In this document: one piece after another, positions 1-64,000 of the stretch
How the letters are laid out: each line of letters begins with the position of its first letter
Position numbering within the stretch: the first letter of the stretch is position 1
Virus record (IMG/VR): IMGVR_UViG_3300023184_000038
Location: 79,666 to 143,665 of that record
Direction: 5' to 3' (one strand)
Length of the DNA stretch: 64,000 nt
Source: a virus
Position numbers and translations under genes: made by a program
The notes under the pieces: model-generated
The model's input: only the letters and a program-made list of their open reading frames with translations
The model's database searches: none
Told to the model about the DNA's origin: nothing

Positions 1-8
1 TTTTTACA

Positions 9-2180
9 TTGATTGAAGATGCTGATGTATTAACTGGATGGAACTCTGAGGGATACGATATACCATATATGGTTAATCGTGTTACTAGGATAATGAGTAA
101 AAATGATACTAGAAAATTTTGTTTATTGGGACAACTTCCCAAACCTAGAGTATATGAAAGATATGGTAAAGAGGAAACTACATATGACTTAGTTGGACGA
201 GTACATTTAGACTATTTACAACTTTACAAAAAATATAACTATGAATCTAGACATAGTTATAAACTTGATGCCATTGGTGAAATGGAAGTAGGGGAAAATA
301 AAACTCAATACGAAGGTACACTTGATCAATTATATAACAAAGACTTTAAAAAGTTTATTGAATATAATAGGCAAGATACAATGTTATTAGTTAAAATTCA
401 TAATAAACTACAGTTTTTAGAACTTGCTAATCAAATAGCACATGAAAATACTGTGTTGTTACCAACGGTTATGGGCTCGGTTGCTATGATTGAAATGGCA
501 ATTATGAATGAGGCTCATGCCCGCGGAGTAGTTATTCCAGATAAAAAACGAAAGGTCGAAAATGCAGAAGAAACACAACCAGCGGCAGGTGCCTATGTTG
601 CTACTCCCAAAACGGGAATTCATGAATGGGTCGGCGCAGTGGACATCAATTCGCTCTACCCCTCAGCAATCCGCGCTCTTAACATGTCCCCGGAAACCAT
701 TGTTGCTCAGGTCAGACAAACTTTAACTGATCAGTACATGCTTGATAAAAGTCAACGCTTGGCACGTGAGAAAAAACGACATAAAGAAGGTGATGATGAT
801 GTTACTGGCAGTGTGCTTTGGGAAGGGCTATTTGGTAGTTTGGAATATACCTCAATTTTAAATCAAGATAGAGGTATGATGCTAACATTGGACTATGCTG
901 ACGGAACTGAAGTTGAAATGAGTGCGGCCGAAATATGGAAATTACTATTTGATAGTAATAATCCATATATGATTAGTGCTAATGGTACTATCTTTACTCA
1001 CGCAAATGAAGGTGTTATTCCAGGATTATTATCTAGGTGGTACTCGGATAGAAAAGTAATGCAGAAAAAACTTAAAGAAGCCACAACTACTGAAGATAAA
1101 GATTATTGGGATAAACGTCAACTTGTTCGTAAGATTTTGTTGAACTCTGCATATGGTGCATTGTTGAATGAACATTGCAGATTCTATGACAAACGTATTG
1201 GTCAAAGTGTAACATTATGTGGTAGGCAAATTGTAAAACACATGAGTGCTCACATTAATGAAATTATCACAGGTAACTACGATTTCACAGGTCAAGGAAT
1301 AGTGTATGGTGATACTGACTCTTGTTATTTTAGTGCATGGCCTGCAGTAAAAACAGAAGTTGAAGAAGGTAAAATGGAATGGTCAAAGGAAACTTGTATC
1401 GGATTGTATGATGGTATTGCCGAGCAAATTAACATAGAGTTTCCTGTTTTTATGGAAAAAGCATTTCATTGTCCAAGAAAAAACGGATCTATTATTCGTG
1501 CTGGAAGAGAACTAGTAGCAGACCGTAGTTTGTTTATTACTAAAAAAAGGTATGCAGTAAACATTTATGATAAAGAAGGTAAACGTTTAGATAAAGATGG
1601 TAAAATGGGATATATTAAAGCCATGGGTCTTGATTTAAAACGTGCTGATACCCCTAAATATGTACAAGAATTTTTAATGTCGGTATTAACACTGGTTTTA
1701 TCTGGCAAGCAACGTGATGATGTTATAGAAATTATTAAAACCTTTAAGCATGAAATGAGCCTGCAGGAAAGTTGGACTAAAGGTAGTCCGAAATCAGTTA
1801 ACAAACTTACTGCATATGGCAATAAAGAAGAAAATAGTAAAACAGGTAAGGCAAATATGCCAGGACATGTACGTGCTGCACTAAACTGGAATACTTTACG
1901 TAGAGTGCATAATGATAACTATTCAATGAAAATAATGGATGGTATGAAAGTAGTTGTATGTAAATTAAAACAAAATCCAATGGGATATACTTCTATAGCA
2001 TATCCTACTGATGAATTAAGATTACCGGTCTGGTTCAAAGAATTACCATTTAATGATGATGGAATGGAACGCACATTGATTGATGAAAAAATAGAAAATT
2101 TATTGGGCGTATTGTCTTGGGATTTACGTAGTAGCACTGATACTAAATCAACTTTTGATGATTTATTTTCATTTGGTTAA
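9..2180 (+). CDS. Family B DNA polymerase (T4 gp43-like), 5' end truncated by window edge
   Basis: Motifs DINSLYPS (A), KILLNSAYG (B), YGDTDS (C), exonuclease motifs WNSEGYD and YNRQD; frame open to the window start. Confidence 0.97.
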   Translation: MIEDADVLTGWNSEGYDIPYMVNRVTRIMSKNDTRKFCLLGQLPKPRVYERYGKEETTYDLVGRVHLDYLQLYKKYNYESRHSYKLDAIGEMEVGENKTQYEGTLDQLYNKDFKKFIEYNRQDTMLLVKIHNKLQFLELANQIAHENTVLLPTVMGSVAMIEMAIMNEAHARGVVIPDKKRKVENAEETQPAAGAYVATPKTGIHEWVGAVDINSLYPSAIRALNMSPETIVAQVRQTLTDQYMLDKSQRLAREKKRHKEGDDDVTGSVLWEGLFGSLEYTSILNQDRGMMLTLDYADGTEVEMSAAEIWKLLFDSNNPYMISANGTIFTHANEGVIPGLLSRWYSDRKVMQKKLKEATTTEDKDYWDKRQLVRKILLNSAYGALLNEHCRFYDKRIGQSVTLCGRQIVKHMSAHINEIITGNYDFTGQGIVYGDTDSCYFSAWPAVKTEVEEGKMEWSKETCIGLYDGIAEQINIEFPVFMEKAFHCPRKNGSIIRAGRELVADRSLFITKKRYAVNIYDKEGKRLDKDGKMGYIKAMGLDLKRADTPKYVQEFLMSVLTLVLSGKQRDDVIEIIKTFKHEMSLQESWTKGSPKSVNKLTAYGNKEENSKTGKANMPGHVRAALNWNTLRRVHNDNYSMKIMDGMKVVVCKLKQNPMGYTSIAYPTDELRLPVWFKELPFNDDGMERTLIDEKIENLLGVLSWDLRSSTDTKSTFDDLFSFG

Positions 2181-2187
2181 ACTGGTG

Positions 2188-2216
2188 TTGACTTGTGCAA
2201 AAAAATCCACTATAAT
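2188..2216 (+). promoter_or_regulatory. sigma70-type promoter for clamp gene; TAAATA late-type box follows at ~2233
   Basis: TTGACT-17bp-TATAAT. Confidence 0.7.
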
Positions 2217-2266
2217 ACACATAGAAAATACCTAAATAGTATTACAATTTTTAATAAAGGAAAAAC

Positions 2267-2992
2267 ATGAAAGATAATTTAAAAGATTTAGTTGCTTATA
2301 CACATGGCATTGAAGGAATAGATACTGTAAAAATTACTGGTACAGATACATCAACTATTATTAATGCAGCCGCCGAAGATAAAACCGTTATAATTATCGG
2401 GGAATTTAAAAATCCTATCGCTGATTTTATTGGTACGTTTGGTATGCCTAATTTATCTAAATTAAAGACAATACTTGGATTTGATAATTATGATGAAAAT
2501 GCTAAGATCAATGTTACGCAAAGTACAACTGCTCCGGGAACTCCTGTAGGAATTCACTTTGAATCTAAAGACGGCGACTTTATTAATGATTATCGGTTTA
2601 TGAGTAAAGCCTTAGCAGAAGAAAAAGTGCGTGTAATGAAATTTAGAGGTACTACTTGGGACGTAAGTTTTGAACCCACTATCGCAGGAATAATGCGTTT
2701 AACAAAACAACAACAATCTGCCGACGATGTAAATTTTACATTGAAAGTTGAAAAGGGAGATTTAAAAATGTACTTTGGTGATTTAGGAACTCACTCAGGT
2801 AATTGTCTATTTCATCCCATGGTTACAGGCACGTTGACTAATGTATGGAAATTTCCTGTTAAACAATTTCTTGCTATTATAAATTTAGCAGGAGATAAAA
2901 TGATTCGCATTGCAGATGCCGGAGCATTAGAAATAGTAATTGACAGTGGAATTGCAAAATACACATATCTATTACCAGCAGTTATTAAATAA
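2267..2992 (+). CDS. Sliding clamp (T4 gp45-like)
   Basis: 241 aa directly after polymerase; FGMPNLSKLKTIL and C-terminal YTYLLPA pattern typical of phage clamps. Confidence 0.7.
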   Translation: MKDNLKDLVAYTHGIEGIDTVKITGTDTSTIINAAAEDKTVIIIGEFKNPIADFIGTFGMPNLSKLKTILGFDNYDENAKINVTQSTTAPGTPVGIHFESKDGDFINDYRFMSKALAEEKVRVMKFRGTTWDVSFEPTIAGIMRLTKQQQSADDVNFTLKVEKGDLKMYFGDLGTHSGNCLFHPMVTGTLTNVWKFPVKQFLAIINLAGDKMIRIADAGALEIVIDSGIAKYTYLLPAVIK

Positions 2993-3028
2993 CATGATTT
3001 TTGAGCAAGATAATCTAGCAAATAAAAA

Positions 3029-3397
3029 ATGATAAAGAACATTAATCGTCACGGTAAGTATATGGATGTAATTGGCGTTAATACTAACAATCACATTGTT
3101 ACCTACGGTGGAGCACAAGGTGTAGGCAATCTAAGATTCAATACTAATAATCAAAATATGGAAATATATGACGGTAATAGTTGGGCTGCACTCCATATGG
3201 GATATGTTACGGTAGGACTAACTCCTGACGCAGAATCATTACTTGATTGGGCTAGAAAAAAGCGTGATGAAGAAATGGAATTAGAAGCACTAGCCGAAAC
3301 TAATTCTACTATCAAAGACTTGATGGATACTATTAAGCAAAAGCAAGAACAATTAGAAATAGTTAAAATCTTGATTGAGAAAGAAGTAACAGTTTGA
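3029..3397 (+). CDS. Hypothetical protein (GNLRFN..MEIYDG motif, C-terminal coiled coil)
   Basis: ORF in operon, overlaps next gene. Confidence 0.65.
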   Translation: MIKNINRHGKYMDVIGVNTNNHIVTYGGAQGVGNLRFNTNNQNMEIYDGNSWAALHMGYVTVGLTPDAESLLDWARKKRDEEMELEALAETNSTIKDLMDTIKQKQEQLEIVKILIEKEVTV

Positions 3398-5010
3398 AAC
3401 AAGACAATCTTTCAGCAAAGCATAACCCAGAGTGGGCATTGTTCTTACCCGCAGTCAGTAGTTTTTACATTGCTGGTTTGGGTAAGCAACGCAAGGGCCA
3501 GAATTATTTTGACCAAGCACGAATCCCTGCAAGTTTTAATGGTGATGTAGAGAAACTAAACTTTCTTAACAGTAAAGAAGGTCTTTACTATTACAAGTGG
3601 GGACTATACAGTGCTGGTCACGCTAATTTAGATACAACCGTTGATGATCCTAATGAATCTGTCATACGTGAACGTGAAGCAGGTACTTTCATGTTGGGAG
3701 ATAGTGGTGGATTTCAAATTTTAAAAGGTCAATGGCCAGCAGATTGGAAAGATCCTAACTGTCCTCGTGCTATGAAAAAACGTAAAGCAGTATTGAAATG
3801 GATGGATACATACATGGATTACGGTATGTGTTTAGATATCCCAAGTCAATCTGAATTTACTTATCATTTACAAGATAAGAACGGGGTTTCATTGCATGGT
3901 ATAAAAAAGATTGAGGAAGCTATTACTGCCACTCACATTAATAATGAATATTTCATTGCAAATCGTTCGGGCAAATGTAAGTTTTTAAATGTATTACAGG
4001 GGCGTGATCATACTGCTAGTGGCACTTGGTATGCTGAAATGAAAAAGTATTGCGACCCAACTATATATCCAGAAAATCATTTTAATGGATGGGCGTTTGG
4101 TGGTCAGGTAAAAATTGACCCGCATTTGATGTTAACAAGGATGGTAGATATTATCCATGACGGATTGCTACAAGAAGGTAAACACGATTTGATTCATTGT
4201 TTGGGTACAAGTATATTGGAATATGCAGTATTGTTTACTGATATACAAAAGGCAATTCGTAAATATCACAATCCAAAACTTCAAATTACATTTGATTGTG
4301 CAAGCCCATTCTTTGCCGCTGCTAAAGGGTTGGCATATTTCAATACTAATATTGAACATAATAAAAAATGGTCCTATAGCATGGAAAAGACAGCAGAGAA
4401 AAAGTCTTATGCTAATGATACTCGCAAGTTTAGGGACGCTGTATTATCTGAAAACATCCATAAAGTGTTTACAGATAGTCCAGTAACTGATATACTTACA
4501 CTTAAGGATTTGTGCTATCGTGGTCAGGGGTTTATAGGTCAACATGGTAAAGAAACTAAAACAAGTTGGGATACATTGAGTTATACATTGCTTCAAAGTC
4601 ATAATGTTTGGATGCATATGAATGCAGTTCAAGAAGCCAATCGTAAATATGAAATAGGTTTAATTCCAAAAATGTTGTCTCATCAGTTTGAGGGTGGTAG
4701 ATTTTTTACAGAATTGGTTGATGAAATCTTTTCAAAAAGTACAAAGCAAGAAGCGGTAGATTTAATTGATAAACATGATAGTTATTGGAAACAATTTCAA
4801 TCAGGTAGTCAGGGCATCAGTGGTAAGAAAACTGATAATTCTAGGACTAAGCATAAGCAATTGTATGAGGAAACGGATGATAGTTATTATCAACAATTTC
4901 AATCAGGTAGTCAGAGCAGCAGTGGTAAAAAAACTGATAATTCTAGGTCGATGTATGATGAATTGTTTGAGGAAGTTAGTAACGATATAAATGAAGTAAT
5001 AGGAAAATAA
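3394..5010 (+). CDS. dpdA: TGT-fold deazaguanine transglycosylase, DpdA family
   Basis: TGT motifs DSGGFQ, CLDIP, LNVLQG, WAFGG, HCLG, TFDCAS; clustered with folE/queD/queE. Confidence 0.8.
   Translation: MKQDNLSAKHNPEWALFLPAVSSFYIAGLGKQRKGQNYFDQARIPASFNGDVEKLNFLNSKEGLYYYKWGLYSAGHANLDTTVDDPNESVIREREAGTFMLGDSGGFQILKGQWPADWKDPNCPRAMKKRKAVLKWMDTYMDYGMCLDIPSQSEFTYHLQDKNGVSLHGIKKIEEAITATHINNEYFIANRSGKCKFLNVLQGRDHTASGTWYAEMKKYCDPTIYPENHFNGWAFGGQVKIDPHLMLTRMVDIIHDGLLQEGKHDLIHCLGTSILEYAVLFTDIQKAIRKYHNPKLQITFDCASPFFAAAKGLAYFNTNIEHNKKWSYSMEKTAEKKSYANDTRKFRDAVLSENIHKVFTDSPVTDILTLKDLCYRGQGFIGQHGKETKTSWDTLSYTLLQSHNVWMHMNAVQEANRKYEIGLIPKMLSHQFEGGRFFTELVDEIFSKSTKQEAVDLIDKHDSYWKQFQSGSQGISGKKTDNSRTKHKQLYEETDDSYYQQFQSGSQSSSGKKTDNSRSMYDELFEEVSNDINEVIGK
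4775..4974 (+). repeat. 102-bp imperfect tandem duplication in DpdA C-terminus
   Basis: DSY..QFQSGSQ..SGKKTDNSR occurs twice with 102-nt period. Confidence 0.9.
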
Positions 5011-5011
5011 T

Positions 5012-5221
5012 ATGCCATATAAAAATCATATAACACATTTACATGAAATATGTAGAGCATCTGAAGATAAAATTAGAAGATTAGAAAGTTCTAAAGCGGA
5101 TGAAAACTACATAGAAACTGAAAAAAATCAACTAGATAAGTATTATGCTGAACTTTCTAAGTTAGATAAACTTCAGTGGATAGAAGATCATGAACGTATT
5201 AACTTTGAGGATGATAGATAA
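5012..5221 (+). CDS. Hypothetical protein
   Basis: ORF tightly packed in operon. Confidence 0.6.
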   Translation: MPYKNHITHLHEICRASEDKIRRLESSKADENYIETEKNQLDKYYAELSKLDKLQWIEDHERINFEDDR

Positions 5222-5673
5222 TGGATCCTGTAGAAATGGCACTGTTTGAAAAACGTGTACGAATTAGCTCTCAGGCTAAACGTATGATATATGTAACCTT
5301 TCAAAAAGAAGGGATACATTGCTATCCGGCAGCAGCAACTGATATTAATTTAAAAACAGAAAATGAATATGATGTTTCATTTTTATCTAATCCGCATAGG
5401 CATATATTTCACTTTAATGTATCAATACAAATATTTCATAATGACCGCGATATTGAATTTATTCAATTTAAACGCTGGCTTGAAAATTTGTATAAAGAAG
5501 GTACTTTGGAATTGAATCATAAAAGTTGTGAGATGATGTCAGATGATTTGTACGAACAAATATCTCGGCGCTATCCCAATCGTGATATTGTAATAACTGT
5601 CTCAGAAGATAATGAGAACGGAGCTACAATTTATTATAATGTAAGTAGACCAGTGCATTATGTTAGTATTTAA
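5221..5673 (+). CDS. dpdL: QueD-like T-fold protein, probable CDG decarboxylase DpdL
   Basis: LSNPHRHIF matches the LxxxHRHxF signature; also SCEM and VSEDNENGA; a canonical queD is present separately. Confidence 0.7.
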   Translation: MDPVEMALFEKRVRISSQAKRMIYVTFQKEGIHCYPAAATDINLKTENEYDVSFLSNPHRHIFHFNVSIQIFHNDRDIEFIQFKRWLENLYKEGTLELNHKSCEMMSDDLYEQISRRYPNRDIVITVSEDNENGATIYYNVSRPVHYVSI

Positions 5674-5685
5674 AGAAAGAACCCA

Positions 5686-5877
5686 ATGGCAAAATTAACT
5701 AAATTATTAAAAGTAAGTGAATCACTTAGTATCAATCGGTATGATAACGGATGGATGCTTGAAATTAGCGGTAAGGATAAAGAAAATGATTGGAAAACTA
5801 CCAAAACATTATGTAACAGTGAAGAAGAATTATTAGCAATTATTAAAGAGTGGAATTCAATCCAATTGGACAATTAA
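5686..5877 (+). CDS. Hypothetical protein
   Basis: ORF with RBS-like upstream. Confidence 0.6.
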   Translation: MAKLTKLLKVSESLSINRYDNGWMLEISGKDKENDWKTTKTLCNSEEELLAIIKEWNSIQLDN

Positions 5878-5903
5878 ATTTTATTAAACAGAAAGAAATT
5901 AAT

Positions 5904-6110
5904 ATGGCAAAACTAACTTTTCAACCTAATCCCCGCGTTCAACAACTATTTGAGGATCTTGATAAATTTAAAGAATTTTGTGTCAATTTTGGATACAAAT
6001 ATGATGAGTCAGAATTATATGACATGCGTAGTTATGCATGTAGACAATTTAATAAATTCATTACCGGTAAGGTTCCTAAAGACCAATGGCAGGAAAACGC
6101 TCGTCCATGA
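5904..6110 (+). CDS. Hypothetical protein
   Basis: ATG 5904, ATGA overlap with next gene. Confidence 0.6.
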   Translation: MAKLTFQPNPRVQQLFEDLDKFKEFCVNFGYKYDESELYDMRSYACRQFNKFITGKVPKDQWQENARP

Positions 6111-6544
6111 AAATAGTGTTGGTCACTGGTGGATTTGATCCTCTGCACAGTGGTCACATTGAGTACTTTAGGTCTGCCAAGAGTCTAGGTGATCAACTAA
6201 TTGTGGGTTTGAACAGTGACGAATGGTTGGCTCGTAAAAAGGGTCAACCTTTTATGCCGCTAAGTGAACGCAGAATTATAGTTGGCAATCTTAAAGACGT
6301 TACTGCAACAATCGTGTACAATGATGACAATGGTTCTAGTTGCAAAGCAATAGAACAATTACTACTACATTGTAGTCCAGATGATGAATTAATTTTTGCA
6401 AACGGCGGTGATAGAACTAAAGAAAATATACCCGAAATGAGTATAACTGATAGTAGAGTAAAATTTATGTTTGGGGTCGGTGGAGAAAACAAGATAAATT
6501 CCAGCAGCTGGATTTTACGCCAATGGGACAAATGGAAGAACTAA
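6107..6544 (+). CDS. HIGH-family cytidylyl/adenylyltransferase (RfaE domain II/TagD-like)
   Basis: TGGFDPLHSGH, VGLNSD, FANGGDR, NSSSWIL. Confidence 0.88.
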   Translation: MKIVLVTGGFDPLHSGHIEYFRSAKSLGDQLIVGLNSDEWLARKKGQPFMPLSERRIIVGNLKDVTATIVYNDDNGSSCKAIEQLLLHCSPDDELIFANGGDRTKENIPEMSITDSRVKFMFGVGGENKINSSSWILRQWDKWKN

Positions 6545-7719
6545 TGAGAAAACTATATTACATGGGGCTTGAGCCCTACAAAGCAAGATACACCCTGCAG
6601 TTACAAGACTGGAATGAAACTGTATTCAAGAAAAGAAAACTTGATTATGTAATTGTGCCCGGCGAAACTCTTAGCAATGATCAAGCAATTGTAACAGGTC
6701 AAGTATTAGATGCACATGGTCGTACATACTTTGGTATGTCACAACTGATGAATTTAATCAAAATGATGAAGGCTGGAGAATTAACCAATGAAGATGTTAT
6801 TTACTTTGAGGATATGTTTCAGCCTGGAATCGAAAGCCTCCCGTATATTCTTAAGCAAATCGGTTCTGCTCACCGGCCTAGGATTTATGTTCGCTGTCTT
6901 GCTCAGTCCATTGATCCTGATGATTTTGTTCATGTATGGGGTATGCAACATTTCATGGGACATTATGAAAAAATGGTGGACTCGTTTGTAGATGGTGTAC
7001 TTGCTACTAATGAAGAAATGGTAATGCACATGAAGATTGCAGGTTGGAAGGCTCCGATCTACAATATCAGTGGATTAGCATTCGGCAAGGCAGAAGTACA
7101 AAGTCGTGTTACTGATATTAAACCATTTGCTGATCGTAAATACCGTGTAGTATTCTCTGCACGTTGGGATCAAGAGAAGCAGCCCGATTTTTATATGGAT
7201 TTGATAGAAGCATGGCATGCTCAACCTGGATTGGAAGAAGTTGAATTTTGTGTATGTAGTGGTAGTTTGTTGAAATCAAATAACGAAAGTTATATGACTC
7301 GTACCCGTGAGTTGTTTCTTGCCGGCAAACTTAAAATATATGAAAACTTAGAAAAAAATGATTACTATACTATCGTTAATGATAGTCGTGTTGTGTTTAA
7401 TTGCGCCCTTCAAGATTGGGTTTCCAACACAGTCAGTGAAGCAGATAGTCTTGGGTGTAATGTTTTATACCCTGCTTATCGGTCTTTCCCTGAAACTTTT
7501 TCTAATGACCATACCAGACTTTATGTCCCTTGGAGTATAGAGGATGCTATGGATAAGTTGGAAGCGTTATTGGACTTCCCTCACCCAAGAATGGGAGAGA
7601 TCAGTGACTACAATAATGGTACAATTGATCGTATCATTGATATTTTAGAAGGTGGTGGACAGAGTATGTTGAGAATGTCCACTGATTATAGAAAACATAC
7701 CCGCGAATCAAAATATTAA
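6544..7719 (+). CDS. GT-B glycosyltransferase
   Basis: ARWDQEKQP and QDWVSNTVSEA..GC..YP..RSFPE donor-binding motifs. Confidence 0.75.
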   Translation: MRKLYYMGLEPYKARYTLQLQDWNETVFKKRKLDYVIVPGETLSNDQAIVTGQVLDAHGRTYFGMSQLMNLIKMMKAGELTNEDVIYFEDMFQPGIESLPYILKQIGSAHRPRIYVRCLAQSIDPDDFVHVWGMQHFMGHYEKMVDSFVDGVLATNEEMVMHMKIAGWKAPIYNISGLAFGKAEVQSRVTDIKPFADRKYRVVFSARWDQEKQPDFYMDLIEAWHAQPGLEEVEFCVCSGSLLKSNNESYMTRTRELFLAGKLKIYENLEKNDYYTIVNDSRVVFNCALQDWVSNTVSEADSLGCNVLYPAYRSFPETFSNDHTRLYVPWSIEDAMDKLEALLDFPHPRMGEISDYNNGTIDRIIDILEGGGQSMLRMSTDYRKHTRESKY

Positions 7720-7729
7720 GGAGAAAATT

Positions 7730-7918
7730 ATGAACGCACATACAGATATTAAAACACAATTGGCAGCATACGAAGCCGAACATGAAAAGTTTGAAAAAGG
7801 TAATGCAGCAGCTGGAACTCGTGCCCGTAAAGCATTGGGTGAACTAGCAAAAGCAGTTAAGGCTCGTCGTAACGAAATCACCGCAGAAAAAACAGCAAGA
7901 AAAGAAGCCAAGTCTTAA
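7730..7918 (+). CDS. Histone H1-like Hc1 family DNA-binding protein
   Basis: EKFEKGNAAAGTRARKALGELAK..KARRNEI signature; strong AGGAG RBS. Confidence 0.8.
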   Translation: MNAHTDIKTQLAAYEAEHEKFEKGNAAAGTRARKALGELAKAVKARRNEITAEKTARKEAKS

Positions 7919-7920
7919 TA

Positions 7921-8136
7921 ATGGCAACTCGTAAAAAGAAATCAGAAGTAACTATTGATGCGTCCGGTCCGGATGTTGTACAGATAGTTAAAGGTAATCA
8001 CTTAACAGTTACTACATTTCCAAATGGCAAAACTAAATTAGTTTGGGATTGGGATGCCCTATTACAAGAAGTCAAAGAGGCTATTGCTAATGTTGAGGGA
8101 AAACCAGCAAAAAAGTCAAAGTCAACTGTAAAGTGA
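7921..8136 (+). CDS. Hypothetical protein
   Basis: ORF in operon. Confidence 0.6.
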   Translation: MATRKKKSEVTIDASGPDVVQIVKGNHLTVTTFPNGKTKLVWDWDALLQEVKEAIANVEGKPAKKSKSTVK

Positions 8137-8318
8137 AAACACAACAGGAAATTTGGGAATCATTTGCAAAACCCGTTTTCCCTCATCTCAATGAACATCA
8201 GTTGGCTGAATTAAAGATTGAGGCTGTAATGGATTGGGGCTTAGGCATTGACACTGAATTGAGTGTCATGTACGACAAGTACGTAATGATGAAGAATTTA
8301 ATGGATGCAACGTACTAA
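8133..8318 (+). CDS. Hypothetical protein
   Basis: GTGA overlap with previous ORF. Confidence 0.55.
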
Positions 8319-8320
8319 AG

Positions 8321-8392
8321 ATAAATAATAATGTAAGATACACAACGGTATCTTACATTTCAAAAACAAACCATCACAAAGGAAGGTTATCT
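8321..8392 (+). promoter_or_regulatory. Late-type promoter (ATAAATA) plus structured folE leader
   Basis: Perfect 12-bp stem AATGTAAGATAC/GTATCTTACATT (8330-8359); AACC..GGTT stem overlapping the SD. Confidence 0.6.
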
Positions 8393-9070
8393 ATGAGTTA
8401 TAATAAAACAAAAACAGATCCAGAGTTGGGTCAAAAAGTTCATCAACACTTAGTTAAAATGGGAGTTGAAACTCCTACAAAAAAATCACCGATTTCAGAT
8501 CGTAAAGACAAGATTGCAGTAATTGAACCATTGTTTGCTGAAATTATGAAAACATTAGGTCTTGACTTGAGTGACGATAGTTTATGCGATACTCCAAAGC
8601 GTGTTGCCCGAATGTATGTCAACGAAATCTTTTGGGGATTAGACTACGATGCATTCCCAAAATGTACCGCAGTTGATAACAAAATGAAATACAACGAAAT
8701 GGTTTGCGAACGTAATATCAATGTACAAAGTAATTGTGAACATCACTTTGTAGTCATCGACGGGCTAGCAACTGTAGCATATGTTCCCAATCAAAAAGTG
8801 CTTGGATTGAGTAAAATCAATCGTATAGTAGAATACTTTAGCAAGCGTCCACAAATACAAGAACGATTGACTGAACAAGTATTTCATGCATTGCAATATA
8901 TCCTTGAAACAGAAGATGTTGCGGTTATGATAGATGCACAACATTATTGTGTTAAAAGCAGGGGAGTTGAGGATACAGGTAGTTCAACCGTTACAAGTAA
9001 ACTTGGTGGTGGATTCAAAAGTGACCCGGCTGCTAGAGCAGAATTTTATCAACTAGCAAGACAGAGATAA
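8393..9070 (+). CDS. folE: GTP cyclohydrolase I
   Basis: [40 protein letters not shown]. Confidence 0.97.
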
Positions 9071-9075
9071 AATTA

Positions 9076-9192
9076 ATGGAAATTTTTATAATTATCGGTA
9101 TCAGTGCATTGGCATTGATTTTAGTTTTTATGGATAAATCATCTGATTGCAATAAAAATTGTTCTCAAGGCAGAAAGTGTGATTGTAAATAA
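9076..9192 (+). CDS. Small membrane protein with Cys-rich tail (38 aa, not in ORF track)
   Basis: Translated by hand: MEIFIIIGISALALILVFMDKSSDCNKNCSQGRKCDCK. Confidence 0.55.
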   Translation: MEIFIIIGISALALILVFMDKSSDCNKNCSQGRKCDCK

Positions 9193-9428
9193 TGGGATTT
9201 CGTAAACCAATGGACTACACCAATGTTCATCATCAAATTTATATGGCTGGTGTAGAATTGCATTCTGGTCATAATGACGGATACACTACTTGGGAAATCA
9301 AAAAAGATTTACATCGTATCAAATGGTTATTAGATGAAATCATGGCTGATTCACCTACTTACGCCGACGAAAAAGAATTCTTAGATGAACATTCTAAAGT
9401 AAAGATGTGGAGAACATTAAAAAAATGA
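9192..9428 (+). CDS. Hypothetical protein
   Basis: Overlapping start/stop junctions. Confidence 0.6.
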   Translation: MGFRKPMDYTNVHHQIYMAGVELHSGHNDGYTTWEIKKDLHRIKWLLDEIMADSPTYADEKEFLDEHSKVKMWRTLKK

Positions 9429-9883
9429 TATTCAACAAAATCAAAGAACTAAAAGAGCAAGGGCTTAGAATTGGAATCACTTTTAGCCAGTTTGATTTAC
9501 TTCACGCTGGACATATTGCTATGCTTAGCCAAGCTAAAAATCACTGTGACTATCTTATTGCTGGATTACAAAACAATGCACAGTGGGATCGTCCTGAAAA
9601 GAATGCACCCATTCAAAGTATTGTTGAAAGACAGATTAGTTTAAGTGCAGTGAGATTCGTAGATGAAATTGTAGTTTACAATACAGAAAAAGATTTGGAA
9701 GATATTCTACTTACATTACCCATTGATGTACGAATTTTAGGTGTAGAATACAAAGATAAAGATTTTACCGGTTATGGAATATGCCAACAGCGTAACATTG
9801 AATTAGTGTTCAATGGGCGTGATCACAGTTTTAGTAGTTCAAGTTTGCGTAAAAGAGTAGTTGAAGCAGCAAAGGATAAATAA
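9425..9883 (+). CDS. Glycerol-3-phosphate cytidylyltransferase-like (TagD family)
   Basis: FDLLHAGH, CDYLIAGLQ, VDEIVVY, RDHSFSSSSLRKR. Confidence 0.88.
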   Translation: MIFNKIKELKEQGLRIGITFSQFDLLHAGHIAMLSQAKNHCDYLIAGLQNNAQWDRPEKNAPIQSIVERQISLSAVRFVDEIVVYNTEKDLEDILLTLPIDVRILGVEYKDKDFTGYGICQQRNIELVFNGRDHSFSSSSLRKRVVEAAKDK

Positions 9884-9958
9884 TATAACCGGTCTCTTAT
9901 GGGCTCATCCCGGTATAAAAATTCTGCGTCCTATGCTATAATAACATAGGAGAACAAC
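9876..9958 (+). promoter_or_regulatory. Late-type promoter plus riboswitch-like structured leader of queD
   Basis: ATAAATA 9876-82; stem ACCGG/CCGGT 9888-9914, A-rich tail; TCCTATG/CATAGGA stem masks SD. Confidence 0.5.
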
Positions 9959-10435
9959 ATGGCAAAATATATTTCAACAAAGACCTATAATCAACTAGGT
10001 CCGGTTGCATATCGTCAATGGCGTGCAGACAGTCATTGTAATTTAATACACGGATATGCATTAAGTTTTCATTTAGAATTTGAATGTGATACACTTGACG
10101 CACGTAATTGGTGCATGGACTTTGGTGGTTTAAAACCGTTAAAAGGCTTATTAGAAGATTGGTTTGATCACACTCTATTAGTGGCACAAGATGATCCAAT
10201 GCGTGAACATTTACTAAACTTGGGTAAGTTAAAACTAGCAAAGATAACTGAAGTAGAAAAGACTGGATGTGAGGGAATTGCAGCCTTTTTGTACGAATAT
10301 ATTAATACCATCTTTTTACCTAATTACGGTGAGAAAGACCGAGTATGGTGTAGTAAAGTAGAAGTCAGAGAAACAGATAGTAATATGGCTATGCGAGTGG
10401 GTCATAGAGAAGATAATGAATATCTAAATGATTGA
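9959..10435 (+). CDS. queD: 6-carboxy-5,6,7,8-tetrahydropterin synthase
   Basis: SHCNLIHGY, DFGGLK, FDHTLL, GCE, VEVRET. Confidence 0.92.
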   Translation: MAKYISTKTYNQLGPVAYRQWRADSHCNLIHGYALSFHLEFECDTLDARNWCMDFGGLKPLKGLLEDWFDHTLLVAQDDPMREHLLNLGKLKLAKITEVEKTGCEGIAAFLYEYINTIFLPNYGEKDRVWCSKVEVRETDSNMAMRVGHREDNEYLND

Positions 10436-11105
10436 TATACAGTATATTAATAGCAATGTTGCAATGTCCGATATAGTTGCCGACATTGTTGAATATACTA
10501 TTAAACATTCTATTGGCCCTTGCAAAATTGCATTTCCTACAGGTAATACACCCATAGAAATGTATGCCAACTTAGTATTACGTCCAATCAATTGGGAAAA
10601 CACATATAGTTTTCAATTAGATGAATATGTGGGGCTACCTAACGGTCATCCCAAGCTGTATACTCAATTTATGTATGAACATTTATATTCTAAAGTAAAT
10701 ATTAATCAATTGCATATATTTTCTCCAATACTTAATATTAACTATGATAACATTATTAATACTCACGGTGGATTAGATTTAGCAATATTGGGATTGGGGC
10801 ACAACGGACATATAGCCTTTAATGAACCGGGTTCGGAATTTAATTCAGTTACTCGGCAAATTGTGTTGGAAGAATCCACTAGAGTAAACAATAGTAAATG
10901 GTTTAAATCGTTAAATGAAGTTCCAACTACTGCAATGACAATGGGATTGTCTACTATAATGAGTGCCAGACATATTGTATTAATGGTACAAGGTATTAAT
11001 AAATTTACAATGCTTAAACAAGCACTATGGGGCAAAAGAACTGAACATATTCCATGTAGTGTACTTCAAACTCATTCTAATATTAAAGTATTATATTGTG
11101 ATTAA
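10428..11105 (+). CDS. nagB: Glucosamine-6-phosphate deaminase
   Basis: PTGNTP, LDEYVGL, ILGLGHNGHIAFNEPG, AMTMGLSTI. Confidence 0.9.
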   Translation: MIDIQYINSNVAMSDIVADIVEYTIKHSIGPCKIAFPTGNTPIEMYANLVLRPINWENTYSFQLDEYVGLPNGHPKLYTQFMYEHLYSKVNINQLHIFSPILNINYDNIINTHGGLDLAILGLGHNGHIAFNEPGSEFNSVTRQIVLEESTRVNNSKWFKSLNEVPTTAMTMGLSTIMSARHIVLMVQGINKFTMLKQALWGKRTEHIPCSVLQTHSNIKVLYCD

Positions 11106-11121
11106 TTTGGTAATCTTAGTA

Positions 11122-11150
11122 TTGAGTTTCTATTAAATCTGTGCTATAAT
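11122..11150 (+). promoter_or_regulatory. sigma70-type promoter for queE
   Basis: TTGAGT-17bp-TATAAT with extended TG. Confidence 0.6.
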
Positions 11151-11186
11151 GTCAAAAAATGTTTATATCATTAAAGGAATAGTACA

Positions 11187-12035
11187 ATGGCAAAATTAAA
11201 AGTAGCAGAACTCTTCTATAGTATACAGGGAGAAGGTAGATATATGGGTGTCCCTTCAGTCTTTCTACGCACATTTGGATGTAACTTCAAATGTGCAGGA
11301 TTTGGTATGCCTAAGGGTGAACTAAGTCGTGAAGTAGAAGATATTGCTGCCAATATACATTTATATAATCAGTATACGCAACTTCCATTAGTTAGTACTG
11401 GATGCGATAGTTATGCTAGTTGGGATCCAAGATTCAAAGACTTGAGTCCAGTACTTACTACTGATAGTATTGTTGACAGTATTATGTCTATGCTTCCACA
11501 CAATCGTTGGATGGAAGAACATCTGGTTATCACAGGAGGTGAACCTTTACTAGGATGGCAGCGTAGTTATATTGATTTACTTTCACATGACAAGATGAAA
11601 GGGTTACAAGAACTAACTTTTGAAACAAATGGTACTCAATCTCTACAACAAGAATTGAAAAGTTATTTGCAGCAGTGGGGAATTAATCGTTCTAGAGGTG
11701 CAATTACATTTAGTGTTAGTCCTAAACTTAGTATTAGTGGTGAGAAGTGGGAAGAAGCAATATGTCCTGACATCATTAATGAGTACTCACAAACGGGTCG
11801 TACATATTTAAAGTTTGTTGTTGCAACTAAACAAGATGTAGAGGAAGCACAAACAGCCGTTAATCAATATCGTACTAATGGATTTAGAGGGCATGTGTAT
11901 TTGATGCCATGTGGTGGCGTTGAAAGTGTGTATAACTTGAATGCAAAAAATGTTGCACTTGAAGCAATGCGTTTAGGCTGGCGTTATAGTGATAGACTTC
12001 AAGTCCCACTGTTCAAAAACGAGTGGGGAACTTGA
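11187..12035 (+). CDS. queE: 7-carboxy-7-deazaguanine synthase (radical SAM)
   Basis: ELFYSIQGEG, FLRTFGCNFKC...GCDS, ITGGEP, ETNGT, VSPK. Confidence 0.93.
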   Translation: MAKLKVAELFYSIQGEGRYMGVPSVFLRTFGCNFKCAGFGMPKGELSREVEDIAANIHLYNQYTQLPLVSTGCDSYASWDPRFKDLSPVLTTDSIVDSIMSMLPHNRWMEEHLVITGGEPLLGWQRSYIDLLSHDKMKGLQELTFETNGTQSLQQELKSYLQQWGINRSRGAITFSVSPKLSISGEKWEEAICPDIINEYSQTGRTYLKFVVATKQDVEEAQTAVNQYRTNGFRGHVYLMPCGGVESVYNLNAKNVALEAMRLGWRYSDRLQVPLFKNEWGT

Positions 12036-12280
12036 TGCCCTCAATTGATTGGACTACACAATCAGCTAGTGACTATCATTTCAAACAAAGAACTGTGGGT
12101 AAACAATTAAAGTTTACTCTAATACCTAGACTATGCCATATAACAAAGCGTAGAATATGGCTAGAGTATGCATATTGTGTTACTGCAATGTACAGAAGCG
12201 GTGATATTAACTTTGATTATGAAAATCGTTGGTATAGTAAAGATGAATATTTAATAGCAAGATTAAGGGATTTAATATGA
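12035..12280 (+). CDS. Hypothetical protein
   Basis: TGATG junction after queE. Confidence 0.55.
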   Translation: MPSIDWTTQSASDYHFKQRTVGKQLKFTLIPRLCHITKRRIWLEYAYCVTAMYRSGDINFDYENRWYSKDEYLIARLRDLI

Positions 12281-12456
12281 AGTTTGAAATGCGTTGGCTT
12301 GTGGTTGAGGCGCCATCTGGCCCTGAAAAGATATTGCAATATCGTTATGAAAGAGAAATAACAGATTACAGTATAGAAAACCCAAGAACAGGATCCTTTG
12401 TTAAAAGAAATGAGTTAACTGATTGGATTACTGTTACAACAGTAGATGAGGTATAA
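12277..12456 (+). CDS. Hypothetical protein (59 aa, not in ORF track)
   Basis: MKFEMRWLVVEAPSGPEKILQYRY...; ATGA overlap, fills gap. Confidence 0.55.
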   Translation: MKFEMRWLVVEAPSGPEKILQYRYEREITDYSIENPRTGSFVKRNELTDWITVTTVDEV

Positions 12457-12457
12457 A

Positions 12458-13819
12458 ATGCGAACATATAATAAACGAATAGCATTTCTAATTAGTGACC
12501 AGCATTTTATTACGCATGGTGGGATAGGGCAGTTTGCTAAAGGTTTTACTGAATTAGGAGACCGCATCAATTGGAAAGTTGACATTATCTTAGACAAAGA
12601 ACCAACAAACGATTTATCTATACTAGTTAAATCATTGGGTGCAAATATCATATATACAGATTCTGGTCTACGCTATTCTGACCATACTGCTACGTTTGCT
12701 TTTAAAGATAGTATTAATTTTGAAAAAATGGTTAATTTCAGAAAAAGCATTATGCTTGCGTTAGAAACTAATATTTATGATATGATTATTTGTAACACGC
12801 AAGAAGCAATGAGTGCAGCATATTCTATGGGGTTAGGAAAATATATTCCAGTAGTATTTTACACACATTCGTATAGTATGGTTTTTAGAGATGAGCAAGA
12901 TTTTAGTGATGTTTGTATAGATGAATATCATAACTTTTTCAATAAGCATATGGAACTATCTCATAGTTTTGTTGGAACTCAAAGTCAAAAGAATGTTGAT
13001 GAGATGACTAAGTATGGTGCAAAGAATGTATCACTATTGCGTATGCCATTAAGTGAACGAGAATTGTTAGTACGCAATGATAATCCGCGCAAAGGTGTAT
13101 TGTTTATTGGACGATGGGAAGAACGAAAAAATCCAGAAGCATATATTCGTGTTATGAAAGAATGTAAATTGCCTTGCAGAGTAATGACCAATAAAACAGG
13201 TGCTAAAAAATTTGAAAAAGCATTTGCTGATAATAACATCACAGATTATGAAATCAAAATAAGTATTATTGGCAAAGAAAAAGTAGATTTTATTAAAAGT
13301 TGTAGTGTATTTTTTATGCCAGCATTAGGAGAAAACTATCCGTTTGCGTTTAGTGAATGTTTGGGACATATGCCATGTGTTGTGTTAGATAATCAAGATT
13401 GGTCTAATAATTTTGACGAAAAATATTTTTATAAAGAAAAATTAAACAATGTATCAATGTTAATTCAACGATTATACAATACTACAAATTACTACGATAC
13501 CGGAGCATTAGAATATATTAAATTACTAGATGACGATACCGCTATAGGCTGGATAAAATTTTTAGATAAGTTTGTTTCTAAAAAAAGTAATACTAATTCA
13601 GCAAAAATAAATTCGACAGAAACAGTATGTTATCAAGACTATATTAAAGAATTAAACAGAGGGCATTTAGCCCGTGAAGATATTGAAAGTGTATTGGCAA
13701 ATCGTCATAAATTTATTATCAATGTATATACAGATGATAATACGTATTTAAGTAAAGATCCAAAATTTAAGCCAATAGAAGAACAGTCACCTAGTGTGTC
13801 ATTATTTGAATGGGTATGA
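12458..13819 (+). CDS. Glycosyltransferase family 4-like
   Basis: N-terminal HGGIGQF, LFIGRWEERKNP, PALGENYPFAFSE (Ex7E). Confidence 0.85.
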   Translation: MRTYNKRIAFLISDQHFITHGGIGQFAKGFTELGDRINWKVDIILDKEPTNDLSILVKSLGANIIYTDSGLRYSDHTATFAFKDSINFEKMVNFRKSIMLALETNIYDMIICNTQEAMSAAYSMGLGKYIPVVFYTHSYSMVFRDEQDFSDVCIDEYHNFFNKHMELSHSFVGTQSQKNVDEMTKYGAKNVSLLRMPLSERELLVRNDNPRKGVLFIGRWEERKNPEAYIRVMKECKLPCRVMTNKTGAKKFEKAFADNNITDYEIKISIIGKEKVDFIKSCSVFFMPALGENYPFAFSECLGHMPCVVLDNQDWSNNFDEKYFYKEKLNNVSMLIQRLYNTTNYYDTGALEYIKLLDDDTAIGWIKFLDKFVSKKSNTNSAKINSTETVCYQDYIKELNRGHLAREDIESVLANRHKFIINVYTDDNTYLSKDPKFKPIEEQSPSVSLFEWV

Positions 13820-14652
13820 TGAAAAAAGTATTAATAACAGGTAATTCAGGTTATATCGGTAGTCATCTTTCCAAGATGTTAGCAGATTCTTATGAAGTAT
13901 ATGGGTTAGATATTACCCTTCCACAGACAGATCGGCTTAAAGATTGGTATAATATTGATATTCGTAAATTATTTACTATTGACCAAGAATTTGATGCAGT
14001 AATACATTTAGCAGCCTTAGTTAATGTAGGTGAAAGTGAGCAGCAACCCATAAGTTATTATATTACCAATTTGAATGGGACGATGAATGTCATCAATAAG
14101 ATTAAGACAAAGAATTTTATTTTTGCAAGTACTGGCGCAGCAGCGGGATGTGAGAGTGCATATGGTATTAGTAAACGTGCTGCGGAAGATGTGGTGCGTG
14201 AATATTGCACTATACATAATCCCAAAGATTACACAATATTTAGGTTCTATAACGTAATTGGTAGTGATGGTTTTTTGCCAACTAATCCAGACGGGTTGAT
14301 GTATAATTTAATGAAATCAAAAGAAAAGGGCGAATTTACTATTTTTGGGAATGACTATGATACCCGAGATGGAACTTGCATACGTGATTATGTACATGTT
14401 AATGAGATATGTGAAGCATTAGGTAGTGCTATTGAGAGGCCAAGTAATCAAATAGAATGTTTAGGGCATGGAGTAGGTTATACTGTTGCCGAGATAGTTA
14501 ATACGTTCAAAAAAGTAAACAATATACCTAATATTAATTTACTTACTAAGATAGGTCCAAGAAGAAAGGGTGACTTAGCAGTATCTGTATTAGATAATGT
14601 GTCACCCTATATGAAGAATCTTTATACTTTAGAGCAGTTACTTAAAGTTTAA
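13816..14652 (+). CDS. galE: NAD-dependent epimerase, UDP-glucose 4-epimerase-like
   Basis: TGNSGYIGS, HLAA, YGISK, DGTCIRDYVHV. Confidence 0.85.
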   Translation: MMKKVLITGNSGYIGSHLSKMLADSYEVYGLDITLPQTDRLKDWYNIDIRKLFTIDQEFDAVIHLAALVNVGESEQQPISYYITNLNGTMNVINKIKTKNFIFASTGAAAGCESAYGISKRAAEDVVREYCTIHNPKDYTIFRFYNVIGSDGFLPTNPDGLMYNLMKSKEKGEFTIFGNDYDTRDGTCIRDYVHVNEICEALGSAIERPSNQIECLGHGVGYTVAEIVNTFKKVNNIPNINLLTKIGPRRKGDLAVSVLDNVSPYMKNLYTLEQLLKV

Positions 14653-16394
14653 GAAGCCCATTTTTTATAGGGCTTTGGTAATTTATTTTCCGCCACACCT
14701 TGCTTTCTAATCTTAACATTACCCCTCATTCGGTCAACACTTTCAGGAGTAGGAATATTTAGGCTACGGAACTGAGCTGTGCCTTGTGCAGCAACTGGTC
14801 CTCCATGTAAACTATCACGCTCTTCACCTTTGCTGTTACGCCACTTACCGTCAGTGCCTTGTGTCAGTGGTTCTTTTGTTTGATAGTCTCGTGGAACAAA
14901 CGGTGCATTTGCACTAGGCTCTGGACTTGGGCTAGGTGATGAAGTAGATGCTGCTTTCCAGCCAGCCGCGTTCATTGCGTCTACAGTTTGATCACCGGGC
15001 TGTTTGCCGTCAGCTTTTCCATTTACAATTCGCAAATACGAAGCCATTCCATACTGTGTACCAGAGCCTGCTGGCTTTTCAATCCAGTATGTTTTGCTTT
15101 GTGTATCAAGAACAGCTGGATAATTCTGACCATTATAGTTAGTAGTTGTTAAAGTAAATCCATTACCTAAATCTTTTTCATTTGCCGGCGGTCCTCCAGC
15201 AGTGGCACCAGTATTACTAAAATCATTTATATTAGCTCCTGGTGGCAATCGTGGACGAATTGGTGCTTCAGCAGAGGCACCAGTATTACTAAAATCATTT
15301 ATATTAGCTCCTGGTGGCAATCGTGGACGAATTGGTGCTTCATCTTCTTCTGTCACACCTTGCTTCTTATATACATCCTTGAATGCTTTATTAAAAATGT
15401 CAGTAGCTTGCTTAGTTGTTTTTTTAGCAGTGGTTGGCGTGGCAGTATGTTGTGGGTCAGAGTCGCTATAGTGGTCTCTTGAACCATATGTGCTATGACT
15501 TCTTGTGCCATCAGATTTCATACGTCCTTTGGGTTCTTGACTATGCATTTCCGCCACATCAGATTCTGGTTTCTTCTGCCCGTACATGTCTTTTCCATCT
15601 TTATCATAATGAGTTGGGGGAAAATCATACGCTTTATTATGAATATCTTGCCTGGCCCATCTATTCATCTCACGCGGCCGGGGAATTAATTTTACCGTAG
15701 GCGTATGCTTATCTTTCAATGCCCAGTTATTCATTCCTTCCGCCACACCTTGCTCTAAACGATTCTGCGCTTTAGCAAATCCTGCAACACTGCGGTTGGC
15801 TTTTTCTGGACTACGCTTTGTTGGGTCTGCTTTATGTTTCATAGAGTCGGAACTTACTTTTTGTTGATAACTCTTTAGTGCATTATTGCTAACTTCCGCC
15901 ACACCTTGCTCGGCCATTCCTAACTTACGCATTACCGCCGGAGAAGCGATTTTGTTTTTTATACAATTGGGATATTTTTTCCCAAACATAGTTTTCATGC
16001 CTTCTTTGTGATATCCTTTCCAGCAAGCTTCGTCTAAACTTTTCTGTGAGTGATCTCCGTGTGTTTCACACATACCACAGTCTTCACAGACCATTTCCAT
16101 CTCAATGCTTTCGTTGTGTTTCTTTTTACCAGCGCAATGAGCCTTTTGACTAAATCCTTTGGGATGTGAGCAATTGATACTGCTTTTATATTTTTGACTC
16201 CATCCCTCATTATAGTTATCATACTTATTACGAACAGCATCTAACTTTTTTTCACTAGCACCTTCACGTCCTGCTTTGGCTAATGCCTTCATACCATTTT
16301 TGCCATACTTTTCATTGCCCTTGGCAGCACGACTCATTGGTCGTTTATTCTCTATTACTTTTTCTGTGCTAACAATTATGTGATTTATTTTCAT
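14649..16394 (-). CDS. Mosaic protein with repeated QGVAE motifs; probable internal head polyprotein
   Basis: MKINHIIVSTE N-terminus, five QGVAE/QGVTE/SDVAE junctions, low-complexity and Cys-rich micro-modules. Confidence 0.6.
   Translation of the reverse strand: MKINHIIVSTEKVIENKRPMSRAAKGNEKYGKNGMKALAKAGREGASEKKLDAVRNKYDNYNEGWSQKYKSSINCSHPKGFSQKAHCAGKKKHNESIEMEMVCEDCGMCETHGDHSQKSLDEACWKGYHKEGMKTMFGKKYPNCIKNKIASPAVMRKLGMAEQGVAEVSNNALKSYQQKVSSDSMKHKADPTKRSPEKANRSVAGFAKAQNRLEQGVAEGMNNWALKDKHTPTVKLIPRPREMNRWARQDIHNKAYDFPPTHYDKDGKDMYGQKKPESDVAEMHSQEPKGRMKSDGTRSHSTYGSRDHYSDSDPQHTATPTTAKKTTKQATDIFNKAFKDVYKKQGVTEEDEAPIRPRLPPGANINDFSNTGASAEAPIRPRLPPGANINDFSNTGATAGGPPANEKDLGNGFTLTTTNYNGQNYPAVLDTQSKTYWIEKPAGSGTQYGMASYLRIVNGKADGKQPGDQTVDAMNAAGWKAASTSSPSPSPEPSANAPFVPRDYQTKEPLTQGTDGKWRNSKGEERDSLHGGPVAAQGTAQFRSLNIPTPESVDRMRGNVKIRKQGVAENKLPKPYKKWAS
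14688..15908 (-). repeat. Dispersed 15-bp repeat CAAGGTGTGGCGGAA
   Basis: Exact at 14688-14702, 15738-15752, 15894-15908; variants at 15348-15362, 15549-15563; another variant at 19901-19915. Confidence 0.9.
15204..15342 (-). repeat. 72-bp tandem duplication (EAPIRPRLPPGANINDFSNTGA x2)
   Basis: Near-perfect direct repeat, 72-nt period. Confidence 0.95.
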
Positions 16395-16873
16395 TTACTA
16401 CCCTTTTCTTTATATGCCCAACGAGGTCCACCACCGCCGCCACCTGTTTCATTAAACCATGCATTGGATTCAGCTTGAGGTAAAGATTTTAGCCATTTAG
16501 AAAGCACTCCGGCCGCTGGGATCTTTCCATTTTTGTCAACAAATCTAGTGGAAATGACTCCTTTACGATTATCACCTATTTGCGGACTCAGCCAAACGCC
16601 ATTCCACGCAGGTTCCCACATCATTATTTTTGTTGGATTGAATTCCCATTTTGTTGGGGAGAGCGGTCTAAGCAGATACACAGTTCCAGTTCCTCCGGGC
16701 GATGGGTTTGGAATTTCTTTATAATTACCTTTGGGAATTTGAATTGAAGCTTGACCAATCTTGCTTGCAGGGACCATATGGGTCCAGTTACTGGGTACAA
16801 CATCATTACCACTACCTTTAGCAGTAGTTGCGGCAGGTGCTCCCTGAGATGCCAGCCACTCTAGTGGACTCAT
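16391..16873 (-). CDS. Hypothetical protein
   Basis: ATGA overlaps at both ends. Confidence 0.65.
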   Translation of the reverse strand: MSPLEWLASQGAPAATTAKGSGNDVVPSNWTHMVPASKIGQASIQIPKGNYKEIPNPSPGGTGTVYLLRPLSPTKWEFNPTKIMMWEPAWNGVWLSPQIGDNRKGVISTRFVDKNGKIPAAGVLSKWLKSLPQAESNAWFNETGGGGGGPRWAYKEKGSK

Positions 16874-18468
16874 TGTTCATCCTTCATCAGGAACCCTAGT
16901 TTTTTCATGGCTGTCAGATAGGCTCTCCACAATTTATCAGGCCAACCGGTTGGTCGTTCGTAAGTCTTTCCGTCTACGGTTGCACGTTTTGGTAAAGGGC
17001 CAATATCTTGCACTGGATCTCCTGATTTACCCCAGGGCTTGTCGGTTGCTGCAACTGCCAGTGCTGGCAATTGACCAGACATAGCCTTCTCTCTAAGGTC
17101 TTCTATACCATCTATTGTTGCTTTTATATCTACTTTTAAATCGGCATCAGTAGTATCTAGTCCAAAATAACGCACAAGTATAGGCAACTGTTTTTTAATT
17201 ATATCAACATCTTCTTTTGATATAAATCCAGCTGCTACAGCCTGTCCAACTGTACCTGCCTGCCCGGCTCCGCCTTCAGGTCCTCCGCCAGGCACACCGC
17301 CTTCAGGTCCTCCGCCAGGCACACCGCCTTCAGGTCCTCCGCCAGGCACACCGCCTTCAGGTCCTCCGGGAGGTTTATCTTCTGGTTTTTCTTCTTTGTT
17401 ATTCCACCAGTCCCATAATGCTTTACCACCTTCATATGCTCCCCATAAGCCTAATCCCACGCTTCCAGCTTTTCCTAACTTACCAAGACCACTACCAATA
17501 CTACGCATTGGATTACGGGCAGCAGCTGCTGCGGTCCGTCTAGCAGTTGATTGAGCTGTAATTGCTGCCCTTCTAGCTGCCTGGGCTGCTCTATTCCTAG
17601 CGCCGGGACTGCCACCTCGGACTAGTCTACCAAGTCCCCGAACTAACGGAGCAATAAATTCATTTAATTGTTCTGGCTTATTTTCAATTAAAATAGTAAA
17701 AATTCTAATTTGTTCAGCAGGTGAAAATTCATGTAGATTTTCAGATATCAGCCTACGTTTGAGAGTATTTCTACTTTCTGTTGTTACCTTATATTTTTTA
17801 AGAATATTGTTTAATTGAGTCAATGCAGTAGTTAAATCAGCGGCAGGGCCGATATCTTTATCTGCATTTCCTGATTTACCCCTAAGATTGCCCGCTGCTG
17901 CAGCACCTGCTGCACCACCTGCAGTATTTGCACCCGCCTCGGCATCCATTCTATCAGCAATTCGTTCAGCTTGTGCTGCTGCGTCCGGTGCTTGATTTGC
18001 TGTAGTTGATGAATCAGTAGAAGAGTTTCCTGCTTGATTTGGTGTATCTGAGGAATCAGTAGAAGAGTTTCCTGCTTGATTTGGTGTATCTGGGTAAGGT
18101 TCAAACTTGTAAGGGGCAGAGTCAGTGCCGGGCCCAGGATCTTTACCGGCTTGGTTAGTTCCCGAAACACCGCGGCTAGTACCAAACGTTCCAAAATTAG
18201 AAGAAGCATTGTTAGGAGATGTGCTAAATATTGGTTCATCTGGCTTTCCACCAACTACACTCTTAACTGTATTCAAGTTGCTTGTACCAACGTTTAGTTC
18301 TTTTGCTTTTGCTTGATCGTCGGGGTCTTTAAAATAACTTAGTGGAGGCTTTTCACCGGGCATTCTGGCTAAAATATACGGATCTTTACGGTCTGCATTA
18401 CCCAACCATTTTTCTTGTTCGGGAGTAGGAGTCCATTCTTCCCGCAAAATTAATTCATTTATTTTCAT
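16870..18468 (-). CDS. Low-complexity late protein, probable internal head/ejected protein
   Basis: MKINELILREE N-terminus; GATAAATA late box at 18488-95; multiple I/LxE sites; Gly/Ala-rich amphipathic region. Confidence 0.6.
   Translation of the reverse strand: MKINELILREEWTPTPEQEKWLGNADRKDPYILARMPGEKPPLSYFKDPDDQAKAKELNVGTSNLNTVKSVVGGKPDEPIFSTSPNNASSNFGTFGTSRGVSGTNQAGKDPGPGTDSAPYKFEPYPDTPNQAGNSSTDSSDTPNQAGNSSTDSSTTANQAPDAAAQAERIADRMDAEAGANTAGGAAGAAAAGNLRGKSGNADKDIGPAADLTTALTQLNNILKKYKVTTESRNTLKRRLISENLHEFSPAEQIRIFTILIENKPEQLNEFIAPLVRGLGRLVRGGSPGARNRAAQAARRAAITAQSTARRTAAAAARNPMRSIGSGLGKLGKAGSVGLGLWGAYEGGKALWDWWNNKEEKPEDKPPGGPEGGVPGGGPEGGVPGGGPEGGVPGGGPEGGAGQAGTVGQAVAAGFISKEDVDIIKKQLPILVRYFGLDTTDADLKVDIKATIDGIEDLREKAMSGQLPALAVAATDKPWGKSGDPVQDIGPLPKRATVDGKTYERPTGWPDKLWRAYLTAMKKLGFLMKDEQ
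17270..17368 (-). repeat. 27-bp tandem repeat (GGPEGGVPG, ~3.7 copies)
   Basis: ccgccttcaggtcctccgccaggcaca repeated. Confidence 0.95.
18011..18092 (-). repeat. 42-bp tandem duplication (DTPNQAGNSSTDSS x2)
   Basis: gaatcagtagaagagtttcctgcttgatttggtgtatctg occurs twice. Confidence 0.9.
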
Positions 18469-18493
18469 TTTAGTTTACCTTGTTTAGTATTTA

Positions 18494-20035
18494 TCAATGC
18501 CTTAACAATAGAGTACTTAATACACCTGGATCGTTTGCACTAACATCCCCTTCACCGGGAGCAACAATAACATTGTACTTCATGCCAGTTGGAATTGAAT
18601 TTCTTTTGGACATGTATTCAGTATAACTTAATATACTTGATGCACTAATGCCGTATTCGTTTGCAATACGTTGTTTCATTTGAGCAAGAGCCTCAGGACT
18701 AGCAGGTTGCCATGCACCATCTGATGTCTTTTTCAAGTTACCCTTTTCATCCTTAGCCAACAAGTCATAAAATAGTTTTTCAGGCACTATACGACTATTC
18801 TTAGTTTTATCTAAGTTTGGATCTTGTGCCTTAATTTGTTTCTCTTGTGTAGTATTAGCACCTTCACTCCAATTGATAATAAAGTTAGGCGGCTTATTAG
18901 CCAATGCTGCTCCGGCCATCTTAGTGTAAGCATAGAATCTAACATCAGGATGTTTAGCAGCCATTTTCAATGCTAAATCTAAGTATTCTGGACTAAAGAA
19001 GTCACCAGCATCATGCCAGCGAACTGTTGTTTGCCAACCATTAGGGAATTTCTTATCACCCTTTGCTGCTGCTTGTGCCTCAACAGAGATTTCATTGCTT
19101 AGTTGATTAAAGAAACCATCTGGATCATTCAATAGATATGTTAGTATTCTTCCGTCACTTTGCCATGCTGCCTTAAATTGAATCTTACCGCCCTTCATGG
19201 CAAAGCACTCTACTTTACAAGAGCCAGCACCGGGACAAGTATTAACAACGATTAACTTATTGGTTTGTTCATCTAGTGCAATTCCTACTAATGCTGCGAA
19301 TCCAACATTAAAAAATTGTTCAAACTCTCCATTACTATGCTTCATCTTTTCATTTTGCTTTAGTAACGCTTTGGGACGAATTGCCAATGTTTGTTTAATT
19401 TTATCCTCATCATATGTTTGACCATCTGGACTTAAGTATGTAACTACACTACTACGATGGATGTAAGGCATTTTGTATTTGTCTGTTTTAGTTTTACCAG
19501 TAGTATACTTTTCGTTGCCTTTCTTATCTACTTTGATATTACCTGCTTTATCTAAGTCGGGTGTGCCAACGATACGTTTCATGTAGTCTTGAAACTCTTG
19601 GCTATCTAAATCACGAGTTTGTGCTGGCAGTTTGGTTGCTTCGTCTACATCTTTATACACACTACCTGCTTTATGTGCTGCATCAGTATAAGTACCGTGT
19701 AGTTTTTGTAACTGAGATAATGCTTTAGGTCCGTGAGTTTTTAAAATTTCAGCATATGCTTTGTCAGATGCTGCTTTGTTCGGGACTCTACCACCGCCGC
19801 CGTGATTTAAATAGGCTTTATGATATGCTGTCTTAGCATCAGATTCATTGATCTGTCCTAATCCAGATAGTTTACGAATTCTATCTAAGTGTTCTTGGCC
19901 TTCCGCCACACCTTCTTCTTCATCTGGCATATCACTTGCACTAGCAACAAATTGTTGGGGAGTCATAATTTTTATTCCCGATGGTGCGCCTGCTAAATTA
20001 GAATTAGTTGACTCTAATATATCATTTATTTTCAT
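18494..20035 (-). CDS. GP88-like (radical-SAM-related) domain protein with MKINDILE leader
   Basis: TCPGAGSCKVECFAMKG, VRWHDAGDFF, FYAYTK; start moved to ATG 20035 (GGAG RBS); late box at 20087-94. Confidence 0.65.
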   Translation of the reverse strand: MKINDILESTNSNLAGAPSGIKIMTPQQFVASASDMPDEEEGVAEGQEHLDRIRKLSGLGQINESDAKTAYHKAYLNHGGGGRVPNKAASDKAYAEILKTHGPKALSQLQKLHGTYTDAAHKAGSVYKDVDEATKLPAQTRDLDSQEFQDYMKRIVGTPDLDKAGNIKVDKKGNEKYTTGKTKTDKYKMPYIHRSSVVTYLSPDGQTYDEDKIKQTLAIRPKALLKQNEKMKHSNGEFEQFFNVGFAALVGIALDEQTNKLIVVNTCPGAGSCKVECFAMKGGKIQFKAAWQSDGRILTYLLNDPDGFFNQLSNEISVEAQAAAKGDKKFPNGWQTTVRWHDAGDFFSPEYLDLALKMAAKHPDVRFYAYTKMAGAALANKPPNFIINWSEGANTTQEKQIKAQDPNLDKTKNSRIVPEKLFYDLLAKDEKGNLKKTSDGAWQPASPEALAQMKQRIANEYGISASSILSYTEYMSKRNSIPTGMKYNVIVAPGEGDVSANDPGVLSTLLLRH

Positions 20036-20110
20036 ATGTCTCCGTAAATCATTTACTTTATTAGGCAAATATGCTATAATATACTATATTTATCACTACT
20101 GGCAATTCTT

Positions 20111-21145
20111 ATGACAAATAATCATATCAAACGTATTGGGTTTGCGTGTAAGTTTTCTGAAGTTAATACTAAAAACTTTGTAGTTAGTGTGCCTGAATTA
20201 AACACGGGCGGCACAACTTTAACTTGGTTAAAACGTCAAAAACAAGAAGTAGCAGAACAAAAATTGTGGGATACTATGGAAAAAAATATAACCCATACTC
20301 ATAATCTTGTAATGAAAGTTGGATCCCTTGTACCGGACCTCAGAATGGTTAGATTAACTAGCGATATGCTAACTGCATATACCCATCCTGATTGGGAATA
20401 TTTTTATAAACGCCATGATGTGATTACCCGTATGGAAGAATTATTCACTAAAGTGGGCAATTCTGCTAGAGAAAATGATGTTAGATTGTCTTTTCATCCG
20501 GGACAATTTACTGTTTTAGCAAGCGCAAGTGATGATATCATAAATAACAGTATTAAAGAGTTTGAATATCATGCGGATATGGCTCGTAGTATGGGGTATG
20601 GTAAACAGTTTCAAGACTTTAAAATCAATGTTCATATTTCAGGTAGACGAGGTCCGCAAGGAATCAAAGATGTAATGAAACGTCTAACCGTAGAAGCTAG
20701 AAATATGATTACTATTGAAAATGATGAAATGACATGGGGAATTGATTCAAGTATGGAATTGATAGATACTTGTGCATTGGTACTAGATATACATCATCAT
20801 TGGATTAAAACTGGAGAATATATTGAAAATAATGATGATCGTATTAAAAGGATTTGTGATAGTTGGCGTGGCGTGCGCCCTGTTATACATTACTCCGTTA
20901 GTCGTGATGACTTACTTGTTGGCCATTCCCGATTACAGCGCCCCGCTCTTTTTCCGTTAATGGAGTCCGGGCATAATAAACAAAAACTTAGAGCACATTC
21001 TGATTTTTATTGGAATGATGCAGTCAATGATTGGGCATTGACTCACTGGCAATGGGCGGATATTGTCTGTGAGAGCAAAGCAAAAAATCTTGCCTCATTT
21101 GCATTATATGAACTACGTAAGGATAAAGAATGTTCAACAAATTAA
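20111..21145 (+). CDS. uvsE: UV damage endonuclease
   Basis: IGFACK, RLSFHPGQFTVLAS, IENDE, LDIHHH, HYS, LRAHSD, ESKAKNLA. Confidence 0.93.
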   Translation: MTNNHIKRIGFACKFSEVNTKNFVVSVPELNTGGTTLTWLKRQKQEVAEQKLWDTMEKNITHTHNLVMKVGSLVPDLRMVRLTSDMLTAYTHPDWEYFYKRHDVITRMEELFTKVGNSARENDVRLSFHPGQFTVLASASDDIINNSIKEFEYHADMARSMGYGKQFQDFKINVHISGRRGPQGIKDVMKRLTVEARNMITIENDEMTWGIDSSMELIDTCALVLDIHHHWIKTGEYIENNDDRIKRICDSWRGVRPVIHYSVSRDDLLVGHSRLQRPALFPLMESGHNKQKLRAHSDFYWNDAVNDWALTHWQWADIVCESKAKNLASFALYELRKDKECSTN

Positions 21146-21591
21146 AAAATATATTTAGTAAATCTAAACCAGTCATCTCTACTGTAGAAACAATTCCTAG
21201 TAGTGTAACTTCAAGTATACCAAAAGAAAAAAGAAAAAGAAAGCCAAAAGAAAAAAAAGAAGAGAAAATTTTAAGTGCTAAAGAATTAGCCACTAGCAAC
21301 GGAGAACCATATGTTAACATTGTTAAAATGGATATTGATCATGATGATATTAATAGTGGTTCTGTAGAATTAGATTTCAATGACAAATTTGTTTTAAACT
21401 TAATTCGTGCAGGTTACAAAATAAAAACTACTGATACTGATAATGATATAGTTGATCGGTGGTGGATTGGACTGTGTAGGGCGACCGTACTGGAAACGTT
21501 TGATCAGGAAATGGGAGATCCAGATAAGAGAAACAGCTATCGTAATGTACGAACTAAAGATTTGGGTGATGGGCGTACAGAAGTCAGTTAA
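21130..21591 (+). CDS. Conserved hypothetical phage protein
   Basis: ORF overlapping uvsE; KELAT..GEPYV..ELDFND pattern. Confidence 0.65.
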   Translation: MFNKLKNIFSKSKPVISTVETIPSSVTSSIPKEKRKRKPKEKKEEKILSAKELATSNGEPYVNIVKMDIDHDDINSGSVELDFNDKFVLNLIRAGYKIKTTDTDNDIVDRWWIGLCRATVLETFDQEMGDPDKRNSYRNVRTKDLGDGRTEVS

Positions 21592-21620
21592 CAATTTGGT
21601 TAAGCACACTAAAAAAGTTG

Positions 21621-21649
21621 TTGACAATAAAGAAAAAACAGTGTATAAT
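21621..21649 (+). promoter_or_regulatory. Consensus sigma70 promoter, followed by leader hairpin
   Basis: TTGACA-17bp-TATAAT; ATTGTTAGACA/TGTTTAACAAT stem downstream. Confidence 0.8.
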
Positions 21650-21706
21650 ACACGCATTGTTAGACAATAGTGTTTAACAATAAAAAACTTTCTTAAGGAA
21701 AATAAA

Positions 21707-23020
21707 ATGGCAACAGTAAATGCAACCGCTGTAAAAACAGCAACAGCAAAAACAACCGCTAATAAAACTTCACTGACAGTATTGAATGGTCAATCTGTTG
21801 CTGTGGTAATTGCATCGGTACCCTCTGAAAAGACTAAACTAGTGTGGCGTCCAAACCGTCAGAAGGTAAATATTAGTCAATTAGATAATGTCTTGGCTAA
21901 GACTAAATCTCAATTAAAGAACAAAAATGTCGTTGACTTGACTAATGAAATTTCGGGTTACAAGAAGTTTCAAAATATTATTGCTTTCTTAAAGGCAAAC
22001 AACATTAAATTTAAGGTTGTAGACATACCTAAATTTGAGAATCACAAACTCCGTGCTTTAATCATCCCTGAGGAAGTACAACGTCTATTAGATAAACCTC
22101 ATTGTGCTAAAATCAGTAGCGGGTTTGATCCTCGCTTACTAAGCCCTATCTTTATTGTGCGACTGAAGGGCACTAATCAATTGCTGGTTATCGACAGTAT
22201 GCACACATTAACTGTAGTTGGTTCATTTGCAAAAGAAGGTATTTGGGATAACGTTCCTGCAGATTGGCTTGACTTTGAATATCCATGCTGGGTAGTAGAT
22301 ACTGACCAAGAGAGTTTTTCTCTATTGGCTGGTCTCTATCGTAACGGTGAAGGTTCTAAGCCTTGGGACGAATTTGACTATCATCGTGTTCATGTTCGTA
22401 GCTATCGTTTGTATGGGGACAATGGTCTTAATGACAAATACAAACTAGCTGCTGAGAAACAAACTCATTGTGAAAGTGAAGATACGATTCCAATGGCACC
22501 TAATCATCCTCATGCAGGTCGTGCCGGTACGTTGACTCATATCAAGGCTTTGACTAGCTTTACTGATGATGATATGGATAAATTCAAATTCATTATTTCA
22601 ACGAATAACAAATACTGGCATGGTTCAGAAGTGGACTCGCAAGCATTTGGTTTCTATGGTCACTTGTATGCAGGACTAATGAATGGCAACGTGCCTATGA
22701 AGGGTAAAGCGTTTGATGAATTCATGAAGAATATTCATGCTATCGTTAAAACTTTCTTTGTTGGGTTTCCTGAGTTGCGTAGCATCACCGCAGAAACACA
22801 CAAGGCATGGTTGAAGATTCAAGGCAAAGATGCAAAGACTCCACCTTATAACTGTGCATTAGCATTGGTACTTAAAATGTACAAGAAAATGCACGGTAAG
22901 CACTTGGTTACTACTGATGTAAGTGATTTCATTTATACACCAGCACCGGGAATCACGCATGATATCTATGATTCTCTTCCGCTGAATATTCGTCAGAATG
23001 TCGGTAACTACACTCTCTAA
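21707..23020 (+). CDS. ParB/DGQHR-like N-terminal domain protein
   Basis: VQRLLD...FDPRLLSPI...VIDSMHT resembles the QR...DGQH ParB-like core. Confidence 0.45.
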   Translation: MATVNATAVKTATAKTTANKTSLTVLNGQSVAVVIASVPSEKTKLVWRPNRQKVNISQLDNVLAKTKSQLKNKNVVDLTNEISGYKKFQNIIAFLKANNIKFKVVDIPKFENHKLRALIIPEEVQRLLDKPHCAKISSGFDPRLLSPIFIVRLKGTNQLLVIDSMHTLTVVGSFAKEGIWDNVPADWLDFEYPCWVVDTDQESFSLLAGLYRNGEGSKPWDEFDYHRVHVRSYRLYGDNGLNDKYKLAAEKQTHCESEDTIPMAPNHPHAGRAGTLTHIKALTSFTDDDMDKFKFIISTNNKYWHGSEVDSQAFGFYGHLYAGLMNGNVPMKGKAFDEFMKNIHAIVKTFFVGFPELRSITAETHKAWLKIQGKDAKTPPYNCALALVLKMYKKMHGKHLVTTDVSDFIYTPAPGITHDIYDSLPLNIRQNVGNYTL

Positions 23021-23450
23021 TCACGGGTGGTTCTATAACATTATCCAAGCACAAACTCTTGTGCTTGGATATGGTATTACACTCAGGGATCTACCCGTTG
23101 ACAGATTGTTAGAATATTCTAACCACGTTGCGGCTGCACAACAGTTTTGTAATTTATATTATGGTGATGTTCATCAGATTAAAGATTTAGAACGATACGT
23201 TAAAAAACAATGGGCAGAATATAGACTTGAACTAAGCAATGATAAACTAGAATGGTTAGATCCAGTACATGGAATTAACCTCAAGGATCTAGAAAATTTT
23301 GTTGCTGATAGAATCATCAATTACCCATATGACACTATCAGAAAAGTAAAGTCAAAGTTTCTCCCGTTTACTATTAATAACCCACTACTGTTCTCTAACA
23401 TCAATTCCAATCCTGATATGTTTTTGGAAGAGGTCAAGTTGACAAAATAA
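22998..23450 (+). CDS. Hypothetical protein coupled to ParB-like gene
   Basis: Overlapping ORF. Confidence 0.6.
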   Translation: MSVTTLSNHGWFYNIIQAQTLVLGYGITLRDLPVDRLLEYSNHVAAAQQFCNLYYGDVHQIKDLERYVKKQWAEYRLELSNDKLEWLDPVHGINLKDLENFVADRIINYPYDTIRKVKSKFLPFTINNPLLFSNINSNPDMFLEEVKLTK

Positions 23451-23467
23451 TTTTATTATGCTATACT
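23439..23467 (+). promoter_or_regulatory. sigma70 promoter for RNase H gene
   Basis: TTGACA-17bp-TATACT with extended TG. Confidence 0.75.
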
Positions 23468-23473
23468 ACTGAT

Positions 23474-24469
23474 ATGAAATACGCACTAATAGATACCGCA
23501 AATACCTTCTTCCGTGCTAGGCACATTGCATCACGCAATAGTACTGCGGAAGAAAAAGTAGCGATGGCCTTACATCTTACATTGGCTAGCACAAATCAAA
23601 TTGTGCGTAAGTTCCAAATTGACCATGTGGCTTTTTTATTGGAGGGAAAATCGTGGAGAAAATCCTACTATGCTCCGTATAAAAGGAATCGTGTTGTAGA
23701 TACAATGTCTCAAACAGAGGCAGAGGTTGAAGAAAACACCATGTTTTGGCAAACATATGACACCTTCACGACCTGGCTCAAAGAGAAGACAAACACAAGT
23801 GTCTTGCGTGATCCAAACGCTGAGGCTGATGACTTGATTGCACGTTTTATACACTTGCATCCAGAAGATGAACATTTCATTATCAGTAGCGATACTGACT
23901 TTCTACAATTAATTGGTCCAAACGTAAAACAGTACAACGGTATTACAAATGAATTAATTACACTTGAGGGCTACCTGAAGGATAATGGTAAGCCTGTATT
24001 AAATAAAGAAAAGAAACCTAAACTACTTGAGGATCCACAATATATACTATTCCGGAAATGCATGAGGGGAGATTCAACCGACAATGTGTTCAGTGCTTTT
24101 CCCGGGGTGCGTGAGAAAGGTAGCAAAAATAAAGTTGGATTGATTGAGGCATACGCTGATAGAACTAAGCAAGGCTATGCGTGGAACAATATGCAATTGC
24201 AGCATTGGCAGGACCACAATGGTGTGGAACACCGTGTGCGTGACGACTATGAACGAAATCGCAAATTAATTGATCTTACCGCTCAACCCGATGATATTAA
24301 ACTGTCAGTAGATACAAACATTCGTGAAGGTGTTCGTAGAACTACTACCCCGCAAGTTGGTATTCACTTGATGAAGTTTGCTGGAAAATATGAATTGAAT
24401 AAAATTGCTGATAATGCTGATACCTATGCAAGGTGGCTTAATAGCCCATATCAAGGAGTACTAAAATGA
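23474..24469 (+). CDS. rnh: 5'-3' exonuclease / T4 RNase H-like
   Basis: LIDTANTFFR, YKRNR, EADDLIA, SSDTDFLQL, GDSTDNV. Confidence 0.92.
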   Translation: MKYALIDTANTFFRARHIASRNSTAEEKVAMALHLTLASTNQIVRKFQIDHVAFLLEGKSWRKSYYAPYKRNRVVDTMSQTEAEVEENTMFWQTYDTFTTWLKEKTNTSVLRDPNAEADDLIARFIHLHPEDEHFIISSDTDFLQLIGPNVKQYNGITNELITLEGYLKDNGKPVLNKEKKPKLLEDPQYILFRKCMRGDSTDNVFSAFPGVREKGSKNKVGLIEAYADRTKQGYAWNNMQLQHWQDHNGVEHRVRDDYERNRKLIDLTAQPDDIKLSVDTNIREGVRRTTTPQVGIHLMKFAGKYELNKIADNADTYARWLNSPYQGVLK

Positions 24470-24485
24470 TTTTTGTAGTGGAAGC

Positions 24486-24731
24486 ATGAACGAAGTACAG
24501 TACAAAGCACATGAAGAATGGGCCAAGCAGAGAGTAGAAATTGCCGAGCGTGAGACAGATCAGGCTTTGCATTTGGTTGCAATGGCGCATTTGAATTTAA
24601 TACAACATCTCAATTACGGGTTTGACCCAAAGACTGCACATAGCACCTTGATCAGTGTGGGTCAAATATACCCTAAACTAAAAGTAAAGATGGATGAATT
24701 AACTTGGGAATTAGAGAATAAAAACGTTTGA
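24486..24731 (+). CDS. Hypothetical protein
   Basis: ORF. Confidence 0.55.
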   Translation: MNEVQYKAHEEWAKQRVEIAERETDQALHLVAMAHLNLIQHLNYGFDPKTAHSTLISVGQIYPKLKVKMDELTWELENKNV

Positions 24732-24816
24732 TATTGGCACAAGATAATTTGACCAAACTTCTTGTTTTATATCCTAAAATGATATATAATAGTAGAATAT
24801 TATAAGGAGAACTATC

Positions 24817-25659
24817 ATCGCACAACATACACACTACTGGAGTTGCAGTCCTTTTGCAGATTGGATTCGTGGTACTAAAAAACTTAGTTCCGGAACAACC
24901 GAAGAATGGGATAACTGGACAACTCGGGCTCAAATAAAACACAATTTTCGCTACTGGTTGGCTGAGGAAGCACTTGGACATATCCAAGATTTTGTAACAT
25001 GGCCTGTAAGGACTCTATATGATATCAAATACTACATTAACAACCGTTGGGTTACTCGTACTAATAGTCTTACCGCTCATCCCCGGGATATTAAGCCGGG
25101 TAAATGGCAGGACGTGGGGAACCGCTTTTTGCCTTGCCTATTCAATGAGTTGGTGGATTTTGTTGAGATAGAAACTGCATGGAGCCACATTGCTTGGGGT
25201 AGTAAAGAAGATCGTGCTAAATATAATCCTCCATTCTATGCTACGGGTTGGTTCCGTTGGAGAACATGGCGTAGTCCTCAAGCCGGACTAGATCATCTTG
25301 ATTGGGCAATGACACTTACTAATGTAGAATGGTTAGCCGAAGATAAAAAAGGTGAGGCAGTGCTAACCAGTCAGGCAATTTCAGCAAAAGAAATCAAAGA
25401 ACTTTATATATGGTGGACCACTGTATATCACAATCGTCCAGATCCTATGGATGCAAGTGGTTGGAGTGATCACTGTGAAGCCATGCGGTTGAAATTTCCC
25501 GGCAGTTTCTTTTCCAGTTTAAACAGTAAAGATCCAGAAGATAAAAAAGCCAGTGATAAAGCGCATAAACTTATGCAAAAAATTGAAAAAGCCTACGAAA
25601 AAGAAGATACTGAAATGCTGATTCGTTTAATTAAAGCCAGAGATAGTTTGTGGACTTGA
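24817..25659 (+). CDS. Trp-rich hypothetical protein, probable non-canonical ATC start
   Basis: Frame open from 24817 with AGGAG 7 nt upstream; ORF track starts only at TTG 24958. Confidence 0.6.
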   Translation: MAQHTHYWSCSPFADWIRGTKKLSSGTTEEWDNWTTRAQIKHNFRYWLAEEALGHIQDFVTWPVRTLYDIKYYINNRWVTRTNSLTAHPRDIKPGKWQDVGNRFLPCLFNELVDFVEIETAWSHIAWGSKEDRAKYNPPFYATGWFRWRTWRSPQAGLDHLDWAMTLTNVEWLAEDKKGEAVLTSQAISAKEIKELYIWWTTVYHNRPDPMDASGWSDHCEAMRLKFPGSFFSSLNSKDPEDKKASDKAHKLMQKIEKAYEKEDTEMLIRLIKARDSLWT

Positions 25660-25660
25660 T

Positions 25661-26110
25661 ATGAAAAAGATATACTATGAAAAGATTGGGCGCAGGTATG
25701 TCCCTGTTAGTGAATACAACAGTGAATACTTTGACAGTTTTTCAAAAGGCAATCATTTGGTCATGTGCTATCCCGGCGGGCAAAGTCGTAGATACAACAT
25801 TGACCCTAACTATGCTGCTATGATTGCTGCAGGAAGAGTAGCCGCGGATGAAATTACTCGTGCTATACACCTGGCTAGTGAACTTAAACCGCAATCAACT
25901 CCTATCACTGAAGGTCAGCGTAAGGCTTGGAATAAATTATCTAAAGAGTTTGGCGATGACCGGTTTGCTTTGCAGCATGGTAGTGCCAGAGATTTAGCAG
26001 AAGCTGGGGTGAATACTATGATGATAGAAGCAGATAAATTAATGACTAACCCTGCTGTAAAGAAAGCCTACGACCATTTCTTATTAGTTGCTGAATTAAC
26101 AAAGGATTAA
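25661..26110 (+). CDS. Hypothetical protein
   Basis: ORF in operon. Confidence 0.65.
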   Translation: MKKIYYEKIGRRYVPVSEYNSEYFDSFSKGNHLVMCYPGGQSRRYNIDPNYAAMIAAGRVAADEITRAIHLASELKPQSTPITEGQRKAWNKLSKEFGDDRFALQHGSARDLAEAGVNTMMIEADKLMTNPAVKKAYDHFLLVAELTKD

Positions 26111-26112
26111 AA

Positions 26113-26469
26113 ATGACTACTCAAATACCTGTACAGGGAATCATGTTAGATGCTGACTATGGCCAAAGCAAATCTTACACTATTGCTTGCGATTGTCACG
26201 ACGGTGATCATCAGGTGCATATGTGGATAGAACTAGATAGTGAACAAGATATTAACTTGGTTAATATGACATTCTATGTCAACACCACTACTCCATTTTG
26301 GAAACAAGGGTTTAGTCGTTTTAAAGCTGCATGGGATATTCTTGTACACGGATATAGAGAAGATCAACACACATTACTATTAAGCAAACAAGCAGCATTG
26401 AATGTTGCAAATACCATTACTCAAGTGGTAAAGGAGTTAGAAACTCATGACAACTCTAAAAATGAATAA
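26113..26469 (+). CDS. Hypothetical protein (CDCH motif)
   Basis: ORF with RBS. Confidence 0.65.
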   Translation: MTTQIPVQGIMLDADYGQSKSYTIACDCHDGDHQVHMWIELDSEQDINLVNMTFYVNTTTPFWKQGFSRFKAAWDILVHGYREDQHTLLLSKQAALNVANTITQVVKELETHDNSKNE

Positions 26470-26647
26470 TCTATGCTGCCAACTACCAAAATCATATTCG
26501 GAAGAGTATGATTGTTACTTTTGCGAATCGTGTAATACATGGTCAGAAGATAAGTGTGATGATATCAACTGTGAATATTGTATTAATAGACCAGTATTTC
26601 CAAACGACTATCATCACGTTCAGGTAAACAAAGGAGTAGAATCATGA
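26447..26647 (+). CDS. Cys-rich small protein (possible zinc ribbon)
   Basis: CESC..C.D.NCEYC. Confidence 0.55.
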   Translation: MTTLKMNNLCCQLPKSYSEEYDCYFCESCNTWSEDKCDDINCEYCINRPVFPNDYHHVQVNKGVES

Positions 26648-27039
26648 TTAATTCAGAAGAATTAAGTGAATTAGCCAAAGCAACCATAGCAGCGAGTATA
26701 TGGAGACCAGACAGTGTTACAGATGAGCCGGAAGTTAAGCTATCACAATGGAGAGTATACTTAGTAAAAGCTGATATAGACTCTACAGGAGATACTATTC
26801 ATTTTGTGGGGGCTGCGGGATATCGCTATAGTGAGGGCAGGGTATGTAGTCCGGTACAGACATATGACCCTACTACCAAAAAAGGTATAACCCGTAGCGG
26901 CAGAATATATGAATTAGTTGGGCCATCTGGACACAATCGTGATGCATTGTATGTATGGAATCGTTGGTTAGCCAGATTTAATCCAATTCCAGAAATAGTT
27001 GATTTGACTGACACATACAGTAATAACAGTAATGCCTAG
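26644..27039 (+). CDS. Conserved hypothetical protein
   Basis: HFVG..EGRVCS..TRSGRIYELVG motif. Confidence 0.65.
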   Translation: MINSEELSELAKATIAASIWRPDSVTDEPEVKLSQWRVYLVKADIDSTGDTIHFVGAAGYRYSEGRVCSPVQTYDPTTKKGITRSGRIYELVGPSGHNRDALYVWNRWLARFNPIPEIVDLTDTYSNNSNA

Positions 27040-27280
27040 TCTAGCAGAATATTTTGAAAAAAATAGATATAAATCTAAATTTGAATTTATGGCTAGGGTA
27101 ACTGGATTACATAATAAAATTAGATGGGTTGGCAGTGTGGGTAACGATACGATTATTAGTGAAGCCGAAGGCCCGGTCTTACATATTTTATTAGATTTGC
27201 CATTAAAAATTAATGGAGTATATCAATATATTTTAGTAACTAAACATACAACCGTTAAACGATTAATAGAAATAAAATGA
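27032..27280 (+). CDS. Hypothetical protein
   Basis: ORF in operon. Confidence 0.6.
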   Translation: MPSLAEYFEKNRYKSKFEFMARVTGLHNKIRWVGSVGNDTIISEAEGPVLHILLDLPLKINGVYQYILVTKHTTVKRLIEIK

Positions 27281-27567
27281 TTAATTTTAATTTTCATATA
27301 ACAAATCCTTTTAGTAAAAGGTGGGATATACTTAGTAGTAAGCATGGCAATATAACCAAAAATAAAGCATGGGAGATAAACAGTTATGCTACCTCTGCAA
27401 TACTATCTGTAACTTTTGAAGTTTTAATGTGTTCTGACCATGCAGGGATACGTTTACAATTTGGATTACTAGGATATGAGATAGAATTACATATATATGA
27501 TTCTCGGCATTGGAACTATACTACCAACACTTGGGAAACTGAGGCAACATTAAAGGAATATAAATGA
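27277..27567 (+). CDS. Hypothetical protein
   Basis: ORF in operon. Confidence 0.6.
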   Translation: MINFNFHITNPFSKRWDILSSKHGNITKNKAWEINSYATSAILSVTFEVLMCSDHAGIRLQFGLLGYEIELHIYDSRHWNYTTNTWETEATLKEYK

Positions 27568-28019
27568 CAAAAAACGCATTAATAGCCAAGCCTATTGTTA
27601 AGAATCAATTTTGGATTATTACCAATGGTAAAGAAAAAGTAGGAAATGTACTAGCAAACGGATCCGGATTTGAATTGAAACTTAACGGTAATAAAACTCA
27701 ATTTAAAAATACAAATGCTATTGCTAAAAAGGCAAATATTGAATTCACCTCATCAAAAATTAATAAGGTATCTTCAGAAGTTAAATTCTCTAAATATCCC
27801 ACAACTAACCGGGTGTTTAATTCTATATTAGATATTAAAAGAAAACTGCATATATATACTAAAACACAAAAAAGTAAATGTTATTATGCAGCCGGATGGT
27901 ATTCTATTAAACAAAACACAGAATATACTACTATATTCTGTCCAAAATATATTTTTATACAAAGATATCCATATTATGGCCCGTTTATGAATGCTGATGA
28001 TGTAAAAATTGATAAATAA
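27564..28019 (+). CDS. Conserved hypothetical phage protein
   Basis: ORF in operon. Confidence 0.65.
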   Translation: MTKNALIAKPIVKNQFWIITNGKEKVGNVLANGSGFELKLNGNKTQFKNTNAIAKKANIEFTSSKINKVSSEVKFSKYPTTNRVFNSILDIKRKLHIYTKTQKSKCYYAAGWYSIKQNTEYTTIFCPKYIFIQRYPYYGPFMNADDVKIDK

Positions 28020-28022
28020 TTG

Positions 28023-28226
28023 ATGAATAATTTAAAGAACTTTATTGATAAAGTTTCCTATGTAGAATCAAGACAGGGTAAAACTTTGGCGTTATCTATA
28101 ACTGAAGCCAGAGCGTTGCGTGATGATTTATCTAAATTGTTATTAGATACATATGAAGTTGGACAACACAAAGTAAGTTTGCCGGAACCTACCTTTCAAG
28201 TGGAATTAATAGGTAGGAAATTTTAA
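28023..28226 (+). CDS. Hypothetical protein
   Basis: ORF in operon. Confidence 0.6.
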   Translation: MNNLKNFIDKVSYVESRQGKTLALSITEARALRDDLSKLLLDTYEVGQHKVSLPEPTFQVELIGRKF

Positions 28227-28526
28227 ATGTCACGAACGCAACCAAAAATACTAATTGAGTTAGTAGATAAAATCACATATAAATGTGATCAAATTGTTGA
28301 GGCGGCCGGCATATGGGCAGTATTTTATGATGCCCAACCAATAAATTTAAAATCTCAACATTATTTAGATAGCGAAGCTACTCCAAAATATAAAAAGACA
28401 AGTTTTTCTAATCCTGGCCATGCAAGGAATTTATGTCGTAAATTAAATTTGCAGTTTAAGACGAATAAATTTTCTGTAGTGTTTATGAATTCAGGTACCC
28501 GGGTATATCCCGATGACCAACCGTAA
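28227..28526 (+). CDS. Conserved hypothetical phage protein
   Basis: PKYKKTSFSNPGHARNL motif. Confidence 0.65.
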   Translation: MSRTQPKILIELVDKITYKCDQIVEAAGIWAVFYDAQPINLKSQHYLDSEATPKYKKTSFSNPGHARNLCRKLNLQFKTNKFSVVFMNSGTRVYPDDQP

Positions 28527-28923
28527 GACACTAAAAGAAACTATTACTTCCGCTGTTGTATTACAACTGCCAAATACTTATTCGGATTTCAACGGTATTC
28601 CGGTAGATAAATTATTATTTAAATGGTGGTTTACCGGACGATCAGATGGGTTACGACTTACTGAGTTTGGCGATTCTATGTTTAGATTAGCAGAAATTGA
28701 ATGTTATACAGTTGATTTTCAACGAAGAACAGACATGTCGGACCATGCATATATGTTGGAACTTACTAAAAAAATTAAATGTCCATATTATTTGGGAGTA
28801 AATAAGAGTGAAGATAAAAAGAAAATCCCCTATATCAAATTATATGATAGTAAAATTGCAATGCTTATTAGTTTATACGGAACTCTAGTAGAATACTTAG
28901 ATTCAATAAAGGTAAAATCATGA
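28513..28923 (+). CDS. Hypothetical protein
   Basis: ORF in operon. Confidence 0.6.
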   Translation: MTNRKTLKETITSAVVLQLPNTYSDFNGIPVDKLLFKWWFTGRSDGLRLTEFGDSMFRLAEIECYTVDFQRRTDMSDHAYMLELTKKIKCPYYLGVNKSEDKKKIPYIKLYDSKIAMLISLYGTLVEYLDSIKVKS

Positions 28924-29093
28924 CCGAAGAAAAGAAAAGCAAAAATCCATTCATAGCAATGGCACAAGAAGCTAAAAAGAAAAACACAGTTAGTCCTGGA
29001 TTAGGTAAGGCTACTAAACAACAAGGACCTAAAGTAAACACTAAGGGCTTTGGTAAATCCTCAGTTATGCGTAGAACTGGGCGAGGAGGATAA
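28920..29093 (+). CDS. Small basic protein (57 aa, not in ORF track)
   Basis: MTEEKKSKNPFIAMAQEAKKK...VMRRTGRGG; ATGA overlap. Confidence 0.6.
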   Translation: MTEEKKSKNPFIAMAQEAKKKNTVSPGLGKATKQQGPKVNTKGFGKSSVMRRTGRGG

Positions 29094-29179
29094 ATATTGT
29101 GTCAACGAATATGACAGCATCCGCGTTGTATATATATAGAGTAATTGTCTCTATTCATTTAACTTAAAAGGAACAAAAA

Positions 29180-29515
29180 ATGAAACTAGTACTAGCATTA
29201 ATCGCATCTTTAGGGATTGCATCCGCTTTCGCACAAACAGCCGCACCCGCTGCGGCCCCGGCCAAGAAAGAAGAAGCTAAAAAGACTCCAGCCGACAAGG
29301 TTGAGGCAACGGCACCAGCCGCGGCTAAACCAGTAGCAGCACCGGCAGCAGCAAAATGTGATCCTGTTAAAGATAAGGATTGCAAAGAAGTAAAAATGGC
29401 TAAGAAAAAAGAAGCAGATAAAAAACCCGAAGCAAAAGCTGCGGATGTTAAGCCTGCAAAAAGTGATGCCAAAGAGCCAGCAAAGGCTGCTGATAGCACT
29501 CCGGTTAAAAAATAA
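29180..29515 (+). CDS. Secreted Ala/Lys/Pro-rich protein
   Basis: Signal peptide ending ASAFA-Q; low-complexity body with one Cys pair. Confidence 0.75.
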   Translation: MKLVLALIASLGIASAFAQTAAPAAAPAKKEEAKKTPADKVEATAPAAAKPVAAPAAAKCDPVKDKDCKEVKMAKKKEADKKPEAKAADVKPAKSDAKEPAKAADSTPVKK

Positions 29516-29721
29516 TCAGGTAGTAGAAGAAGAAGATGATGATACAAATGGACCTGACAATGTATATATTGCTACTGCATATAAACGACCTAAAAATAGT
29601 TTGATTACGATATCGGAAGATGACGTTGAACTAACTGAATATGTAAAAACAAGATTATTAATAGCCAGGGCATTTGCTATCAAAAAATATCAAGCGAAAA
29701 GAAATGAAAATTTCTCGATAG

Positions 29722-29760
29722 GATAAATAGATATGAAGTTAGGGTTCTTCTTAAAAACCC
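29722..29760 (+). repeat. Late promoter/hairpin repeat, copy 1
   Basis: GATAAATAGATATGAAGTTAGGGTTCTTCTTAAAAA, 35/36 identical to 31179-31214. Confidence 0.9.
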
Positions 29761-29778
29761 ACCTTTAAGGAATGTTTA

Positions 29779-31176
29779 ATGTCGGACCAAGATAGAATAC
29801 ATAAAGTAATTTCTATTACAAATACTATAAGTCCAACGTTTTGCTTTGCCAAATGGCATCATTCTACTATATATTTACATACACAAAAAACACATAGTTG
29901 TTATCATCCCGCTCCGCATGCAATTCCCATAACAGAATTAATTGAAAACCCAGCAGCATTGCATAATACGCAACAAAAAAAAAATGAACGCAAATTGATG
30001 CTGGATGGTGTCAGCCCCAATGGGTGCCAATATTGTCAAAACATTGAGGCAATTGGTCCTGACTATATTAGTGACCGGCATATTAAAAATGCAATATATT
30101 ACACTCCCGACCGTCAATTAGAAATTACTAATGGAAATTGGAATAATAATATTAATCCTGCATACATTGAGGTAGCATTTAGCAATGAGTGTAATTTTAA
30201 ATGTGGATATTGTAGTCCAGAGTCTAGTTCTAGTTTTTACAATGAACTTAAAAAATTTGGACCATATTATATGTCAGCCAATCATACACTAAGTTTGGAT
30301 AATACATTTGTTCAAATAGAAAATAAAAATACATACATTGATTCTTGGTGGAAATGGTGGCCGGAAATGTCAACCACTCTTAAAACTCTACGAATTACCG
30401 GAGGTGAACCATTATTACATAAAAGCACATGGAATTTATTTGATAAATTAATAAAAGATCCAAAACCTGAATTAGAGTTAAACTTAAATAGTAACTTTGG
30501 AGTAAAATCTATTATAGTTGACAAATTAATTGAAAACGTAAATTTACTTAAAGAGACTAAATCCATTAAACAATTTAAATTATTTTCTAGCATGGATACA
30601 TGGGGTACTAGGGCCGAATATATCCGTACAGGATTAGACTTAACCTTATGGGAACAGAATCTGGATACTTTTATTAGAAATACCCATTCTGAAGTTTCAA
30701 TAATGTGTACGTTTAATATATTAAGTGTTACTTCATTTATTTCTTTTTTACAAAAAGTATTGGACTGGCGCACTACATATAACTCTATAATTAAGGTTGA
30801 CCGCAGCGGCCGGCCTAATTATAGAAAAATAAGATTTGATACTCCTTATCTAAAAGAACCAATCCAATATGATATGCACCTTTTACCAAAAGAAGAATTT
30901 CTTTATTATTTTGATAATATAGTAGATTTTATCAAGTGTAATCTAGATGAAGAAGATATTACAAAATTTTCAAATATGGAATATGAAAAGTTTCGAAGGG
31001 TGCGTGATTACTTTGCCACAGTACAATACAATACCGATAAACTAGTAGAAGGACGAACGTGCTTTTATAAATGGTTTACAGAATATGACCTTAGAAGAAA
31101 TACTAACTTATTGACAGTATTTCCGGAAATGACAGATTTTTATACACAATGTAAAAATCAAGATAATATCACCTAA
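29779..31176 (+). CDS. Radical SAM protein with N-terminal twitch/SPASM-like domain
   Basis: CFAKW..SCYH..CQYC; CNFKCGYC; ITGGEPLL. Confidence 0.88.
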   Translation: MSDQDRIHKVISITNTISPTFCFAKWHHSTIYLHTQKTHSCYHPAPHAIPITELIENPAALHNTQQKKNERKLMLDGVSPNGCQYCQNIEAIGPDYISDRHIKNAIYYTPDRQLEITNGNWNNNINPAYIEVAFSNECNFKCGYCSPESSSSFYNELKKFGPYYMSANHTLSLDNTFVQIENKNTYIDSWWKWWPEMSTTLKTLRITGGEPLLHKSTWNLFDKLIKDPKPELELNLNSNFGVKSIIVDKLIENVNLLKETKSIKQFKLFSSMDTWGTRAEYIRTGLDLTLWEQNLDTFIRNTHSEVSIMCTFNILSVTSFISFLQKVLDWRTTYNSIIKVDRSGRPNYRKIRFDTPYLKEPIQYDMHLLPKEEFLYYFDNIVDFIKCNLDEEDITKFSNMEYEKFRRVRDYFATVQYNTDKLVEGRTCFYKWFTEYDLRRNTNLLTVFPEMTDFYTQCKNQDNIT

Positions 31177-31178
31177 AT

Positions 31179-31217
31179 GATAAATAGATATGAAGTTAGA
31201 GTTCTTCTTAAAAATTC
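31179..31217 (+). repeat. Late promoter/hairpin repeat, copy 2
   Basis: Matches 29722-29757. Confidence 0.9.
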
Positions 31218-31244
31218 AACACTAACACACACAGAAGAAAAAAT

Positions 31245-31430
31245 ATGTTAAACCAATTAGCAGGTTATTTTCATAACCTATTCAATAAATTCGGCAGGCC
31301 CCAGACTTATGGCTCTGCACTAGAAGAATATATAGTAAGCCATTCCCCAAAAAATACATGTGACATAGATCGGTTGATCCATCAATTTGAAATTTCTCAA
31401 AAGAAAAATACCGGGAGATTATGGTTGTGA
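31245..31430 (+). CDS. Small hypothetical protein
   Basis: ORF after late promoter. Confidence 0.6.
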   Translation: MLNQLAGYFHNLFNKFGRPQTYGSALEEYIVSHSPKNTCDIDRLIHQFEISQKKNTGRLWL

Positions 31431-31528
31431 CTTACTAGTGACTAGTTACTGACGAAGAATGGGAGAGGTTGAATTACCCTGAAAAATTTCAACCCAAAAC
31501 TAAATAACATACATTCAAAGGATCCATT

Positions 31529-31774
31529 ATGTTTACACCTGATTTTTATATTGATTTACTACAATCCTCAAAAAGGATGGCAACTAATCAAATTTACAAA
31601 GACGAGAGATTAAATAAGGTTGCCAACAACTTTATAGATGCCCAAACAGTCTTTGCAAAGATGATGGTAAAGAATACAATAGAGATGTTGTCTTATGCTG
31701 CGGACAGCATGAGCAAAACAATTTATCCTCATAGTGAGGATGAAACAGTCAAGGTAAAGACTGAGAAAAAATAA
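31529..31774 (+). CDS. Small helical protein, possibly phasin-like
   Basis: Amphipathic helix FIDAQTVFAK; TAAATA box and RBS upstream. Confidence 0.45.
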   Translation: MFTPDFYIDLLQSSKRMATNQIYKDERLNKVANNFIDAQTVFAKMMVKNTIEMLSYAADSMSKTIYPHSEDETVKVKTEKK

Positions 31775-31814
31775 GCCAGTTCACACACACCGACATTAAC
31801 ACAAGGAGAATAAT

Positions 31815-32069
31815 ATGTCATTACCCGAAGTAAAATTCAACAAAAACGGTTACGAGATTCGTACTCAGATTCTAGATATGGCTAAAGGCCTTATTTCTGA
31901 AGAATATCATTCTAAGTTCAACGGCTGGGAAATGACTGTTGCTAAGGATGAAAAAACTGGCAAGCTAGTTACTACAGTAGGTATGCCTGAATTTCCAGGA
32001 CTTGACAAGGTTTTAGAAACTGCTGAAAAAATGTATGCTTTTGTAAACCAAAATACAACTAAGAAGTAA
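31815..32069 (+). CDS. Conserved hypothetical phage protein
   Basis: NGYEIRTQILDMAK...AEKMYAFV; strong RBS. Confidence 0.7.
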   Translation: MSLPEVKFNKNGYEIRTQILDMAKGLISEEYHSKFNGWEMTVAKDEKTGKLVTTVGMPEFPGLDKVLETAEKMYAFVNQNTTKK

Positions 32070-32082
32070 TTCTTACCAAAAA

Positions 32083-32108
32083 GAATGCCCTATTGATTTA
32101 GGGCATTC
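32083..32108. terminator. Hairpin, probable terminator
   Basis: GAATGCCCTA/TAGGGCATTC 10-bp stem; A-run on the left side. Confidence 0.55.
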
Positions 32109-32113
32109 CTGCC

Positions 32114-32142
32114 TTGACAGTAAATATGGGTTGTGATATACT
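32114..32142 (+). promoter_or_regulatory. sigma70 promoter, divergent relative of the cassette repeat
   Basis: TTGACAGTAAAT..GTGATATACT, 17-bp spacer. Confidence 0.7.
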
Positions 32143-32173
32143 ATACTCTTCATTAATTTGCAAGTAATATGTT

Positions 32174-33565
32174 ATGAAAAATATAATTTTACTAAGTTTA
32201 TTTATTTTAACGGGTTGCGGGGGCGGTGGCGGTTCCGAAGTTGCTGATAAAATAGATCGATTGCCGATATCAACGCAAGTAAAACCGATCGAGACAATAA
32301 ATTTTGCAACAACTGCATGTTCAGTGCCATCCTACAAATACGGCGAGGTACAATTTCCAATAGAATATTTGAATACAACTACGTTAACAATTAATAATTC
32401 TACCCAACGATTACCAAATTCTGTCAATCGGGCCCTGGCTACTAAAGATGATTGGCCTAGTCGAGGTGGTCCTTGGGCCTTTAAGGCTGATTCAGGATGT
32501 AATAACCAATCAACTTATGCTTATAATTTATGGAAAGAAACTCTAACCCGTATTGCCTCTGCAGGTGCTGACAGAGTTTATATATACAATCGTGGTGATT
32601 GGGATGATTTAACAAAATCAGTTTGGACAGGAGTTAATCAAGCAGTATCCAATGAGGAATTAAAATTTATTGTGGATGAGGCTACAAAAAGAAAACTTAA
32701 AGTGTATTATATATGGCAGTTGGCTGACCATGACATAACACCAAATCATAATCGTATTCCTACTTCTGATGAAAATAATACCTTATCTTTAGTTGATTTA
32801 ACTAAATTAATGAATGCATGGCATAAATTATTGTTAGAACAAGCCGCATACGCTAATAAAATTGGTATTTCGGGAATGTCGGTTGATGTAACCTTAAATA
32901 CGTTTATTTCAAGTGAAAATAGAGAGTACTGGGTAACAAAAACAGTTGATATAATAAATGACGTTAGAAAGATATATTTTGGTGAACTTATTTACGGTGC
33001 CGGACGTTCTAGGGTTCCCAACGAACATTTAACTGTTAATATTCTTGATCATAGAATTGTTTCAAAAGTTGATGCGGTAATGATCCCATTGCATATTGAT
33101 ATGAGTACCGTAATGCAACACGATAGTGCCTCATATAAAAATTTAACAATGCAATTTTTAAAAGAGGCAAAAATTGATATAGATAAGCAACTAAACGGAG
33201 TTCCATTTAATGTTCCAATTATATTTGCGGGTCACAAAACTTCCACCAATGAAAATAAAGATATTGAGGATTCATTTTGTGTAGCAGATTATAATTGGAC
33301 TTCCACGACGGTTCAGCTAGAATGTATACAACGGTCTATTTTATCAAATTTTCATAAACAGGCAAACGCAATTCAAGGAATATTTGAGGCTATTATTTCT
33401 CAACTATATTTTACAAATAATTACACGATATTAATTGATGGATATTGGTTTACTGATGATTTAATTCCGGGTAATGATATTCATACAGGGTTTCCTAATT
33501 TATCTAGGTCTATTCGGAATAAACCTGCAGAAAACATAGTTAAAAATTGGTTTTCCAAAGGTTGA
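32174..33565 (+). CDS. Lipoprotein with probable TIM-barrel glycoside-hydrolase-like domain
   Basis: Lipobox LTGC then GGGGGS; LKFIVDEATKRKLKV, INDVRKIYFGELIY, IRNKPAENIVKNWF resemble GH113-type barrels. Confidence 0.55.
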   Translation: MKNIILLSLFILTGCGGGGGSEVADKIDRLPISTQVKPIETINFATTACSVPSYKYGEVQFPIEYLNTTTLTINNSTQRLPNSVNRALATKDDWPSRGGPWAFKADSGCNNQSTYAYNLWKETLTRIASAGADRVYIYNRGDWDDLTKSVWTGVNQAVSNEELKFIVDEATKRKLKVYYIWQLADHDITPNHNRIPTSDENNTLSLVDLTKLMNAWHKLLLEQAAYANKIGISGMSVDVTLNTFISSENREYWVTKTVDIINDVRKIYFGELIYGAGRSRVPNEHLTVNILDHRIVSKVDAVMIPLHIDMSTVMQHDSASYKNLTMQFLKEAKIDIDKQLNGVPFNVPIIFAGHKTSTNENKDIEDSFCVADYNWTSTTVQLECIQRSILSNFHKQANAIQGIFEAIISQLYFTNNYTILIDGYWFTDDLIPGNDIHTGFPNLSRSIRNKPAENIVKNWFSKG

Positions 33566-33622
33566 CATTAAATGGATTTGGTGATATAATAGAGTCTTAG
33601 TCAGTAAAGAAAAGGAAATAAA

Positions 33623-33853
33623 ATGCAAGTAGGAACACTTATCAAGTCTTTTGACTTCCCCGGAAATCTAAACTGCTACATGATTGGTACCGTTACAAAG
33701 GTCGTAGATGACCTCATTACATGCGTAACTATACGTCAAGTATTTGACGGTAAGGCATTACCCCTTGAAGAATTCAATAAGGAATTCCGTACAGGGGTGC
33801 AGGGCTCTGGTATGTTTGACGACAAGTTTGAACGTGTCATAATCTTAGGTTGA
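33623..33853 (+). CDS. Cassette hypothetical protein
   Basis: Between promoter repeats; stop TGA lies inside next TTGACA. Confidence 0.75.
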   Translation: MQVGTLIKSFDFPGNLNCYMIGTVTKVVDDLITCVTIRQVFDGKALPLEEFNKEFRTGVQGSGMFDDKFERVIILG

Positions 33854-33911
33854 CATTAAATGGTTTTGGGTGTATAATAGACTCTTAAACAGTTAATTAA
33901 TGGACAGTATT

Positions 33912-34166
33912 ATGCAACAGACATACCTCTATTTCACACCGGAATTTGTCAAGGAAGTCCTGCAGATGCACGATTTCCATTGTGTCTTTGAACTGGATGC
34001 ACCCGATCACATCTTTGCCAGGCTGATGACAGCCGAGTTCTACTCAACCCGAGATGTCCGTGAACGTGAGGCTGAGTTTAAACAATGCTGGGCACTAAGC
34101 GAGATATACTGCCCACACGAAGGCATTGACCGTCGTAGCGAATACGGAATAGAGACCGTAGGTTGA
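33912..34166 (+). CDS. Cassette hypothetical protein
   Basis: Between promoter repeats; visibly higher GC; stop inside next TTGACA. Confidence 0.7.
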   Translation: MQQTYLYFTPEFVKEVLQMHDFHCVFELDAPDHIFARLMTAEFYSTRDVREREAEFKQCWALSEIYCPHEGIDRRSEYGIETVG

Positions 34167-34224
34167 CATTAAATGGATTTTGTGATATAATAGATACTTA
34201 GACAGTTAATTAAAGGACTACACA

Positions 34225-34491
34225 ATGGCTAAAAAAATCTCTATCAAAGTTTTCGCAGATCCAAGTCATGCATGGGCCCGCTTCCCTAAATCACATTTGG
34301 TAGCACTTGGTATTGAGAATAAGATTTCTACTTACAGTTACCAAAACGGCACTAATGCTTTCTTGGAAGAAGACTGTGATTTGCCAGTACTGGTTAACGC
34401 ACTCCGGCAGCGTGGATATGAAATTAAATTCAACGAAAGCCATGCTAATAAGCAAAGCAAAATCCGCAATTACTCTACATACCGGGCTTGA
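34225..34491 (+). CDS. Cassette hypothetical protein (DPSHAW...LEEDCD family)
   Basis: Between promoter repeats; stop inside next TTGACA. Confidence 0.75.
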   Translation: MAKKISIKVFADPSHAWARFPKSHLVALGIENKISTYSYQNGTNAFLEEDCDLPVLVNALRQRGYEIKFNESHANKQSKIRNYSTYRA

Positions 34492-34549
34492 CATTAAATA
34501 GGTTTTGTGATATAATAGACTCTTAAACAGTTAATTAAAGGACATTGAA

Positions 34550-34834
34550 ATGACTAAGCAAGATTACACAATGTATATTTACAAAGCAGACAAGCGCACC
34601 AAAACTGGCGAACGTTTGTTCTCGACCACTGTTTGGGTGGCACGTTCCGAAAAAGGTATGCGGCAAGAGTGCAACGAACTCTACAACTTGTACCCTGCTA
34701 CCAAAGGCTGGCGTTTTGAATATGTGCCTACAATGAAAACTGTACGTAACTTGATGTCCGGAGTTGATATCCAAATTCCACACGACACTCCCTGGGCTTG
34801 TAATCCTTCTAGCGAAACTTATTGGTCAACTTAA
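34550..34834 (+). CDS. Cassette hypothetical protein
   Basis: After fourth repeat; C-terminal TPWACNPSSETYWS. Confidence 0.75.
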   Translation: MTKQDYTMYIYKADKRTKTGERLFSTTVWVARSEKGMRQECNELYNLYPATKGWRFEYVPTMKTVRNLMSGVDIQIPHDTPWACNPSSETYWST

Positions 34835-34844
34835 GGAAAATAAA

Positions 34845-35528
34845 ATGGCACGTACCCCAGTATCTACTTTTTCATACCCCTCAGAATTGGTTTGGGCAGC
34901 AGCCGCAGCCGCACATAGGGTAGTTGGTACTTATATTAAAGTTAGTTCACCAATCGGTACTGAATCATCGGATAATAAGCAGTCTCCGGCTAAGCCACTG
35001 GCAGTCGCAGTTGTTCAGTCTAACCGTACCATAATGGAAAAGTTTATTGCAGAGAAATCTGTAACTGATGCTGACCTGGAAGAAGGTGAAAAAATTCGTA
35101 AATTTTTTCAGGGGTTGACTTTTCAAATTCTTAAAGGTAAAGTGTTATCCGATTTTGACAATAACGCCCTGGCAATAAGTTGCCGAGACACCATTACGTC
35201 TAATTATGAATTGGCAGTAATTGCTAGTTTGCCTGCAGGATATGAACGTGGGCAAAAAAGAGCAAATATTCAAGGTCGCATTGACTTTGCTAAGGGCGGA
35301 TTTATTGCTAAAGTGGGAGATAAGATTACTCTTAATATTGAAGTGCTTAAATCTGTATACTCTCAACAATGGGGAGTTTTTTACAGTACTGCAATTACTG
35401 ATAATGACCAAGTACTTTTCTTCAGTTACAAAACTGAATTAGCGGCTGGTGCTTTTATTAAAATATCGTGTACAGTTAAGGCTCACCGGGACAATTTAAC
35501 TCAACTTAACCGTGTAAAAATTCTTTAA
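34845..35528 (+). CDS. Hypothetical protein with probable C-terminal OB fold
   Basis: ATG 34845 with AAGGA RBS; GDKITLNIEV...TVKAH..TQLNRVK. Confidence 0.55.
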   Translation: MARTPVSTFSYPSELVWAAAAAAHRVVGTYIKVSSPIGTESSDNKQSPAKPLAVAVVQSNRTIMEKFIAEKSVTDADLEEGEKIRKFFQGLTFQILKGKVLSDFDNNALAISCRDTITSNYELAVIASLPAGYERGQKRANIQGRIDFAKGGFIAKVGDKITLNIEVLKSVYSQQWGVFYSTAITDNDQVLFFSYKTELAAGAFIKISCTVKAHRDNLTQLNRVKIL

Positions 35529-35543
35529 TTTTAAAGATAATCA

Positions 35544-35678
35544 ATGAATGAACAATTAAGAAAACTAGTAGAACGAGCCGGCGCGCCTGCTGATGTACTA
35601 AATGAAATTTGGTTTCATATATTTTGTCAAAAGTTTGCCAATCTGTTACTTGCTGAAATGGAAGATGATTTTAAATGA
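35544..35678 (+). CDS. Divergent MNE(R/Q)..KFA family micro-protein (44 aa)
   Basis: MNEQLRKLVERAG...QKFANLLL; resembles the 53733-54354 paralogs. Confidence 0.5.
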   Translation: MNEQLRKLVERAGAPADVLNEIWFHIFCQKFANLLLAEMEDDFK

Positions 35679-35762
35679 ATTCTACTTTAGCGTATCGGAT
35701 TGAGATATTTCTTGTTATGTTTGTAACAATATTTTTTACTTTAATTTATATGGGAGTTTTTT

Positions 35763-35924
35763 ATGAAAAATAATATACTGTATTACAGTTTGGGTATGTT
35801 ACTATTGACCTTCATTACAGGATGTAGTACAATAGCAGGTACAGTGCATGGAATAGGAGATGATGTTAAATCAGGAACTGAAACATTGTCCGGTTGGATC
35901 AAACCCTCTAAACAAGCAAAATAA
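35763..35924 (+). CDS. Entericidin (EcnA/B)-like lipoprotein (53 aa, not in ORF track)
   Basis: Lipobox ITGC then STIAGTVHGIGDDVKSG amphipathic helix. Confidence 0.6.
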   Translation: MKNNILYYSLGMLLLTFITGCSTIAGTVHGIGDDVKSGTETLSGWIKPSKQAK

Positions 35925-35925
35925 T

Positions 35926-36051
35926 ATGAATTTTATTAGTGGATTAATTATTGGTATCATTATTGCTACCGTGGGTATTAGTGGTTTGGCCAACATTGCA
36001 GATAGGGCAGTTGATAAAACCAAAGTAATACTCAAGGAACATATTAAATAA
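35926..36051 (+). CDS. Small membrane protein
   Basis: MNFISGLIIGIIIATVG hydrophobic helix. Confidence 0.55.
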   Translation: MNFISGLIIGIIIATVGISGLANIADRAVDKTKVILKEHIK

Positions 36052-36057
36052 TGTTAT

Positions 36058-36294
36058 ATGTTAAGATTTTTACCTGTGATTATAAAACCACTAGCGGTGA
36101 TTCTATTCGTGTCAATTCTAGTAGTACAGTGGGTAAAAGTAGATAATTCCAAATATGATGATAGTGATTTTATTTCAATTGTTTACCAATGTTCAGAATT
36201 AAATAAATATGACCATGTGCCTAGGCAAGTAGATATAGAATGTGAATTTCGTAGAGAAAACAAACAGCGTAACTTAAAGAAAGTAGTACCATGA
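36058..36294 (+). CDS. Membrane-anchored hypothetical protein
   Basis: N-terminal TM helix, Cys pair. Confidence 0.55.
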   Translation: MLRFLPVIIKPLAVILFVSILVVQWVKVDNSKYDDSDFISIVYQCSELNKYDHVPRQVDIECEFRRENKQRNLKKVVP

Positions 36295-37631
36295 GCGCAA
36301 GTTGGATTAATAAATTAAATGAATCAGATAGCCGTTTACATAAGCAAAACGTAATTGCACAGGCGCTATCAGCGAGTGTCCTTGGTAGTACTAACGCAAC
36401 TAATTTTTTGATGCTGGCAAAGGCCTGTTATAATCCATATGTAACATATGGTGTTAAACAAATTTCAAATACAGTTGGAATTGTTGGAACTAAAAATCCA
36501 TGGGAAGATTTTGTAGACCTATTGGAAAATCTTAGTTTACGCAAAATTACTGGCAATGCTGCCCGTGATGCTATTCAAGACCTTGCAGAACAATTTGATA
36601 GTGAAGAATGGAATACATTTTTGGCTCCGGTATTACGCCGAGACCTTCGTGCAGGACTTACTGAAAATACAATTAATAAAATTTGTAAAAACACAAAATT
36701 TGAAATTCCAGTATTTAGTTGTCAACTTGCAACTAATTGTGAGGGGCGCCCTGAGATGAAGGGCATCAAACGTCTTGAACCCAAACTAGATGGTGTTCGT
36801 ATGTTATTGATGGTTATCCCAGGTGCTAGTGAAGGATTGACTACGATCTGTTTTAGTCGTAACGGTAAAACTTTTGAAAACTTCACTCATATTGAAGATC
36901 AGATTCGTGATAATTGGCTTAAACTAGTTCGCAAAGCCGCAACTACTAGTAATTTAAGTATGGGGTTTGTACTTGACGGTGAAGTGATTGGTAATAGTTT
37001 CCAAGAACTGATGCGACAAGCACGCCGTAAAACAGGTGTACAAGCAGAGGATAGTGTCTACAATGTGTTTGACATTTTGCCACTAGAGGCTTTCCGTGAA
37101 GGTCATTGGAATACACAACTAGAAAAACGTATTAGAATTCTTGATGATATGCGTCCCATCATTGATACCATGCCTAACGTTGAACTCTTGCCACATATTA
37201 TGGTTGACTTAGATACAGCCGCAGGTAAAGATCAACTTGAACGTTATGCTAAGGATAATGTTAATGCCGGATTTGAAGGCATTATGATTAAAGAAATGGA
37301 AGCCCCTTATATCTGTAAGCGGTCAACAGATTGGATGAAATGGAAGCCTACAATTACAGTAGATTTAGAAGTTGTTGGTATGGAGGAAGGCACTGGCCGA
37401 AATGTTGGAAGATTGGGTGCATTAATTTGCAGTGGAATTGATGATGGTAAAGAAATAACAGTCAATGTTGGCAGTGGATTTAGTGATAAAGACCGAGATG
37501 ATTATTATCTCAATCGTAATATTATACTTGGACGCACTGCCGAAGTGATGTGCGATATTATTACACAAAATAGTGACGGTACATATTCTTTACGTTTTCC
37601 GCGTTTTGTTAGATTTCGTGATGATAAATGA
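36291..37631 (+). CDS. ATP-dependent DNA ligase
   Basis: EPKLDGVR, VLDGEV, FDIL, EGIMIK, KWK, VGSGF, SLRFPRF..FRDDK. Confidence 0.96.
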   Translation: MSASWINKLNESDSRLHKQNVIAQALSASVLGSTNATNFLMLAKACYNPYVTYGVKQISNTVGIVGTKNPWEDFVDLLENLSLRKITGNAARDAIQDLAEQFDSEEWNTFLAPVLRRDLRAGLTENTINKICKNTKFEIPVFSCQLATNCEGRPEMKGIKRLEPKLDGVRMLLMVIPGASEGLTTICFSRNGKTFENFTHIEDQIRDNWLKLVRKAATTSNLSMGFVLDGEVIGNSFQELMRQARRKTGVQAEDSVYNVFDILPLEAFREGHWNTQLEKRIRILDDMRPIIDTMPNVELLPHIMVDLDTAAGKDQLERYAKDNVNAGFEGIMIKEMEAPYICKRSTDWMKWKPTITVDLEVVGMEEGTGRNVGRLGALICSGIDDGKEITVNVGSGFSDKDRDDYYLNRNIILGRTAEVMCDIITQNSDGTYSLRFPRFVRFRDDK

Positions 37632-37662
37632 TAATTGATAAATATTTAACAAAGGACCAATA

Positions 37663-37866
37663 ATGTTTTTGAATCGGCTTGATATAGAAAAAATAGGTAG
37701 AATTAGTAAATCATTTTCAAATTCAGAAGTGTTTGAAATCAAGCAAGATACCAGATCAGGCATTGGAGCGGTCACTACATTACATGTGCAAACTACTATA
37801 CATGGACTTGAAGGGGATTTTGAAGGAGAATTTGTAATAACTATTAGTTCTACTGAAAGTTGGTAA
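37663..37866 (+). CDS. Hypothetical protein
   Basis: ORF with RBS. Confidence 0.6.
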   Translation: MFLNRLDIEKIGRISKSFSNSEVFEIKQDTRSGIGAVTTLHVQTTIHGLEGDFEGEFVITISSTESW

Positions 37867-37885
37867 TATACATCTGGGCAACAAC

Positions 37886-38083
37886 ATGAATATAACAAAA
37901 ATTTCTGACCAAAACAATATAATGTTTCGTCAACAGACGATTAATAATTTGGATAAACGACATGAGGCGCTGAGAATAGAAGAACTAAGAGTCCGAGAGG
38001 ATATTAAAGCAAATCAGGCCAAACGAATTGAATTGAACCGGGAGTTAGGGAGACCTGGACAGAATATTGATACATTAGCATGA
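37886..38083 (+). CDS. Hypothetical protein
   Basis: ORF ending GQNIDTLA. Confidence 0.55.
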   Translation: MNITKISDQNNIMFRQQTINNLDKRHEALRIEELRVREDIKANQAKRIELNRELGRPGQNIDTLA

Positions 38084-38209
38084 TATTATTAATTGGATTT
38101 GTTATTGGATTACTGTTCGGAGTTGCTTTTTTACTTTGGTACCGGAATAGATAAATTTATATATGGAAGTTCTTTGATGAATCACGCTGCAATACTTGAA
38201 GAGGATACT

Positions 38210-38428
38210 ATGGAAAAGCCAAAATCAGCTGACGGGGTGTCAGGCATGTTGCTTAAAACAATGGATGGGAAATTTATTTTCCGAGTATATAATTTTTATG
38301 ATTTTAAGGATTATACTATTGAACATAGTGATTTAAACATAACTATAAATGATCCTGATGCATATTTTTATATGGATTCTGTATTAGATCATAGTCCAGC
38401 AACTTTAGGTATTACCAAGGATAAATAA
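38210..38428 (+). CDS. Hypothetical protein
   Basis: ATG 38210 after GAGGA. Confidence 0.6.
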   Translation: MEKPKSADGVSGMLLKTMDGKFIFRVYNFYDFKDYTIEHSDLNITINDPDAYFYMDSVLDHSPATLGITKDK

Positions 38429-38649
38429 TGACTTATGTAACAGTAGAAGCCGAAATTGATTTAAGTGAAATTGACTTAGAAGATTTAATTGAAGAACTAG
38501 AAAGTCGTAATGCATATGAAAATAAAACAGAATCAGAATTGTATCGGTCATTACTTACTATTATTTGGCAAAAACGTAGAGCAGGTAATGTTAGTTATGA
38601 TAAAGAGCTTGACACATTAATTTATGATGTACTAGGTCATGTTATATGA
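38428..38649 (+). CDS. Hypothetical acidic protein
   Basis: DLIEELESR motif. Confidence 0.6.
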   Translation: MTYVTVEAEIDLSEIDLEDLIEELESRNAYENKTESELYRSLLTIIWQKRRAGNVSYDKELDTLIYDVLGHVI

Positions 38650-38849
38650 CATCCAATTTAATTGGACAACTATATAAGTTTGAAGATGGCAATACAATTG
38701 AAATAATTCAAATAAAACAACGTGATGACGGGGATAGTGCTACCGATTGGGTTACCTTTCATGTTCAACAGGGAAACGGCATTCCACAAAAATTGTTGAT
38801 GACACACGCTGAATTTATATCAACTTACGGGCATTTGTTTACTAAGTAA
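38646..38849 (+). CDS. Hypothetical protein
   Basis: ATGA overlap. Confidence 0.6.
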   Translation: MTSNLIGQLYKFEDGNTIEIIQIKQRDDGDSATDWVTFHVQQGNGIPQKLLMTHAEFISTYGHLFTK

Positions 38850-38888
38850 GAGTATACCATACGTTCGGTATTGACTAAATATTATGGT

Positions 38889-40520
38889 ATGTTTAAAAAA
38901 ATAATAAATCTTTCTAATCTAACTCTTTTAGTTGCGTTGGCTCTTAGTACCATTGCAGCCTATTATAGTATTATTGGTCTTACGGCAATCTTTGCTGCTG
39001 CCGTAATACCTATTATAATTATGGGTTCTATTTTAGAAATAGCCAAAATTACTGCAACAGTTTGGTTACGAAGATATTGGAACAAAGCAGGATTGATAAT
39101 TAAACTGTATCTAGTGCCTGCAATAATTTCTTTAGCAGTTATAACAAGTATGGGAATATTTGGCTTTTTAAGTAAAGCGCATATGGACCAAAATATACCA
39201 ACCGGTGATATAGCAGCCAAAGTTGCTTTACTAGACGAAAAAGTTAAAACGCAAAGAGACAATATTAAATCTGCTAGGGAAGCCCTTGCCCAAATGGATA
39301 CCCAAGTTAATAATGTAATGAATAAGGGTGACACTGAAAAATCAGCCGAACGTAGCGTTCAAATTAGGCGGCAACAAGCAACTGAACGCGGTAAACTACA
39401 AAAAGAAATAGAAATTGCTAATATCGCTATTGGAAAGTTGAATGAAGAAAAAGCACCCATTGCTAGTCAATTACGCAAAGTGGAAGCAGAGGTCGGTCCC
39501 GTAAAATATATTGCTGCATTAATTTACGGAGATAATCCAGACCAAAATCTCTTAGAAAGTGCAGTACGATGGGTTATCATATTACTTGTTATTGTGTTTG
39601 ACCCATTGGCAATTGCTTTGGTATTAGCAGCAAATCAAAGTAAAGATTGGGATGATGAGACTGAAGAAATTAAAAAAATAGATACCTTTTTTAATAATGG
39701 TAAGAAAATTTCTCAACATTTAGATGAAAATGAAAAGGTAGTTGAAGATGAATCTATACTACAAAAGCATCCATATCTAACTAAAAAGTTTGAAAATTTT
39801 AAAAATCTCAACCCAATAGTTGCTCCACCTTCTTATGAAGCCGACGACGGGCCACTGAGTGGTAGTCAAATTGACCAACTTAAAAAAACAGTAGAACCTC
39901 AACTTTCATTTGTTCAAGGAGACTATAATGTATCTCATCCAACTCTTAAAAATTGGAATATAGATGCTAATATATTACCGCCCAAAGAAGAGTATAAAGA
40001 AGTAACTGAATTTGAAGGAATTAAGGATCCAATTACAAAAGAATGGGAACAAACGGGTCCAGAGTACACTGTACAAATACCAATTAATCCTACAAAAATT
40101 GAAACTGAGGGAGTAACCGTTATTCCTGAATATTACATATCAGGTGATTATGCAGTTTATCAAGGTAAAAATATGCATGTAAATGTGTTAAAAGACCTAC
40201 GCCCTGATTTATTTAAATTAACTGCGGATTTAACTACTACGCCCGGTATCATTACTACAAAATTTGGAACTTCTTTTCCCAAAATAGCAAATCGTGGTGA
40301 TATTTTTGTTAGAGTAGATGCATTACCAAACTTGGTTTTTAAATTTAATGGATCCAGTTGGATAGCAGTAAATAAAAATCAATCGGACACCTACCTTTTT
40401 AATCAAGAATACATTAAGTATTTAATTGAAAAAATAGACTGCGGTGAATATGACATTGACCTTCTTTCAGAACATGAAAAACTTCAAATAGAAGAATATT
40501 TAAGTAACCAAAAAAGTTGA
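38889..40520 (+). CDS. Multi-pass membrane protein with periplasmic coiled coil
   Basis: Three N-terminal TM helices, FGFLSKAH, coiled coil, VGPVKYIA, VFDPLA TM. Confidence 0.75.
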   Translation: MFKKIINLSNLTLLVALALSTIAAYYSIIGLTAIFAAAVIPIIIMGSILEIAKITATVWLRRYWNKAGLIIKLYLVPAIISLAVITSMGIFGFLSKAHMDQNIPTGDIAAKVALLDEKVKTQRDNIKSAREALAQMDTQVNNVMNKGDTEKSAERSVQIRRQQATERGKLQKEIEIANIAIGKLNEEKAPIASQLRKVEAEVGPVKYIAALIYGDNPDQNLLESAVRWVIILLVIVFDPLAIALVLAANQSKDWDDETEEIKKIDTFFNNGKKISQHLDENEKVVEDESILQKHPYLTKKFENFKNLNPIVAPPSYEADDGPLSGSQIDQLKKTVEPQLSFVQGDYNVSHPTLKNWNIDANILPPKEEYKEVTEFEGIKDPITKEWEQTGPEYTVQIPINPTKIETEGVTVIPEYYISGDYAVYQGKNMHVNVLKDLRPDLFKLTADLTTTPGIITTKFGTSFPKIANRGDIFVRVDALPNLVFKFNGSSWIAVNKNQSDTYLFNQEYIKYLIEKIDCGEYDIDLLSEHEKLQIEEYLSNQKS

Positions 40521-40545
40521 TATTAATCGTCAACTATGATATAAT
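40517..40545 (+). promoter_or_regulatory. sigma70 promoter
   Basis: TTGATA-17bp-TATAAT; overlaps upstream TGA stop. Confidence 0.65.
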
Positions 40546-40575
40546 ATCTGTATTGTAACTTTATCGGATTATTTT

Positions 40576-41235
40576 ATGAAATTTCATGTTATTACTATTG
40601 CTGTTCTACTAGCAGTTTCAGGTTGTTCCTCAACCAAAGAAGCCAAAATAGAAGGTGCCCCAATAACAGCATTAACCGCTCAAAAACTTAGTACTAGTTT
40701 TAAACGACAAGGTGTAAAAATTGAATGGGATTGTATTTGGGGTACAGGGATGTTTGATGCAACTTGTATTAAAACTAATATTAAATCTATTGAAGTAACC
40801 GGATATGCTACATCATTTGGCAACAGTGAGGTAATGCGTGAACAATCCTTTAAAGTTGCTCATGATGTTGCACTAGATAAACTTATTAGATTTGTAAAAC
40901 AAGATATTACTAGTAACCGTGTTGTTTCTACATTGGGCAAAAATGTTGAAAAAGCGCAAGACCGAATTAAAAATCGTATTAAAGCCGATGAGGATGTTGC
41001 GATGAGTGACGAGGATATTGGTAAAGATACAAATTTTGCTGTTCGTGAAAACACAAATGACACAGTTCGTAATTTTACAGAAACAGTTAGAACAAATTCT
41101 CAAGGAATTATCCGCGGTGCAAGAGCAATTGATGAAAATATTGTTGATAGGCAAACAGTAGCAGTGACAATCCGTTGGGATACTGCAAGCGAAAAAGCAT
41201 CAATATATTTGCGTAAACGGTTTATCTCTAATTAA
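40576..41235 (+). CDS. Lipoprotein (LPP20-like)
   Basis: Lipobox VSGC. Confidence 0.7.
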   Translation: MKFHVITIAVLLAVSGCSSTKEAKIEGAPITALTAQKLSTSFKRQGVKIEWDCIWGTGMFDATCIKTNIKSIEVTGYATSFGNSEVMREQSFKVAHDVALDKLIRFVKQDITSNRVVSTLGKNVEKAQDRIKNRIKADEDVAMSDEDIGKDTNFAVRENTNDTVRNFTETVRTNSQGIIRGARAIDENIVDRQTVAVTIRWDTASEKASIYLRKRFISN

Positions 41236-41237
41236 TA

Positions 41238-42254
41238 ATGTTTAAATTATTCATTCTGGCATCATGCCTGGTGCTAGTATCATGTGCCTCTACTTCAAAT
41301 TCAATTCAAAATAATGCAACACGGGTAATTGGAAAAGGAAACACATTTGAAGAGGCAAAACAAAATGCCTTTAAGGAAGCAATTGAATTTAAAGTGGGTT
41401 CACTTATATTAAGTGAAAGAGAAACATTAAATATGAAATTGGTGAAAGATGAAATATTAGTGTACAGTGCAGGATATATAGATGATTATTCCATTATTAA
41501 TCAATCTACTCAAAATAATTATGTCTATGTGACTATGGATGTATTAGTAGCAGACAGTAAGTTAAATTACCGATTGTTATCTTCTGGAATAAAAATCAAA
41601 GAAATTAACGGCGAAAAAATTCATACTCAATATAATTCATTAATTGCTGAAAGAAAAAGTGGTGATGATATACTAGCAAGAGTATTAAATGATTATCCAA
41701 AACGAGCATTTAATATTACCCAAGGTGTGCATTATTTTAAAATTGATTCAAATCGTAATGGTTTATTAATCATCCCATATGATATGGGATGGAATTATAA
41801 TTATATTGTTTCATTAAATGAAGCCTTATCTTTATTGTCAACTGAAAATCGCACATCTGTAACAGGTAAAGTAACTATTATGGCAAAAGACCCCAAAGAT
41901 TTTATTATAGGTAAACGCACCATATATAAGTTTGATGAACTGCATAGACTAAACCAATTAAATCAAGCCATGACATGGGAAAATACAGCACATATTCAAG
42001 TAACTATTCAAGATAGAAATTTATACCCAATATATCAATCATGCTATGAATCACAAAGTATTAACGGAATGAAACCGTCATTTTATCATTCTGGAAATGA
42101 CTTTGTAATTAAAGGAAATGAACGAGACCAAGACAATATTATTATACCCATTGGACTCAATTCAAAATTAAATACAATACTTAAAGATAGTTATAGAATA
42201 GAATTATCACTTGTAACATATAATAATTGTATTGGTGGGATTAAAAAGAGATAA
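41238..42254 (+). CDS. Lipoprotein
   Basis: Lipobox LVSC; GKGNTFEEAKQNAF..AIE LPP20/FlgT-N-like motif. Confidence 0.7.
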   Translation: MFKLFILASCLVLVSCASTSNSIQNNATRVIGKGNTFEEAKQNAFKEAIEFKVGSLILSERETLNMKLVKDEILVYSAGYIDDYSIINQSTQNNYVYVTMDVLVADSKLNYRLLSSGIKIKEINGEKIHTQYNSLIAERKSGDDILARVLNDYPKRAFNITQGVHYFKIDSNRNGLLIIPYDMGWNYNYIVSLNEALSLLSTENRTSVTGKVTIMAKDPKDFIIGKRTIYKFDELHRLNQLNQAMTWENTAHIQVTIQDRNLYPIYQSCYESQSINGMKPSFYHSGNDFVIKGNERDQDNIIIPIGLNSKLNTILKDSYRIELSLVTYNNCIGGIKKR

Positions 42255-42262
42255 GTAATTAT

Positions 42263-43468
42263 ATGACCACAGAACTTAAATTAAGCCATTGCTCTTTTTG
42301 CGGTAGCCACAAAGATAAAGTAAAGAAATTAATAGTAAGTGAGGATGTTGCTATTTGTAGTGATTGTATTGACTTGTGCAATCAATTAATGATAGATGAT
42401 ATTACTGAAAAAATGCCCGAAATTAAATCAGAATATCAGTATGATCCTATTACTATAAAAGAATATTTAGATGAACATATTATAGGGCAAAAAAATGCTA
42501 AAGTGGTATTAAGTGTAGCAATCGCCAATCATTATAAACGCATACGAAGCCCTTCACCTGATTTAGAAATTCAAAAAGGAAATGTATTGTTAATTGGACC
42601 AACTGGTTCAGGTAAAACATTGTTGGCTAAAACAGTAGCAAAGTATCTTAAAGTTCCATTTGTAGTAGCCGATGCAACTAGTTTAACTGAAGCCGGATAT
42701 GTTGGAGATGATGTAGAAAGTATGATTTCTATGTTGTTGAACTCTGCTGGTGGCGATGTAAAACTTGCAGAACAAGGAATTGTATTTATTGATGAAATTG
42801 ATAAAATTGCTAGAAAAAGCGAAAGTACTAGTATTACCCGAGATGTGTCCGGTGAGGGAGTGCAACAAGCATTGCTGAAAATGGTAGAAGGTACTATTTG
42901 CCGTATACCCGCAGGTGGTGGGAGAAAAGCACCAAACGGTGATATGATTGAAGTTAATACAAAAAATATTTTATTTATAGGCGGCGGAGCGTTTGTTGGA
43001 TTAAAGGAAATCATCAATAATAGATTGAATGGAACCAGTATTGGGTTTGGTGCTGACATTAAAGATAAGCAAAAAGAAAGCGAGTTACATTTAGTATCAC
43101 CTGATGATTTAACTAGTTTTGGAATGATTCCGGAATTTATCGGTAGATTTACCACAACGGTAAGTGTGGCAAATCTAACTAAAGCCGAATTAATTAAAGT
43201 TTTAACTAGTGTAAAAAACAATTATATTGACCAATACAAGTATTTGTTAAGTATTGATGGTATTGAATTGAACTTTACCAATGATGCATTAGGACAATTG
43301 GCTGAAAATACGCTTAAATTGAATACAGGGGCACGAGGGTTACATACTGAAATAGAAAAGGTATTAATGCATCATATGTACAATACTAAACAATACCGCA
43401 GTGATAAAATTACTACATTAGAAATCACTCAGGAACAGGTATTAGAACCCAAAGTAGTTAACGGTTAA
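42263..43468 (+). CDS. clpX: ATP-dependent Clp protease ATPase subunit
   Basis: CSFC..CSDC zinc domain, GPTGSGKT, AGYVGDDV, IDEIDK, RDVSGEGVQQ, IGF loop. Confidence 0.97.
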   Translation: MTTELKLSHCSFCGSHKDKVKKLIVSEDVAICSDCIDLCNQLMIDDITEKMPEIKSEYQYDPITIKEYLDEHIIGQKNAKVVLSVAIANHYKRIRSPSPDLEIQKGNVLLIGPTGSGKTLLAKTVAKYLKVPFVVADATSLTEAGYVGDDVESMISMLLNSAGGDVKLAEQGIVFIDEIDKIARKSESTSITRDVSGEGVQQALLKMVEGTICRIPAGGGRKAPNGDMIEVNTKNILFIGGGAFVGLKEIINNRLNGTSIGFGADIKDKQKESELHLVSPDDLTSFGMIPEFIGRFTTTVSVANLTKAELIKVLTSVKNNYIDQYKYLLSIDGIELNFTNDALGQLAENTLKLNTGARGLHTEIEKVLMHHMYNTKQYRSDKITTLEITQEQVLEPKVVNG

Positions 43469-43505
43469 CCAAAATAATATATTTGTTAATATTTTCCTGT
43501 TAGAA

Positions 43506-43579
43506 TAAATACATATTGTAATACGCCGATGGTCGGGTATTACATAAAATCATCTTGCTTAATAAAGGAGAAAACGATG
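43506..43579 (+). promoter_or_regulatory. Late promoter plus ROSE-like structured leader of dnaK
   Basis: ATAAATA; TGTAATAC-GCCGATGGTCGG-GTATTACA; CATCTTGCTT pairs with AAGGAG..GATG. Confidence 0.6.
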
Positions 43580-45451
43580 AGCAAAGTTATAGGTATCGAT
43601 TTAGGTACAACAAATTCATGTGTAGCAATAATTGAAAATGGCGCTACAAAAATAATTGAAAATTCTGAAGGAAACCGTACTACACCAAGTATAGTAGCAT
43701 ATGCCAATGGTGAGATTTTAGTAGGAGCTTCCGCAAAAAGACAAGCGGTAACTAATCCCAAAAATACTATCTATGCTAGTAAACGACTAATTGGTCGTAA
43801 ATTTAAAGAAGATGCTGTTCAAAAAGATATCAATTTAATGCCCTACAAAATTGTTGCGGCAGATAATGGTGATGCTTGGGTAGAAGTCAATGACGATAAA
43901 TTGGCTCCGCCTCAAATCTCAGCAGAGGTTCTTCGTAAAATGAAAAAAACGGCTGAGGATTATTTGGGTGAAACAGTAACTCAAGCCGTTATCACTGTTC
44001 CAGCATACTTTAATGATAGTCAACGACAAGCAACTAAAGACGCAGGAAAAATTGCAGGACTAGAGGTGCTACGAATTATCAATGAACCAACTGCGGCAGC
44101 ACTAGCCTACGGTATGGATAAAGAAGATAAACGTGACCGCAAAATTGCAGTTTATGATTTAGGTGGTGGTACATTTGACGTAAGCATTATTGAAATTGCT
44201 AATGTAGATAATGATAAACAAATTGAGGTTCTCTCAACTAACGGTGATACCTTCTTAGGCGGTGAAGATTTTGACCAGCGTATTATGGATTATCTAGTAG
44301 ATGAATTCAAGAAAGATACTGGGGTCGACCTGAAAAAAGATGTATTAGCATTACAACGATTAAAAGAAGCGGCTGAAAAAGCCAAAATAGAATTATCTAG
44401 TTCGGTACAAACTGATGTTAATTTGCCATATATTACAGCAGATGCTAGTGGACCTAAGCATATGAATGTAAAACTTACTAGAAGTAAATTAGAACAACTA
44501 GTAGAAGAATTAATTCAACGCAGTATTGGTCCGTGCAAAATTGCAATGGCTGATGCAAAGGTTACCACAACTGATATTGATGAAGTTATTTTGGTTGGTG
44601 GTATGACTCGTATGCCAAAAGTACAAGAAGTTGTTGAAAAATTGTTTGGAAAAGCTCCTCGTAAAGATGTTAATCCAGATGAGGCTGTAGCCGCTGGCGC
44701 TGCTATTCAAGGTGATGTATTGGGAGGAGGAAGGACTGATGTTTTACTATTAGATGTTACTCCGTTAAGTTTGGGCATTGAAACTATGGGCGGAATTATG
44801 TCTAAATTAATTCAAAAAAATACTACTATTCCCACAAAGGCATCACAAACATTTTCAACTGCTGAAGATAATCAACCGGCCGTTACTGTTAAAGCATTTC
44901 AAGGAGAACGTGAGTTAGTTCAACACAATAAATTATTGGGAGAGTTTAATTTAGAAGGTATTGCACCAGCTAGACGCGGCCAACCCCAAATTGAAATTGC
45001 GTTTGATATTGATGCTAATGGTATTATGCATGTAAGTGCTAAAGATAAAAACACCGGTAAAGAAAACAAAATCACTATTAAATCTAATAGCGGGTTAAGT
45101 GAAGCCGAGATTCAAACCATGATCAAAGATGCGGAACTCAACGCTGAAGAAGACAAAAAACAACGTGAATTGATTGAGGCACGTAATAACGCTGAGTCAT
45201 CATTACACCAAGTTAAAGAAGATATAGACAAATACAGCGAATTGATTAGTCCTGAAGAAAAAACCAACATTGATGATACTGTGCAGGCTATTAAAGATGC
45301 TATCACGGGAACAGATGTTAAAATTATCACTGATAGTATTCCTAAATTATATGAGGCAATGAAGCCGCTTATTGCTAAAAAACATGAGGCTGAAGAAAAA
45401 TCTAAAAATAAAGAAGATACTACAGTAGTTGATGCTGAAATTGTATCATAA
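43577..45451 (+). CDS. dnaK: Chaperone DnaK (Hsp70)
   Basis: [41 protein letters not shown]. Confidence 0.98.
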
Positions 45452-45473
45452 TATATTGCATAATATACTATGA

Positions 45474-45540
45474 TAAATATGTGTGAGTGCCGATAGTCGG
45501 GCTCACACAGTCATATTTGCTTATAAGGAGAAATAAAATG
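45474..45540 (+). promoter_or_regulatory. Late promoter plus ROSE-like structured leader of hsp20
   Basis: ATAAATA; TGTGTGAG-TGCCGATAGTCGGG-CTCACACA; TTGCTT next to AAGGAG. Confidence 0.6.
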
Positions 45541-45999
45541 ACAAAAACTTTAACCCTTCGTTCCGCTGATATTCCAGCATTTCACAAATTTGGTATCGGT
45601 TTCGATAACATGTTTGACGAACTATTGCGAGTAAATGCTCAACAATCAAACAATAATTATCCACCGTACAACATTGTGCAAATCAATGAGGACGAATTTA
45701 TGATTAGTATTGCTGTTGCAGGATTCGGGCACGATAATCTAACAGTTACTAAGGAAAAAAACTTCTTAATAATTGACGGTGCACATAGTACCGACACTGT
45801 TAATACCAACACTATTAACTATCTACATAGAGGTATCAGTGAAAGAAATTTCCGTAGGGAATTTCAATTAGCCGATCATGTGGAAATTACTAATGCTCAT
45901 TTAGAGTTAGGCATACTTAATCTTTATCTAAAACGTGAAGTTCCCGAGGCACAAAAGCCCAGGAATATACAAATTACAGTTGCCGGCCCTACGTTATAG
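45538..45999 (+). CDS. Small heat-shock protein (Hsp20/IbpA-like)
   Basis: IGFD, NYPPYNI, IAVAGF, YLHRGIS.RNFRREFQLA, VPEAQKPR. Confidence 0.95.
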   Translation: MTKTLTLRSADIPAFHKFGIGFDNMFDELLRVNAQQSNNNYPPYNIVQINEDEFMISIAVAGFGHDNLTVTKEKNFLIIDGAHSTDTVNTNTINYLHRGISERNFRREFQLADHVEITNAHLELGILNLYLKREVPEAQKPRNIQITVAGPTL

Positions 46000-46181
46000 T
46001 AGTTGGATCGTCTGTACAGTATTCAAATAAGACTAACCAAAACTATTTGCATAATGAAATAAATACTGTATAATAGCAGTGTGCAATAACTGCACATTGC
46101 TATAAATTACAACTGGTAACTAAATAGTATAATAGAGAGGAAATGTACAACATGTTGTACATAATTTAAAAAGGGAAATAC

Positions 46182-46490
46182 ATGTCTAATATAGAAACTA
46201 AAGTAAAAATCAAACCAAATCTTGGATTGCAGGAACCGCCCTTATTCAAAATAATTTACATTAACGATGAAGTAACTAGTATGGAATTTGTAGTAACATC
46301 CTTGATTGATTATTTTAGTTATAATACAGATACTGCTGCTGTTATAACTAAAAGCATACATGATCAGGGTAGTGCAGTTGTTGCTATTTTACCGTATGAA
46401 ATAGCAGAACAAAAGGGAATAGAAGTTACATTAAATGCTAGACAAAATGGATTTCCATTACAAATTAAAGTAGAATCTGACGCTAATTAA
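46182..46490 (+). CDS. clpS: Clp protease adaptor ClpS
   Basis: PPLFKII.INDEVTSMEFV, IHDQGSAVV, YEIAEQK, GFPL. Confidence 0.9.
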   Translation: MSNIETKVKIKPNLGLQEPPLFKIIYINDEVTSMEFVVTSLIDYFSYNTDTAAVITKSIHDQGSAVVAILPYEIAEQKGIEVTLNARQNGFPLQIKVESDAN

Positions 46491-47185
46491 AAATTTATTT
46501 CAACTCGTTTAGCCCAATAGGGATTGCGTTTGAAATAAGAATTATTAATATAGTTGATACCATTAAAATTGGTATCAACTATTTTTCCATAAGTACCGTA
46601 TATCCAACTAACAACTTTTTTTTCAGTATCACTACCTAATACAAGATTTAATGGTAGTTGATTTTTAATAAAGCCCGGTTCTTCACCAAAATATAGTTCA
46701 ATTCCGGGCACTGAGTTAGTAACTATTATGATACGTTTAACATCAACATGTCTTTGTAATTTTTCAATTGAATTTTTTAGATAGGTTATGTCCTCATATC
46801 CTAAAAATTCAAGTTCAGCAGTAGTTTTTAAATCAGTATTGTTTGTAGTATTATACTGTCCAGTTGCTCCGATAATAGCAACCCCGTCGATTATAGCCAC
46901 ATTGTGGTACAATATAGCAGTTTTTGCAACATGCCGGCACATTGAAGAAAGTTTAGCAGTTCTTTCTGCCATATCTTCTACATCTTTATATTCCAATGTA
47001 CCGGGAATATAGAATATACCCTGATAAAATCTACTTAAATGTACTAGAGTTTGATATATTGTTCGTAGATCGTCACTTATGTTTCCAGCCACAATACAAT
47101 ATAAACTAGTGGCTTTGTTTTCCCAGTTAAACGTTTCCTCTGGCAAAAGATTTAAATCACTAATTACATCAAACCCTATATTCAT
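46487..47185 (-). CDS. Degenerate calcineurin-like metallophosphoesterase
   Basis: ISDLNL, AGNI, PGTLEY, TNSVP, IYGTY align to DLH/GD/GNHE/THH/GHTH motifs with ligands lost. Confidence 0.65.
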   Translation of the reverse strand: MNIGFDVISDLNLLPEETFNWENKATSLYCIVAGNISDDLRTIYQTLVHLSRFYQGIFYIPGTLEYKDVEDMAERTAKLSSMCRHVAKTAILYHNVAIIDGVAIIGATGQYNTTNNTDLKTTAELEFLGYEDITYLKNSIEKLQRHVDVKRIIIVTNSVPGIELYFGEEPGFIKNQLPLNLVLGSDTEKKVVSWIYGTYGKIVDTNFNGINYINNSYFKRNPYWAKRVEINF

Positions 47186-47191
47186 ATAGAA

Positions 47192-47617
47192 TTATTTAGT
47201 AACTTTTTTAACCCTAGGTTGTTTGAGTGCTATAACATTAGAGGTTGTTGTTTTAGATGTTTTTGCCGGAGTTGCTGCAACTGCCGGTTTAACCACTTTA
47301 GTTTTAGCTTTAGCAATTTTCTTCTCTGAGGAATCAACTATACCGTCTTTATTCAAGTCTAACTTTTCTACCCAAACTGCTTTTTCTTCGGAAGAAACAA
47401 CCCCATCTTTATTTAAATCTCGGGTATCTTTAGTGTTTACCATTTCAGTAACAACTGGTTTAGTTTCTACAACTGCGGGAATAACGGGTTCTACTATTGG
47501 TGGTTCTATTTTATAAGGGACACTAAAATTCATATTAGATGTTTCTTCCTTCTTTTCTCTGAAGAAAAACCACCATACTAATACTGCTACCACCAAAACT
47601 GCTACAATAATTTCCAT
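47192..47617 (-). CDS. Membrane-anchored protein with two EF-hand-like loops
   Basis: N-terminal TM; DLNKDGVVSSEE and DLNKDGIVDSSE; basic tail. Confidence 0.65.
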   Translation of the reverse strand: MEIIVAVLVVAVLVWWFFFREKKEETSNMNFSVPYKIEPPIVEPVIPAVVETKPVVTEMVNTKDTRDLNKDGVVSSEEKAVWVEKLDLNKDGIVDSSEKKIAKAKTKVVKPAVAATPAKTSKTTTSNVIALKQPRVKKVTK

Positions 47618-47694
47618 TTTTAATCTCCTAAACATCTATTTAATATCGGGAAAAAGATTGTATTTTTTTTAATTTATGTGAGCATAAATAGAGT

Positions 47695-49215
47695 ATGCGT
47701 GATATACTTAATATTTTAGAAACACTAGTTACCGAGGGGTCTATTTTATCTGCCGGTGAAATTGCCAAATACCCTGCACGGTTTAATAAATTTATACAAA
47801 ATATAACAGATGGTAGACCTTTTTATACCACTGACGGGGAAGAAGTCATAATCAATCCAAATGAAGCTACTAGATTTTTAGAGTTACATAATGACCCAGA
47901 TGGGTCTAAATTTAAGGGCGCTCTTAAGGCAATAGTAGATGATGGTAGAGAATTGCCTCTTAGTAAATTTGTAAAAACTAAAGAATTTGGGGGTGAGGGT
48001 TTAACTGGCCAAGCCGGAGAAATTGCAGGCAAAGAATCTGCACAATTAAAACCAAAACAAATAGGCATTACCGGACAAAATATTCCGTCGTATGAATTCG
48101 GAAACATGATTGTAAATAATACCATATTACAAAGTACTCCGCAAGGACAGGCTGTTATTCAAATGGCATATAGTATTATGGCTGATGAAGATCCAGTAAT
48201 ACCCGAAGAATTTAGAACAAAAGATAATGTCAAAATTCTTAAAGCAATAGTTGATTATGCAGGCGAGTATTTGGGAGTATTAGCATTGTTGTATAATAAA
48301 ACTCGTTTTCCTAAAAAGCAAGACTTTTTAACTTGGTTGGGAGGCACGGTAGATGATTTTGTATTAAATTTTCCTGAGGATGAAAATAATAATTTAGCTG
48401 ATAGCTTTGCTGCGATATCAAATCCAACAACTAGCCATAGTATTAATATATCAAGTAAAGGTACAGGTGGGGGTGCCGCCCCGGCAATATCAGGCCTTAA
48501 AATTCCTGACCACATTAGAGATAATCCAAAATTAGCAGGTGCATTAGAATTTATTGATTTATGTAAGGAAGAAGGAACTATGTCAGTTGCCTTTAAGGGA
48601 ATGAATTTAGTACATAAATATGCTCCAAAAGCAATTCCAAAAGAATTTCGCAAATATTTACCATGGTCACAATCAGCTATGCAAGTGATTTTTAATAATT
48701 ATAAAACTTTTAAAAAACCCGGATATATTCCGTTACTAAAATATTATCCATTATGGGAAAACACAAGATTTACAAGTGATGCAAGTGATGCAGGTAAACT
48801 TACATATGTAGTTAATAAAGCAGTACTAACTGCTATGAATGAAAATAAAGCCATGCCTGAATTTGAACAGGCAATTATGGAAATTTTAGATATGAATTTT
48901 ATACAACAATATACTGATTATCAAGGAAATAAATCCGGTATTATTAAATTTTCAACACAATGGCCTGCTAAATTAGATGGTCATATAACAGTAGAAGCTA
49001 AAATGTCGGCAGGTAGTCCAACCTCAGGGGGATTTAGTTTTAAATTAAGTAGAACTACGGCAAAATCTGATTACGGAGATGAAGAGCAGGGATCCGAATC
49101 GGAAGACGATGTAGTTGGTGGAATGCCTTTGGGAGGGTTGTCTGCTGCTGCTTCAAATATCGTTAATCCATCAAATAAGAAAAAAGAAATCGGAACACGT
49201 ACTAAACGAAAATAG
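47695..49215 (+). CDS. Late protein, possible virion-packaged PD-(D/E)XK-like fold
   Basis: ATAAATA just upstream; MRDILNILE..VTE leader; YAGEYLG...LADSF...ISSKG. Confidence 0.45.
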   Translation: MRDILNILETLVTEGSILSAGEIAKYPARFNKFIQNITDGRPFYTTDGEEVIINPNEATRFLELHNDPDGSKFKGALKAIVDDGRELPLSKFVKTKEFGGEGLTGQAGEIAGKESAQLKPKQIGITGQNIPSYEFGNMIVNNTILQSTPQGQAVIQMAYSIMADEDPVIPEEFRTKDNVKILKAIVDYAGEYLGVLALLYNKTRFPKKQDFLTWLGGTVDDFVLNFPEDENNNLADSFAAISNPTTSHSINISSKGTGGGAAPAISGLKIPDHIRDNPKLAGALEFIDLCKEEGTMSVAFKGMNLVHKYAPKAIPKEFRKYLPWSQSAMQVIFNNYKTFKKPGYIPLLKYYPLWENTRFTSDASDAGKLTYVVNKAVLTAMNENKAMPEFEQAIMEILDMNFIQQYTDYQGNKSGIIKFSTQWPAKLDGHITVEAKMSAGSPTSGGFSFKLSRTTAKSDYGDEEQGSESEDDVVGGMPLGGLSAAASNIVNPSNKKKEIGTRTKRK

Positions 49216-49224
49216 GAGAAAAGT

Positions 49225-49956
49225 GTGGCAATACGTAGAGCAAAATTTGATTGGTCATCAATAACTCGCTACGAACTTGTAAACTACTTTTGGTCTCTTT
49301 CACCAAAAATAACAAATATACCGTTATCAACTACAAAATTTCATAGTATATTAAGAAATCATATTCAAAAATCTTTTCCAATTAAAATCAAAAAACTTAA
49401 AGACAATAAAGTTAATACTGATTTAGTTTGGATTGGAGGAACTTATTATAGTGATTTGGATAAAACTAAAAAAAATTCAATTGAATTAGTCATTGTATAT
49501 AATACTTTAGATAAAATTAATATTCCGGCAAGACGATATCATCGTACTTGTATTGGTTTAGCAAACACAGTGATGCATGAATTAATTCATATGCGTCAAT
49601 ATCGCCGTAGAAAATTTAAAGTTCTTCCCGATTATGCCAGCAATGCTGATAAAACAGAACAACGTGAAGAACAATCTTATTTGGGAAACAGTGATGAAAT
49701 AGATGCATATAGTTATAACATAGCATGTGAATTAATGGATAAATTTAAATACGATACTGCTAAAGTTGTAAATTATTTAAACGAAGATCAAAAAAAAACA
49801 CAAAGAAAACATAATAGTTGGAGAATGTATCTTAAGGCATTTAATCATGACCATGAACATGTTATTATTAAACGAGTTAAAAAGAAAGTGGTTCGTTATC
49901 TTCCATATGCTGTATCCGGTAAACCCTATAAAAACAAAGATTGGATTAGTATATAA
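49225..49956 (+). CDS. HExxH zinc-metallopeptidase-like protein
   Basis: HELIHMRQ ... YLGNSDEIDAY. Confidence 0.6.
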   Translation: MAIRRAKFDWSSITRYELVNYFWSLSPKITNIPLSTTKFHSILRNHIQKSFPIKIKKLKDNKVNTDLVWIGGTYYSDLDKTKKNSIELVIVYNTLDKINIPARRYHRTCIGLANTVMHELIHMRQYRRRKFKVLPDYASNADKTEQREEQSYLGNSDEIDAYSYNIACELMDKFKYDTAKVVNYLNEDQKKTQRKHNSWRMYLKAFNHDHEHVIIKRVKKKVVRYLPYAVSGKPYKNKDWISI

Positions 49957-49966
49957 CCAAAATCGT

Positions 49967-49995
49967 TTGACTTCTAATTGAGATTGCTGTAAAAT
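49967..49995 (+). promoter_or_regulatory. sigma70 promoter for clpP
   Basis: TTGACT-17bp-TAAAAT. Confidence 0.6.
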
Positions 49996-50018
49996 AAGAC
50001 TTTATTTAAAGGAATCTT

Positions 50019-50606
50019 ATGTCACTAGTCCCAATGGTGTTAGAACAAACAAGCAAAGGTGAGCGTAGTTACGATATCTACAGCCGCATGTTGCGTGACC
50101 GTGTTATTTTGCTTGAAGGTGAAGTACATGATCAAATGGCAAATCTAGTTGTTGCCCAATTACTTTACTTAGAAAGTGAAGGAGATAAAGATATCTCTAT
50201 CTATATTAATAGTCCCGGAGGTAGTGTAACTGCTGGTATGGCAATTTATGACTGTATTCAATTTATCAAACCTGATGTTATGACTATTGTTATGGGTCAA
50301 GCATGTAGTATGGGTAGTTTACTTGCACAAGCCGGTGCTAAGGGTAAGCGTTATATGTTGCCCAATGCTCGGCACATGATTCATCAGCCTAGTGGCGGCG
50401 CACGTGGTCAAGCTACTGACATGGAAATTCAAGTAAAAGAAATTCTAGCAATGAAAAAGAGTCTTACTCAAATTTATGTTGACCACAATAGTATTGGTAA
50501 AACATATGATGAGTTATCTAAGGATATGGAACGTGATTTCTTTATGAGTGCTACCGAAGCAGTAGCATATGGATTAGCAGATTCTGTACTGAAAAAGCGC
50601 CCATAA
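50019..50606 (+). CDS. clpP: Clp protease proteolytic subunit
   Basis: YDIYSR, INSPGG, ACSMGS, MIHQP, ERDFFM. Confidence 0.97.
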
Positions 50607-51649
50607 TGGATTGCGCTAGACTTGAGCATTTTGCCAAACTTAGTCCGCCATGGCGCGGATTTGCTTCAACTGCTGTAATTAGTGGATGTTGTGTTATGGT
50701 CAGTCCCCCGTTTTTTTCTAGTTATAGTGAAATGATAAGCAGTCAATGGTTAAAAAATATAAAAGATTCATTTAAAGAAAATAAATTTCCGCGTGAATGT
50801 ATTCGATGCCAACAAAAAGAAGAAATTAATATATGCAGCGATAGGATGCTTTATAATGAAGATATGAAAAGGCAAACTAATACTGACTATCTAACTGTAG
50901 ATTTAATGTTAGATAATATTTGTAATACGGCATGCCAATTTTGTAGTCCAGCTGTTAGCACTAAAATAGGTTCACTTGTATCTTCTAATTATGAAATAAA
51001 AAATGTTTCTCCGTATTTTAATGATAAAGTATTGCCCATTGACAGAATAACTAGATTAGACTTCACTGGCGGGGAACCAAGTAATAGTAAAAATATAAAA
51101 AAAGTATTAAAAAGTTTGCCACCTAATGTAAAATCAATTAGAGTCAATACTAATTGTACTTCATTTATGGATGAGTTAATTCCTACAGCTGAAACAGGTA
51201 TCTCTATTAACATTACTATAAGTTTGGATGGAGTAGGAAAGGTACAAGAATATATGAGATGGCCCACCAATTGGAACATTTTTTATGATGTTTTAGAAAA
51301 ATATAAAAAATTTGCAAGTAATTATAGTTCAGTTAATATCCATTTATATACCACACTTACTGCATTAAATGTTTATGATTTTGATAATATTATAAACTTT
51401 GCAAAAGAACATAGTATTGGTCATAGTTTTAATAATATAGCTGTACCCAAAGCCTTGTTGATAACCACTGTAAATTCATTTACTTTAGCAGCTAAACAAA
51501 AATTTGCTAAAGAAGAAAATCCAATTTTGAATTCTTTTTCTAAACTAATTGCTAGTGGAAATAACAATCAACTTGAGTTTGATATGTTTGTTAAGGACCA
51601 AGATTTTTTAAGAAAAATCAATATAAGAGACTACATAACTTACGGTTGA
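50606..51649 (+). CDS. Radical SAM protein
   Basis: CNTACQFC, FTGGEP, ISLDG; N-terminal GCC..CIRC. Confidence 0.85.
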   Translation: MDCARLEHFAKLSPPWRGFASTAVISGCCVMVSPPFFSSYSEMISSQWLKNIKDSFKENKFPRECIRCQQKEEINICSDRMLYNEDMKRQTNTDYLTVDLMLDNICNTACQFCSPAVSTKIGSLVSSNYEIKNVSPYFNDKVLPIDRITRLDFTGGEPSNSKNIKKVLKSLPPNVKSIRVNTNCTSFMDELIPTAETGISINITISLDGVGKVQEYMRWPTNWNIFYDVLEKYKKFASNYSSVNIHLYTTLTALNVYDFDNIINFAKEHSIGHSFNNIAVPKALLITTVNSFTLAAKQKFAKEENPILNSFSKLIASGNNNQLEFDMFVKDQDFLRKINIRDYITYG

Positions 51650-51708
51650 CATTAAATGGTTTTGGTGATATAATAGACTCTTAAACAGTTAATCACTAGG
51701 AGTTAATT

Positions 51709-51966
51709 ATGAAAGCATTGCAAGCATACATTGACCAAAAGAATCGTTGGAATTCGTTGTTCAAAGGTCCACAGTTTGAAATTAAAACTGCACAAGGTCG
51801 TCAGGAAGTTGCTAACAGTTTAGACGCTGCCCTCAGCCCTGAAAATCTCTCTTGCGACGGTGAACTGCCACGCAGTCAGGTTCAGGCTAAGTATCGTCAA
51901 TTGTCACAAGTTGTAAAAGAACTCCAAAAACTGGATTCTACAGTGAAATTTTGCGAGTTTGCTTAA
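51709..51966 (+). CDS. Cassette hypothetical protein
   Basis: LSPENLSCDGE motif; AGGAG RBS. Confidence 0.75.
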   Translation: MKALQAYIDQKNRWNSLFKGPQFEIKTAQGRQEVANSLDAALSPENLSCDGELPRSQVQAKYRQLSQVVKELQKLDSTVKFCEFA

Positions 51967-52039
51967 GGCCTAGAGGCTTGACATTAAATGGTGTTTGTGA
52001 TATAATAGACACTTAGACAGTAAACAAACGGAGTCTTTT

Positions 52040-52378
52040 ATGATGATTGAAACAGAAACTAATCACAAGTCTGCAGGTCAATTTGCTTGGTTCGCTGAAC
52101 GTGACGCTAGAATGCGTAGTGCAGTTAATCGTTATTTGTTTACTCAGCTACAACAACTTCGGGCTGAACAAGTGAAATTGGGACTAGAAATGGTTTATAG
52201 TGCTGCTAGAGTTTACATTGAATTTCGTAAAACATTTATCAGTGTTAAAGTAGATCATCCCACAGTGCGAGATCGTAAGAACCTAGCAATGCTAGAAACT
52301 TGCTACAAAACCGAAAATTTTGAAAAAGGCAAAACAGCACAGGGAATTACCTATCGTCTGTTTCGTAAACGTAAATAG
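52040..52378 (+). CDS. Cassette hypothetical protein
   Basis: Between repeats. Confidence 0.7.
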   Translation: MMIETETNHKSAGQFAWFAERDARMRSAVNRYLFTQLQQLRAEQVKLGLEMVYSAARVYIEFRKTFISVKVDHPTVRDRKNLAMLETCYKTENFEKGKTAQGITYRLFRKRK

Positions 52379-52403
52379 ACTTGACATTAAAAACAAAACG
52401 AAA

Positions 52404-52568
52404 ATGTCTTATATTCAACAAGCAATCCGCGAATGGGTTTGGATCGTAGGCGCAGAACGGCAGGATCAGCAATGGCTCCTGACAGACTACGATACATGGG
52501 AACCCAATCCGCACTATCACGGTCCTGATCAGGGTCATCCCGAGGATTACTACGATTATGCAGCTTGA
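52404..52568 (+). CDS. Cassette hypothetical protein (54 aa)
   Basis: WLLTDYDTWEPNPHYHGP..HPE; stop inside next TTGACA. Confidence 0.7.
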   Translation: MSYIQQAIREWVWIVGAERQDQQWLLTDYDTWEPNPHYHGPDQGHPEDYYDYAA

Positions 52569-52626
52569 CATTAAATGGTTTTGGTGATATAATAGACACT
52601 TAGACAGTTACTTAAAGGACTAAAAA

Positions 52627-52899
52627 ATGCGTACAAAAACTATCATTGACGGCTTGAAAAATTCTCAGAAATTCCGTGTAATTTTCAAGGGTGATGGCAG
52701 TGAAAACGACATTGGCATGTATATGTCTATCCAGCAAATGACTGAAATGTTTGCTACAGTTAATGCCCGAGTATTGTGCTGGGACGCACTTTTGCAATTG
52801 GGTCGTATGCGGTATTTTGCTCAAAAAGACGGCAATCCTGTTCCGTCAGGTCTTGGCACTACTATCCGCGGTAAACAAATTCAAGTTGATCTTGTTTAA
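52627..52899 (+). CDS. Cassette hypothetical protein
   Basis: Between repeats. Confidence 0.7.
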   Translation: MRTKTIIDGLKNSQKFRVIFKGDGSENDIGMYMSIQQMTEMFATVNARVLCWDALLQLGRMRYFAQKDGNPVPSGLGTTIRGKQIQVDLV

Positions 52900-52964
52900 G
52901 GTTGACATTAAATGGTTTTGGGTGTATAATACATACTTAGACAGTTAACAAACAGGAGTAAGTT

Positions 52965-53204
52965 ATGCAAGTTTACCAACTTATTGAGCAATTAGAGTAC
53001 TTGGATCCTAATGCTGAAGTCCACTTCTCTTACAACTACGGCGATCACTGGCACACCCAAGTTGCTCCAACTGTGGACCAAGTGTCTACGGGTGTGGTAA
53101 AGTACAGTGCCTACCACAGCATGGACAAGCTGATGGACGAAAACGAAATGTACGAAGATGAGGGCGACTTTGAAGGTACTCGCCGTGTGGTAGTAATCGG
53201 TTGA
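52965..53204 (+). CDS. Cassette hypothetical acidic protein
   Basis: Between repeats; stop inside next TTGACA. Confidence 0.75.
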   Translation: MQVYQLIEQLEYLDPNAEVHFSYNYGDHWHTQVAPTVDQVSTGVVKYSAYHSMDKLMDENEMYEDEGDFEGTRRVVVIG

Positions 53205-53263
53205 CATTAAATGGTTTTGGTGATATAATAGAATCTTAAACAGTTAATTACAGGAGTTAGAAA

Positions 53264-53731
53264 ATGGGTACACGTTCACGAATTGGTGTCATGCATGGTG
53301 ACAAACTGAAAAGCGTTTACTGTCATTGGGATGGTTATCTACAACACAATGGTCTCATCCTGCAAAATCATTATGATAGTGCTAAGGCAAATCATTTGGT
53401 TTCGCTCGGTTACATATCTAGTCTAAGAGAAGAAATTGGTGTAGAACATCCCTTCAGTCAGTTTGATGTTACCCCAAACTTGTCTCAAGCCGAGTACTAC
53501 GAAAAGTACGACAAGATGACTACCTTCTATGGTCGTGATCGTAAAGAAACTGATACAGATTTTACTGTGGATCAAACGTTTGAAGAATTTTTGAGCAAGG
53601 ATTACGATTACGAATACTATTACATCATGCGTGATGGTGTGTGGTATGTTGGTGTTGCATATGCAACTGACAACATGGTCCCAGGACAACTGTATGTCTT
53701 GTCTGAAAAATTGACTATGGTAGAGGCATAA
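53264..53731 (+). CDS. Conserved phage protein (MGTRS...YCHWDGY family)
   Basis: After last repeat; CAGGAG RBS. Confidence 0.75.
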   Translation: MGTRSRIGVMHGDKLKSVYCHWDGYLQHNGLILQNHYDSAKANHLVSLGYISSLREEIGVEHPFSQFDVTPNLSQAEYYEKYDKMTTFYGRDRKETDTDFTVDQTFEEFLSKDYDYEYYYIMRDGVWYVGVAYATDNMVPGQLYVLSEKLTMVEA

Positions 53732-53732
53732 T

Positions 53733-53939
53733 ATGAACGAACGAATTACACTACTTGCTCTCAAAGCATCAAACCCAAAGACTGGTTGGCTTGACCGTCA
53801 GAAGTTCGCCGAGTTGATTGTGCGGGAATGTAAAGAGAACTTTGCTAAAGTTTGGTATGAACAAGGTTTGGATATTCGTGGTGCAGAACTAGGTAGGTTT
53901 ATGACACGGTTTGAACAACATTTCGGAGTGAAAGAATGA
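53733..53939 (+). CDS. MNERI..KFAELIV..HFGV family micro-protein, copy 1
   Basis: Three conserved blocks shared with the next two ORFs. Confidence 0.75.
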   Translation: MNERITLLALKASNPKTGWLDRQKFAELIVRECKENFAKVWYEQGLDIRGAELGRFMTRFEQHFGVKE

Positions 53940-54124
53940 ACGAACGAATTAAAGAAATAATGTTTCAGTCTGGATTGGGCTATATGAGCAGTGCCCATCC
54001 AATTCTTGTAGAAAAGTTCGCCGAGTTGATTGTCAGGGAATGTATGTGTATTTCTGATAGTATCGGTGAGCATGGGTATATCGCTGCTGAAGAAATGGGA
54101 AAACATTTCGGAGTTGAAGAATGA
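53936..54124 (+). CDS. MNERI family micro-protein, copy 2
   Basis: ATGA-coupled paralog. Confidence 0.75.
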   Translation: MNERIKEIMFQSGLGYMSSAHPILVEKFAELIVRECMCISDSIGEHGYIAAEEMGKHFGVEE

Positions 54125-54354
54125 ACGAACGAATCATAGAACTGGCTGAACAGGCCGGCTTTGAAAATGGACACCAAGATCGCTATGGAAATTCATTGTC
54201 ACAAGAATTAGAAAAGTTCGCCGAGTTGATTGTGAGGCAATGCGTCTTGGAAATCAAGATGACGATGGTGCGTGACGGATATGATACCAAGCATTACCTA
54301 CAATCTCTAAAACACATTGACCATATTTGTAAACATTTCGGAGTTGAAGAATGA
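54121..54354 (+). CDS. MNERI family micro-protein, copy 3
   Basis: ATGA-coupled paralog. Confidence 0.75.
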   Translation: MNERIIELAEQAGFENGHQDRYGNSLSQELEKFAELIVRQCVLEIKMTMVRDGYDTKHYLQSLKHIDHICKHFGVEE

Positions 54355-54551
54355 AATTGCCGATCAGTCCAGGCTGGTGGATGGTTTATGTTAGTGGCAT
54401 ATATTTTATTGCAGGAATGTTAAATATATTTGTTTACCGCGTTTGCGAACCAGAGTTGATACAATTGACATATTGTGTTATACTGAGTCTCCCGCTGTTC
54501 ATACCACCGTTGAGTCGGTTGGTCGGTGTCAAACTTTTATTTCGGAGTTGA
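54351..54551 (+). CDS. Small two-TM membrane protein
   Basis: Two hydrophobic segments; flanked by TTTCGGAGTTGAAGAAT repeats. Confidence 0.6.
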   Translation: MKLPISPGWWMVYVSGIYFIAGMLNIFVYRVCEPELIQLTYCVILSLPLFIPPLSRLVGVKLLFRS

Positions 54552-54557
54552 AGAATA

Positions 54558-54893
54558 ATGGAAGCAGTAGTAGAAACAACACAATGGTCGGGGGATGTTC
54601 AGCCCAATCATAAATACTTGCTTGATGGTGCTAAGGTTCTTGCATATATCAAGCAAGGTTCTACTACACCTTTCTATTTCAAAAATCCGATCACAATTGA
54701 CAAGCGTGGTCGCAAATTTGTACCACTCAAGAGTAATCCTTTCAAGGTAAAAGAAAAGGCTACAGTTATCAAAGTGTCCGGTAGCAAAGGTCAGGTCTAC
54801 TCAATTGATACAGAAAATAAAACCTGTGATTGTATGGGATTTCAGTTTAGGGCAACTTGTAAACATTTACAATTAATAAACAATGCACAATGA
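54558..54893 (+). CDS. SWIM zinc-finger protein
   Basis: CDCMGFQFRATCKH. Confidence 0.75.
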   Translation: MEAVVETTQWSGDVQPNHKYLLDGAKVLAYIKQGSTTPFYFKNPITIDKRGRKFVPLKSNPFKVKEKATVIKVSGSKGQVYSIDTENKTCDCMGFQFRATCKHLQLINNAQ

Positions 54894-55068
54894 ATTTAAT
54901 ACCTGGTTAACAGAAAATGATATCCTACGGATTTGGAATGTGATTCAAGGAATCTTGCCAAATATCGCAACATCTATAGACGAAATAAATGAATTCAACA
55001 GACTAGTAAATCATGTTGCAATGATTAAAAGTGGCGGCAATGGATATCTCACTGCCACTTTACAATAA
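54883..55068 (+). CDS. Hypothetical protein
   Basis: ORF. Confidence 0.5.
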   Translation: MHNEFNTWLTENDILRIWNVIQGILPNIATSIDEINEFNRLVNHVAMIKSGGNGYLTATLQ

Positions 55069-55092
55069 ATAGTAATTTAAAAGGAAACACTT

Positions 55093-55767
55093 ATGTATGC
55101 AAATTATGACTATCGGGAAGCGGCTGAAATTAATTCCGCAATGGGACGAGTATACGGTCATATGAGTTTGGCAGTACTAACCTCTATGCTTATCAGTTGG
55201 TTTGTGGGCTCTAGTCCAGAACTACTACAATTCTTTTTTACCGGTATCCTTAAATGGATTGTAATTTTTGCTCCATTGGTGGCAATATTTGTCATTGGAT
55301 TCTTAATGGACAAAGTAGGTAAGCAAGGAGCACAGATGATGCTACACGGATTTGCTGCATTGATGGGATTGAGTTTTGCAACAACCTTTGCAGTTTACAC
55401 AATGGGATCAATTGTAAATGCATTTATGGGTGCAGCAGTGCTGTTTGGGGTACTCAGTGGATATGGATATTTTACCAAACGCAGTTTAGATAGTATTGGT
55501 AAATGGATGTTTGTGGGATTGATTACCATTATAATTGCTAGTATAATAAATGTATTCATCGGCAGTAGTGTAGGACAAATGGTAATTAGTGCATTGGCAA
55601 TTGTTATATTTCTTGGACTAACTGCATATGACACACAAAAGATTCGTGAAGAATTAAGTTTTGACACCAATGGTGTTGCTGAAGTTAAAGGTGCATTAAC
55701 TTTATATCTTGACTTCATTAATATTTTTATTAACTTGTTACAATTGTTTGGTGGTAAAAAAGATTGA
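55093..55767 (+). CDS. Bax inhibitor-1/YccA family membrane protein
   Basis: 7 TM; GLTAYDTQKI, GALTLYLDFINIF. Confidence 0.92.
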   Translation: MYANYDYREAAEINSAMGRVYGHMSLAVLTSMLISWFVGSSPELLQFFFTGILKWIVIFAPLVAIFVIGFLMDKVGKQGAQMMLHGFAALMGLSFATTFAVYTMGSIVNAFMGAAVLFGVLSGYGYFTKRSLDSIGKWMFVGLITIIIASIINVFIGSSVGQMVISALAIVIFLGLTAYDTQKIREELSFDTNGVAEVKGALTLYLDFINIFINLLQLFGGKKD

Positions 55768-55792
55768 CATTATATCTAATATGTGTTAAAAT
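55764..55792 (+). promoter_or_regulatory. sigma70 promoter
   Basis: TTGACA-17bp-TAAAAT; overlaps upstream TGA stop. Confidence 0.7.
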
Positions 55793-55813
55793 AGCATTTT
55801 ATCGGAAATAATT

Positions 55814-56659
55814 ATGACTAAGTTAGCGATTTGCTCGGACATCCATTTAGAATTCGCAGACATTAACCTTCAAAATACAGAGAAGGCTGATGTTTTGATA
55901 CTAGCCGGCGATATTATGATCGCACAGGATCTCCACGACTTTCCAGAGCAAAATGTTAGAACTGCCGCTATGCTTGAAATGCTTAGTACCAGACAGGAAA
56001 AGGTGCAACGGTTCCGTGACTTTATGAAACGTTGTAGTTTTCAATTTCCAAAAGTAATTTACATTATGGGTAATCATGAATTTTACCATGGTAAGTTCCA
56101 TGCGTCTATTGATTACATGCGTGAAGAATGCTCAAAATATAGTAATTTTCATTTTTTAGAAAATGATACAGTAAAAATTAATGATATTACTTTTATAGGA
56201 AGCACTCTTTGGACTGACTGTAATAATAATGATCCATTAACTATACAATCATTACGGGGTATGATGAATGACTTTCGAGTCATTAGAAATGACCACGCTG
56301 AGTATCGTAGCCTTAGACCAGAAGATATTATAGTTAGACATAGGAAAAGTATGTCTTATATTACTGATACATTGGCTTCCTTAACAGATAGCAAAATTGT
56401 AATGGTTGGACATCATGCCCCAACAAGTCAAAGTATTGCAGATGAGTATAAAAAAGATTTTCTAATGAACGGCGGATATGCTAGTAACTTAAGTGAATTT
56501 ATTTTAAATCACCCTGAAATTGTTCTATGGATACATGGACATATGCATTTACCTTCTGACTACCTAGTGGGAACTACCCGGGTAGTAGCAAATCCTCGCG
56601 GATACGCGGGGCATGAAGAGCAAGCAGATAAGTTTCAATTAAAGTTTTTGGACATATAA
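55814..56659 (+). CDS. Calcineurin-like metallophosphoesterase
   Basis: SDIH, AGD, GNHE, GHHAP, HGHMH, NPRGY. Confidence 0.92.
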   Translation: MTKLAICSDIHLEFADINLQNTEKADVLILAGDIMIAQDLHDFPEQNVRTAAMLEMLSTRQEKVQRFRDFMKRCSFQFPKVIYIMGNHEFYHGKFHASIDYMREECSKYSNFHFLENDTVKINDITFIGSTLWTDCNNNDPLTIQSLRGMMNDFRVIRNDHAEYRSLRPEDIIVRHRKSMSYITDTLASLTDSKIVMVGHHAPTSQSIADEYKKDFLMNGGYASNLSEFILNHPEIVLWIHGHMHLPSDYLVGTTRVVANPRGYAGHEEQADKFQLKFLDI

Positions 56660-56757
56660 CGAAAGTTAAATACCCGTAATCTGTTGTATATACTTATATT
56701 ATGTAATATAATACTATCACGTTGTTAGTCACAACGAATTTTTAGAAGGAAATTAAA

Positions 56758-57015
56758 ATGACCGTAACTAAGCAAGCTCGCCTAATCAAGGCACTTCAAA
56801 ATGGTGAGCAACTCACCGCAAAGCAAATCACCCATCGTTTTGGGATTTCTAATCCTACTGCAACCGTAAGCGATATTCGCTTTTCTGGATTTGCAGTATA
56901 CGCTAATAAGCGTACAAATAAACTTGGTCAAACCTTTACCAAGTACCGTTTGGGAACACCTGCTCGTGCAGTAGTAGCCGCCGGATATCGTGCATTGGCA
57001 CAAGCCGCAGTCTAA
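56758..57015 (+). CDS. Winged-helix/HTH DNA-binding protein
   Basis: GEQLTAKQI..RFGISNPTATVSDIR..G; YRLG. Confidence 0.65.
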   Translation: MTVTKQARLIKALQNGEQLTAKQITHRFGISNPTATVSDIRFSGFAVYANKRTNKLGQTFTKYRLGTPARAVVAAGYRALAQAAV

Positions 57016-57031
57016 TTTTATTAGACTTAGC

Positions 57032-57058
57032 AAAAGAGGGTGATTATCACCCTTTTTT
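57032..57058 (+). terminator. Rho-independent terminator
   Basis: GAGGGTGA/TCACCCTT stem followed by T-run. Confidence 0.8.
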
Positions 57059-57094
57059 GTTGCCGGTAATTGTATAGTATGCTATAATACATCT

Positions 57095-57610
57095 ATGAAT
57101 ATTTTTCATAAAATAATGATAAAATTAGATAGGTATAGATTAATACCTGATCGAAGAACCGGAGCAGATTATATGCATCGGTATTATATATTTTTAAAAA
57201 ATCGCAAATGGTTTCCATTCAATATAACTTTACATAAAATTGTTCGTAGTGATGATCCAATTTTGCATGACCATCCATGGTCTTACTTGACAGTTATCCT
57301 TAAAGGTGGTTATTGGGAACATACCCCGATATTTGATACTAATGGCAAGATGCTTACTGAATTTCAAACATGGCGCGGACCTGGGTCTATAATTTATCGT
57401 AAAGCAAATGAATATCATTGGCTAGAATTAGATGAAGATAAACCTGCTACTACATTATTCTTTATGGGAGCCCAGCAAAGAGAATGGGGTTTTTTAACTA
57501 AAACTAAAGCAGGAAAAAATCGGTGGATTAGAAATGACTATTATCTTTCTGATTGGAAATCTTATCATAAAAAATATGTAGAATCAAAATTAACAACAGG
57601 AAAGAAATAA
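57095..57610 (+). CDS. Cupin-like conserved phage protein
   Basis: LHDHPW..ILKGGYWE, HWLEL, REWGF; promoter TTGCCG-17-TATAAT upstream. Confidence 0.7.
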   Translation: MNIFHKIMIKLDRYRLIPDRRTGADYMHRYYIFLKNRKWFPFNITLHKIVRSDDPILHDHPWSYLTVILKGGYWEHTPIFDTNGKMLTEFQTWRGPGSIIYRKANEYHWLELDEDKPATTLFFMGAQQREWGFLTKTKAGKNRWIRNDYYLSDWKSYHKKYVESKLTTGKK

Positions 57611-57613
57611 ATT

Positions 57614-57931
57614 ATGTACATTACATTAACAAATGCGGCTGCTGCTCACAAAGGGGCTAAAATTGCAATCAACACCAATTTGATAGCAACAATCCATACA
57701 ACAATGGTTGAACGAGAGTCAAATGTATGGGAAGAAATTACTTATATTTTTTGTCCGCCATACGGTACTTGGGAAGTATCAGAATCGCACGACCATGTGG
57801 TGTCAGAATTAAATAAAATGCAAAGCAGTATACCCAATCTTGCTAGTTTAGTGGCAATGACAATTGCACAACCAAAACAACAACCTAGTAATGTTAACAC
57901 AGACGTAAATCGCAATGAACGACAACACTAA
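57614..57931 (+). CDS. Hypothetical protein
   Basis: ORF in operon. Confidence 0.6.
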   Translation: MYITLTNAAAAHKGAKIAINTNLIATIHTTMVERESNVWEEITYIFCPPYGTWEVSESHDHVVSELNKMQSSIPNLASLVAMTIAQPKQQPSNVNTDVNRNERQH

Positions 57932-58196
57932 AGAAATCTTACTTATTCTACAAGAAGAATGTGCTGAGGTAACTCAAGCAGTTAGTAAATGTTTTAGATT
58001 TGGTATGTATAAAATAAAACCAAATAAACCAATGACCAACATACAAATGTTAGAAGAAGAAGTTGGAGACTTAATGGCCATGGTAGAGTTACTAACAGAT
58101 TTGAATATTGGTATCACCCAAGAAGGAATACATGAGGCTAAAATGAAAAAGTTTGAAAAGTTGAAAACGTGGTCTAACCTAATTATTAATAAATAA
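57915..58196 (+). CDS. MazG-like nucleotide pyrophosphohydrolase
   Basis: QEECAEV..AVSK..RFG and LEEEVGDL. Confidence 0.8.
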   Translation: MNDNTKEILLILQEECAEVTQAVSKCFRFGMYKIKPNKPMTNIQMLEEEVGDLMAMVELLTDLNIGITQEGIHEAKMKKFEKLKTWSNLIINK

Positions 58197-58200
58197 TTGT

Positions 58201-58575
58201 ATGGATATAACTTTTATTGATATATTAATTTTTTGCATTGGCTGGTTTCTAGGATCCAGATGGATGGCATTTAATATTATGTTGTATATTACAACTACTT
58301 GTAAAAAACATAATATTACTATACCCGGTATTACTACTGATAGTTCTTTACCAAAAGTTATCACCACTAATACTATATTACGTACTGAAACAGTAAACGG
58401 AGTATTGTTTTTGTATAATAAAACTACACAGGCTTTTTTATGTCAAGCAAACACCTTAGAAGAAATTGCTAGTTTATATAAAAAATATCATACTGATAAA
58501 CTTGCTGCCGTAATACACAATAATAAAAATATTTGGTTTAAAGACGGTGAGGTGCATGTTGATGAACTCAATTAG
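58201..58575 (+). CDS. Membrane-anchored hypothetical protein
   Basis: N-terminal TM. Confidence 0.6.
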   Translation: MDITFIDILIFCIGWFLGSRWMAFNIMLYITTTCKKHNITIPGITTDSSLPKVITTNTILRTETVNGVLFLYNKTTQAFLCQANTLEEIASLYKKYHTDKLAAVIHNNKNIWFKDGEVHVDELN

Positions 58576-58795
58576 TCATATGGCATTAACCTTGTCAGAT
58601 AATAAAAAAACTACTAAATTTATTAGTAAAAAAGAGTATAATAGATTTTATAAAGAATACATTTTTGATAAACTTCAGAATATATTATACGGTGCGGCAT
58701 TTTGTAAAAAATTTAATATTCGTAATCCTATACTAAGTATGATACAAGATGAAAAAACCGCAAGACATTGGATAGAAACTAGTTATATTAAATGA
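58562..58795 (+). CDS. Hypothetical protein
   Basis: ORF, ATGA overlap with ferredoxin. Confidence 0.5.
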
Positions 58796-59115
58796 CACAT
58801 TTAGTTACTGAACAATGTATTAAGTGCAAGCATACAGATTGCGTTACGGTTTGTCCTGTGGATTGCTTTAAAGAGGGACCGAATTTTTTAGTAATTGATC
58901 CTGATGAATGTATTGATTGCGGAGTGTGTATACCCGAGTGCCCGGTAGATGCTATTGTAACCGATGACGATAAAAATGTAAATGTGCCTTTTTGGTTTGA
59001 ACTTAACAGTAGGTTGAGTAGAAAATGGCCAGTTATAACTAAAGAAAAAGCACCATTGCCTGATGCTGAATTTTGGAAAGATAAACCTAATAAATTAGAA
59101 TTGCTAGAAGAATGA
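58792..59115 (+). CDS. fdxA: 7Fe ferredoxin (FdxA type)
   Basis: [30 protein letters not shown]. Confidence 0.93.
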
Positions 59116-59564
59116 AGAATAAATTTATTAAGTATTATATGGATGTTGCACAATTAACAAGCACCTTAAGTTATGCAACTAGATTGCAAGTTGGTGCTGT
59201 AATAGTTAAGGGTCACAAGATACTTGCTACTGGATATAATGGAATGCCTGCAGGATGGGATAATAACTGCGAGGATGAGATTGGGCATGTGCTAGATGAT
59301 GCCAATCACATTGTTGAGATTAGATTAAAAACCAAACAAGAAGTTTTACATGCAGAAAGTAATGCTCTGATGAAGGTTGCTAGTAGTACTGAATCTAGCG
59401 AAAATTCTACTATGTTTTGTACTCATGCACCGTGCATTCACTGTGCTAAATTAATTTATCAAAGCGGCATTAATAGTTTATATTATCGCAATACTTACCG
59501 TGATACTGCAGGACTAGAATTCTTAGAAAAGAGCGGAGTAAGTGTTACCCAGTATTGCACCTAA
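59112..59564 (+). CDS. dCMP deaminase
   Basis: GYNG, HAESNA, PCIHC. Confidence 0.92.
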
Positions 59565-59748
59565 ATATTCTGTATTAATTAATTTAAAGTTCGGAGAATT
59601 AACCGGGCTTATTAATTGGTGCCAATTAGAATGCGAAAAAAAGTGGGACTATAGTATAGTAGATATGGCAGGTTCTTTACCAGGTAAATATGAGTTTAAT
59701 TTTACTGATAAAACTGACTACATCAATTTTATTCTTTGGAAAAAATAA
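59542..59748 (+). CDS. Hypothetical protein
   Basis: ORF. Confidence 0.5.
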   Translation: MLPSIAPKYSVLINLKFGELTGLINWCQLECEKKWDYSIVDMAGSLPGKYEFNFTDKTDYINFILWKK

Positions 59749-59754
59749 GTTTAA

Positions 59755-60498
59755 TTAACTTATGTTCTTTTGTGAAAGAAGTTCCGCTTCTGGAATTCTT
59801 GTTTTAGTATTTTTACTTCCCAATAATATCACCGTACGCACTCCGTATACAGTATCTAACATCATAACGATACATCCACCGCTTTTATTAATAAATCCAG
59901 TTTTACTAACAATAAAGTGATATCCTTTACCAACCAATGAGTTTGTATTTCTAAAATCAGCCCATTTATTTTTATTGATTAGCCAGCGAATTATATTTTT
60001 ATTGCTGGCTTCAGTAATAATATTATATTTACTAGCAGCAGACACTAGTTTAATCAAGTCCTCAGCAGTACTTACATTAGTCTGTAATAGTCCAGTAGGG
60101 TCACTAAAGACTGTATTACTCATTTGTAATGTTTCCGCTTTAGCATTCATTGCTGCTACACATGCAGAATTACCTCCTGGATAATAATCACATAACATTT
60201 TGGCTGCTGTATTATCAGATTTTACAATGGCTAATTCAATTAATGTTAGTCTTGTTAATTTTTTGTTATAAAGTTTTTTAGGTATAATTTCTGTTAAAGA
60301 TTGATTACTGTCTAATATAATCATTGCTGTCATTAATTTTGTAATACTAGCAATAGACCGTATCTCAGAAGTATTAGTTCCTTCTAGAATTTTTCCCGTT
60401 GCATCTGTGATTGCCCATGCGTGAGCAGTTACCTCAGGTTGAGACACGGCAACTATATGATATAGGGCTAGTAAACTAGCAATAATATATTTCTTCAA
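59755..60498 (-). CDS. D-Ala-D-Ala peptidase, S11 family (PbpG/DacA-like), secreted
   Basis: SITK (SxxK), SDN, KTG; signal peptide from TTG 60498. Confidence 0.9.
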   Translation of the reverse strand: MKKYIIASLLALYHIVAVSQPEVTAHAWAITDATGKILEGTNTSEIRSIASITKLMTAMIILDSNQSLTEIIPKKLYNKKLTRLTLIELAIVKSDNTAAKMLCDYYPGGNSACVAAMNAKAETLQMSNTVFSDPTGLLQTNVSTAEDLIKLVSAASKYNIITEASNKNIIRWLINKNKWADFRNTNSLVGKGYHFIVSKTGFINKSGGCIVMMLDTVYGVRTVILLGSKNTKTRIPEAELLSQKNIS

Positions 60499-60505
60499 AC
60501 TTATT

Positions 60506-60838
60506 TTATAAAATTTTATAAGAATTCTTATAAGAATTCTTATATGGAACTGTAGTAAACTCGTTCCCACCAAACACTATGCAACTAATAGATTCTTTAA
60601 TATTAGATGCTACTAGAGTCCAAGATGCTACTATCGGATTACTCCACAATGTCATCACTGTATTATCATTTATTTTCCCCATAGCCACTGGGATTTCTTT
60701 GTATTTTTGATTTAATGTCGCAAACACTTCAACTGAAGTATAACACCTTTCATTAATAATTGCTTGTTGTTCGGGGGTTTGTTGCCCAAAAATAGGGAAC
60801 GGAGTGATACTGAGTAGTATAACTAATAGATATTTCAT
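60506..60838 (-). CDS. Secreted hypothetical protein
   Basis: Signal peptide, Cys pair. Confidence 0.6.
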   Translation of the reverse strand: MKYLLVILLSITPFPIFGQQTPEQQAIINERCYTSVEVFATLNQKYKEIPVAMGKINDNTVMTLWSNPIVASWTLVASNIKESISCIVFGGNEFTTVPYKNSYKNSYKIL

Positions 60839-60841
60839 CTA

Positions 60842-60985
60842 TTATTTATCAGGTATGGGTGTTTGTTTAGTTGATACTTTATCTTTGATTTCTTTTAATA
60901 GTTTTTCTACCATTGGACTGGGATGATGCCGGTGATATAATTTTGCAGGTTCTTTTACTTTGGGTTTTCTTTTAAACCAACTCAT
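60842..60985 (-). CDS. Small basic protein (47 aa, not in ORF track)
   Basis: MSWFKRKPKVKEPAK... Confidence 0.45.
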   Translation of the reverse strand: MSWFKRKPKVKEPAKLYHRHHPSPMVEKLLKEIKDKVSTKQTPIPDK

Positions 60986-61022
60986 ATGTTTTTTCCATAC
61001 AAATTTCTTTTTAAATTTCTTT

Positions 61023-61247
61023 TTACCAAGTCATAGCAGTGCTAGATATCTTACGCAATCCAATATTAATTAGACTCATAGCAACCATTTGATATTCTGG
61101 TGGAAGTACAAATCCCCATTTAGCCTGTACCGCAATAAAGAGCCCGGCTACTACATTAGCCCAAAATGTTTTGCTATAATACCATTTTTTACCAGTCATT
61201 TCTCCATCGATAACCTCTACTACTGCCGCATTTATATTTGGTGTCAT
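61023..61247 (-). CDS. Small membrane protein, holin-like
   Basis: KKWYYSKTFWAN plus two TM segments; late box upstream. Confidence 0.5.
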   Translation of the reverse strand: MTPNINAAVVEVIDGEMTGKKWYYSKTFWANVVAGLFIAVQAKWGFVLPPEYQMVAMSLINIGLRKISSTAMTW

Positions 61248-61273
61248 TTTATATCCTTTTTAAATTATCATTA

Positions 61274-61921
61274 CTATTTATCAATCATTAATTGGTTAAC
61301 GAACTCTAAAAGTAAAGTATGGTGACGGCCTTCATGCCAATGTCCGGACATTTGCTTATAACTATCATACCAAAACTTTTCACTTTCCGGATGGCATCCT
61401 ATTAATCCAATGCGTCCTTGTATAATAGCCATGGGATTACCATTAGCATATGTGGCTACTGTGGTAAATTTTGATGAGTTACCAACTAATGCACAGCCGT
61501 CATTAAAAAACATTTTGTCAGGTTGTCCATTCCATGTAATTGAAATTGCCTTTGTGTGTGGTCTACGGGTATCTGACAGTGGTTGTTTATAATATTGTAC
61601 AGCATCAACTTCATCTAAAATGTTAAAGTAATGACTTCCTGCCCAATATGCGCCCATACATATTCCTAAATATCTGCCGCCATTGTTAACAAAATTTTTA
61701 ATTAAGTGTTTACTATTTTTTAATAGATAGTCGTATGAATCTGAATTTCCAAATCCTCCTGGAAATGCAACCATATCAACTTCATCAAAAAATCCTTTTT
61801 CTAATGTATGCTTAGAAAAGATTTTAAAATTATACTCACTAGACAACGCCTTAATAATACCATTTCCAGATTGTGTACTACACATTGGTTGGTGTACAAA
61901 CAATGCAATTGTCTGTTTCAT
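61274..61921 (-). CDS. BPL_N / class I glutamine amidotransferase-like protein
   Basis: FPGG, YLGICMGAY (nucleophile elbow), HPE. Confidence 0.8.
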   Translation of the reverse strand: MKQTIALFVHQPMCSTQSGNGIIKALSSEYNFKIFSKHTLEKGFFDEVDMVAFPGGFGNSDSYDYLLKNSKHLIKNFVNNGGRYLGICMGAYWAGSHYFNILDEVDAVQYYKQPLSDTRRPHTKAISITWNGQPDKMFFNDGCALVGNSSKFTTVATYANGNPMAIIQGRIGLIGCHPESEKFWYDSYKQMSGHWHEGRHHTLLLEFVNQLMIDK

Positions 61922-61922
61922 G

Positions 61923-62066
61923 TTACCTAGTAAGTAGTTTAAACAATATTAGGTCTCTTGCATCTTCTCTTGCACTTAATGCAACTTCTGCTGCACTTGG
62001 TGTCCAAGCTGAAGCACAAGTTGATGCAAATACTGCAATTACAAATATAAACGATGTTAGTTTCAT
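61923..62066 (-). CDS. Small secreted peptide (47 aa, not in ORF track)
   Basis: MKLTSFIFVIAVFASTCASA signal peptide. Confidence 0.45.
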   Translation of the reverse strand: MKLTSFIFVIAVFASTCASAWTPSAAEVALSAREDARDLILFKLLTR

Positions 62067-62067
62067 G

Positions 62068-62775
62068 TTAGTTTTTCCTTTTAAATTCTCGTATAACAGC
62101 CTTTACTAAACTGTCAATGCTGTTAATGATTGGTGTATCCTGTACTGTATCTTCTTTAATAGACAGTGGTATTTCTGTACAGCCTAATACCACTGATTTT
62201 GCTCCCTTGTCAATAAGACTATGAATAATCGTCATGAACATTGAGTGTGCTTCTGCAATCTGATTGGCTTTGATTAAATCAATTGCGGGCTGTACTTGCG
62301 TATCCATTTGTTCTTTAGTGGGTGTGATACAATCCCACCCTAATTTATTCAGTTGATATTGATACAATCCATATTCAATTGTTGCTTTTGTACCTATAAT
62401 ACCTATTTTATCATTAGTAATTTTTATGTCACGCAATGCGTCAGCCACACTATCAACAATATGAATAATTTTTGCGTTCCAAGCGGCTATTTTTTCCAAA
62501 TGAGAAAACCAAAAATGTGCTGTATTACACGGGATAACAATAGTTGTACATCCTGCTATTTTTAATCCTTGTATCCCTGCCAACAGATAGGGTAGCGGTC
62601 GGTCATCTCCATTCAACATACTTGTACTACGATCCGGAACAGTTGGATCACTCCATAGCACAAACGGGATATGATCTTGATCTTTAGTTGCTGGGGTTTT
62701 TGCAACAAGTCTAGTTACAAATTCGTTGCTAGCCGCTGGTCCCATCCCGCCTAGTATACCAAGTTTTTTAATCAT
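62068..62775 (-). CDS. Aspartate/glutamate racemase family protein
   Basis: LGGMGPAA, DQDH, PDRS, PCNTAH, LGCTEIP. Confidence 0.92.
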   Translation of the reverse strand: MIKKLGILGGMGPAASNEFVTRLVAKTPATKDQDHIPFVLWSDPTVPDRSTSMLNGDDRPLPYLLAGIQGLKIAGCTTIVIPCNTAHFWFSHLEKIAAWNAKIIHIVDSVADALRDIKITNDKIGIIGTKATIEYGLYQYQLNKLGWDCITPTKEQMDTQVQPAIDLIKANQIAEAHSMFMTIIHSLIDKGAKSVVLGCTEIPLSIKEDTVQDTPIINSIDSLVKAVIREFKRKN

Positions 62776-62842
62776 ATTAAAATTAATATAATTATTATGA
62801 ATATAATACCGGCGATGACTGCGGGTAATCTCATTATATTTA

Positions 62843-63802
62843 TTATTGTGTACCGCTTGCTGCGGCTAAAAAATATTTAGCCGAACTAAGTGGACCACGT
62901 ACACTAGCAGTTGCAGTATCGGTTGCATATGTTATTCGTTGTACTAATGAAGTACTCGGCCTGCCACCACCAAACCAGCCATCAGTTGTATTACCTGCTG
63001 CGGCTAAATTATAGTTAGTCGCACTAAGTGGACCACGCACTGACGCGGTTGCAGTATCGGTTGCATATGTAATTCGGTTTACGATTGTGGTTTCGCCGCC
63101 AGATGATTTGCCGCCACCAAACCAGCCATCAGTAGTATTACCTGCTGCGGCTAAAACACGTTTACCCTGACTAAGTGGTCCACGTACACTTGCCGTTGCA
63201 GTATCGGTTGCATATGTTATTCGGTCTACTGTTGAAAGGGCGATACCGGCTTCGCCGCCGCCAAACCATCCATAATCACTATTACCTGCTGCGGCTAAAT
63301 ACGATTTACTCGAACTAAGTGGCCCGCGCACACTTGCCGTTGCGGTATCGGTTGCATATGTTATTCGGTCTACTCTTGACACCGCGCCGCCGGGGTAGGC
63401 TCCACCAAACCATCCGTCAGTAGTATTACCTGCTGCGGCTAACCCATATCTAGCTAAACTAAGCGGACCGCGTACACTTGCCGTTGCGGTATCCGTTGCA
63501 TATGTGATTCGGTCTACAGTTGAAAAAGTTAATGGATTGGTAAACCCCGGATTATTAGTATACCCGCCTCCAAACCAACCATCAGTAAAATTACCCGCAG
63601 CGGCTAATTTAGTTCTAGTCCCACTAAGCGGACCACGTACTGTAGCGGTTGCAGTATCGGTTGCGAATGTGATTCGGTCTACGGTTGAGGTATATGGAAA
63701 TTGGCCACCGCCAAACCAAGCCGCAGTGTAGTCTACAGGTGCCTCTGTAAAAGTAAATCCACCTGAAAAAGATAGCCCTGCTGTTAATGTTAATCCTGAC
63801 AT
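62843..63802 (-). CDS. Six-repeat kelch-like beta-propeller protein, probably virion-associated
   Basis: Six ~50-aa repeats WFGGG..VDRITYATDTATASVRGPLS..LAAAG; TATAAATA late box upstream. Confidence 0.7.
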   Translation of the reverse strand: MSGLTLTAGLSFSGGFTFTEAPVDYTAAWFGGGQFPYTSTVDRITFATDTATATVRGPLSGTRTKLAAAGNFTDGWFGGGYTNNPGFTNPLTFSTVDRITYATDTATASVRGPLSLARYGLAAAGNTTDGWFGGAYPGGAVSRVDRITYATDTATASVRGPLSSSKSYLAAAGNSDYGWFGGGEAGIALSTVDRITYATDTATASVRGPLSQGKRVLAAAGNTTDGWFGGGKSSGGETTIVNRITYATDTATASVRGPLSATNYNLAAAGNTTDGWFGGGRPSTSLVQRITYATDTATASVRGPLSSAKYFLAAASGTQ

Positions 63803-63857
63803 AGTATAATCCTTGTTATGTTATATTTATAATTGCATCTGGCGGACGCAGACAATT

Positions 63858-64000
63858 TTATTTTTTATCAAACAATAAACTTGACGCAACAATTAGTACA
63901 GTCTGTGCTATCTCTATTTGTTCTGGTTGCTCTTTCCAACCTACACTTATTTGTCCTATAAACAAGCCTGGATCTGCTGGTACGCTTATACGACACATGT
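63858..64000 (-). CDS. 3' end of a gene truncated by the window edge
   Basis: ..MCRISVPADPGLFIGQISVGWKEQP..LLFDKK-stop. Confidence 0.55.
   Translation of the reverse strand, partial: MCRISVPADPGLFIGQISVGWKEQPEQIEIAQTVLIVASSLLFDKK

Follow-up and report, generated by a model that had tools for sequence, protein, structure and literature searches.

The queD gene encodes the committed step of 7-deazaguanine synthesis, a pathway which phages use for restriction-resistant DNA. In an uncultured lake phage a queD-like gene is preceded by a leader of 75 bases, in which a first reading, made from the letters of the DNA and referred to below as the sequence-only reading, had placed a late promoter, a pseudoknot like that of the class I preQ1 riboswitches and a translational ON switch. 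The questions raised by this locus are whether the leader carries a regulatory RNA, whether this RNA belongs to a known family and what it may sense. New classes of riboswitch are, to our knowledge, seldom found, and those encoded by phages still less often.

The queD locus

The DNA analysed is a stretch of 64,000 nucleotides, here called the window, which is part of the 143.7-kb IMG/VR virus record of this phage (CheckV completeness 41%). Between 2017 and 2025 the phage turns up repeatedly in metagenomes from lakes and fresh water. Features of the window are listed in Table 1. In addition to its Pfam match, the 9959-10435 ORF matches the PHROG family "QueD-like 6-pyruvoyl-tetrahydropterin synthase" (2e-41), and it clusters with folE (8393-9070) and with a QueE-like radical-SAM gene (11187-12035). 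Sugar-activation genes are interleaved with folE, queD and queE between 6086 and 14652 (+ strand), and this gene mix suggests a sugar-decorated 7-deazaguanine DNA modification.

Pfam matches to QueC and to the tRNA-guanine transglycosylase (TGT) are absent from the 143.7-kb record, itself 41% complete, in agreement with the earlier remark that no queC was seen. Among five long relatives two are near-complete, one of 353 kb at 98% and one of 382 kb at 100%, and in these genomes there is likewise neither a canonical full-length QueC nor a TGT Pfam match, the only related ORFs being divergent QueC-like ones. They encode PP-loop proteins far from queD, one of 217 aa at 32 bits (G004:C1:271451-272104; L326 152-805) and one of 310 aa at 25 bits (G003; L327 28-960).

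Just 3' of the family-B DNA polymerase gene, the window carries a 538-aa ORF (3394-5010, + strand) without Pfam or PHROG match, although over 6,000 close homologues occur in metagenomes. We take its invariant LGDSGGFQ to resemble the TGT signature, and the feature neighbours of the ORF in the ESM Atlas include TGT-like (score 0.92) and DpdA (0.87) clusters. The AlphaFold model is poor (mean pLDDT 49), and a search of PDB sequences with the profile of this ORF found nothing. The protein may be a divergent DNA transglycosylase of the DpdA type.

Table 1. Features of the queD leader and of the surrounding genes, in window coordinates.
Feature	Position	Strand	Remark
ATAAATA box, T4-type late-promoter-like	9876-9882	+	overlaps stop codon of upstream cytidylyltransferase-like gene
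P1 5' strand ACCGG	9888-9892	+	pairs with 9910-9914; P1 also predicted independently by RNAalifold
L1 UCUCUUAU	9893-9900	+	N-C-U, then pyrimidine-rich spacer of variable length
P2 5' strand GGGC ("anti-anti-SD")	9901-9904	+	covaries with 9928-9931
L2 UCAUC	9905-9909	+	U9905, C9906 and C9909 invariant
P1 3' strand CCGGU	9910-9914	+	covariation
A-rich part of L3 AUAAAAAU	9915-9922	+	A9917, A9919 and A9921 invariant
UCUGC block	9923-9927	+	invariant (UCYGC in the family); between A-rich tail and P2
P2 3' strand GUCC	9928-9931	+	overlaps anti-SD arm
Anti-SD arm UCCUAUG of masking hairpin	9929-9935	+	from folding; helix kept by variants in relatives
Hairpin 3' arm CAUAGGA (9945-9951) and Shine-Dalgarno AGGAG (9948-9952)	9945-9952	+	
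queD-like gene (PTPS family, 158 aa)	9959-10435	+	Pfam PTPS 1e-15
Two cytidylyltransferase-like genes	6086-6544, 9407-9883	+	
GT-1-like glycosyltransferase	6523-7719	+	
NagB-like isomerase/deaminase	10428-11105	+	
457-aa ORF	12446-13819	+	no assignment
NAD-dependent epimerase	13810-14652	+	

Structure of the leader

The structural elements of the sequence-only reading could all be read directly from the window. The two strands of P1 close a 17-nt loop (9893-9909) which ends in CAUC, and the tail AUAAAAA follows immediately (9915-9921). The loop GGGC is complementary to the downstream GUCC, with one G-U pair, and forms with it the P2 helix. Before the queD ATG at 9959 a 7-bp hairpin, UCCUAUG with CAUAGGA, masks the Shine-Dalgarno sequence (SD). 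P2 and this hairpin are mutually exclusive, as 9929-9931 are common to both. Folded alone, the leader of the window has a minimum free energy (MFE) of -14 kcal/mol and a z of -0.05 against 200 shuffles, which is no better than chance. An alternative 6-bp pseudoknot register, UAUGGG (9898-9903) with CCUAUG (9930-9935), including two G-U pairs, would take up the anti-SD arm in full, and this register is seen in this leader subtype only.

Conservation and covariation

A protein-anchored QueD search of IMG/VR gave 496 loci, of which the closest 80 (83-98% amino-acid identity) were used. The same leader stands upstream of queD in 60 of these 80, and the covariance model R1 matches these 60 at 31-63 bits and none of the other 20. 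When the 38 distinct queD-anchored leaders were aligned with MAFFT, 92% of the cells fell in standard pairs, against 42-54% after the 3' partners had been slid by one to three columns; the covariation score was 0.55, against 0.17 in shuffles.

IMG/VR was also scanned with a pattern built solely from L2, P1 and L3. At least 120 further viral stretches matched, and about 110 of those listed carry the full motif. A tandem DNA repeat in the window, with a unit like CAGGCACACCGCCTTCAGGTCCTCCGC (17257-17400 in + strand coordinates, within a large minus-strand ORF), is a false match of the motif filter. Over 129 distinct leaders 90% of the cells pair, against 38-52% with partners slid, P1 being paired in 99% and P2 in 82% (99-100% and 82-85% over the 38-leader and 129-leader sets together). 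Both sides change in seven of the ten pairs, namely in two P1 pairs and in all five aligned P2 pairs; the alignment scores 0.50 for covariation, its shuffles 0.15. Among 130 distinct leaders there are six versions of the P1 helix and about 49 of P2. The P1 versions include ACCGG/CCGGU, AGCGG/CCGCU, AGAGG/CCUCU and AGUGG/CCACU in the queD-anchored loci and AUCGG/CCGAU from the pattern scan; P2 occurs for example as GGGC/GUCC, GGCG/CGCC, GGCA/UGCC, GACGC/GUGUC, UGACAU/AUGUCA, UGACUU/AAGUCA and GUGU/ACAC. Covariation across phage queD leaders, which had been named as a check on the proposal, therefore supports both P1 and P2, and on this comparative evidence the H-type pseudoknot in the queD leader is real.

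The putative aptamer is a 44-nt H-type pseudoknot. The order of elements in the family is P1a (5 nt), L1 (N-C-U followed by 0-8 mostly pyrimidine bases), P2a (3-7 nt), L2 (5-7 nt, UCAYC-like and ending in an invariant C), P1b (CCNNU), L3 (8-9 A-rich bases, then UCYGC) and P2b. In 36 queD-anchored motifs L1 starts with UCU (22), ACU (8) or CCU (6), and the base before the invariant C9909 is U (23), C (7) or A (6). Invariant bases in the motif-independent set are those of both G-C pairs at the top of P1, the U-C with which L2 begins, C9909, the alternating A9917, A9919 and A9921, and the U-C-(Y)-G-C of 9923-9927. By analogy with the preQ1-I fold we infer that the A-rich part of L3 contacts the P1 minor groove (PMC11625349). 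The motif filter itself demanded several of the invariant bases, and a possible bias from this was checked with the R1 model and with a collection-wide scan demanding a base other than C at the position of 9909, which gave 64 pattern matches and not one real motif.

Gene association and distribution

The first ORF downstream of the motif is QueD/PTPS in at least 164 of 169 cases, 163 of them in one protein cluster and one a singleton identified by Pfam PTPS. Small ORFs are inserted between the motif and queD in L045 (2823-2999, 58 aa) and L052 (2735-3001, 88 aa), and in L150, L160 and L197 the motif is first followed by a 113-aa cupin and by unknown proteins of 243 and 282 aa. R1 finds the motif once in the window and once in the record as a whole; each of the five long relatives has it once at full length. 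A second, partial match, to the P1 hairpin part alone (19 bits), lies about 620 nt 5' of the full motif in L028/L029 (2309-2335, + strand).

The same pattern gave at least 120 matches in 185,579 species' genomes of bacteria and archaea, and among the matches listed two are real motifs, one on a 5.5-kb MAG contig and the other in a stored locus of 6.3 kb. Going by the matches listed, the motif appears to be essentially phage-only. Among 50,697 cultured-phage records, blastn with two leader types returned chance matches only. The R1 scan of cultured queD loci covered the closest one, that of Acidovorax phage ACP17, leaving out those of the Xanthomonas phages BUDD and X1, and gave no match in ACP17 even with filters off. 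A description of the motif is absent from the full-text literature searched.

Position of the pseudoknot in the transcript

The late promoter of the sequence-only reading corresponds to the ATAAATA box of Table 1, whose TAAATA ends 5 nt before P1; TATAAATA is the T4 late promoter. Of 147 distinct leaders, 62 have a TAAATA box ending 3-13 nt 5' of P1, whereas the rate at random positions is 0.7%; in about 26 other leaders TTGACA-N17-TATAAT-like promoters end 5-12 nt before P1. The box itself and its enrichment stand, and they make a promoter plausible, so that its activity is best called putative. As promoter-like boxes end so close to P1, the pseudoknot probably lies near the 5' end of the mRNA. 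Several studies of lakes and freshwater sediments have metatranscriptome contigs over parts of 9684-10110, with DNA carry-over possible; the contigs over the leader extend through the putative promoter, and contigs of this kind cannot define a 5' end.

Expression platform

The expression platform was folded in isolation, from P2b up to 9 nt past the start codon. In 122 of 135 distinct leaders (58 of SD type, 64 of AUG type) two or more nucleotides of P2b pair with the SD/AUG zone, against 203 of 719 control leaders from the same loci (28%). Blocking P2b raises the MFE of the platform from -7.9 to -3.5 kcal/mol, and that of the controls from -4.2 to -3.3. The designs differ: CCUAUG...CAUAGGAG, as in the window, UGUCAUC...GAUGGCA, in which the AUG is masked, GUCAUUG...CAAUGGC, CACUCC...GGAG and UGUCUUC...GGAGACA. 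In relatives of the window (L151, L185) the variants CCUAUA/UAUAGG and CUCUAUU/AAUAGAG preserve the masking helix. Whatever the design, P2a and the SD or AUG are rivals for one strand, and varied platforms under one logic are the typical look of a riboswitch family.

Since the P2 3' strand is also the anti-SD or anti-AUG strand, formation of the knot should free the ribosome site. The ON wiring proposed in the sequence-only reading thus gains comparative support from 122 of 135 leaders, as a predicted direction of control in vivo. In the window, where P2 has 4 bp (-3.2 kcal/mol as a duplex), sequestering the P2 strands raises the unpaired probability of the SD from 0.17 to 0.41. This opening is modest because P2 shares just 3 nt with the hairpin and the hairpin can be replaced by a weaker helix which covers the AUG.

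Proposed mechanism

The leader combines a conserved structured 5' element with a mutually exclusive expression platform, the two parts by which a riboswitch is generically recognised. Directly established here are the existence of the pseudoknot, the fact that it is conserved and specific to queD, and the mutual exclusion of the two pairings; from these we consider, at a probability of roughly 0.6, that the element is a new phage-specific, preQ1-I-like translational ON riboswitch, with a presumed ligand and a predicted direction in vivo. The invariant unpaired bases, which lie at positions of ligand and P1 contacts in preQ1-I, were counted for this reading.

Positions 9886-9958, approximately, would form the aptamer and the expression platform. 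In the unstabilised state the 7-bp masking hairpin would outcompete the 4-bp P2 and queD translation would be low. A small molecule would fill a pocket between P1 and P2, and its binding would lock the pseudoknot, withdraw the anti-SD strand and expose the ribosome site, turning translation on; in other phages the P2 3' strand would mask the start codon instead of the SD. The invariant C argues for a ligand with a guanine-like Watson-Crick face, which this base would probably read. Such a face is found in preQ0, preQ1, CDG, 7-deazaguanine, guanine nucleotides and pterins, and the candidates we would put forward are H2NTP or another pterin, CDG, 7-deazaguanine and a guanine nucleotide.

A weak point of the ON reading is that it would have an end product activate a biosynthetic gene, the logic of which is not obvious. 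The wiring argues against simple end-product feedback and would fit feed-forward activation by a precursor, for example H2NTP, the product of FolE.

Alternative explanations

The element could be a translational operator for a phage protein, such as QueD, another enzyme of the pathway or a RegA-like repressor, which would shift the balance between knot and hairpin. The pseudoknot in the leader of phage T4 gene 32 is a precedent, and the lineage is T4-like, the closest cultured QueD being that of Acidovorax phage ACP17, which encodes regA. Conserved loops and covarying stems suit a protein site and a ligand pocket equally, and a timing factor explains ON wiring more easily than an end product does. 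However, in layout and invariant positions (specificity C, top P1 G-C pairs, A-rich tail) the element mirrors a small-molecule aptamer that is already known. It has just 44 nt and accompanies a single enzyme of a purine-derived pathway, and a candidate binding protein was not identified. We regard an operator of this kind as unlikely.

Structures at the 5' terminus stabilise mRNAs, and the knot, which the promoter-like boxes place a few nucleotides from the transcript start, could act without ligand, either as a stabiliser which protects the mRNA from RNases that depend on the 5' end or, as a folding device or thermometer, by constitutively keeping the SD partly open. During transcription the knot would form first, ahead of the 3' arm of the hairpin. 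But such a device has no need for an invariant UCYGC, an invariant C and alternating A's, does not require queD specificity, and leaves without purpose the competing SD/AUG mask, kept in 90% of leaders over several platform designs. The chance that this is the whole explanation seems small. Both the operator and the stabiliser explain fewer of the features than the riboswitch does, among them the aptamer-like invariant loop bases, the restriction to queD and the preserved mask.

An ordinary preQ1-I riboswitch which binds preQ1 or preQ0 and is too divergent for the Rfam model could be argued from the 5-bp P1, the pseudoknot with the 3' tail, the C after U, C or A, the AUAAAAA-like tail and the que gene downstream (PMC11625349). 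The Rfam search which the sequence-only reading had called for speaks against it. With cmscan at the gathering score, run on the whole window, Rfam had no family that matched the motif, preQ1 classes included, and for three leader types RF00522 was unmatched even at E<=10, where only chance matches appeared (snoRNAs, Mu-gpT-DE, blv_FSE) and no riboswitch model. The preQ1-I family lacks the UCYGC insertion, the N-C-U of L1 and the variability of the ceiling pair, the P2 3' strand is anti-SD and not SD, which implies the opposite polarity, and the near-complete relatives have only the divergent QueC-like ORFs mentioned above. We give this explanation a slim chance. A last alternative, short complementarities that coincide by chance in an AT-rich spacer, has only the single-sequence fold to speak for it; over more than 150 contigs the leader is conserved and covaries, which refutes this alternative, and its probability is negligible.

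The riboswitch reading can be put more narrowly as a phage-confined new class, descended from preQ1-I or convergent with it, with a remodelled pocket (UCYGC, N-C-U) and a ligand other than preQ1, which turns QueD synthesis on; in this full form we hold it tentatively, at a little under even odds. If it is true, the element would be the first ON-type member of the preQ1-I-like fold and the first riboswitch to gate a viral pathway of DNA-base modification. Should a ligand be bound, phages would meter DNA hypermodification with RNA sensors, the identity of the ligand would reveal which intermediate the phage treats as a signal, and engineering would gain a naturally occurring ON-type form of an aptamer fold which is among the smallest known. 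In size and diversity the family suffices for biochemistry on short synthetic RNAs.

Comparison with known systems

The preQ1 class I riboswitches (RF00522; types I-III, for instance those of B. subtilis queC, T. tengcongensis, C. antarcticum and E. coli) are H-type pseudoknots with a specificity C which follows U (type I) or A (types II and III) just 5' of the P1 3' strand, and with an A-rich L3 docked in the P1 minor groove over a conserved G-C floor; their ligand-bound P2 buries SD bases, or else a terminator is favoured, in the gene-off state, and the 2024 review of preQ1 riboswitches describes gene-off mechanisms exclusively, with no ON wiring (PMC11625349). The phage motif shares with them the small H-type pseudoknot with a 5-bp P1 and with a P2 in which the P1 loop pairs with the 3' tail, the conserved G-C pairs at the top of P1, the A-rich L3 with its AUAAAAA-like start and the association with genes of 7-deazaguanine biosynthesis. 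Its invariant C, found after U, C or A, is directly 5' of the P1 3' strand, so that C9909 takes the position of the preQ1-I specificity cytosine.

In contrast to the U or UU of preQ1-I, the phage L1 is N-C-U plus spacer (first base U, A or C in 22, 8 and 6 motifs), and both L1 and L3 are longer. The A-rich L3 of preQ1-I runs straight into P2, whereas the phage motif inserts the invariant UCYGC, which has no counterpart there, and the pocket-side (ceiling) pair of P2 is variable. From this ceiling pair and the N-C-U of L1 it follows that the phage pocket is not the preQ1-I pocket. The phage P2 3' strand is anti-SD or anti-AUG and not SD, so that ON is predicted where preQ1-I is OFF, and the motif occurs essentially in uncultured phages only and before queD only. 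What stands of the original preQ1-I-like assignment is therefore the H-type pseudoknot and the link to queD; membership in preQ1-I does not, as the Rfam model, the L1 sequence, the junction of L3 with P2 and the polarity all failed, and the leader was not filed there. By analogy, the phage motif may be said to work like a relative of the preQ1-I fold with a remodelled pocket.

The pseudoknot in the leader of phage T4 gene 32 nucleates gp32 binding and represses translation in an autoregulatory manner. Like the queD element, it is a pseudoknot in the 5' leader of an mRNA of a T4-like phage, 5' of the ribosome site, and it controls translation, but it has neither resemblance to a small-molecule aptamer nor anti-SD competition, and the two would not be expected to be alike in sequence. 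As regards the mode of action, there is a likeness to translational ON riboswitches such as adenine add and guanidine-I/II, in which formation of the aptamer likewise removes an SD-masking strand, whereas their folds and ligands are unrelated and the elements themselves are bacterial.

Follow-up and report, generated by a model that had tools for sequence, protein, structure and literature searches.

A short DNA word, read in frame as QGVAE and its close variants, separates unrelated protein modules in genes of an uncultured giant T4-like lake phage and its relatives. The word is (A/G)A(G) CAA GGT GTG GCG GAA GG(C), coding for (K/E)-Q-G-V-A-E-(G), and its core of 12-15 bases is kept even at silent positions. 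We propose, with a probability of roughly two in three, that it serves as the in-frame joint between cassettes of the capsid-targeted cargo proteins that a clade of uncultured T4-like jumbo phages encodes, being at once a recombination point and a putative protease site. The stretch analysed here (64,000 nt, hereafter the window) is part of a 143-kb genome fragment with a CheckV completeness of 41%.

Six such anchor sites had been reported in the preliminary description; all six are real and in frame, with the correction that they lie on the minus strand. As described, they are spread over two genes, five in the gene at 14649-16394 (minus strand) and one in the open reading frame (ORF) of a GP88-domain (PF17338) gene at 18494-20035 (minus strand). 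The first of these genes encodes a 581-aa protein that opens with the leader MKINHIIVSTE and closes with a 12-aa tail, with five unrelated modules (52-220 aa) between them; it matches no Pfam family. A mismatch search of the window placed the exact 15-mer CAAGGTGTGGCGGAA at 14688, 15738 and 15894, always on the minus strand. Anchor 1 (15894-15908, minus strand; aa 163-167) follows a GMAE and reads QGVAE, as does anchor 2 (15738-15752, minus strand; aa 215-219), which ends the 52-aa module 2. Further along the protein come a variant anchor, TCTGATGTGGCGGAA (15549-15563, minus strand), which reads SDVAE and retains the 9-mer GTGGCGGAA, and a decaying one, CAAGGTGTGACAGAA (15348-15362, minus strand), in which two mismatches give GTG ACA GAA and thus QGVTE. 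Anchor 3, again the exact 15-mer and QGVAE (14688-14702, minus strand), is followed by the stop codon 12 residues on. The GP88-domain gene consists of a leader-propeptide, an anchor, the conserved GQEHLDRIRKLSGL and an enzyme domain; its anchor, GAAGGTGTGGCGGAA (19901-19915, minus strand), differs by one mismatch (GAA at its start), reads EGVAE and closes the 45-aa leader-propeptide, marking a cassette slot that is empty here. A search with the 15-mer allowing at most three mismatches returned 6 matches against 0.81 expected, one of them an unrelated match on the plus strand at 11832, and none of 100 shuffles gave 6. The segments between the sites are unrelated, with no significant similarity except the anchor itself, and a genome-wide count added four further copies in two other genes beyond the window (C1:54848-58201 and C1:74519-75679), whose modules matched no Pfam family.

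Conservation of the word at the level of DNA, which the preliminary description had suspected, withstood comparison with codon usage. GTG GCG GAA is present in five of the six sites, in a genome that writes 14% of its Val with GTG and 7.5% of its Ala with GCG; in the 12 further VAE tripeptides listed from long open frames of the same genome, GTA or GTT is followed by GCA, GCT or GCC. From codon usage, GGTGTGGCGGAA is predicted to account for 0.35-0.7% of GVAE sites, and the observed share is far above this: it was exact in 43 of 70 GVAE sites that the search had not picked (P about 1e-74), and in 42 of the 58 sites of orthologues collected by way of the conserved enzyme domain, independently of the word. 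At 340 distinct sites the codons of the word have shares of 0.98 (GGT), 0.89 (GTG), 0.89 (GCG), 0.91 (GAA) and 0.99 (CAA); the background shares are 0.42 for GGT and 0.71-0.84 for CAA. As a control, the leader peptide MRAxEFIxE, equally conserved in the same phages, shows ordinary codon variation (Ala GCG 0.01). On the upstream side of the word conservation has reached background after 6 nt, on the downstream side after 3 nt. Of 172 exact copies, 164 encode QGVAE inside an ORF of 80 aa or more. The DNA string is retained at hundreds of sites with unrelated flanks, through codons seldom used in these genomes. Recent duplication was rejected as the origin of the copies, the flanks being unrelated over 242 sites. 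A synonymous-diversity test at the orthologous slot anchor was weak, with only 12 distinct sequences.

Comparison of related phages shows modules that have been inserted, deleted, replaced, duplicated into other genes and permuted, with junctions at the word; the gain, loss and reordering predicted earlier were recovered as orthologue indels, swaps and one reordering that break at the anchor. Inside anchor genes, 156 of 552 unique internal blastn endpoints fall within 8 nt of an anchor (expected 21), a figure inflated because blastn ends are drawn to short conserved islands of any kind; counted within 30 nt, the enrichment is roughly 3.5-fold, as estimated from the distance histogram. In fourteen pairwise matches an anchor stands at each end, with 77-97% identity inside and random-level identity in the flanks. 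L010 and L067 share 99% identity until GVAE and are unrelated immediately beyond it. A single ORF can hold up to 8 anchors. Some indels have no anchor at their borders; this holds, for example, in the first alignment of three orthologues, of a 1124-aa gene, where the anchors also stand at non-homologous positions. The word is therefore a frequent joint rather than an exclusive one. Assembly chimeras were discarded as a source of these patterns, identical slot architectures being found in contigs of different samples, and a repeat as short as this one is not expected to collapse at usual assembler k-mer sizes. Diversity-generating retroelements, shufflons and integrons were likewise set aside, since the repeats here are direct and coding and no accompanying reverse transcriptase or recombinase was noticed in passing.

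The GP88-domain gene offers the clearest view of these cassettes. Its slot is laid out as a leader-propeptide, GVAE, 0-5 cassettes each closed by GVAE, and the enzyme; across 19 orthologues it is occupied by 31 cassettes, which fall into 23 unrelated families. An orthologue with 97% domain identity to the gene of the window, whose slot is empty, carries one 43-aa cassette. In L176 the cassettes run in the order E-F-G and in L197 in the order G-E-F, at 97-99.6% identity within backbones that are 79-85% identical. Transfer between different genes is seen in module 2 of the 581-aa gene, which is homologous to a cassette of the GP88 slot in other phages. Cassettes can be much more similar between two phages than is the gene that surrounds them, and they therefore move horizontally.

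We propose that crossovers would occur within the 12-20 identical bases of two words during mixed infection, either by homologous or microhomology-primed recombination or by template switching. An exchange at this in-frame word would always leave the reading frame open, and the spread of cassettes with intact words would keep the word uniform. In its second role V-A-E, followed by Gly or Ala, would be a site for a prohead protease of the T4 type: the polyprotein would enter the prohead by means of its N-terminal leader and be cut into separate small internal proteins, which would then travel with the DNA. The modules, of about 45-220 aa, are within the size range of the T4 internal proteins.

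From the fit of V-A-E to the T4 rule [L/I/V]-x-E we infer that the word is a candidate cut site of the prohead protease; both T4 and phiKZ-type proteases cleave after Glu within short motifs (PMC9026906, PMC5694885). Of 242 sites, 145 have Gly and 32 have Ala, both small residues, directly after GVAE. Peptidase_S77 scores above the Pfam cut-off in three anchor-bearing relatives (G001, G002, G005) and in G006-G008, close relatives with GP88-gene orthologues at 92-93% identity. A scaffold protein and a Gp23 capsid protein are, like Peptidase_S77, encoded in relatives, close ones among them; the 41%-complete fragment that contains the window is without protease and capsid genes. A strict T4-like leader pattern occurs in 34 of 91 anchor ORFs (37%) versus 42 of 464 other ORFs (9%; P = 1.6e-10). 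The leaders of the window, MKINHIIVSTE.., MKINELILRE and MKINDILES, are T4-like by sequence likeness only.

The alternative that fares best, though we hold it to be unlikely, is that the word is a recombination joint and nothing else, coding for a flexible linker in proteins that stay whole and 'polyvalent', whether packaged or not. Multi-domain polyvalent proteins are already known from phages and conjugative elements (PMC5512222). In about 9 of 118 complete anchor ORFs the word lies 0-12 residues from the stop codon; cutting there would do almost nothing, and such anchors are senseless as cut sites. The major capsid protein of the relatives has a maturation site of the form L-x-E, not GVAE, so the protease does not require the word. 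Against a joint alone speak a peptide that fits [L/I/V]-x-E with a small residue next to it, and the one-mismatch variants, which by our tally divide into about 30 synonymous and 23 non-synonymous against 10:26 for random change, indicating that the peptide is constrained. Anchor-less orthologues carry E-V-D-E, another V-x-E site, at the same slot border between propeptide and domain, and the enrichment of T4-like leaders on anchor ORFs also speaks for cleavage. AlphaFold2 models made without alignments have a mean pLDDT of 33 for a 386-aa three-module protein and 44 for the 581-aa protein of the window, values too low to tell whether anchors fall in linkers. No cultured phage with the word was found: Vibrio phage 2.275.O, Phosso, PA5oct and Turkey5 are without it, and it is absent from those cultured phages whose capsid protein is most similar (62-67% identity), so that no published virion proteome is applicable.

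That a dedicated putative phage enzyme targets the word, with a programmed, in-frame and integron-like exchange of pieces of injected proteins, is rather improbable; were this true, the phage population would re-deal its small host-takeover or anti-defence proteins at a high rate. Its explicit form, in which a putative site-specific endonuclease or recombinase recognises roughly 20 bp of the word and starts an active copying of cassettes by break repair, we regard as doubtful indeed. The conserved stretch, at about 20 bp, is within the size range of homing-endonuclease sites, and single-anchor sites gain units of cassette plus anchor, as break repair from a two-anchor donor predicts. GIY-YIG- and HNH-like ORFs, with motifs judged by eye, adjoin the capsid gene in relatives; no enzyme, however, is linked to the word, and ordinary T4-type recombination at short identities could be enough. 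Least plausible is retention of the string for a reason in the mRNA (a rare-codon translational pause at domain borders, or the Shine-Dalgarno-like AAGGTG) with recombination as a side effect: GTG and GCG are indeed rare here and the word is invariably on the sense strand, but this orientation follows from its being in frame, a pause would not need the common codons that are fixed as well (GGT 0.98, CAA 0.99), no conserved flanks are able to pair, and Rfam gave zero matches over 14000-20500, which rules out a known RNA element.

The joint-and-cut-site reading places these proteins beside the internal proteins of T4, whose leader is MKTYQEFIAE; the leaders MKTYQFITE, MRAKEFIVE and MKINELILRE found here are very close to it. 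T4 IPI, IPII, IPIII and Alt carry a capsid targeting sequence that is removed by the gp21 prohead protease, and their IP loci are hypervariable (PMC9026906, PMC3012670, PMC12373910, PMC2839356). Common to both systems are the T4-type Peptidase_S77, found here in relatives, a small, unrelated and fast-changing cargo, and a probable cut position after Glu. T4, however, devotes one gene to each protein, whereas here several modules share one frame and one leader. The shuffling of T4 IP genes has been ascribed to intergenic promoter/stem-loop elements (PMC2839356), whereas the exchange point here is a DNA-fixed word within coding sequence, and the leader is not fixed at the DNA level. Such PeSL cassettes mediate modular shuffling in T4-type genomes (PMC2839356, PMC4122927) and resemble the word as short conserved DNA elements that act as recombination points at module borders in T4-like phages; they are, however, intergenic and regulatory and move whole genes, whereas the word is coding, in frame and without a stem-loop, and moves parts of proteins.

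A second parallel is the swapping of CdiA-CT at the VENN motif and of Rhs C-terminal tips, for which homologous recombination at the DNA coding for the motif has been proposed (PMC7662968). There too a short conserved peptide motif forms the border between constant and variable parts, as the breakpoints here lie at the word. Those systems differ in exchanging one C-terminal toxin with its immunity gene, using long upstream homology, whereas here the arrays are internal, with up to eight anchors per ORF, 12-20 nt of identity and a phage as carrier. No immunity-like paired small genes were seen at the anchor genes, and the slot precedes a conserved C-terminal enzyme. In phiKZ and SPN3US, head and ejection proteins are cleaved repeatedly (PMC5694885, PMC9026906); these and the polyvalent proteins share with the present case many-module proteins, here putatively delivered with the DNA, and head proteases that cut many internal proteins at x-x-E, while the available portions of those sources describe no DNA-fixed joint or joint-bounded exchange of modules. 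A literature search found no published description of the joint, the matches to QGVAE being papers on alpha-synuclein only.

The word would thus be a natural, reading-frame-safe device for domain shuffling in a virus, one string that both keeps the frame and sets the point of exchange; to judge from the peptide, the same string probably also marks the cut point for the head protease. It opens a way into a large pool of unknown small phage proteins, with 23 families in a single slot and almost none of them with a Pfam match. Among 148 modules, Pfam recognised DUF6321 (8), DUF7230 (3), DUF5872 (3), GP88 (1) and a few weak matches, and most belonged to no family. Their context suggests that the cassette families may be packaged and delivered with the DNA, a class of proteins to which the T4 anti-restriction proteins belong, and the word is usable as a search key for candidate injected effectors in metagenomes. 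Two questions become testable through it as well: what minimum of identical DNA is able to organise recombination in T4-type phages, and whether a word of this kind persists by selection or by its own spread.

Pfam and PHROGs searches of the genes in the window returned GP88, one weak PHROG of unknown function and nothing else. Between the two anchor genes, in the same minus-strand block, lies a gene for a 532-aa low-complexity protein (16870-18468, minus strand) that has the T4-like leader MKINELILRE and no anchor; whether this neighbour belongs to the group is uncertain. It is separated from the 581-aa gene by a 160-aa gene with neither leader nor anchor (16391-16873, minus strand), given here as context. 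The GP88-domain gene probably starts at the ATG of MKINDILE, its full ORF extending over 18494-20068 on the minus strand.

A pattern search of the window allowing up to three mismatches returned six matches, compared with 0.81 expected, and none of the shuffled sequences reached six. Five of these are minus-strand motif sites, namely three exact copies of the 15-mer CAAGGTGTGGCGGAA (14688, 15738 and 15894) and the variants CAAGGTGTGACAGAA (15348) and GAAGGTGTGGCGGAA (19901); the other is an unrelated plus-strand match at 11832. A further minus-strand site, TCTGATGTGGCGGAA (15549−15563), was located separately and keeps the last nine bases. Together with the reading of the ORFs, this confirmed the preliminary description, which had reported six in-frame QGVAE-type sites over two genes: a 581-aa ORF (14649−16394, minus strand) with five in-frame sites (QGVAE, QGVAE, SDVAE, QGVTE, QGVAE), and an ORF with a GP88 domain (18494−20068, probable start 20035, minus strand) with one (EGVAE). 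The segments between the sites had been called unrelated; indeed, the motif is the sole significant similarity among the five modules (52−220 aa) of the 581-aa protein.

Leaders resembling the T4 capsid-targeting sequence open three of the four minus-strand genes: MKINHIIVSTE (581-aa gene), MKINELILRE (a 532-aa gene without the anchor) and MKINDILES (GP88-domain gene). The 532-aa gene contains near-perfect tandem repeats at 17270−17368 and 17989−18092 (a 27-nt unit, 3.7 copies with 100% match, repeating a GGPEGGVPG stretch, and a 42-nt unit, 2.5 copies), and in the 581-aa gene a 72-nt unit (15190−15342, 2.1 copies, EAPIRPRLPPGANINDFSNTGA twice) directly follows the QGVTE site. The minus-strand block (14001−20000) has a G+C content of 0.39−0.44 compared with 0.32−0.35 in the surrounding plus-strand genes, reversed GC and AT skews, and as neighbours a GalE-like epimerase (13810−14652) and a UvdE endonuclease (20111−21145).

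The window forms the final 64 kb of its source fragment in IMG/VR (143,665 bp, 36% G+C, rated 41% complete), which belongs to a jumbo phage. Counted over this whole genome, the 12-nt word GGTGTGGCGGAA occurs in seven exact copies and three with one mismatch, all ten in frame on the sense strand and spread over four genes. One of these, outside the window on the source contig (C1:74519−75679), encodes MRAKEFIVE and then three ~120-aa modules each closed by QGVAE, the final one three residues before the stop. This gene ends in ..QGVAEGLK just before the window, and the next begins one base on (C1:75680 onward) with the leader MRATEFITE. A second peptide, KKGVNPFAKK(K), occurs three times in a 1124-aa anchor gene (C1:54848−58201, outside the window) and in its orthologues, with one copy directly after an anchor in locus L020; since its codons vary, it seems to be a normal internal repeat.

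The spelling of the word departs from the codon usage of these phages. Codon usage predicts that 0.35% (source genome) or 0.7% (all fetched loci) of GVAE peptides would be spelled GGTGTGGCGGAA, GTG being 14% of Val codons and GCG 7.5% of Ala codons in the source genome. All 10 motif sites of this genome read GTG GCG GAA, and other codons are used for a further 12 VAE tripeptides listed from its long open frames. Sites whose first codon is not CAA were beyond selection by the search, and 43 of 70 such sites carry the exact 12-mer (P about 1e-74). We also fetched 80 orthologues of the GP88-domain gene via the conserved enzyme domain, and hence blind to the word; of their 58 GVAE sites 42 were exact, 15 were one silent base off and one was two off. 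The proposal that GTG GCG GAA is conserved as DNA was thus borne out. Across 340 distinct sites the five codons are kept in shares of 0.99 (CAA), 0.98 (GGT), 0.89 (GTG), 0.89 (GCG) and 0.91 (GAA). The leader MRAxEFIxE served as an internal control: at 79 sites in these same phages it is spelled with ordinary codons, with Ala as GCA in 0.66 and GCG in 0.01, Ile split three ways, and Glu as GAA in 0.72−0.80; selection on a peptide is therefore not enough to freeze its DNA here. In 242 sites with unrelated flanks, Lys-rich upstream and Ser/Asp/Glu-rich downstream, conservation covers (A/G)A(G) CAA GGT GTG GCG GAA GG(C) and is at background by 6 nt upstream and 3 nt downstream. One-mismatch variants are about 30 silent to 23 replacing in our tally, compared with 10:26 under random mutation, so that the GVAE peptide is constrained as well.

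The cleanest test of exchange at the word is the GP88-domain gene of the window. Its orthologues have a fixed order, consisting of a leader-propeptide (..GDMPGEESEE), GVAE, zero to five cassettes ending in GVAE, G(Q/E)EHLxRIRKLSGL, and the GP88 domain. In the window this slot is empty, with one anchor; in L140, 97% identical to it in the domain, the slot holds a 43-aa cassette; L142, L148, L150 and L160 each hold a different, unrelated one; and L116 equals the window arrangement plus a 68-aa zinc-ribbon-like cassette exactly between two anchors. Over 19 orthologues we counted 31 cassettes of 23 families. Their order can be permuted, E-F-G in L176 and G-E-F in L197, with every junction at an anchor and the cassettes 97−99.6% identical in a gene otherwise 79−85% identical. 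Module 2 of the 581-aa gene in the window has a homologue in the slot cassette that L160 and L184 carry (VSDATLTSYLTKLD...), and therefore cassettes also move between genes. The slot cassette VRDLGYDAQSL... is preceded by ..EEVDEG or ..GVAEG (L174 and L186 versus L176 and L197), indicating that an anchor-free E-V-D-E-G can border a cassette too. Decayed anchors (ESVEE, PEADEHL, QGVTE) are also visible.

The same pattern was seen across the anchor genes. When the loci were compared all against all with blastn, 552 unique internal alignment ends fell inside anchor genes, and 156 of them were within 8 nt of an anchor, compared with 21 expected; short conserved islands attract such ends, and counted within 30 nt the enrichment is still roughly 3.5-fold (estimated from the distance histogram). 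Fourteen pairwise matches are anchor-bounded at both ends, being 77−97% identical inside with flanks at the random level. In the three-module gene of the source genome, one module is 94% identical to one contig and its neighbour 91% identical to another; other matched stretches of these contigs are only 64−72% identical to the source genome. L010 and L067 share 99% identity as far as GVAE, have unrelated sequence over one to two cassettes, and then resemble each other again. The slot architectures of the GP88-domain gene are found again, unchanged, in contigs from other samples, which speaks against assembly artefacts. In these comparisons orthologue indels broke at the anchor, with some indels lying elsewhere, and direct comparative evidence thus supports the recombination-anchor half of the original interpretation.

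The other half, in which the anchor is also a protease site and the modules are injected, is plausible from sequence. The consensus of the T4 prohead protease is [L/I]-x-E. T4 gp21 strips internal-protein leaders and cleaves head proteins after Glu (PMC9026906, PMC9958956), and the phiKZ and SPN3US proteases cleave at S/A-x-E (PMC9026906, PMC5694885). T4-like leaders are six-fold enriched on anchor ORFs, the residue after the word-encoded V-A-E is Gly in 145 of 242 sites and Ala in 32, and GP88-gene orthologues without the word have E-V-D-E, likewise V-x-E, at the propeptide-domain junction. The capsid protein of relatives presumably matures at LLAE, YLKE or YLSE, judging by alignment to the T4 gp23 N-terminus, which counts against a need for the exact GVAE peptide. 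In about nine of 118 complete anchor ORFs the word is 0−12 residues from the stop, which fits the 3' end of a cassette better than a useful cut site. Anchor proteins may be cut, packaged and injected.

The exact 15-mer was found in at least 120 IMG/VR contigs; among the matches listed, 164 of 172 copies read QGVAE within an ORF of at least 80 aa, and are therefore not chance matches. Large anchor-bearing contigs encode a T4-type Peptidase_S77 prohead protease, a scaffold protein and the Gp23 capsid protein consecutively. The same row is present in close relatives, which have GP88-gene orthologues 92−93% identical to that of the window and 5−8 exact words each, none of them seen within the protease, scaffold and capsid loci. 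The nearest cultured phages by capsid protein (62−67% identity), Vibrio phage 2.275.O, Sinorhizobium phage Phosso, Pseudomonas phage PA5oct and Escherichia phage Turkey5, do not have the word.

Among known systems the T4 internal proteins come nearest, having a capsid-targeting leader and variable loci; unlike the anchor-joined modules, however, each T4 internal protein has its own gene, and intergenic promoter/stem-loop elements have been credited with the shuffling there (PMC2839356). In polymorphic toxins, a conserved motif such as VENN is where one C-terminal tip replaces another (PMC7662968), but the homology used is long and immunity genes are paired with the toxins. Polyvalent proteins share the many-module design, and the accessible part of their description (PMC5512222) mentions no DNA-fixed joint. 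The finding joins putative packaged cargo of the T4 type with cassette exchange at a conserved junction, both of known kinds; we found no published account of the word in a literature largely excluding subscription journals.

Directly downstream of the major capsid gene, two anchor-bearing relatives have ORFs with motifs that we judged by eye to be GIY-YIG-like (L132:2669−3649) and HNH-like (L133:2609−3379), and these are no more than candidates for any enzyme-driven exchange. In another genome (IMGVR_UViG_3300027749_002876) an identical anchor pair occurs at 176506/176887 and 524059/524440, exactly 347,553 bp apart, and this 524,565-bp record is probably more than one unit of a ~347.5-kb genome.

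What the first reader, a model, noticed from the sequence alone, without database searches (positions are those of the whole stretch)
33560..34834. Integron-like array of one-gene cassettes delimited by a promoter repeat whose -35 box supplies the upstream stop codon
Seen: a ~45-bp repeat (TTGACA-17-TATAAT plus conserved CTTA.ACAGTTAA) every ~290-325 bp, each followed by an RBS and one small unrelated ORF. All four upstream genes end on the TGA inside TTGACA (stops 33565, 33853, 34166, 34491), and across both arrays 7 of 10 do. Spacer bases are conserved beyond what promoter function needs. Established: promoter-containing repeats (PeSL-type) mediate modular shuffling in T4-like phages. Inference: recombination between repeats captures, excises and reorders host-takeover or anti-defence genes, with the repeat providing promoter, stop codon and crossover homology. 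Caveat: stop/-35 overlap also occurs at non-repeat promoters (40517, 55764), so compaction contributes.
Basis: partly seen in the sequence, partly recalled or inferred. Interest (0 to 1): 0.78.

Follow-up and report, generated by a model that had tools for sequence, protein, structure and literature searches.

The report
Shuffling early-promoter gene cassettes, T4-like jumbo phage
An uncultured T4-related giant phage puts the same strong promoter-plus-leader repeat in front of each of many small unknown genes, and related phages have swapped, replaced and moved these one-gene units by crossing over inside the repeats, which is a mostly hairpin-less variant of the known "PeSL" cassettes and not an integron.

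Summary
Four ~58-nt repeats lie at 33559, 33847, 34160 and 34485. Each is a perfect TTGACA-17-TATAAT promoter with a conserved leader and SD, followed by one small ORFan. All four upstream genes stop on the TGA inside TTGACA.

The contig is a fragment (CheckV: 41% complete) of a ~350-kb T4-type jumbo phage. It holds 14 such repeats, and more than 119 IMG/VR contigs carry the motif.

The shuffling inference is supported. In three large relatives the same four syntenic arrays hold different cassettes. Families such as the 88-aa gene at 34225-34491 sit in different arrays in different genomes. In close relatives (90-98% identity) the replacement breakpoints fall inside the repeats.

"Integron-like" is not supported: there is no integrase or resolvase, no attC-like fold, and every cassette has its own promoter. 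A RecA/UvsX-like gene is present in the relatives.

The closest known system is the PeSL of T4-type phages (PMC2839356, PMC4122927). Here most copies, including all four in the finding, lack the stem-loop. A minority keep one around the -35 box, and its 3' arm is the conserved spacer.

The stop in the -35 box is far commoner than chance (45 of 113 independent upstream genes; frame bias 58:17:12). Compaction explains it best.

This scan has already noted PeSL-like arrays in other jumbo phages. Cassette functions remain unknown.

The parts
32083..32108 (+). Stem-loop at the head of the array (8-10 bp GCCC/GGGC stem). It lies between the stop of the conserved 84-aa gene and the first promoter.
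   Evidence: -16.7 kcal/mol, z -5.1. An equivalent hairpin with different loop bases is present in relative L072.
32114..32143 (+). Head promoter, a looser family variant (TTGACAGTAAAT...TATACT, 11/12) that drives the 463-aa gene.
   Evidence: The homology between G000 and L072/L010 breaks inside this promoter.
32174..33565 (+). 463-aa lineage-specific gene with no family match. It ends on the TGA of the next -35 box.
   Evidence: It is absent from five large relatives and present only in the 98%-identical L128/L056.
33559..33616 (+). Repeat 1: -35 at 33562-33567, -10 at 33585-33590, then leader and SD.
   Evidence: No hairpin (z +0.5).
33623..33853 (+). Cassette ORF, 76 aa, ORFan. Stop is the TGA of repeat 2.
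   Evidence: 80%-identical homologs occur in three other contigs.
33847..33904 (+). Repeat 2: -35 at 33850, -10 at 33873-33878.
   Evidence: It is the left edge of the divergent two-cassette patch against L128 and of the block shared with L036.
33900..34166 (+). Cassette ORF, 88 aa (probably 84 aa from the ATG at 33913), ORFan. Stop is the TGA of repeat 3.
   Evidence: It is 87.5% identical in L128, while its neighbours there are 97-100% identical. It is 94% identical in L036/L014/L037/L107, where it lies in another array.
34160..34217 (+). Repeat 3: -35 at 34163, -10 at 34186-34191.
   Evidence: The crossover with L072 maps between -35 and -10.
34225..34491 (+). Cassette ORF, 88 aa (family c7), a widespread viral hypothetical protein. 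Stop is the TGA of repeat 4.
   Evidence: It sits in array L here, array R in G001, array A in G003/G002 and array B in L036.
34485..34542 (+). Repeat 4: -35 at 34488, -10 at 34511-34516.
   Evidence: It is the right edge of the shared or divergent two-cassette block.
34550..34834 (+). Cassette ORF, 94 aa. It has its own TAA stop and is followed 10 nt later by the conserved gene.
   Evidence: Only partial (36-aa) similarity to the 'c3' cassettes of relatives.
34845..35528 (+). Conserved 227-aa anchor gene (F1) on the right side of the array. DNA ligase follows at 36291-37631.
   Evidence: F1, F2, F3 and the ligase are syntenic in G001-G004.
51643..53731 (+). Second array (R). Five full repeats have -35 boxes at 51646, 51978, 52565, 52902 and 53201. 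One truncated scar copy lies at 52381-52405. The cassettes are 85, 112, 54, 90, 79 and 155 aa.
   Evidence: Families c4 and c8 from this array sit in array L in other genomes.

Best explanation
The repeats are the strong early promoters of an uncultured T4-type jumbo phage, read by the host sigma-70 polymerase. Each is fused to a conserved, unstructured leader with an SD. They head one-gene modules packed into hyperplastic islands between conserved genes.

The roughly 30-nt promoter core is about 83% identical in every copy, so it offers portable homology. General homologous recombination between copies then replaces, deletes, inserts and relocates whole cassettes. The relatives encode a RecA/UvsX-like protein that could do this. 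Crossovers can occur within a genome or between co-infecting relatives. Each junction leaves a seamless hybrid promoter, so the moved gene stays expressed. The leader travels with the downstream gene.

This works like the PeSL cassettes of T4-type phages. Most copies, however, have lost the 5' arm of the stem-loop to the upstream coding sequence. The conserved spacer (GGTTTTGGGT-type) is the surviving 3' arm.

The TGA of the -35 box becomes the upstream gene's stop through short deletions that remove the intergenic spacer. Because TTGACA is held fixed by promoter function, that stop is then stable.

Shown here: the repeats, the stops, the variable content, the breakpoints and the absence of site-specific recombinases. 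Inferred: promoter activity and timing, the recombination pathway, and any circular intermediate.
For: (1) Repeat anatomy and significance. G000 holds 14 family copies, all co-oriented with the genes. There are 20-30 loose pattern matches per relative.

(2) Conserved flanks with variable content. Between anchors F17 and F1/ligase, G000 has a 463-aa gene plus 4 cassettes, G001 has 3, G003 has 2, and G002/G004 have 3. Most of these proteins are unrelated to one another.

(3) Movement between arrays by full-length homologs. Family c7 is in array L (G000), R (G001), A (G003/G002) and B (L036). Family c4 is in R (G000), L (G001, L072, L010/L059) and B (G003/G002). Family c8 is in R (G000) and L (G003/G002).

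(4) Breakpoints lie in the repeats.
- L034 is 98% identical to G000, but one ORF is replaced exactly from the SD to 12 nt before the next -35.
- The L072 junctions fall inside the -35/spacer and give a hybrid promoter.
- A 684-nt two-cassette block (G000 113512-114194) is 92% identical in L036, in a different array, while the flanks there are about 73% identical.
- Mismatches between G000 and L128 are concentrated in 33885-34435, the same block.

(5) Some cassettes are more alike than the core genes. Family c7 is 86% identical between G000 and G003, and c14 is 98%. The core median is 71% and its 95th percentile is 84%.

(6) The leader is inherited with the downstream gene. Downstream 22 nt are 0.68 identical for orthologous cassettes against 0.53 otherwise. 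The promoter core is equally conserved everywhere, at 0.81-0.84. The cores also carry genome-specific signatures.

(7) Recombinases. A RecA-like gene is present in G001-G003. No integrase or resolvase is found.

(8) T4-type Gp23 is present in the relatives. PeSL recombination is documented experimentally in T4-type phages (PMC2839356, PMC4122927).

(9) Stop/-35 overlap. It occurs in 167 of 472 copies and in 45 of 113 dereplicated upstream-gene clusters, with a frame bias of 58:17:12. The c4 comparison shows a deletion between GCTT microhomologies.

(10) Stem-loop. It is absent from the four copies in the finding and from the family on average. Where an intergenic gap exists, 24% of copies have a stem of 7 bp or more, with compensatory arm changes. 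The copy at G000 15948 has 15 bp, -21.1 kcal/mol and z -5.5.
Against: No experiment backs this: promoter activity, early timing and the recombination pathway are all inferred from sequence.

Genes abut the repeats, so any viable gene-sized indel must end in or next to a repeat. Coincidence of breakpoints with repeats is therefore partly forced.

All relatives are metagenome assemblies, so strain chimeras at repeats cannot be fully excluded. Against that, the same arrangements recur in contigs from different samples. Identical stretches are also 47 nt or shorter, below the k-mer sizes assemblers commonly use (the assembly settings of these contigs were not checked).

The within-genome homogenisation signal is weak overall (0.834 against 0.812 identity).

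The RecA-like gene was not found in the G000 fragment itself, which is 41% complete.

The 'c3' family link for the 94-aa cassette rests on only 36 aligned residues.
Confidence: 0.8

Rival explanations
1. These are ordinary compact early-gene clusters. The repeats are only promoters that selection for expression keeps alike. The cassette differences arose by unrelated gene gain and loss (illegitimate recombination, divergence beyond recognition). Breakpoints look repeat-associated only because the whole intergenic space is promoter.
For: Genes abut the repeats, with most stops within 8 nt of the -35 or inside it. Gene-sized indels must therefore end there. The motif is conserved in contigs that share almost no other nucleotide similarity with these genomes, which argues for functional constraint. 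Stop/-35 overlap also occurs at non-family promoters.
Against: Junctions are seamless hybrid promoters without truncated genes or duplications. The same full-length cassette families turn up in different arrays. A two-cassette block is 92% identical while its flanks are about 73% identical. A single ORF is swapped between 98%-identical genomes. Only one scar copy was seen.
Confidence: 0.12
2. This is a site-specific, integron-like system. A dedicated recombinase recognises a conserved part of the repeat, such as CTTAGACAGTTAA or the spacer, and captures or excises the cassettes.
For: Positions outside the -35 and -10 boxes are conserved. The units are one gene long and regularly spaced.
Against: No Phage_integrase or Resolvase domain is found in G000-G003, including the 100%-complete G001, while the control genomes ring. 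The repeats of the finding have no attC-like fold. Crossover points differ between events: SD, -35/spacer, spacer/-10. Every cassette has its own promoter. Other recombinase classes, and the homing endonucleases common in T4-like phages, were not searched.
Confidence: 0.04
3. The apparent shuffling is an artefact. Metagenome contigs were mis-joined at the shared repeats between co-occurring strains.
For: All comparison genomes are IMG/VR metagenome assemblies. Repeats are classic places for chimeric joins.
Against: Identical stretches are 47 nt or shorter. The same non-G000 arrangements recur in independent samples: c4 in array L in L010, L059 and L072, and the 88-aa gene at 33900-34166 plus c7 in array B in L014, L036, L037 and L107. 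The moved cassettes are diverged orthologs (63-92% identity), not identical copies pasted from a co-assembled strain.
Confidence: 0.04

Closest known systems
PeSL (promoter-early stem-loop) mobile regulatory cassettes of T4-type phages RB49/phi1, T4/PST and KVP40/nt-1 (Arbiol et al. 2010, PMC2839356; Comeau et al. 2014, PMC4122927)
   Same: Both have near-consensus sigma-70 early promoters with an SD, repeated between small ORFan genes in hyperplastic regions of a T4-type genome. In both, relatives differ by insertion, deletion, replacement and displacement of ORFs, with crossovers inside the repeats. A minority of copies here carry a stem-loop overlapping the -35, which is one of the described PeSL subclasses. 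The array head also has a GCCC-loop-GGGC hairpin.
   Different: The four repeats of the finding, and most of the family, have no stem-loop and no terminator between cassettes. The upstream stop codon lies inside the -35 hexamer rather than in an AT-rich region upstream of it. The leader is strongly conserved (CTTAGACAGTTAA-type). The host genome is an uncultured phage of about 350 kb. Mini-circles have not been shown here.
Integrons (IntI integrase, attI/attC sites, Pc promoter)
   Same: Both are arrays of single-gene cassettes bounded by a repeated element, with variable content between conserved flanks.
   Different: Here there is no integrase and no folded attC-like site. Cassettes carry their own promoters rather than sharing one Pc. 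Crossover positions are variable, which fits homologous rather than site-specific recombination.
T-even internal-protein (IP) loci and T4 early promoters with extended consensus (as discussed in PMC2839356)
   Same: Both show conserved early-promoter-based repeats flanking highly variable small genes, with promoter conservation beyond the two hexamers.
   Different: The T-even elements use the T4-type early consensus and AT-rich stem-loops, and they are confined to two small loci. Here at least four arrays exchange cassettes with one another.

Membership tests
PeSL cassettes of T4-type phages | Strong sigma-70-like early promoter (TTGACA-N17-TATAAT or close to it) followed by an SD and the start codon of the downstream gene | tested here: met
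   All four copies score 12/12 with a 17-nt spacer, and an SD and ATG follow 30-35 nt downstream. Promoter activity itself was not tested.
PeSL cassettes of T4-type phages | Stable stem-loop (terminator or attenuator) within or next to the promoter | tested here: not met
   The four repeats of the finding fold no better than shuffles (z +0.45 to +1.03). The family mean is z -0.6, and no terminator-like site lies between the cassettes. The feature is met only in a minority of family copies (for example G000 15948, z -5.5) and at the array head, 32083-32108.
PeSL cassettes of T4-type phages | Located in hyperplastic regions of small ORFan genes between conserved core blocks of a T4-type genome | tested here: met
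   Conserved anchors flank variable cassettes. The cassettes have no Pfam or PHROG family. The relatives encode Gp23 at E about 1e-99.
PeSL cassettes of T4-type phages | Relatives differ by indels, replacements or displacements whose junctions lie inside the repeats | tested here: met
PeSL cassettes of T4-type phages | Excised mini-circles formed by recombination between neighbouring repeats | not testable with these tools
   This needs raw reads or inverse PCR on infected cultures.
Integron | IntI-type tyrosine recombinase next to the array | tested here: not met
   PF00589 finds nothing in G000-G003 while all 14 control genomes ring. PF00239 also finds nothing.
Integron | attC sites: imperfect inverted repeats that fold as single strands at the 3' end of each cassette | tested here: not met
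   The four repeats have no significant fold. The element is a direct repeat located 5' of each gene.
Integron | Promoterless cassettes expressed from a common Pc | tested here: not met
   Each cassette has its own consensus promoter.

The most novel reading that the evidence does not exclude
The repeat may be a self-contained 'gene socket' kept by selection for exchangeability across a whole clade of uncultured T4-type jumbo phages. In this reading it has a fixed in-frame stop in the -35 box, closure of the other two frames within the leader, a promoter, and a portable leader/SD. Cassettes would then circulate as small circles or by co-infection among at least four arrays and between lineages, forming a recombinase-free functional analogue of an integron for early (possibly counter-defence) genes.
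Probability: 0.2. Interest if true: 0.6.

Novelty: new variant of a known kind. Interest (0 to 1): 0.38.

Why it matters
The result extends PeSL-type modular shuffling from a few cultured T4-like phages to a large uncultured clade of roughly 350-kb relatives, with more than 119 IMG/VR contigs carrying the motif. It shows cassettes hopping between four separate arrays. It offers an explanation for why the promoter spacer is conserved: it is the remnant 3' arm of a stem-loop. It also documents a strong, non-random use of the -35 TGA as a stop codon, which is a neat example of regulatory and coding overlap under compaction. On the practical side, the arrays mark where to look for fast-turnover early genes in these phages. 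This is not a new principle, and this scan has already noted similar arrays in other jumbo phages.

Tried and rejected
- Megablast of 32000-36000 against cultured phage genomes found no match. The ligase is at most 37% identical to any cultured phage, with Bacillus and Lysinibacillus phages on top, so no cultured close relative is available.
- Pfam and PHROGs on nine cassette proteins gave nothing above threshold. A weak CHIPS-like hit for the 112-aa protein (E 6.5e-4, below cut-off) was disregarded.
- The ESM Atlas for the 88-aa c7 protein returned only viral hypothetical clusters.
- An AlphaFold model of c7 had mean pLDDT 68. Foldseek against the PDB gave no match at E <= 0.001, so the top rows (MutS fragments, designed barrels) were treated as noise.
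- The idea that the leader pairs with the SD (ACTCTT with AAGGAGT) was dropped. Leaders are unstructured (mean MFE -2.45 kcal/mol, z +0.3).
- The idea that the repeat's stops in all three frames are a used feature was dropped. Stops inside the leader serve only about 12 of 472 copies and 3 of 113 clusters.
- A general concerted-evolution test gave only a small excess of within-genome identity. The genome-specific signatures at a few positions are clearer.
- The first ViennaRNA batch timed out and was rerun on a smaller sample.
- The scan's notes on this genome concern other features, and a look-up by sequence found nothing.
Full report
**What is in the sequence.**
- The window is bases 79666-143665 of a 143,665-bp IMG/VR viral contig that CheckV rates 41% complete.
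- The repeat finder gives nine copies of one repeat family in two arrays, all on the + strand. One array is at 33559-34562 and the other at 51643-53275.
- Each copy is a perfect TTGACA-17-TATAAT promoter. It has a conserved spacer (ATTAAATGG.TTT.G..) and a conserved downstream segment (A.A..CTTA.ACAGTTAA..AAAGGA). An ATG follows 30-35 nt after the -10.
- A 47-nt consensus with up to 3 mismatches hits five times, against zero expected.
- Over the whole contig there are 21 perfect TTGACA-N16-18-TATAAT sites on the + strand and none on the - strand.
- Fourteen family copies are present. These form a third array at contig positions 15359-16187 and one solitary copy.

**What organism.**
- The window encodes Hsp70, an ATP-dependent DNA ligase and radical-SAM proteins.
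- No cultured phage is close.
- The exact motif occurs in more than 119 IMG/VR contigs. Four of these are large: G001 (348.7 kb, 100% complete), G002, G003 and G004.
- Their ligase is 63-77% identical to the window's. Core proteins have a median identity to G000 of 66-71%.
- These relatives encode a T4-type Gp23 capsid protein (E about 1e-99) and a RecA/UvsX-like protein.
- They encode no tyrosine integrase or serine resolvase.
- The phage is therefore an uncultured T4-type jumbo myovirus.

**Comparison of the array with relatives.**
- The flanks of the array in the finding are conserved. On the left is a run of small genes ending in an 84-aa gene (F17). On the right is a 227-aa gene (F1), then F2, F3 and the ligase.
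- Between these anchors G000 has a 463-aa gene plus four cassettes. G001 has three cassettes, G003 has two, and G002/G004 have three. Nearly all of these proteins are unrelated to one another.
- I fetched G001, G002 and G003 whole. I then catalogued every family promoter with its downstream ORF.
- The promoters fall into four syntenic arrays:
 - L: the array of the finding.
 - R: the second array in the window, anchored by a radical-SAM gene, the 155-aa gene c6 and a 281-aa gene.
 - A: ends in a 342-aa gene.
 - B: ends in 368-aa and 428-aa genes.
- Full-length cassette families occupy different arrays in different genomes:

| Family | Window coordinates | Array by genome |
|---|---|---|
| c7 | 34225-34491 | L in G000; R in G001; A in G003 and G002 |
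| c4 | 51709-51966 | R in G000; L in G001, L072 and L010/L059; B in G003 and G002 |
| c8 | 52040-52378 | R in G000; L in G003 and G002 |

- Order and content are not fixed.

**Where the breakpoints are.**
- L034. It is 98% identical to G000 over 7 kb. One 81-aa ORF is replaced by an unrelated one. Identity is lost at the SD of the leader and regained 12 nt before the next -35.
- L072. It is 85-96% identical to G000 upstream of the array. It has c4 where G000 has the 463-aa, 76-aa and 88-aa genes. The left junction is inside the first promoter. [quoted passage not shown]
- L036, L014, L037 and L107. These share a 652-684-nt block with G000 at 91-92% identity. The block is the second and third cassettes of the finding, from the start of repeat 2 into repeat 4. 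In L036 it sits in array B, while the flanks there are about 73% identical to G000.
- L128. It is otherwise 98% identical to G000. Its mismatches are concentrated in 33885-34435, which is the same two-cassette block.
- Independent samples. The contigs that share an arrangement come from different samples. This argues against assembly chimeras.

**How it most likely works.**
- The promoter core is equally conserved in every comparison (0.81-0.84 identity). The 22 nt downstream are more alike between orthologous cassettes (0.68) than otherwise (0.53).
- The leader therefore travels with the downstream gene, and the core is the shared homology.
- Each genome also stamps its own signature on the cores:
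 - G000: GG before the -35 and GTGA before TATAAT.
 - G001: AT before the -35 and an A at position 7.
 - G003/G002: GGTA before TATAAT.
- This pattern is expected if incoming cassettes acquire the resident half of a promoter, or if copies are homogenised within a genome.
- No site-specific recombinase was found, and a RecA-like gene is present. I therefore infer general homologous recombination between repeats, within a genome or between co-infecting relatives.
- That mechanism has been shown experimentally for the PeSLs of T4-type phages, including mini-circle formation (PMC2839356; PMC4122927).
- Some cassettes are more similar between genomes than the core genes are. c7 is 86% identical and c14 is 98%, against a core 95th percentile of 84%. 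This suggests exchange between lineages.

**The stem-loop question.**
- PeSLs are defined by a promoter plus a stem-loop.
- The four repeats of the finding do not fold (z +0.45 to +1.03). No terminator-like site lies between the cassettes. The leaders are unstructured.
- A subset of family copies does have a stem whose loop holds the -35 box. The 5' arm lies upstream and the 3' arm is the conserved spacer.
- The arm sequences differ between copies in a compensatory way. Examples are ACACCCAATAC with GTATTGGGTGT, and ATACCCAAAG with CTTTGGGTAT.
- A stem of 7 bp or more occurs in 9% of copies, against 4.6% in a swapped-partner control. Where the upstream gene ends more than 12 nt away, the figure is 24%.
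- The copy at contig position 15948 has a 15-bp stem of -21.1 kcal/mol (z -5.5). The array head has a GCCC/GGGC hairpin at 32083-32108 (z -5.1).
- My reading is that the ancestral unit was a full PeSL. In most copies the upstream coding sequence has overrun the 5' arm. This is an inference.

**The stop codon in the -35 box.**
- Among 472 family copies in all fetched DNA, 167 have the upstream gene ending on the TTGACA TGA. Most of the others stop 4-8 nt upstream.
- I dereplicated these to 113 upstream-gene clusters. Of these, 45 use the TGA.
- Among clusters that stop within 12 nt, the TGA frame outnumbers the other two frames 58:17:12. My own chi-square on these counts is about 44.
- The overlap is therefore real and non-random.
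- The terminal residue follows the genome's promoter flank in c7: Ala from GCT in G000 and G003, and Ile from ATT in G001.
- In c4 the same terminal Ala is kept with either stop. G000 reads GCTTAA...GGCTTGACA and G003 reads GCTTGACA. The two differ by a deletion between GCTT microhomologies.
- Compaction, with the -35 TGA as an end state that promoter function keeps fixed, explains this best.
- Stops that the leader offers in the other two frames are rarely used.

**What it is not, and what remains unknown.**
- It fails all three integron criteria that I tested: integrase, attC fold and a shared Pc.
- The cassette proteins have no family, atlas or fold match. An anti-defence or host-takeover role is only a guess from their position and early-type promoters.
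- Promoter activity, timing and circular intermediates are untested.

**Verdict.**
- The feature is real and well supported, and the shuffling inference holds.
- It is a mostly hairpin-less, maximally compacted variant of a known system in a new clade, not a new principle.
- This scan has already recorded similar PeSL-like arrays in other jumbo phages. I did not test those records.

Noticed in passing
window 29722-29768 and 31179-31225, flanking the ORF at 29779-31176: A 465-aa radical-SAM-like gene lies exactly between two 47-nt direct repeats that are 87% identical and begin GATAAATAGATATGAAGTTAG, which resembles a T4 late promoter. In G003 the neighbouring genes F28 and F16 are adjacent without this gene. 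A second class of regulatory repeat may therefore also bound gene insertions.
   Followed up: partly
window 52381-52405: A truncated family repeat (ACTTGACATTAAAAAC...) keeps the -35 but has no -10, and is joined directly to a leader-like AACAAAACGAAAATG. It heads a 54-aa ORF that ends on the next -35 TGA. It looks like an internal-deletion scar of a promoter copy.
   Followed up: partly
window 53797-54575: Just after array R lies a run of small genes spaced about 185-230 nt apart. They share repeated starts (ATTTCGGAGTTGAAGAATGAACGAACGAAT) and an internal 34-nt repeat. This is a tandem paralogous small-gene family without family promoters.
   Followed up: no
window 62822-63703, - strand gene 62843-63802: Six tandem copies of a 144-nt unit (65-81% identical) lie inside a 319-aa minus-strand ORF, giving a repeat-domain protein.
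   Followed up: no
window 17243-17373, inside the - strand gene 16870-18468: Four tandem 27-nt repeats (CCGCCTTCAGGTCCTCCGCCAGGCACA) lie inside a 532-aa minus-strand ORF. Further 42-nt and 72-nt tandem duplications lie nearby, at 17989-18072 and 15190-15333.
   Followed up: no
window 43529-45451: A full-length Hsp70/DnaK homolog (Pfam HSP70, E 2.8e-256) is encoded by the phage.
   Followed up: no
G003:C1:125541-126311: The RecA/UvsX-like gene of relative G003 lies about 1.8 kb upstream of its longest promoter-cassette array (array A, 128140-131358).
   Followed up: no
window 33900-33915: The annotated ATG at 33900 of the second cassette sits where the other copies have the AAAGGAC SD (here AATGGAC). 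The ATG at 33913 is the likelier start, giving 84 aa.
   Followed up: partly
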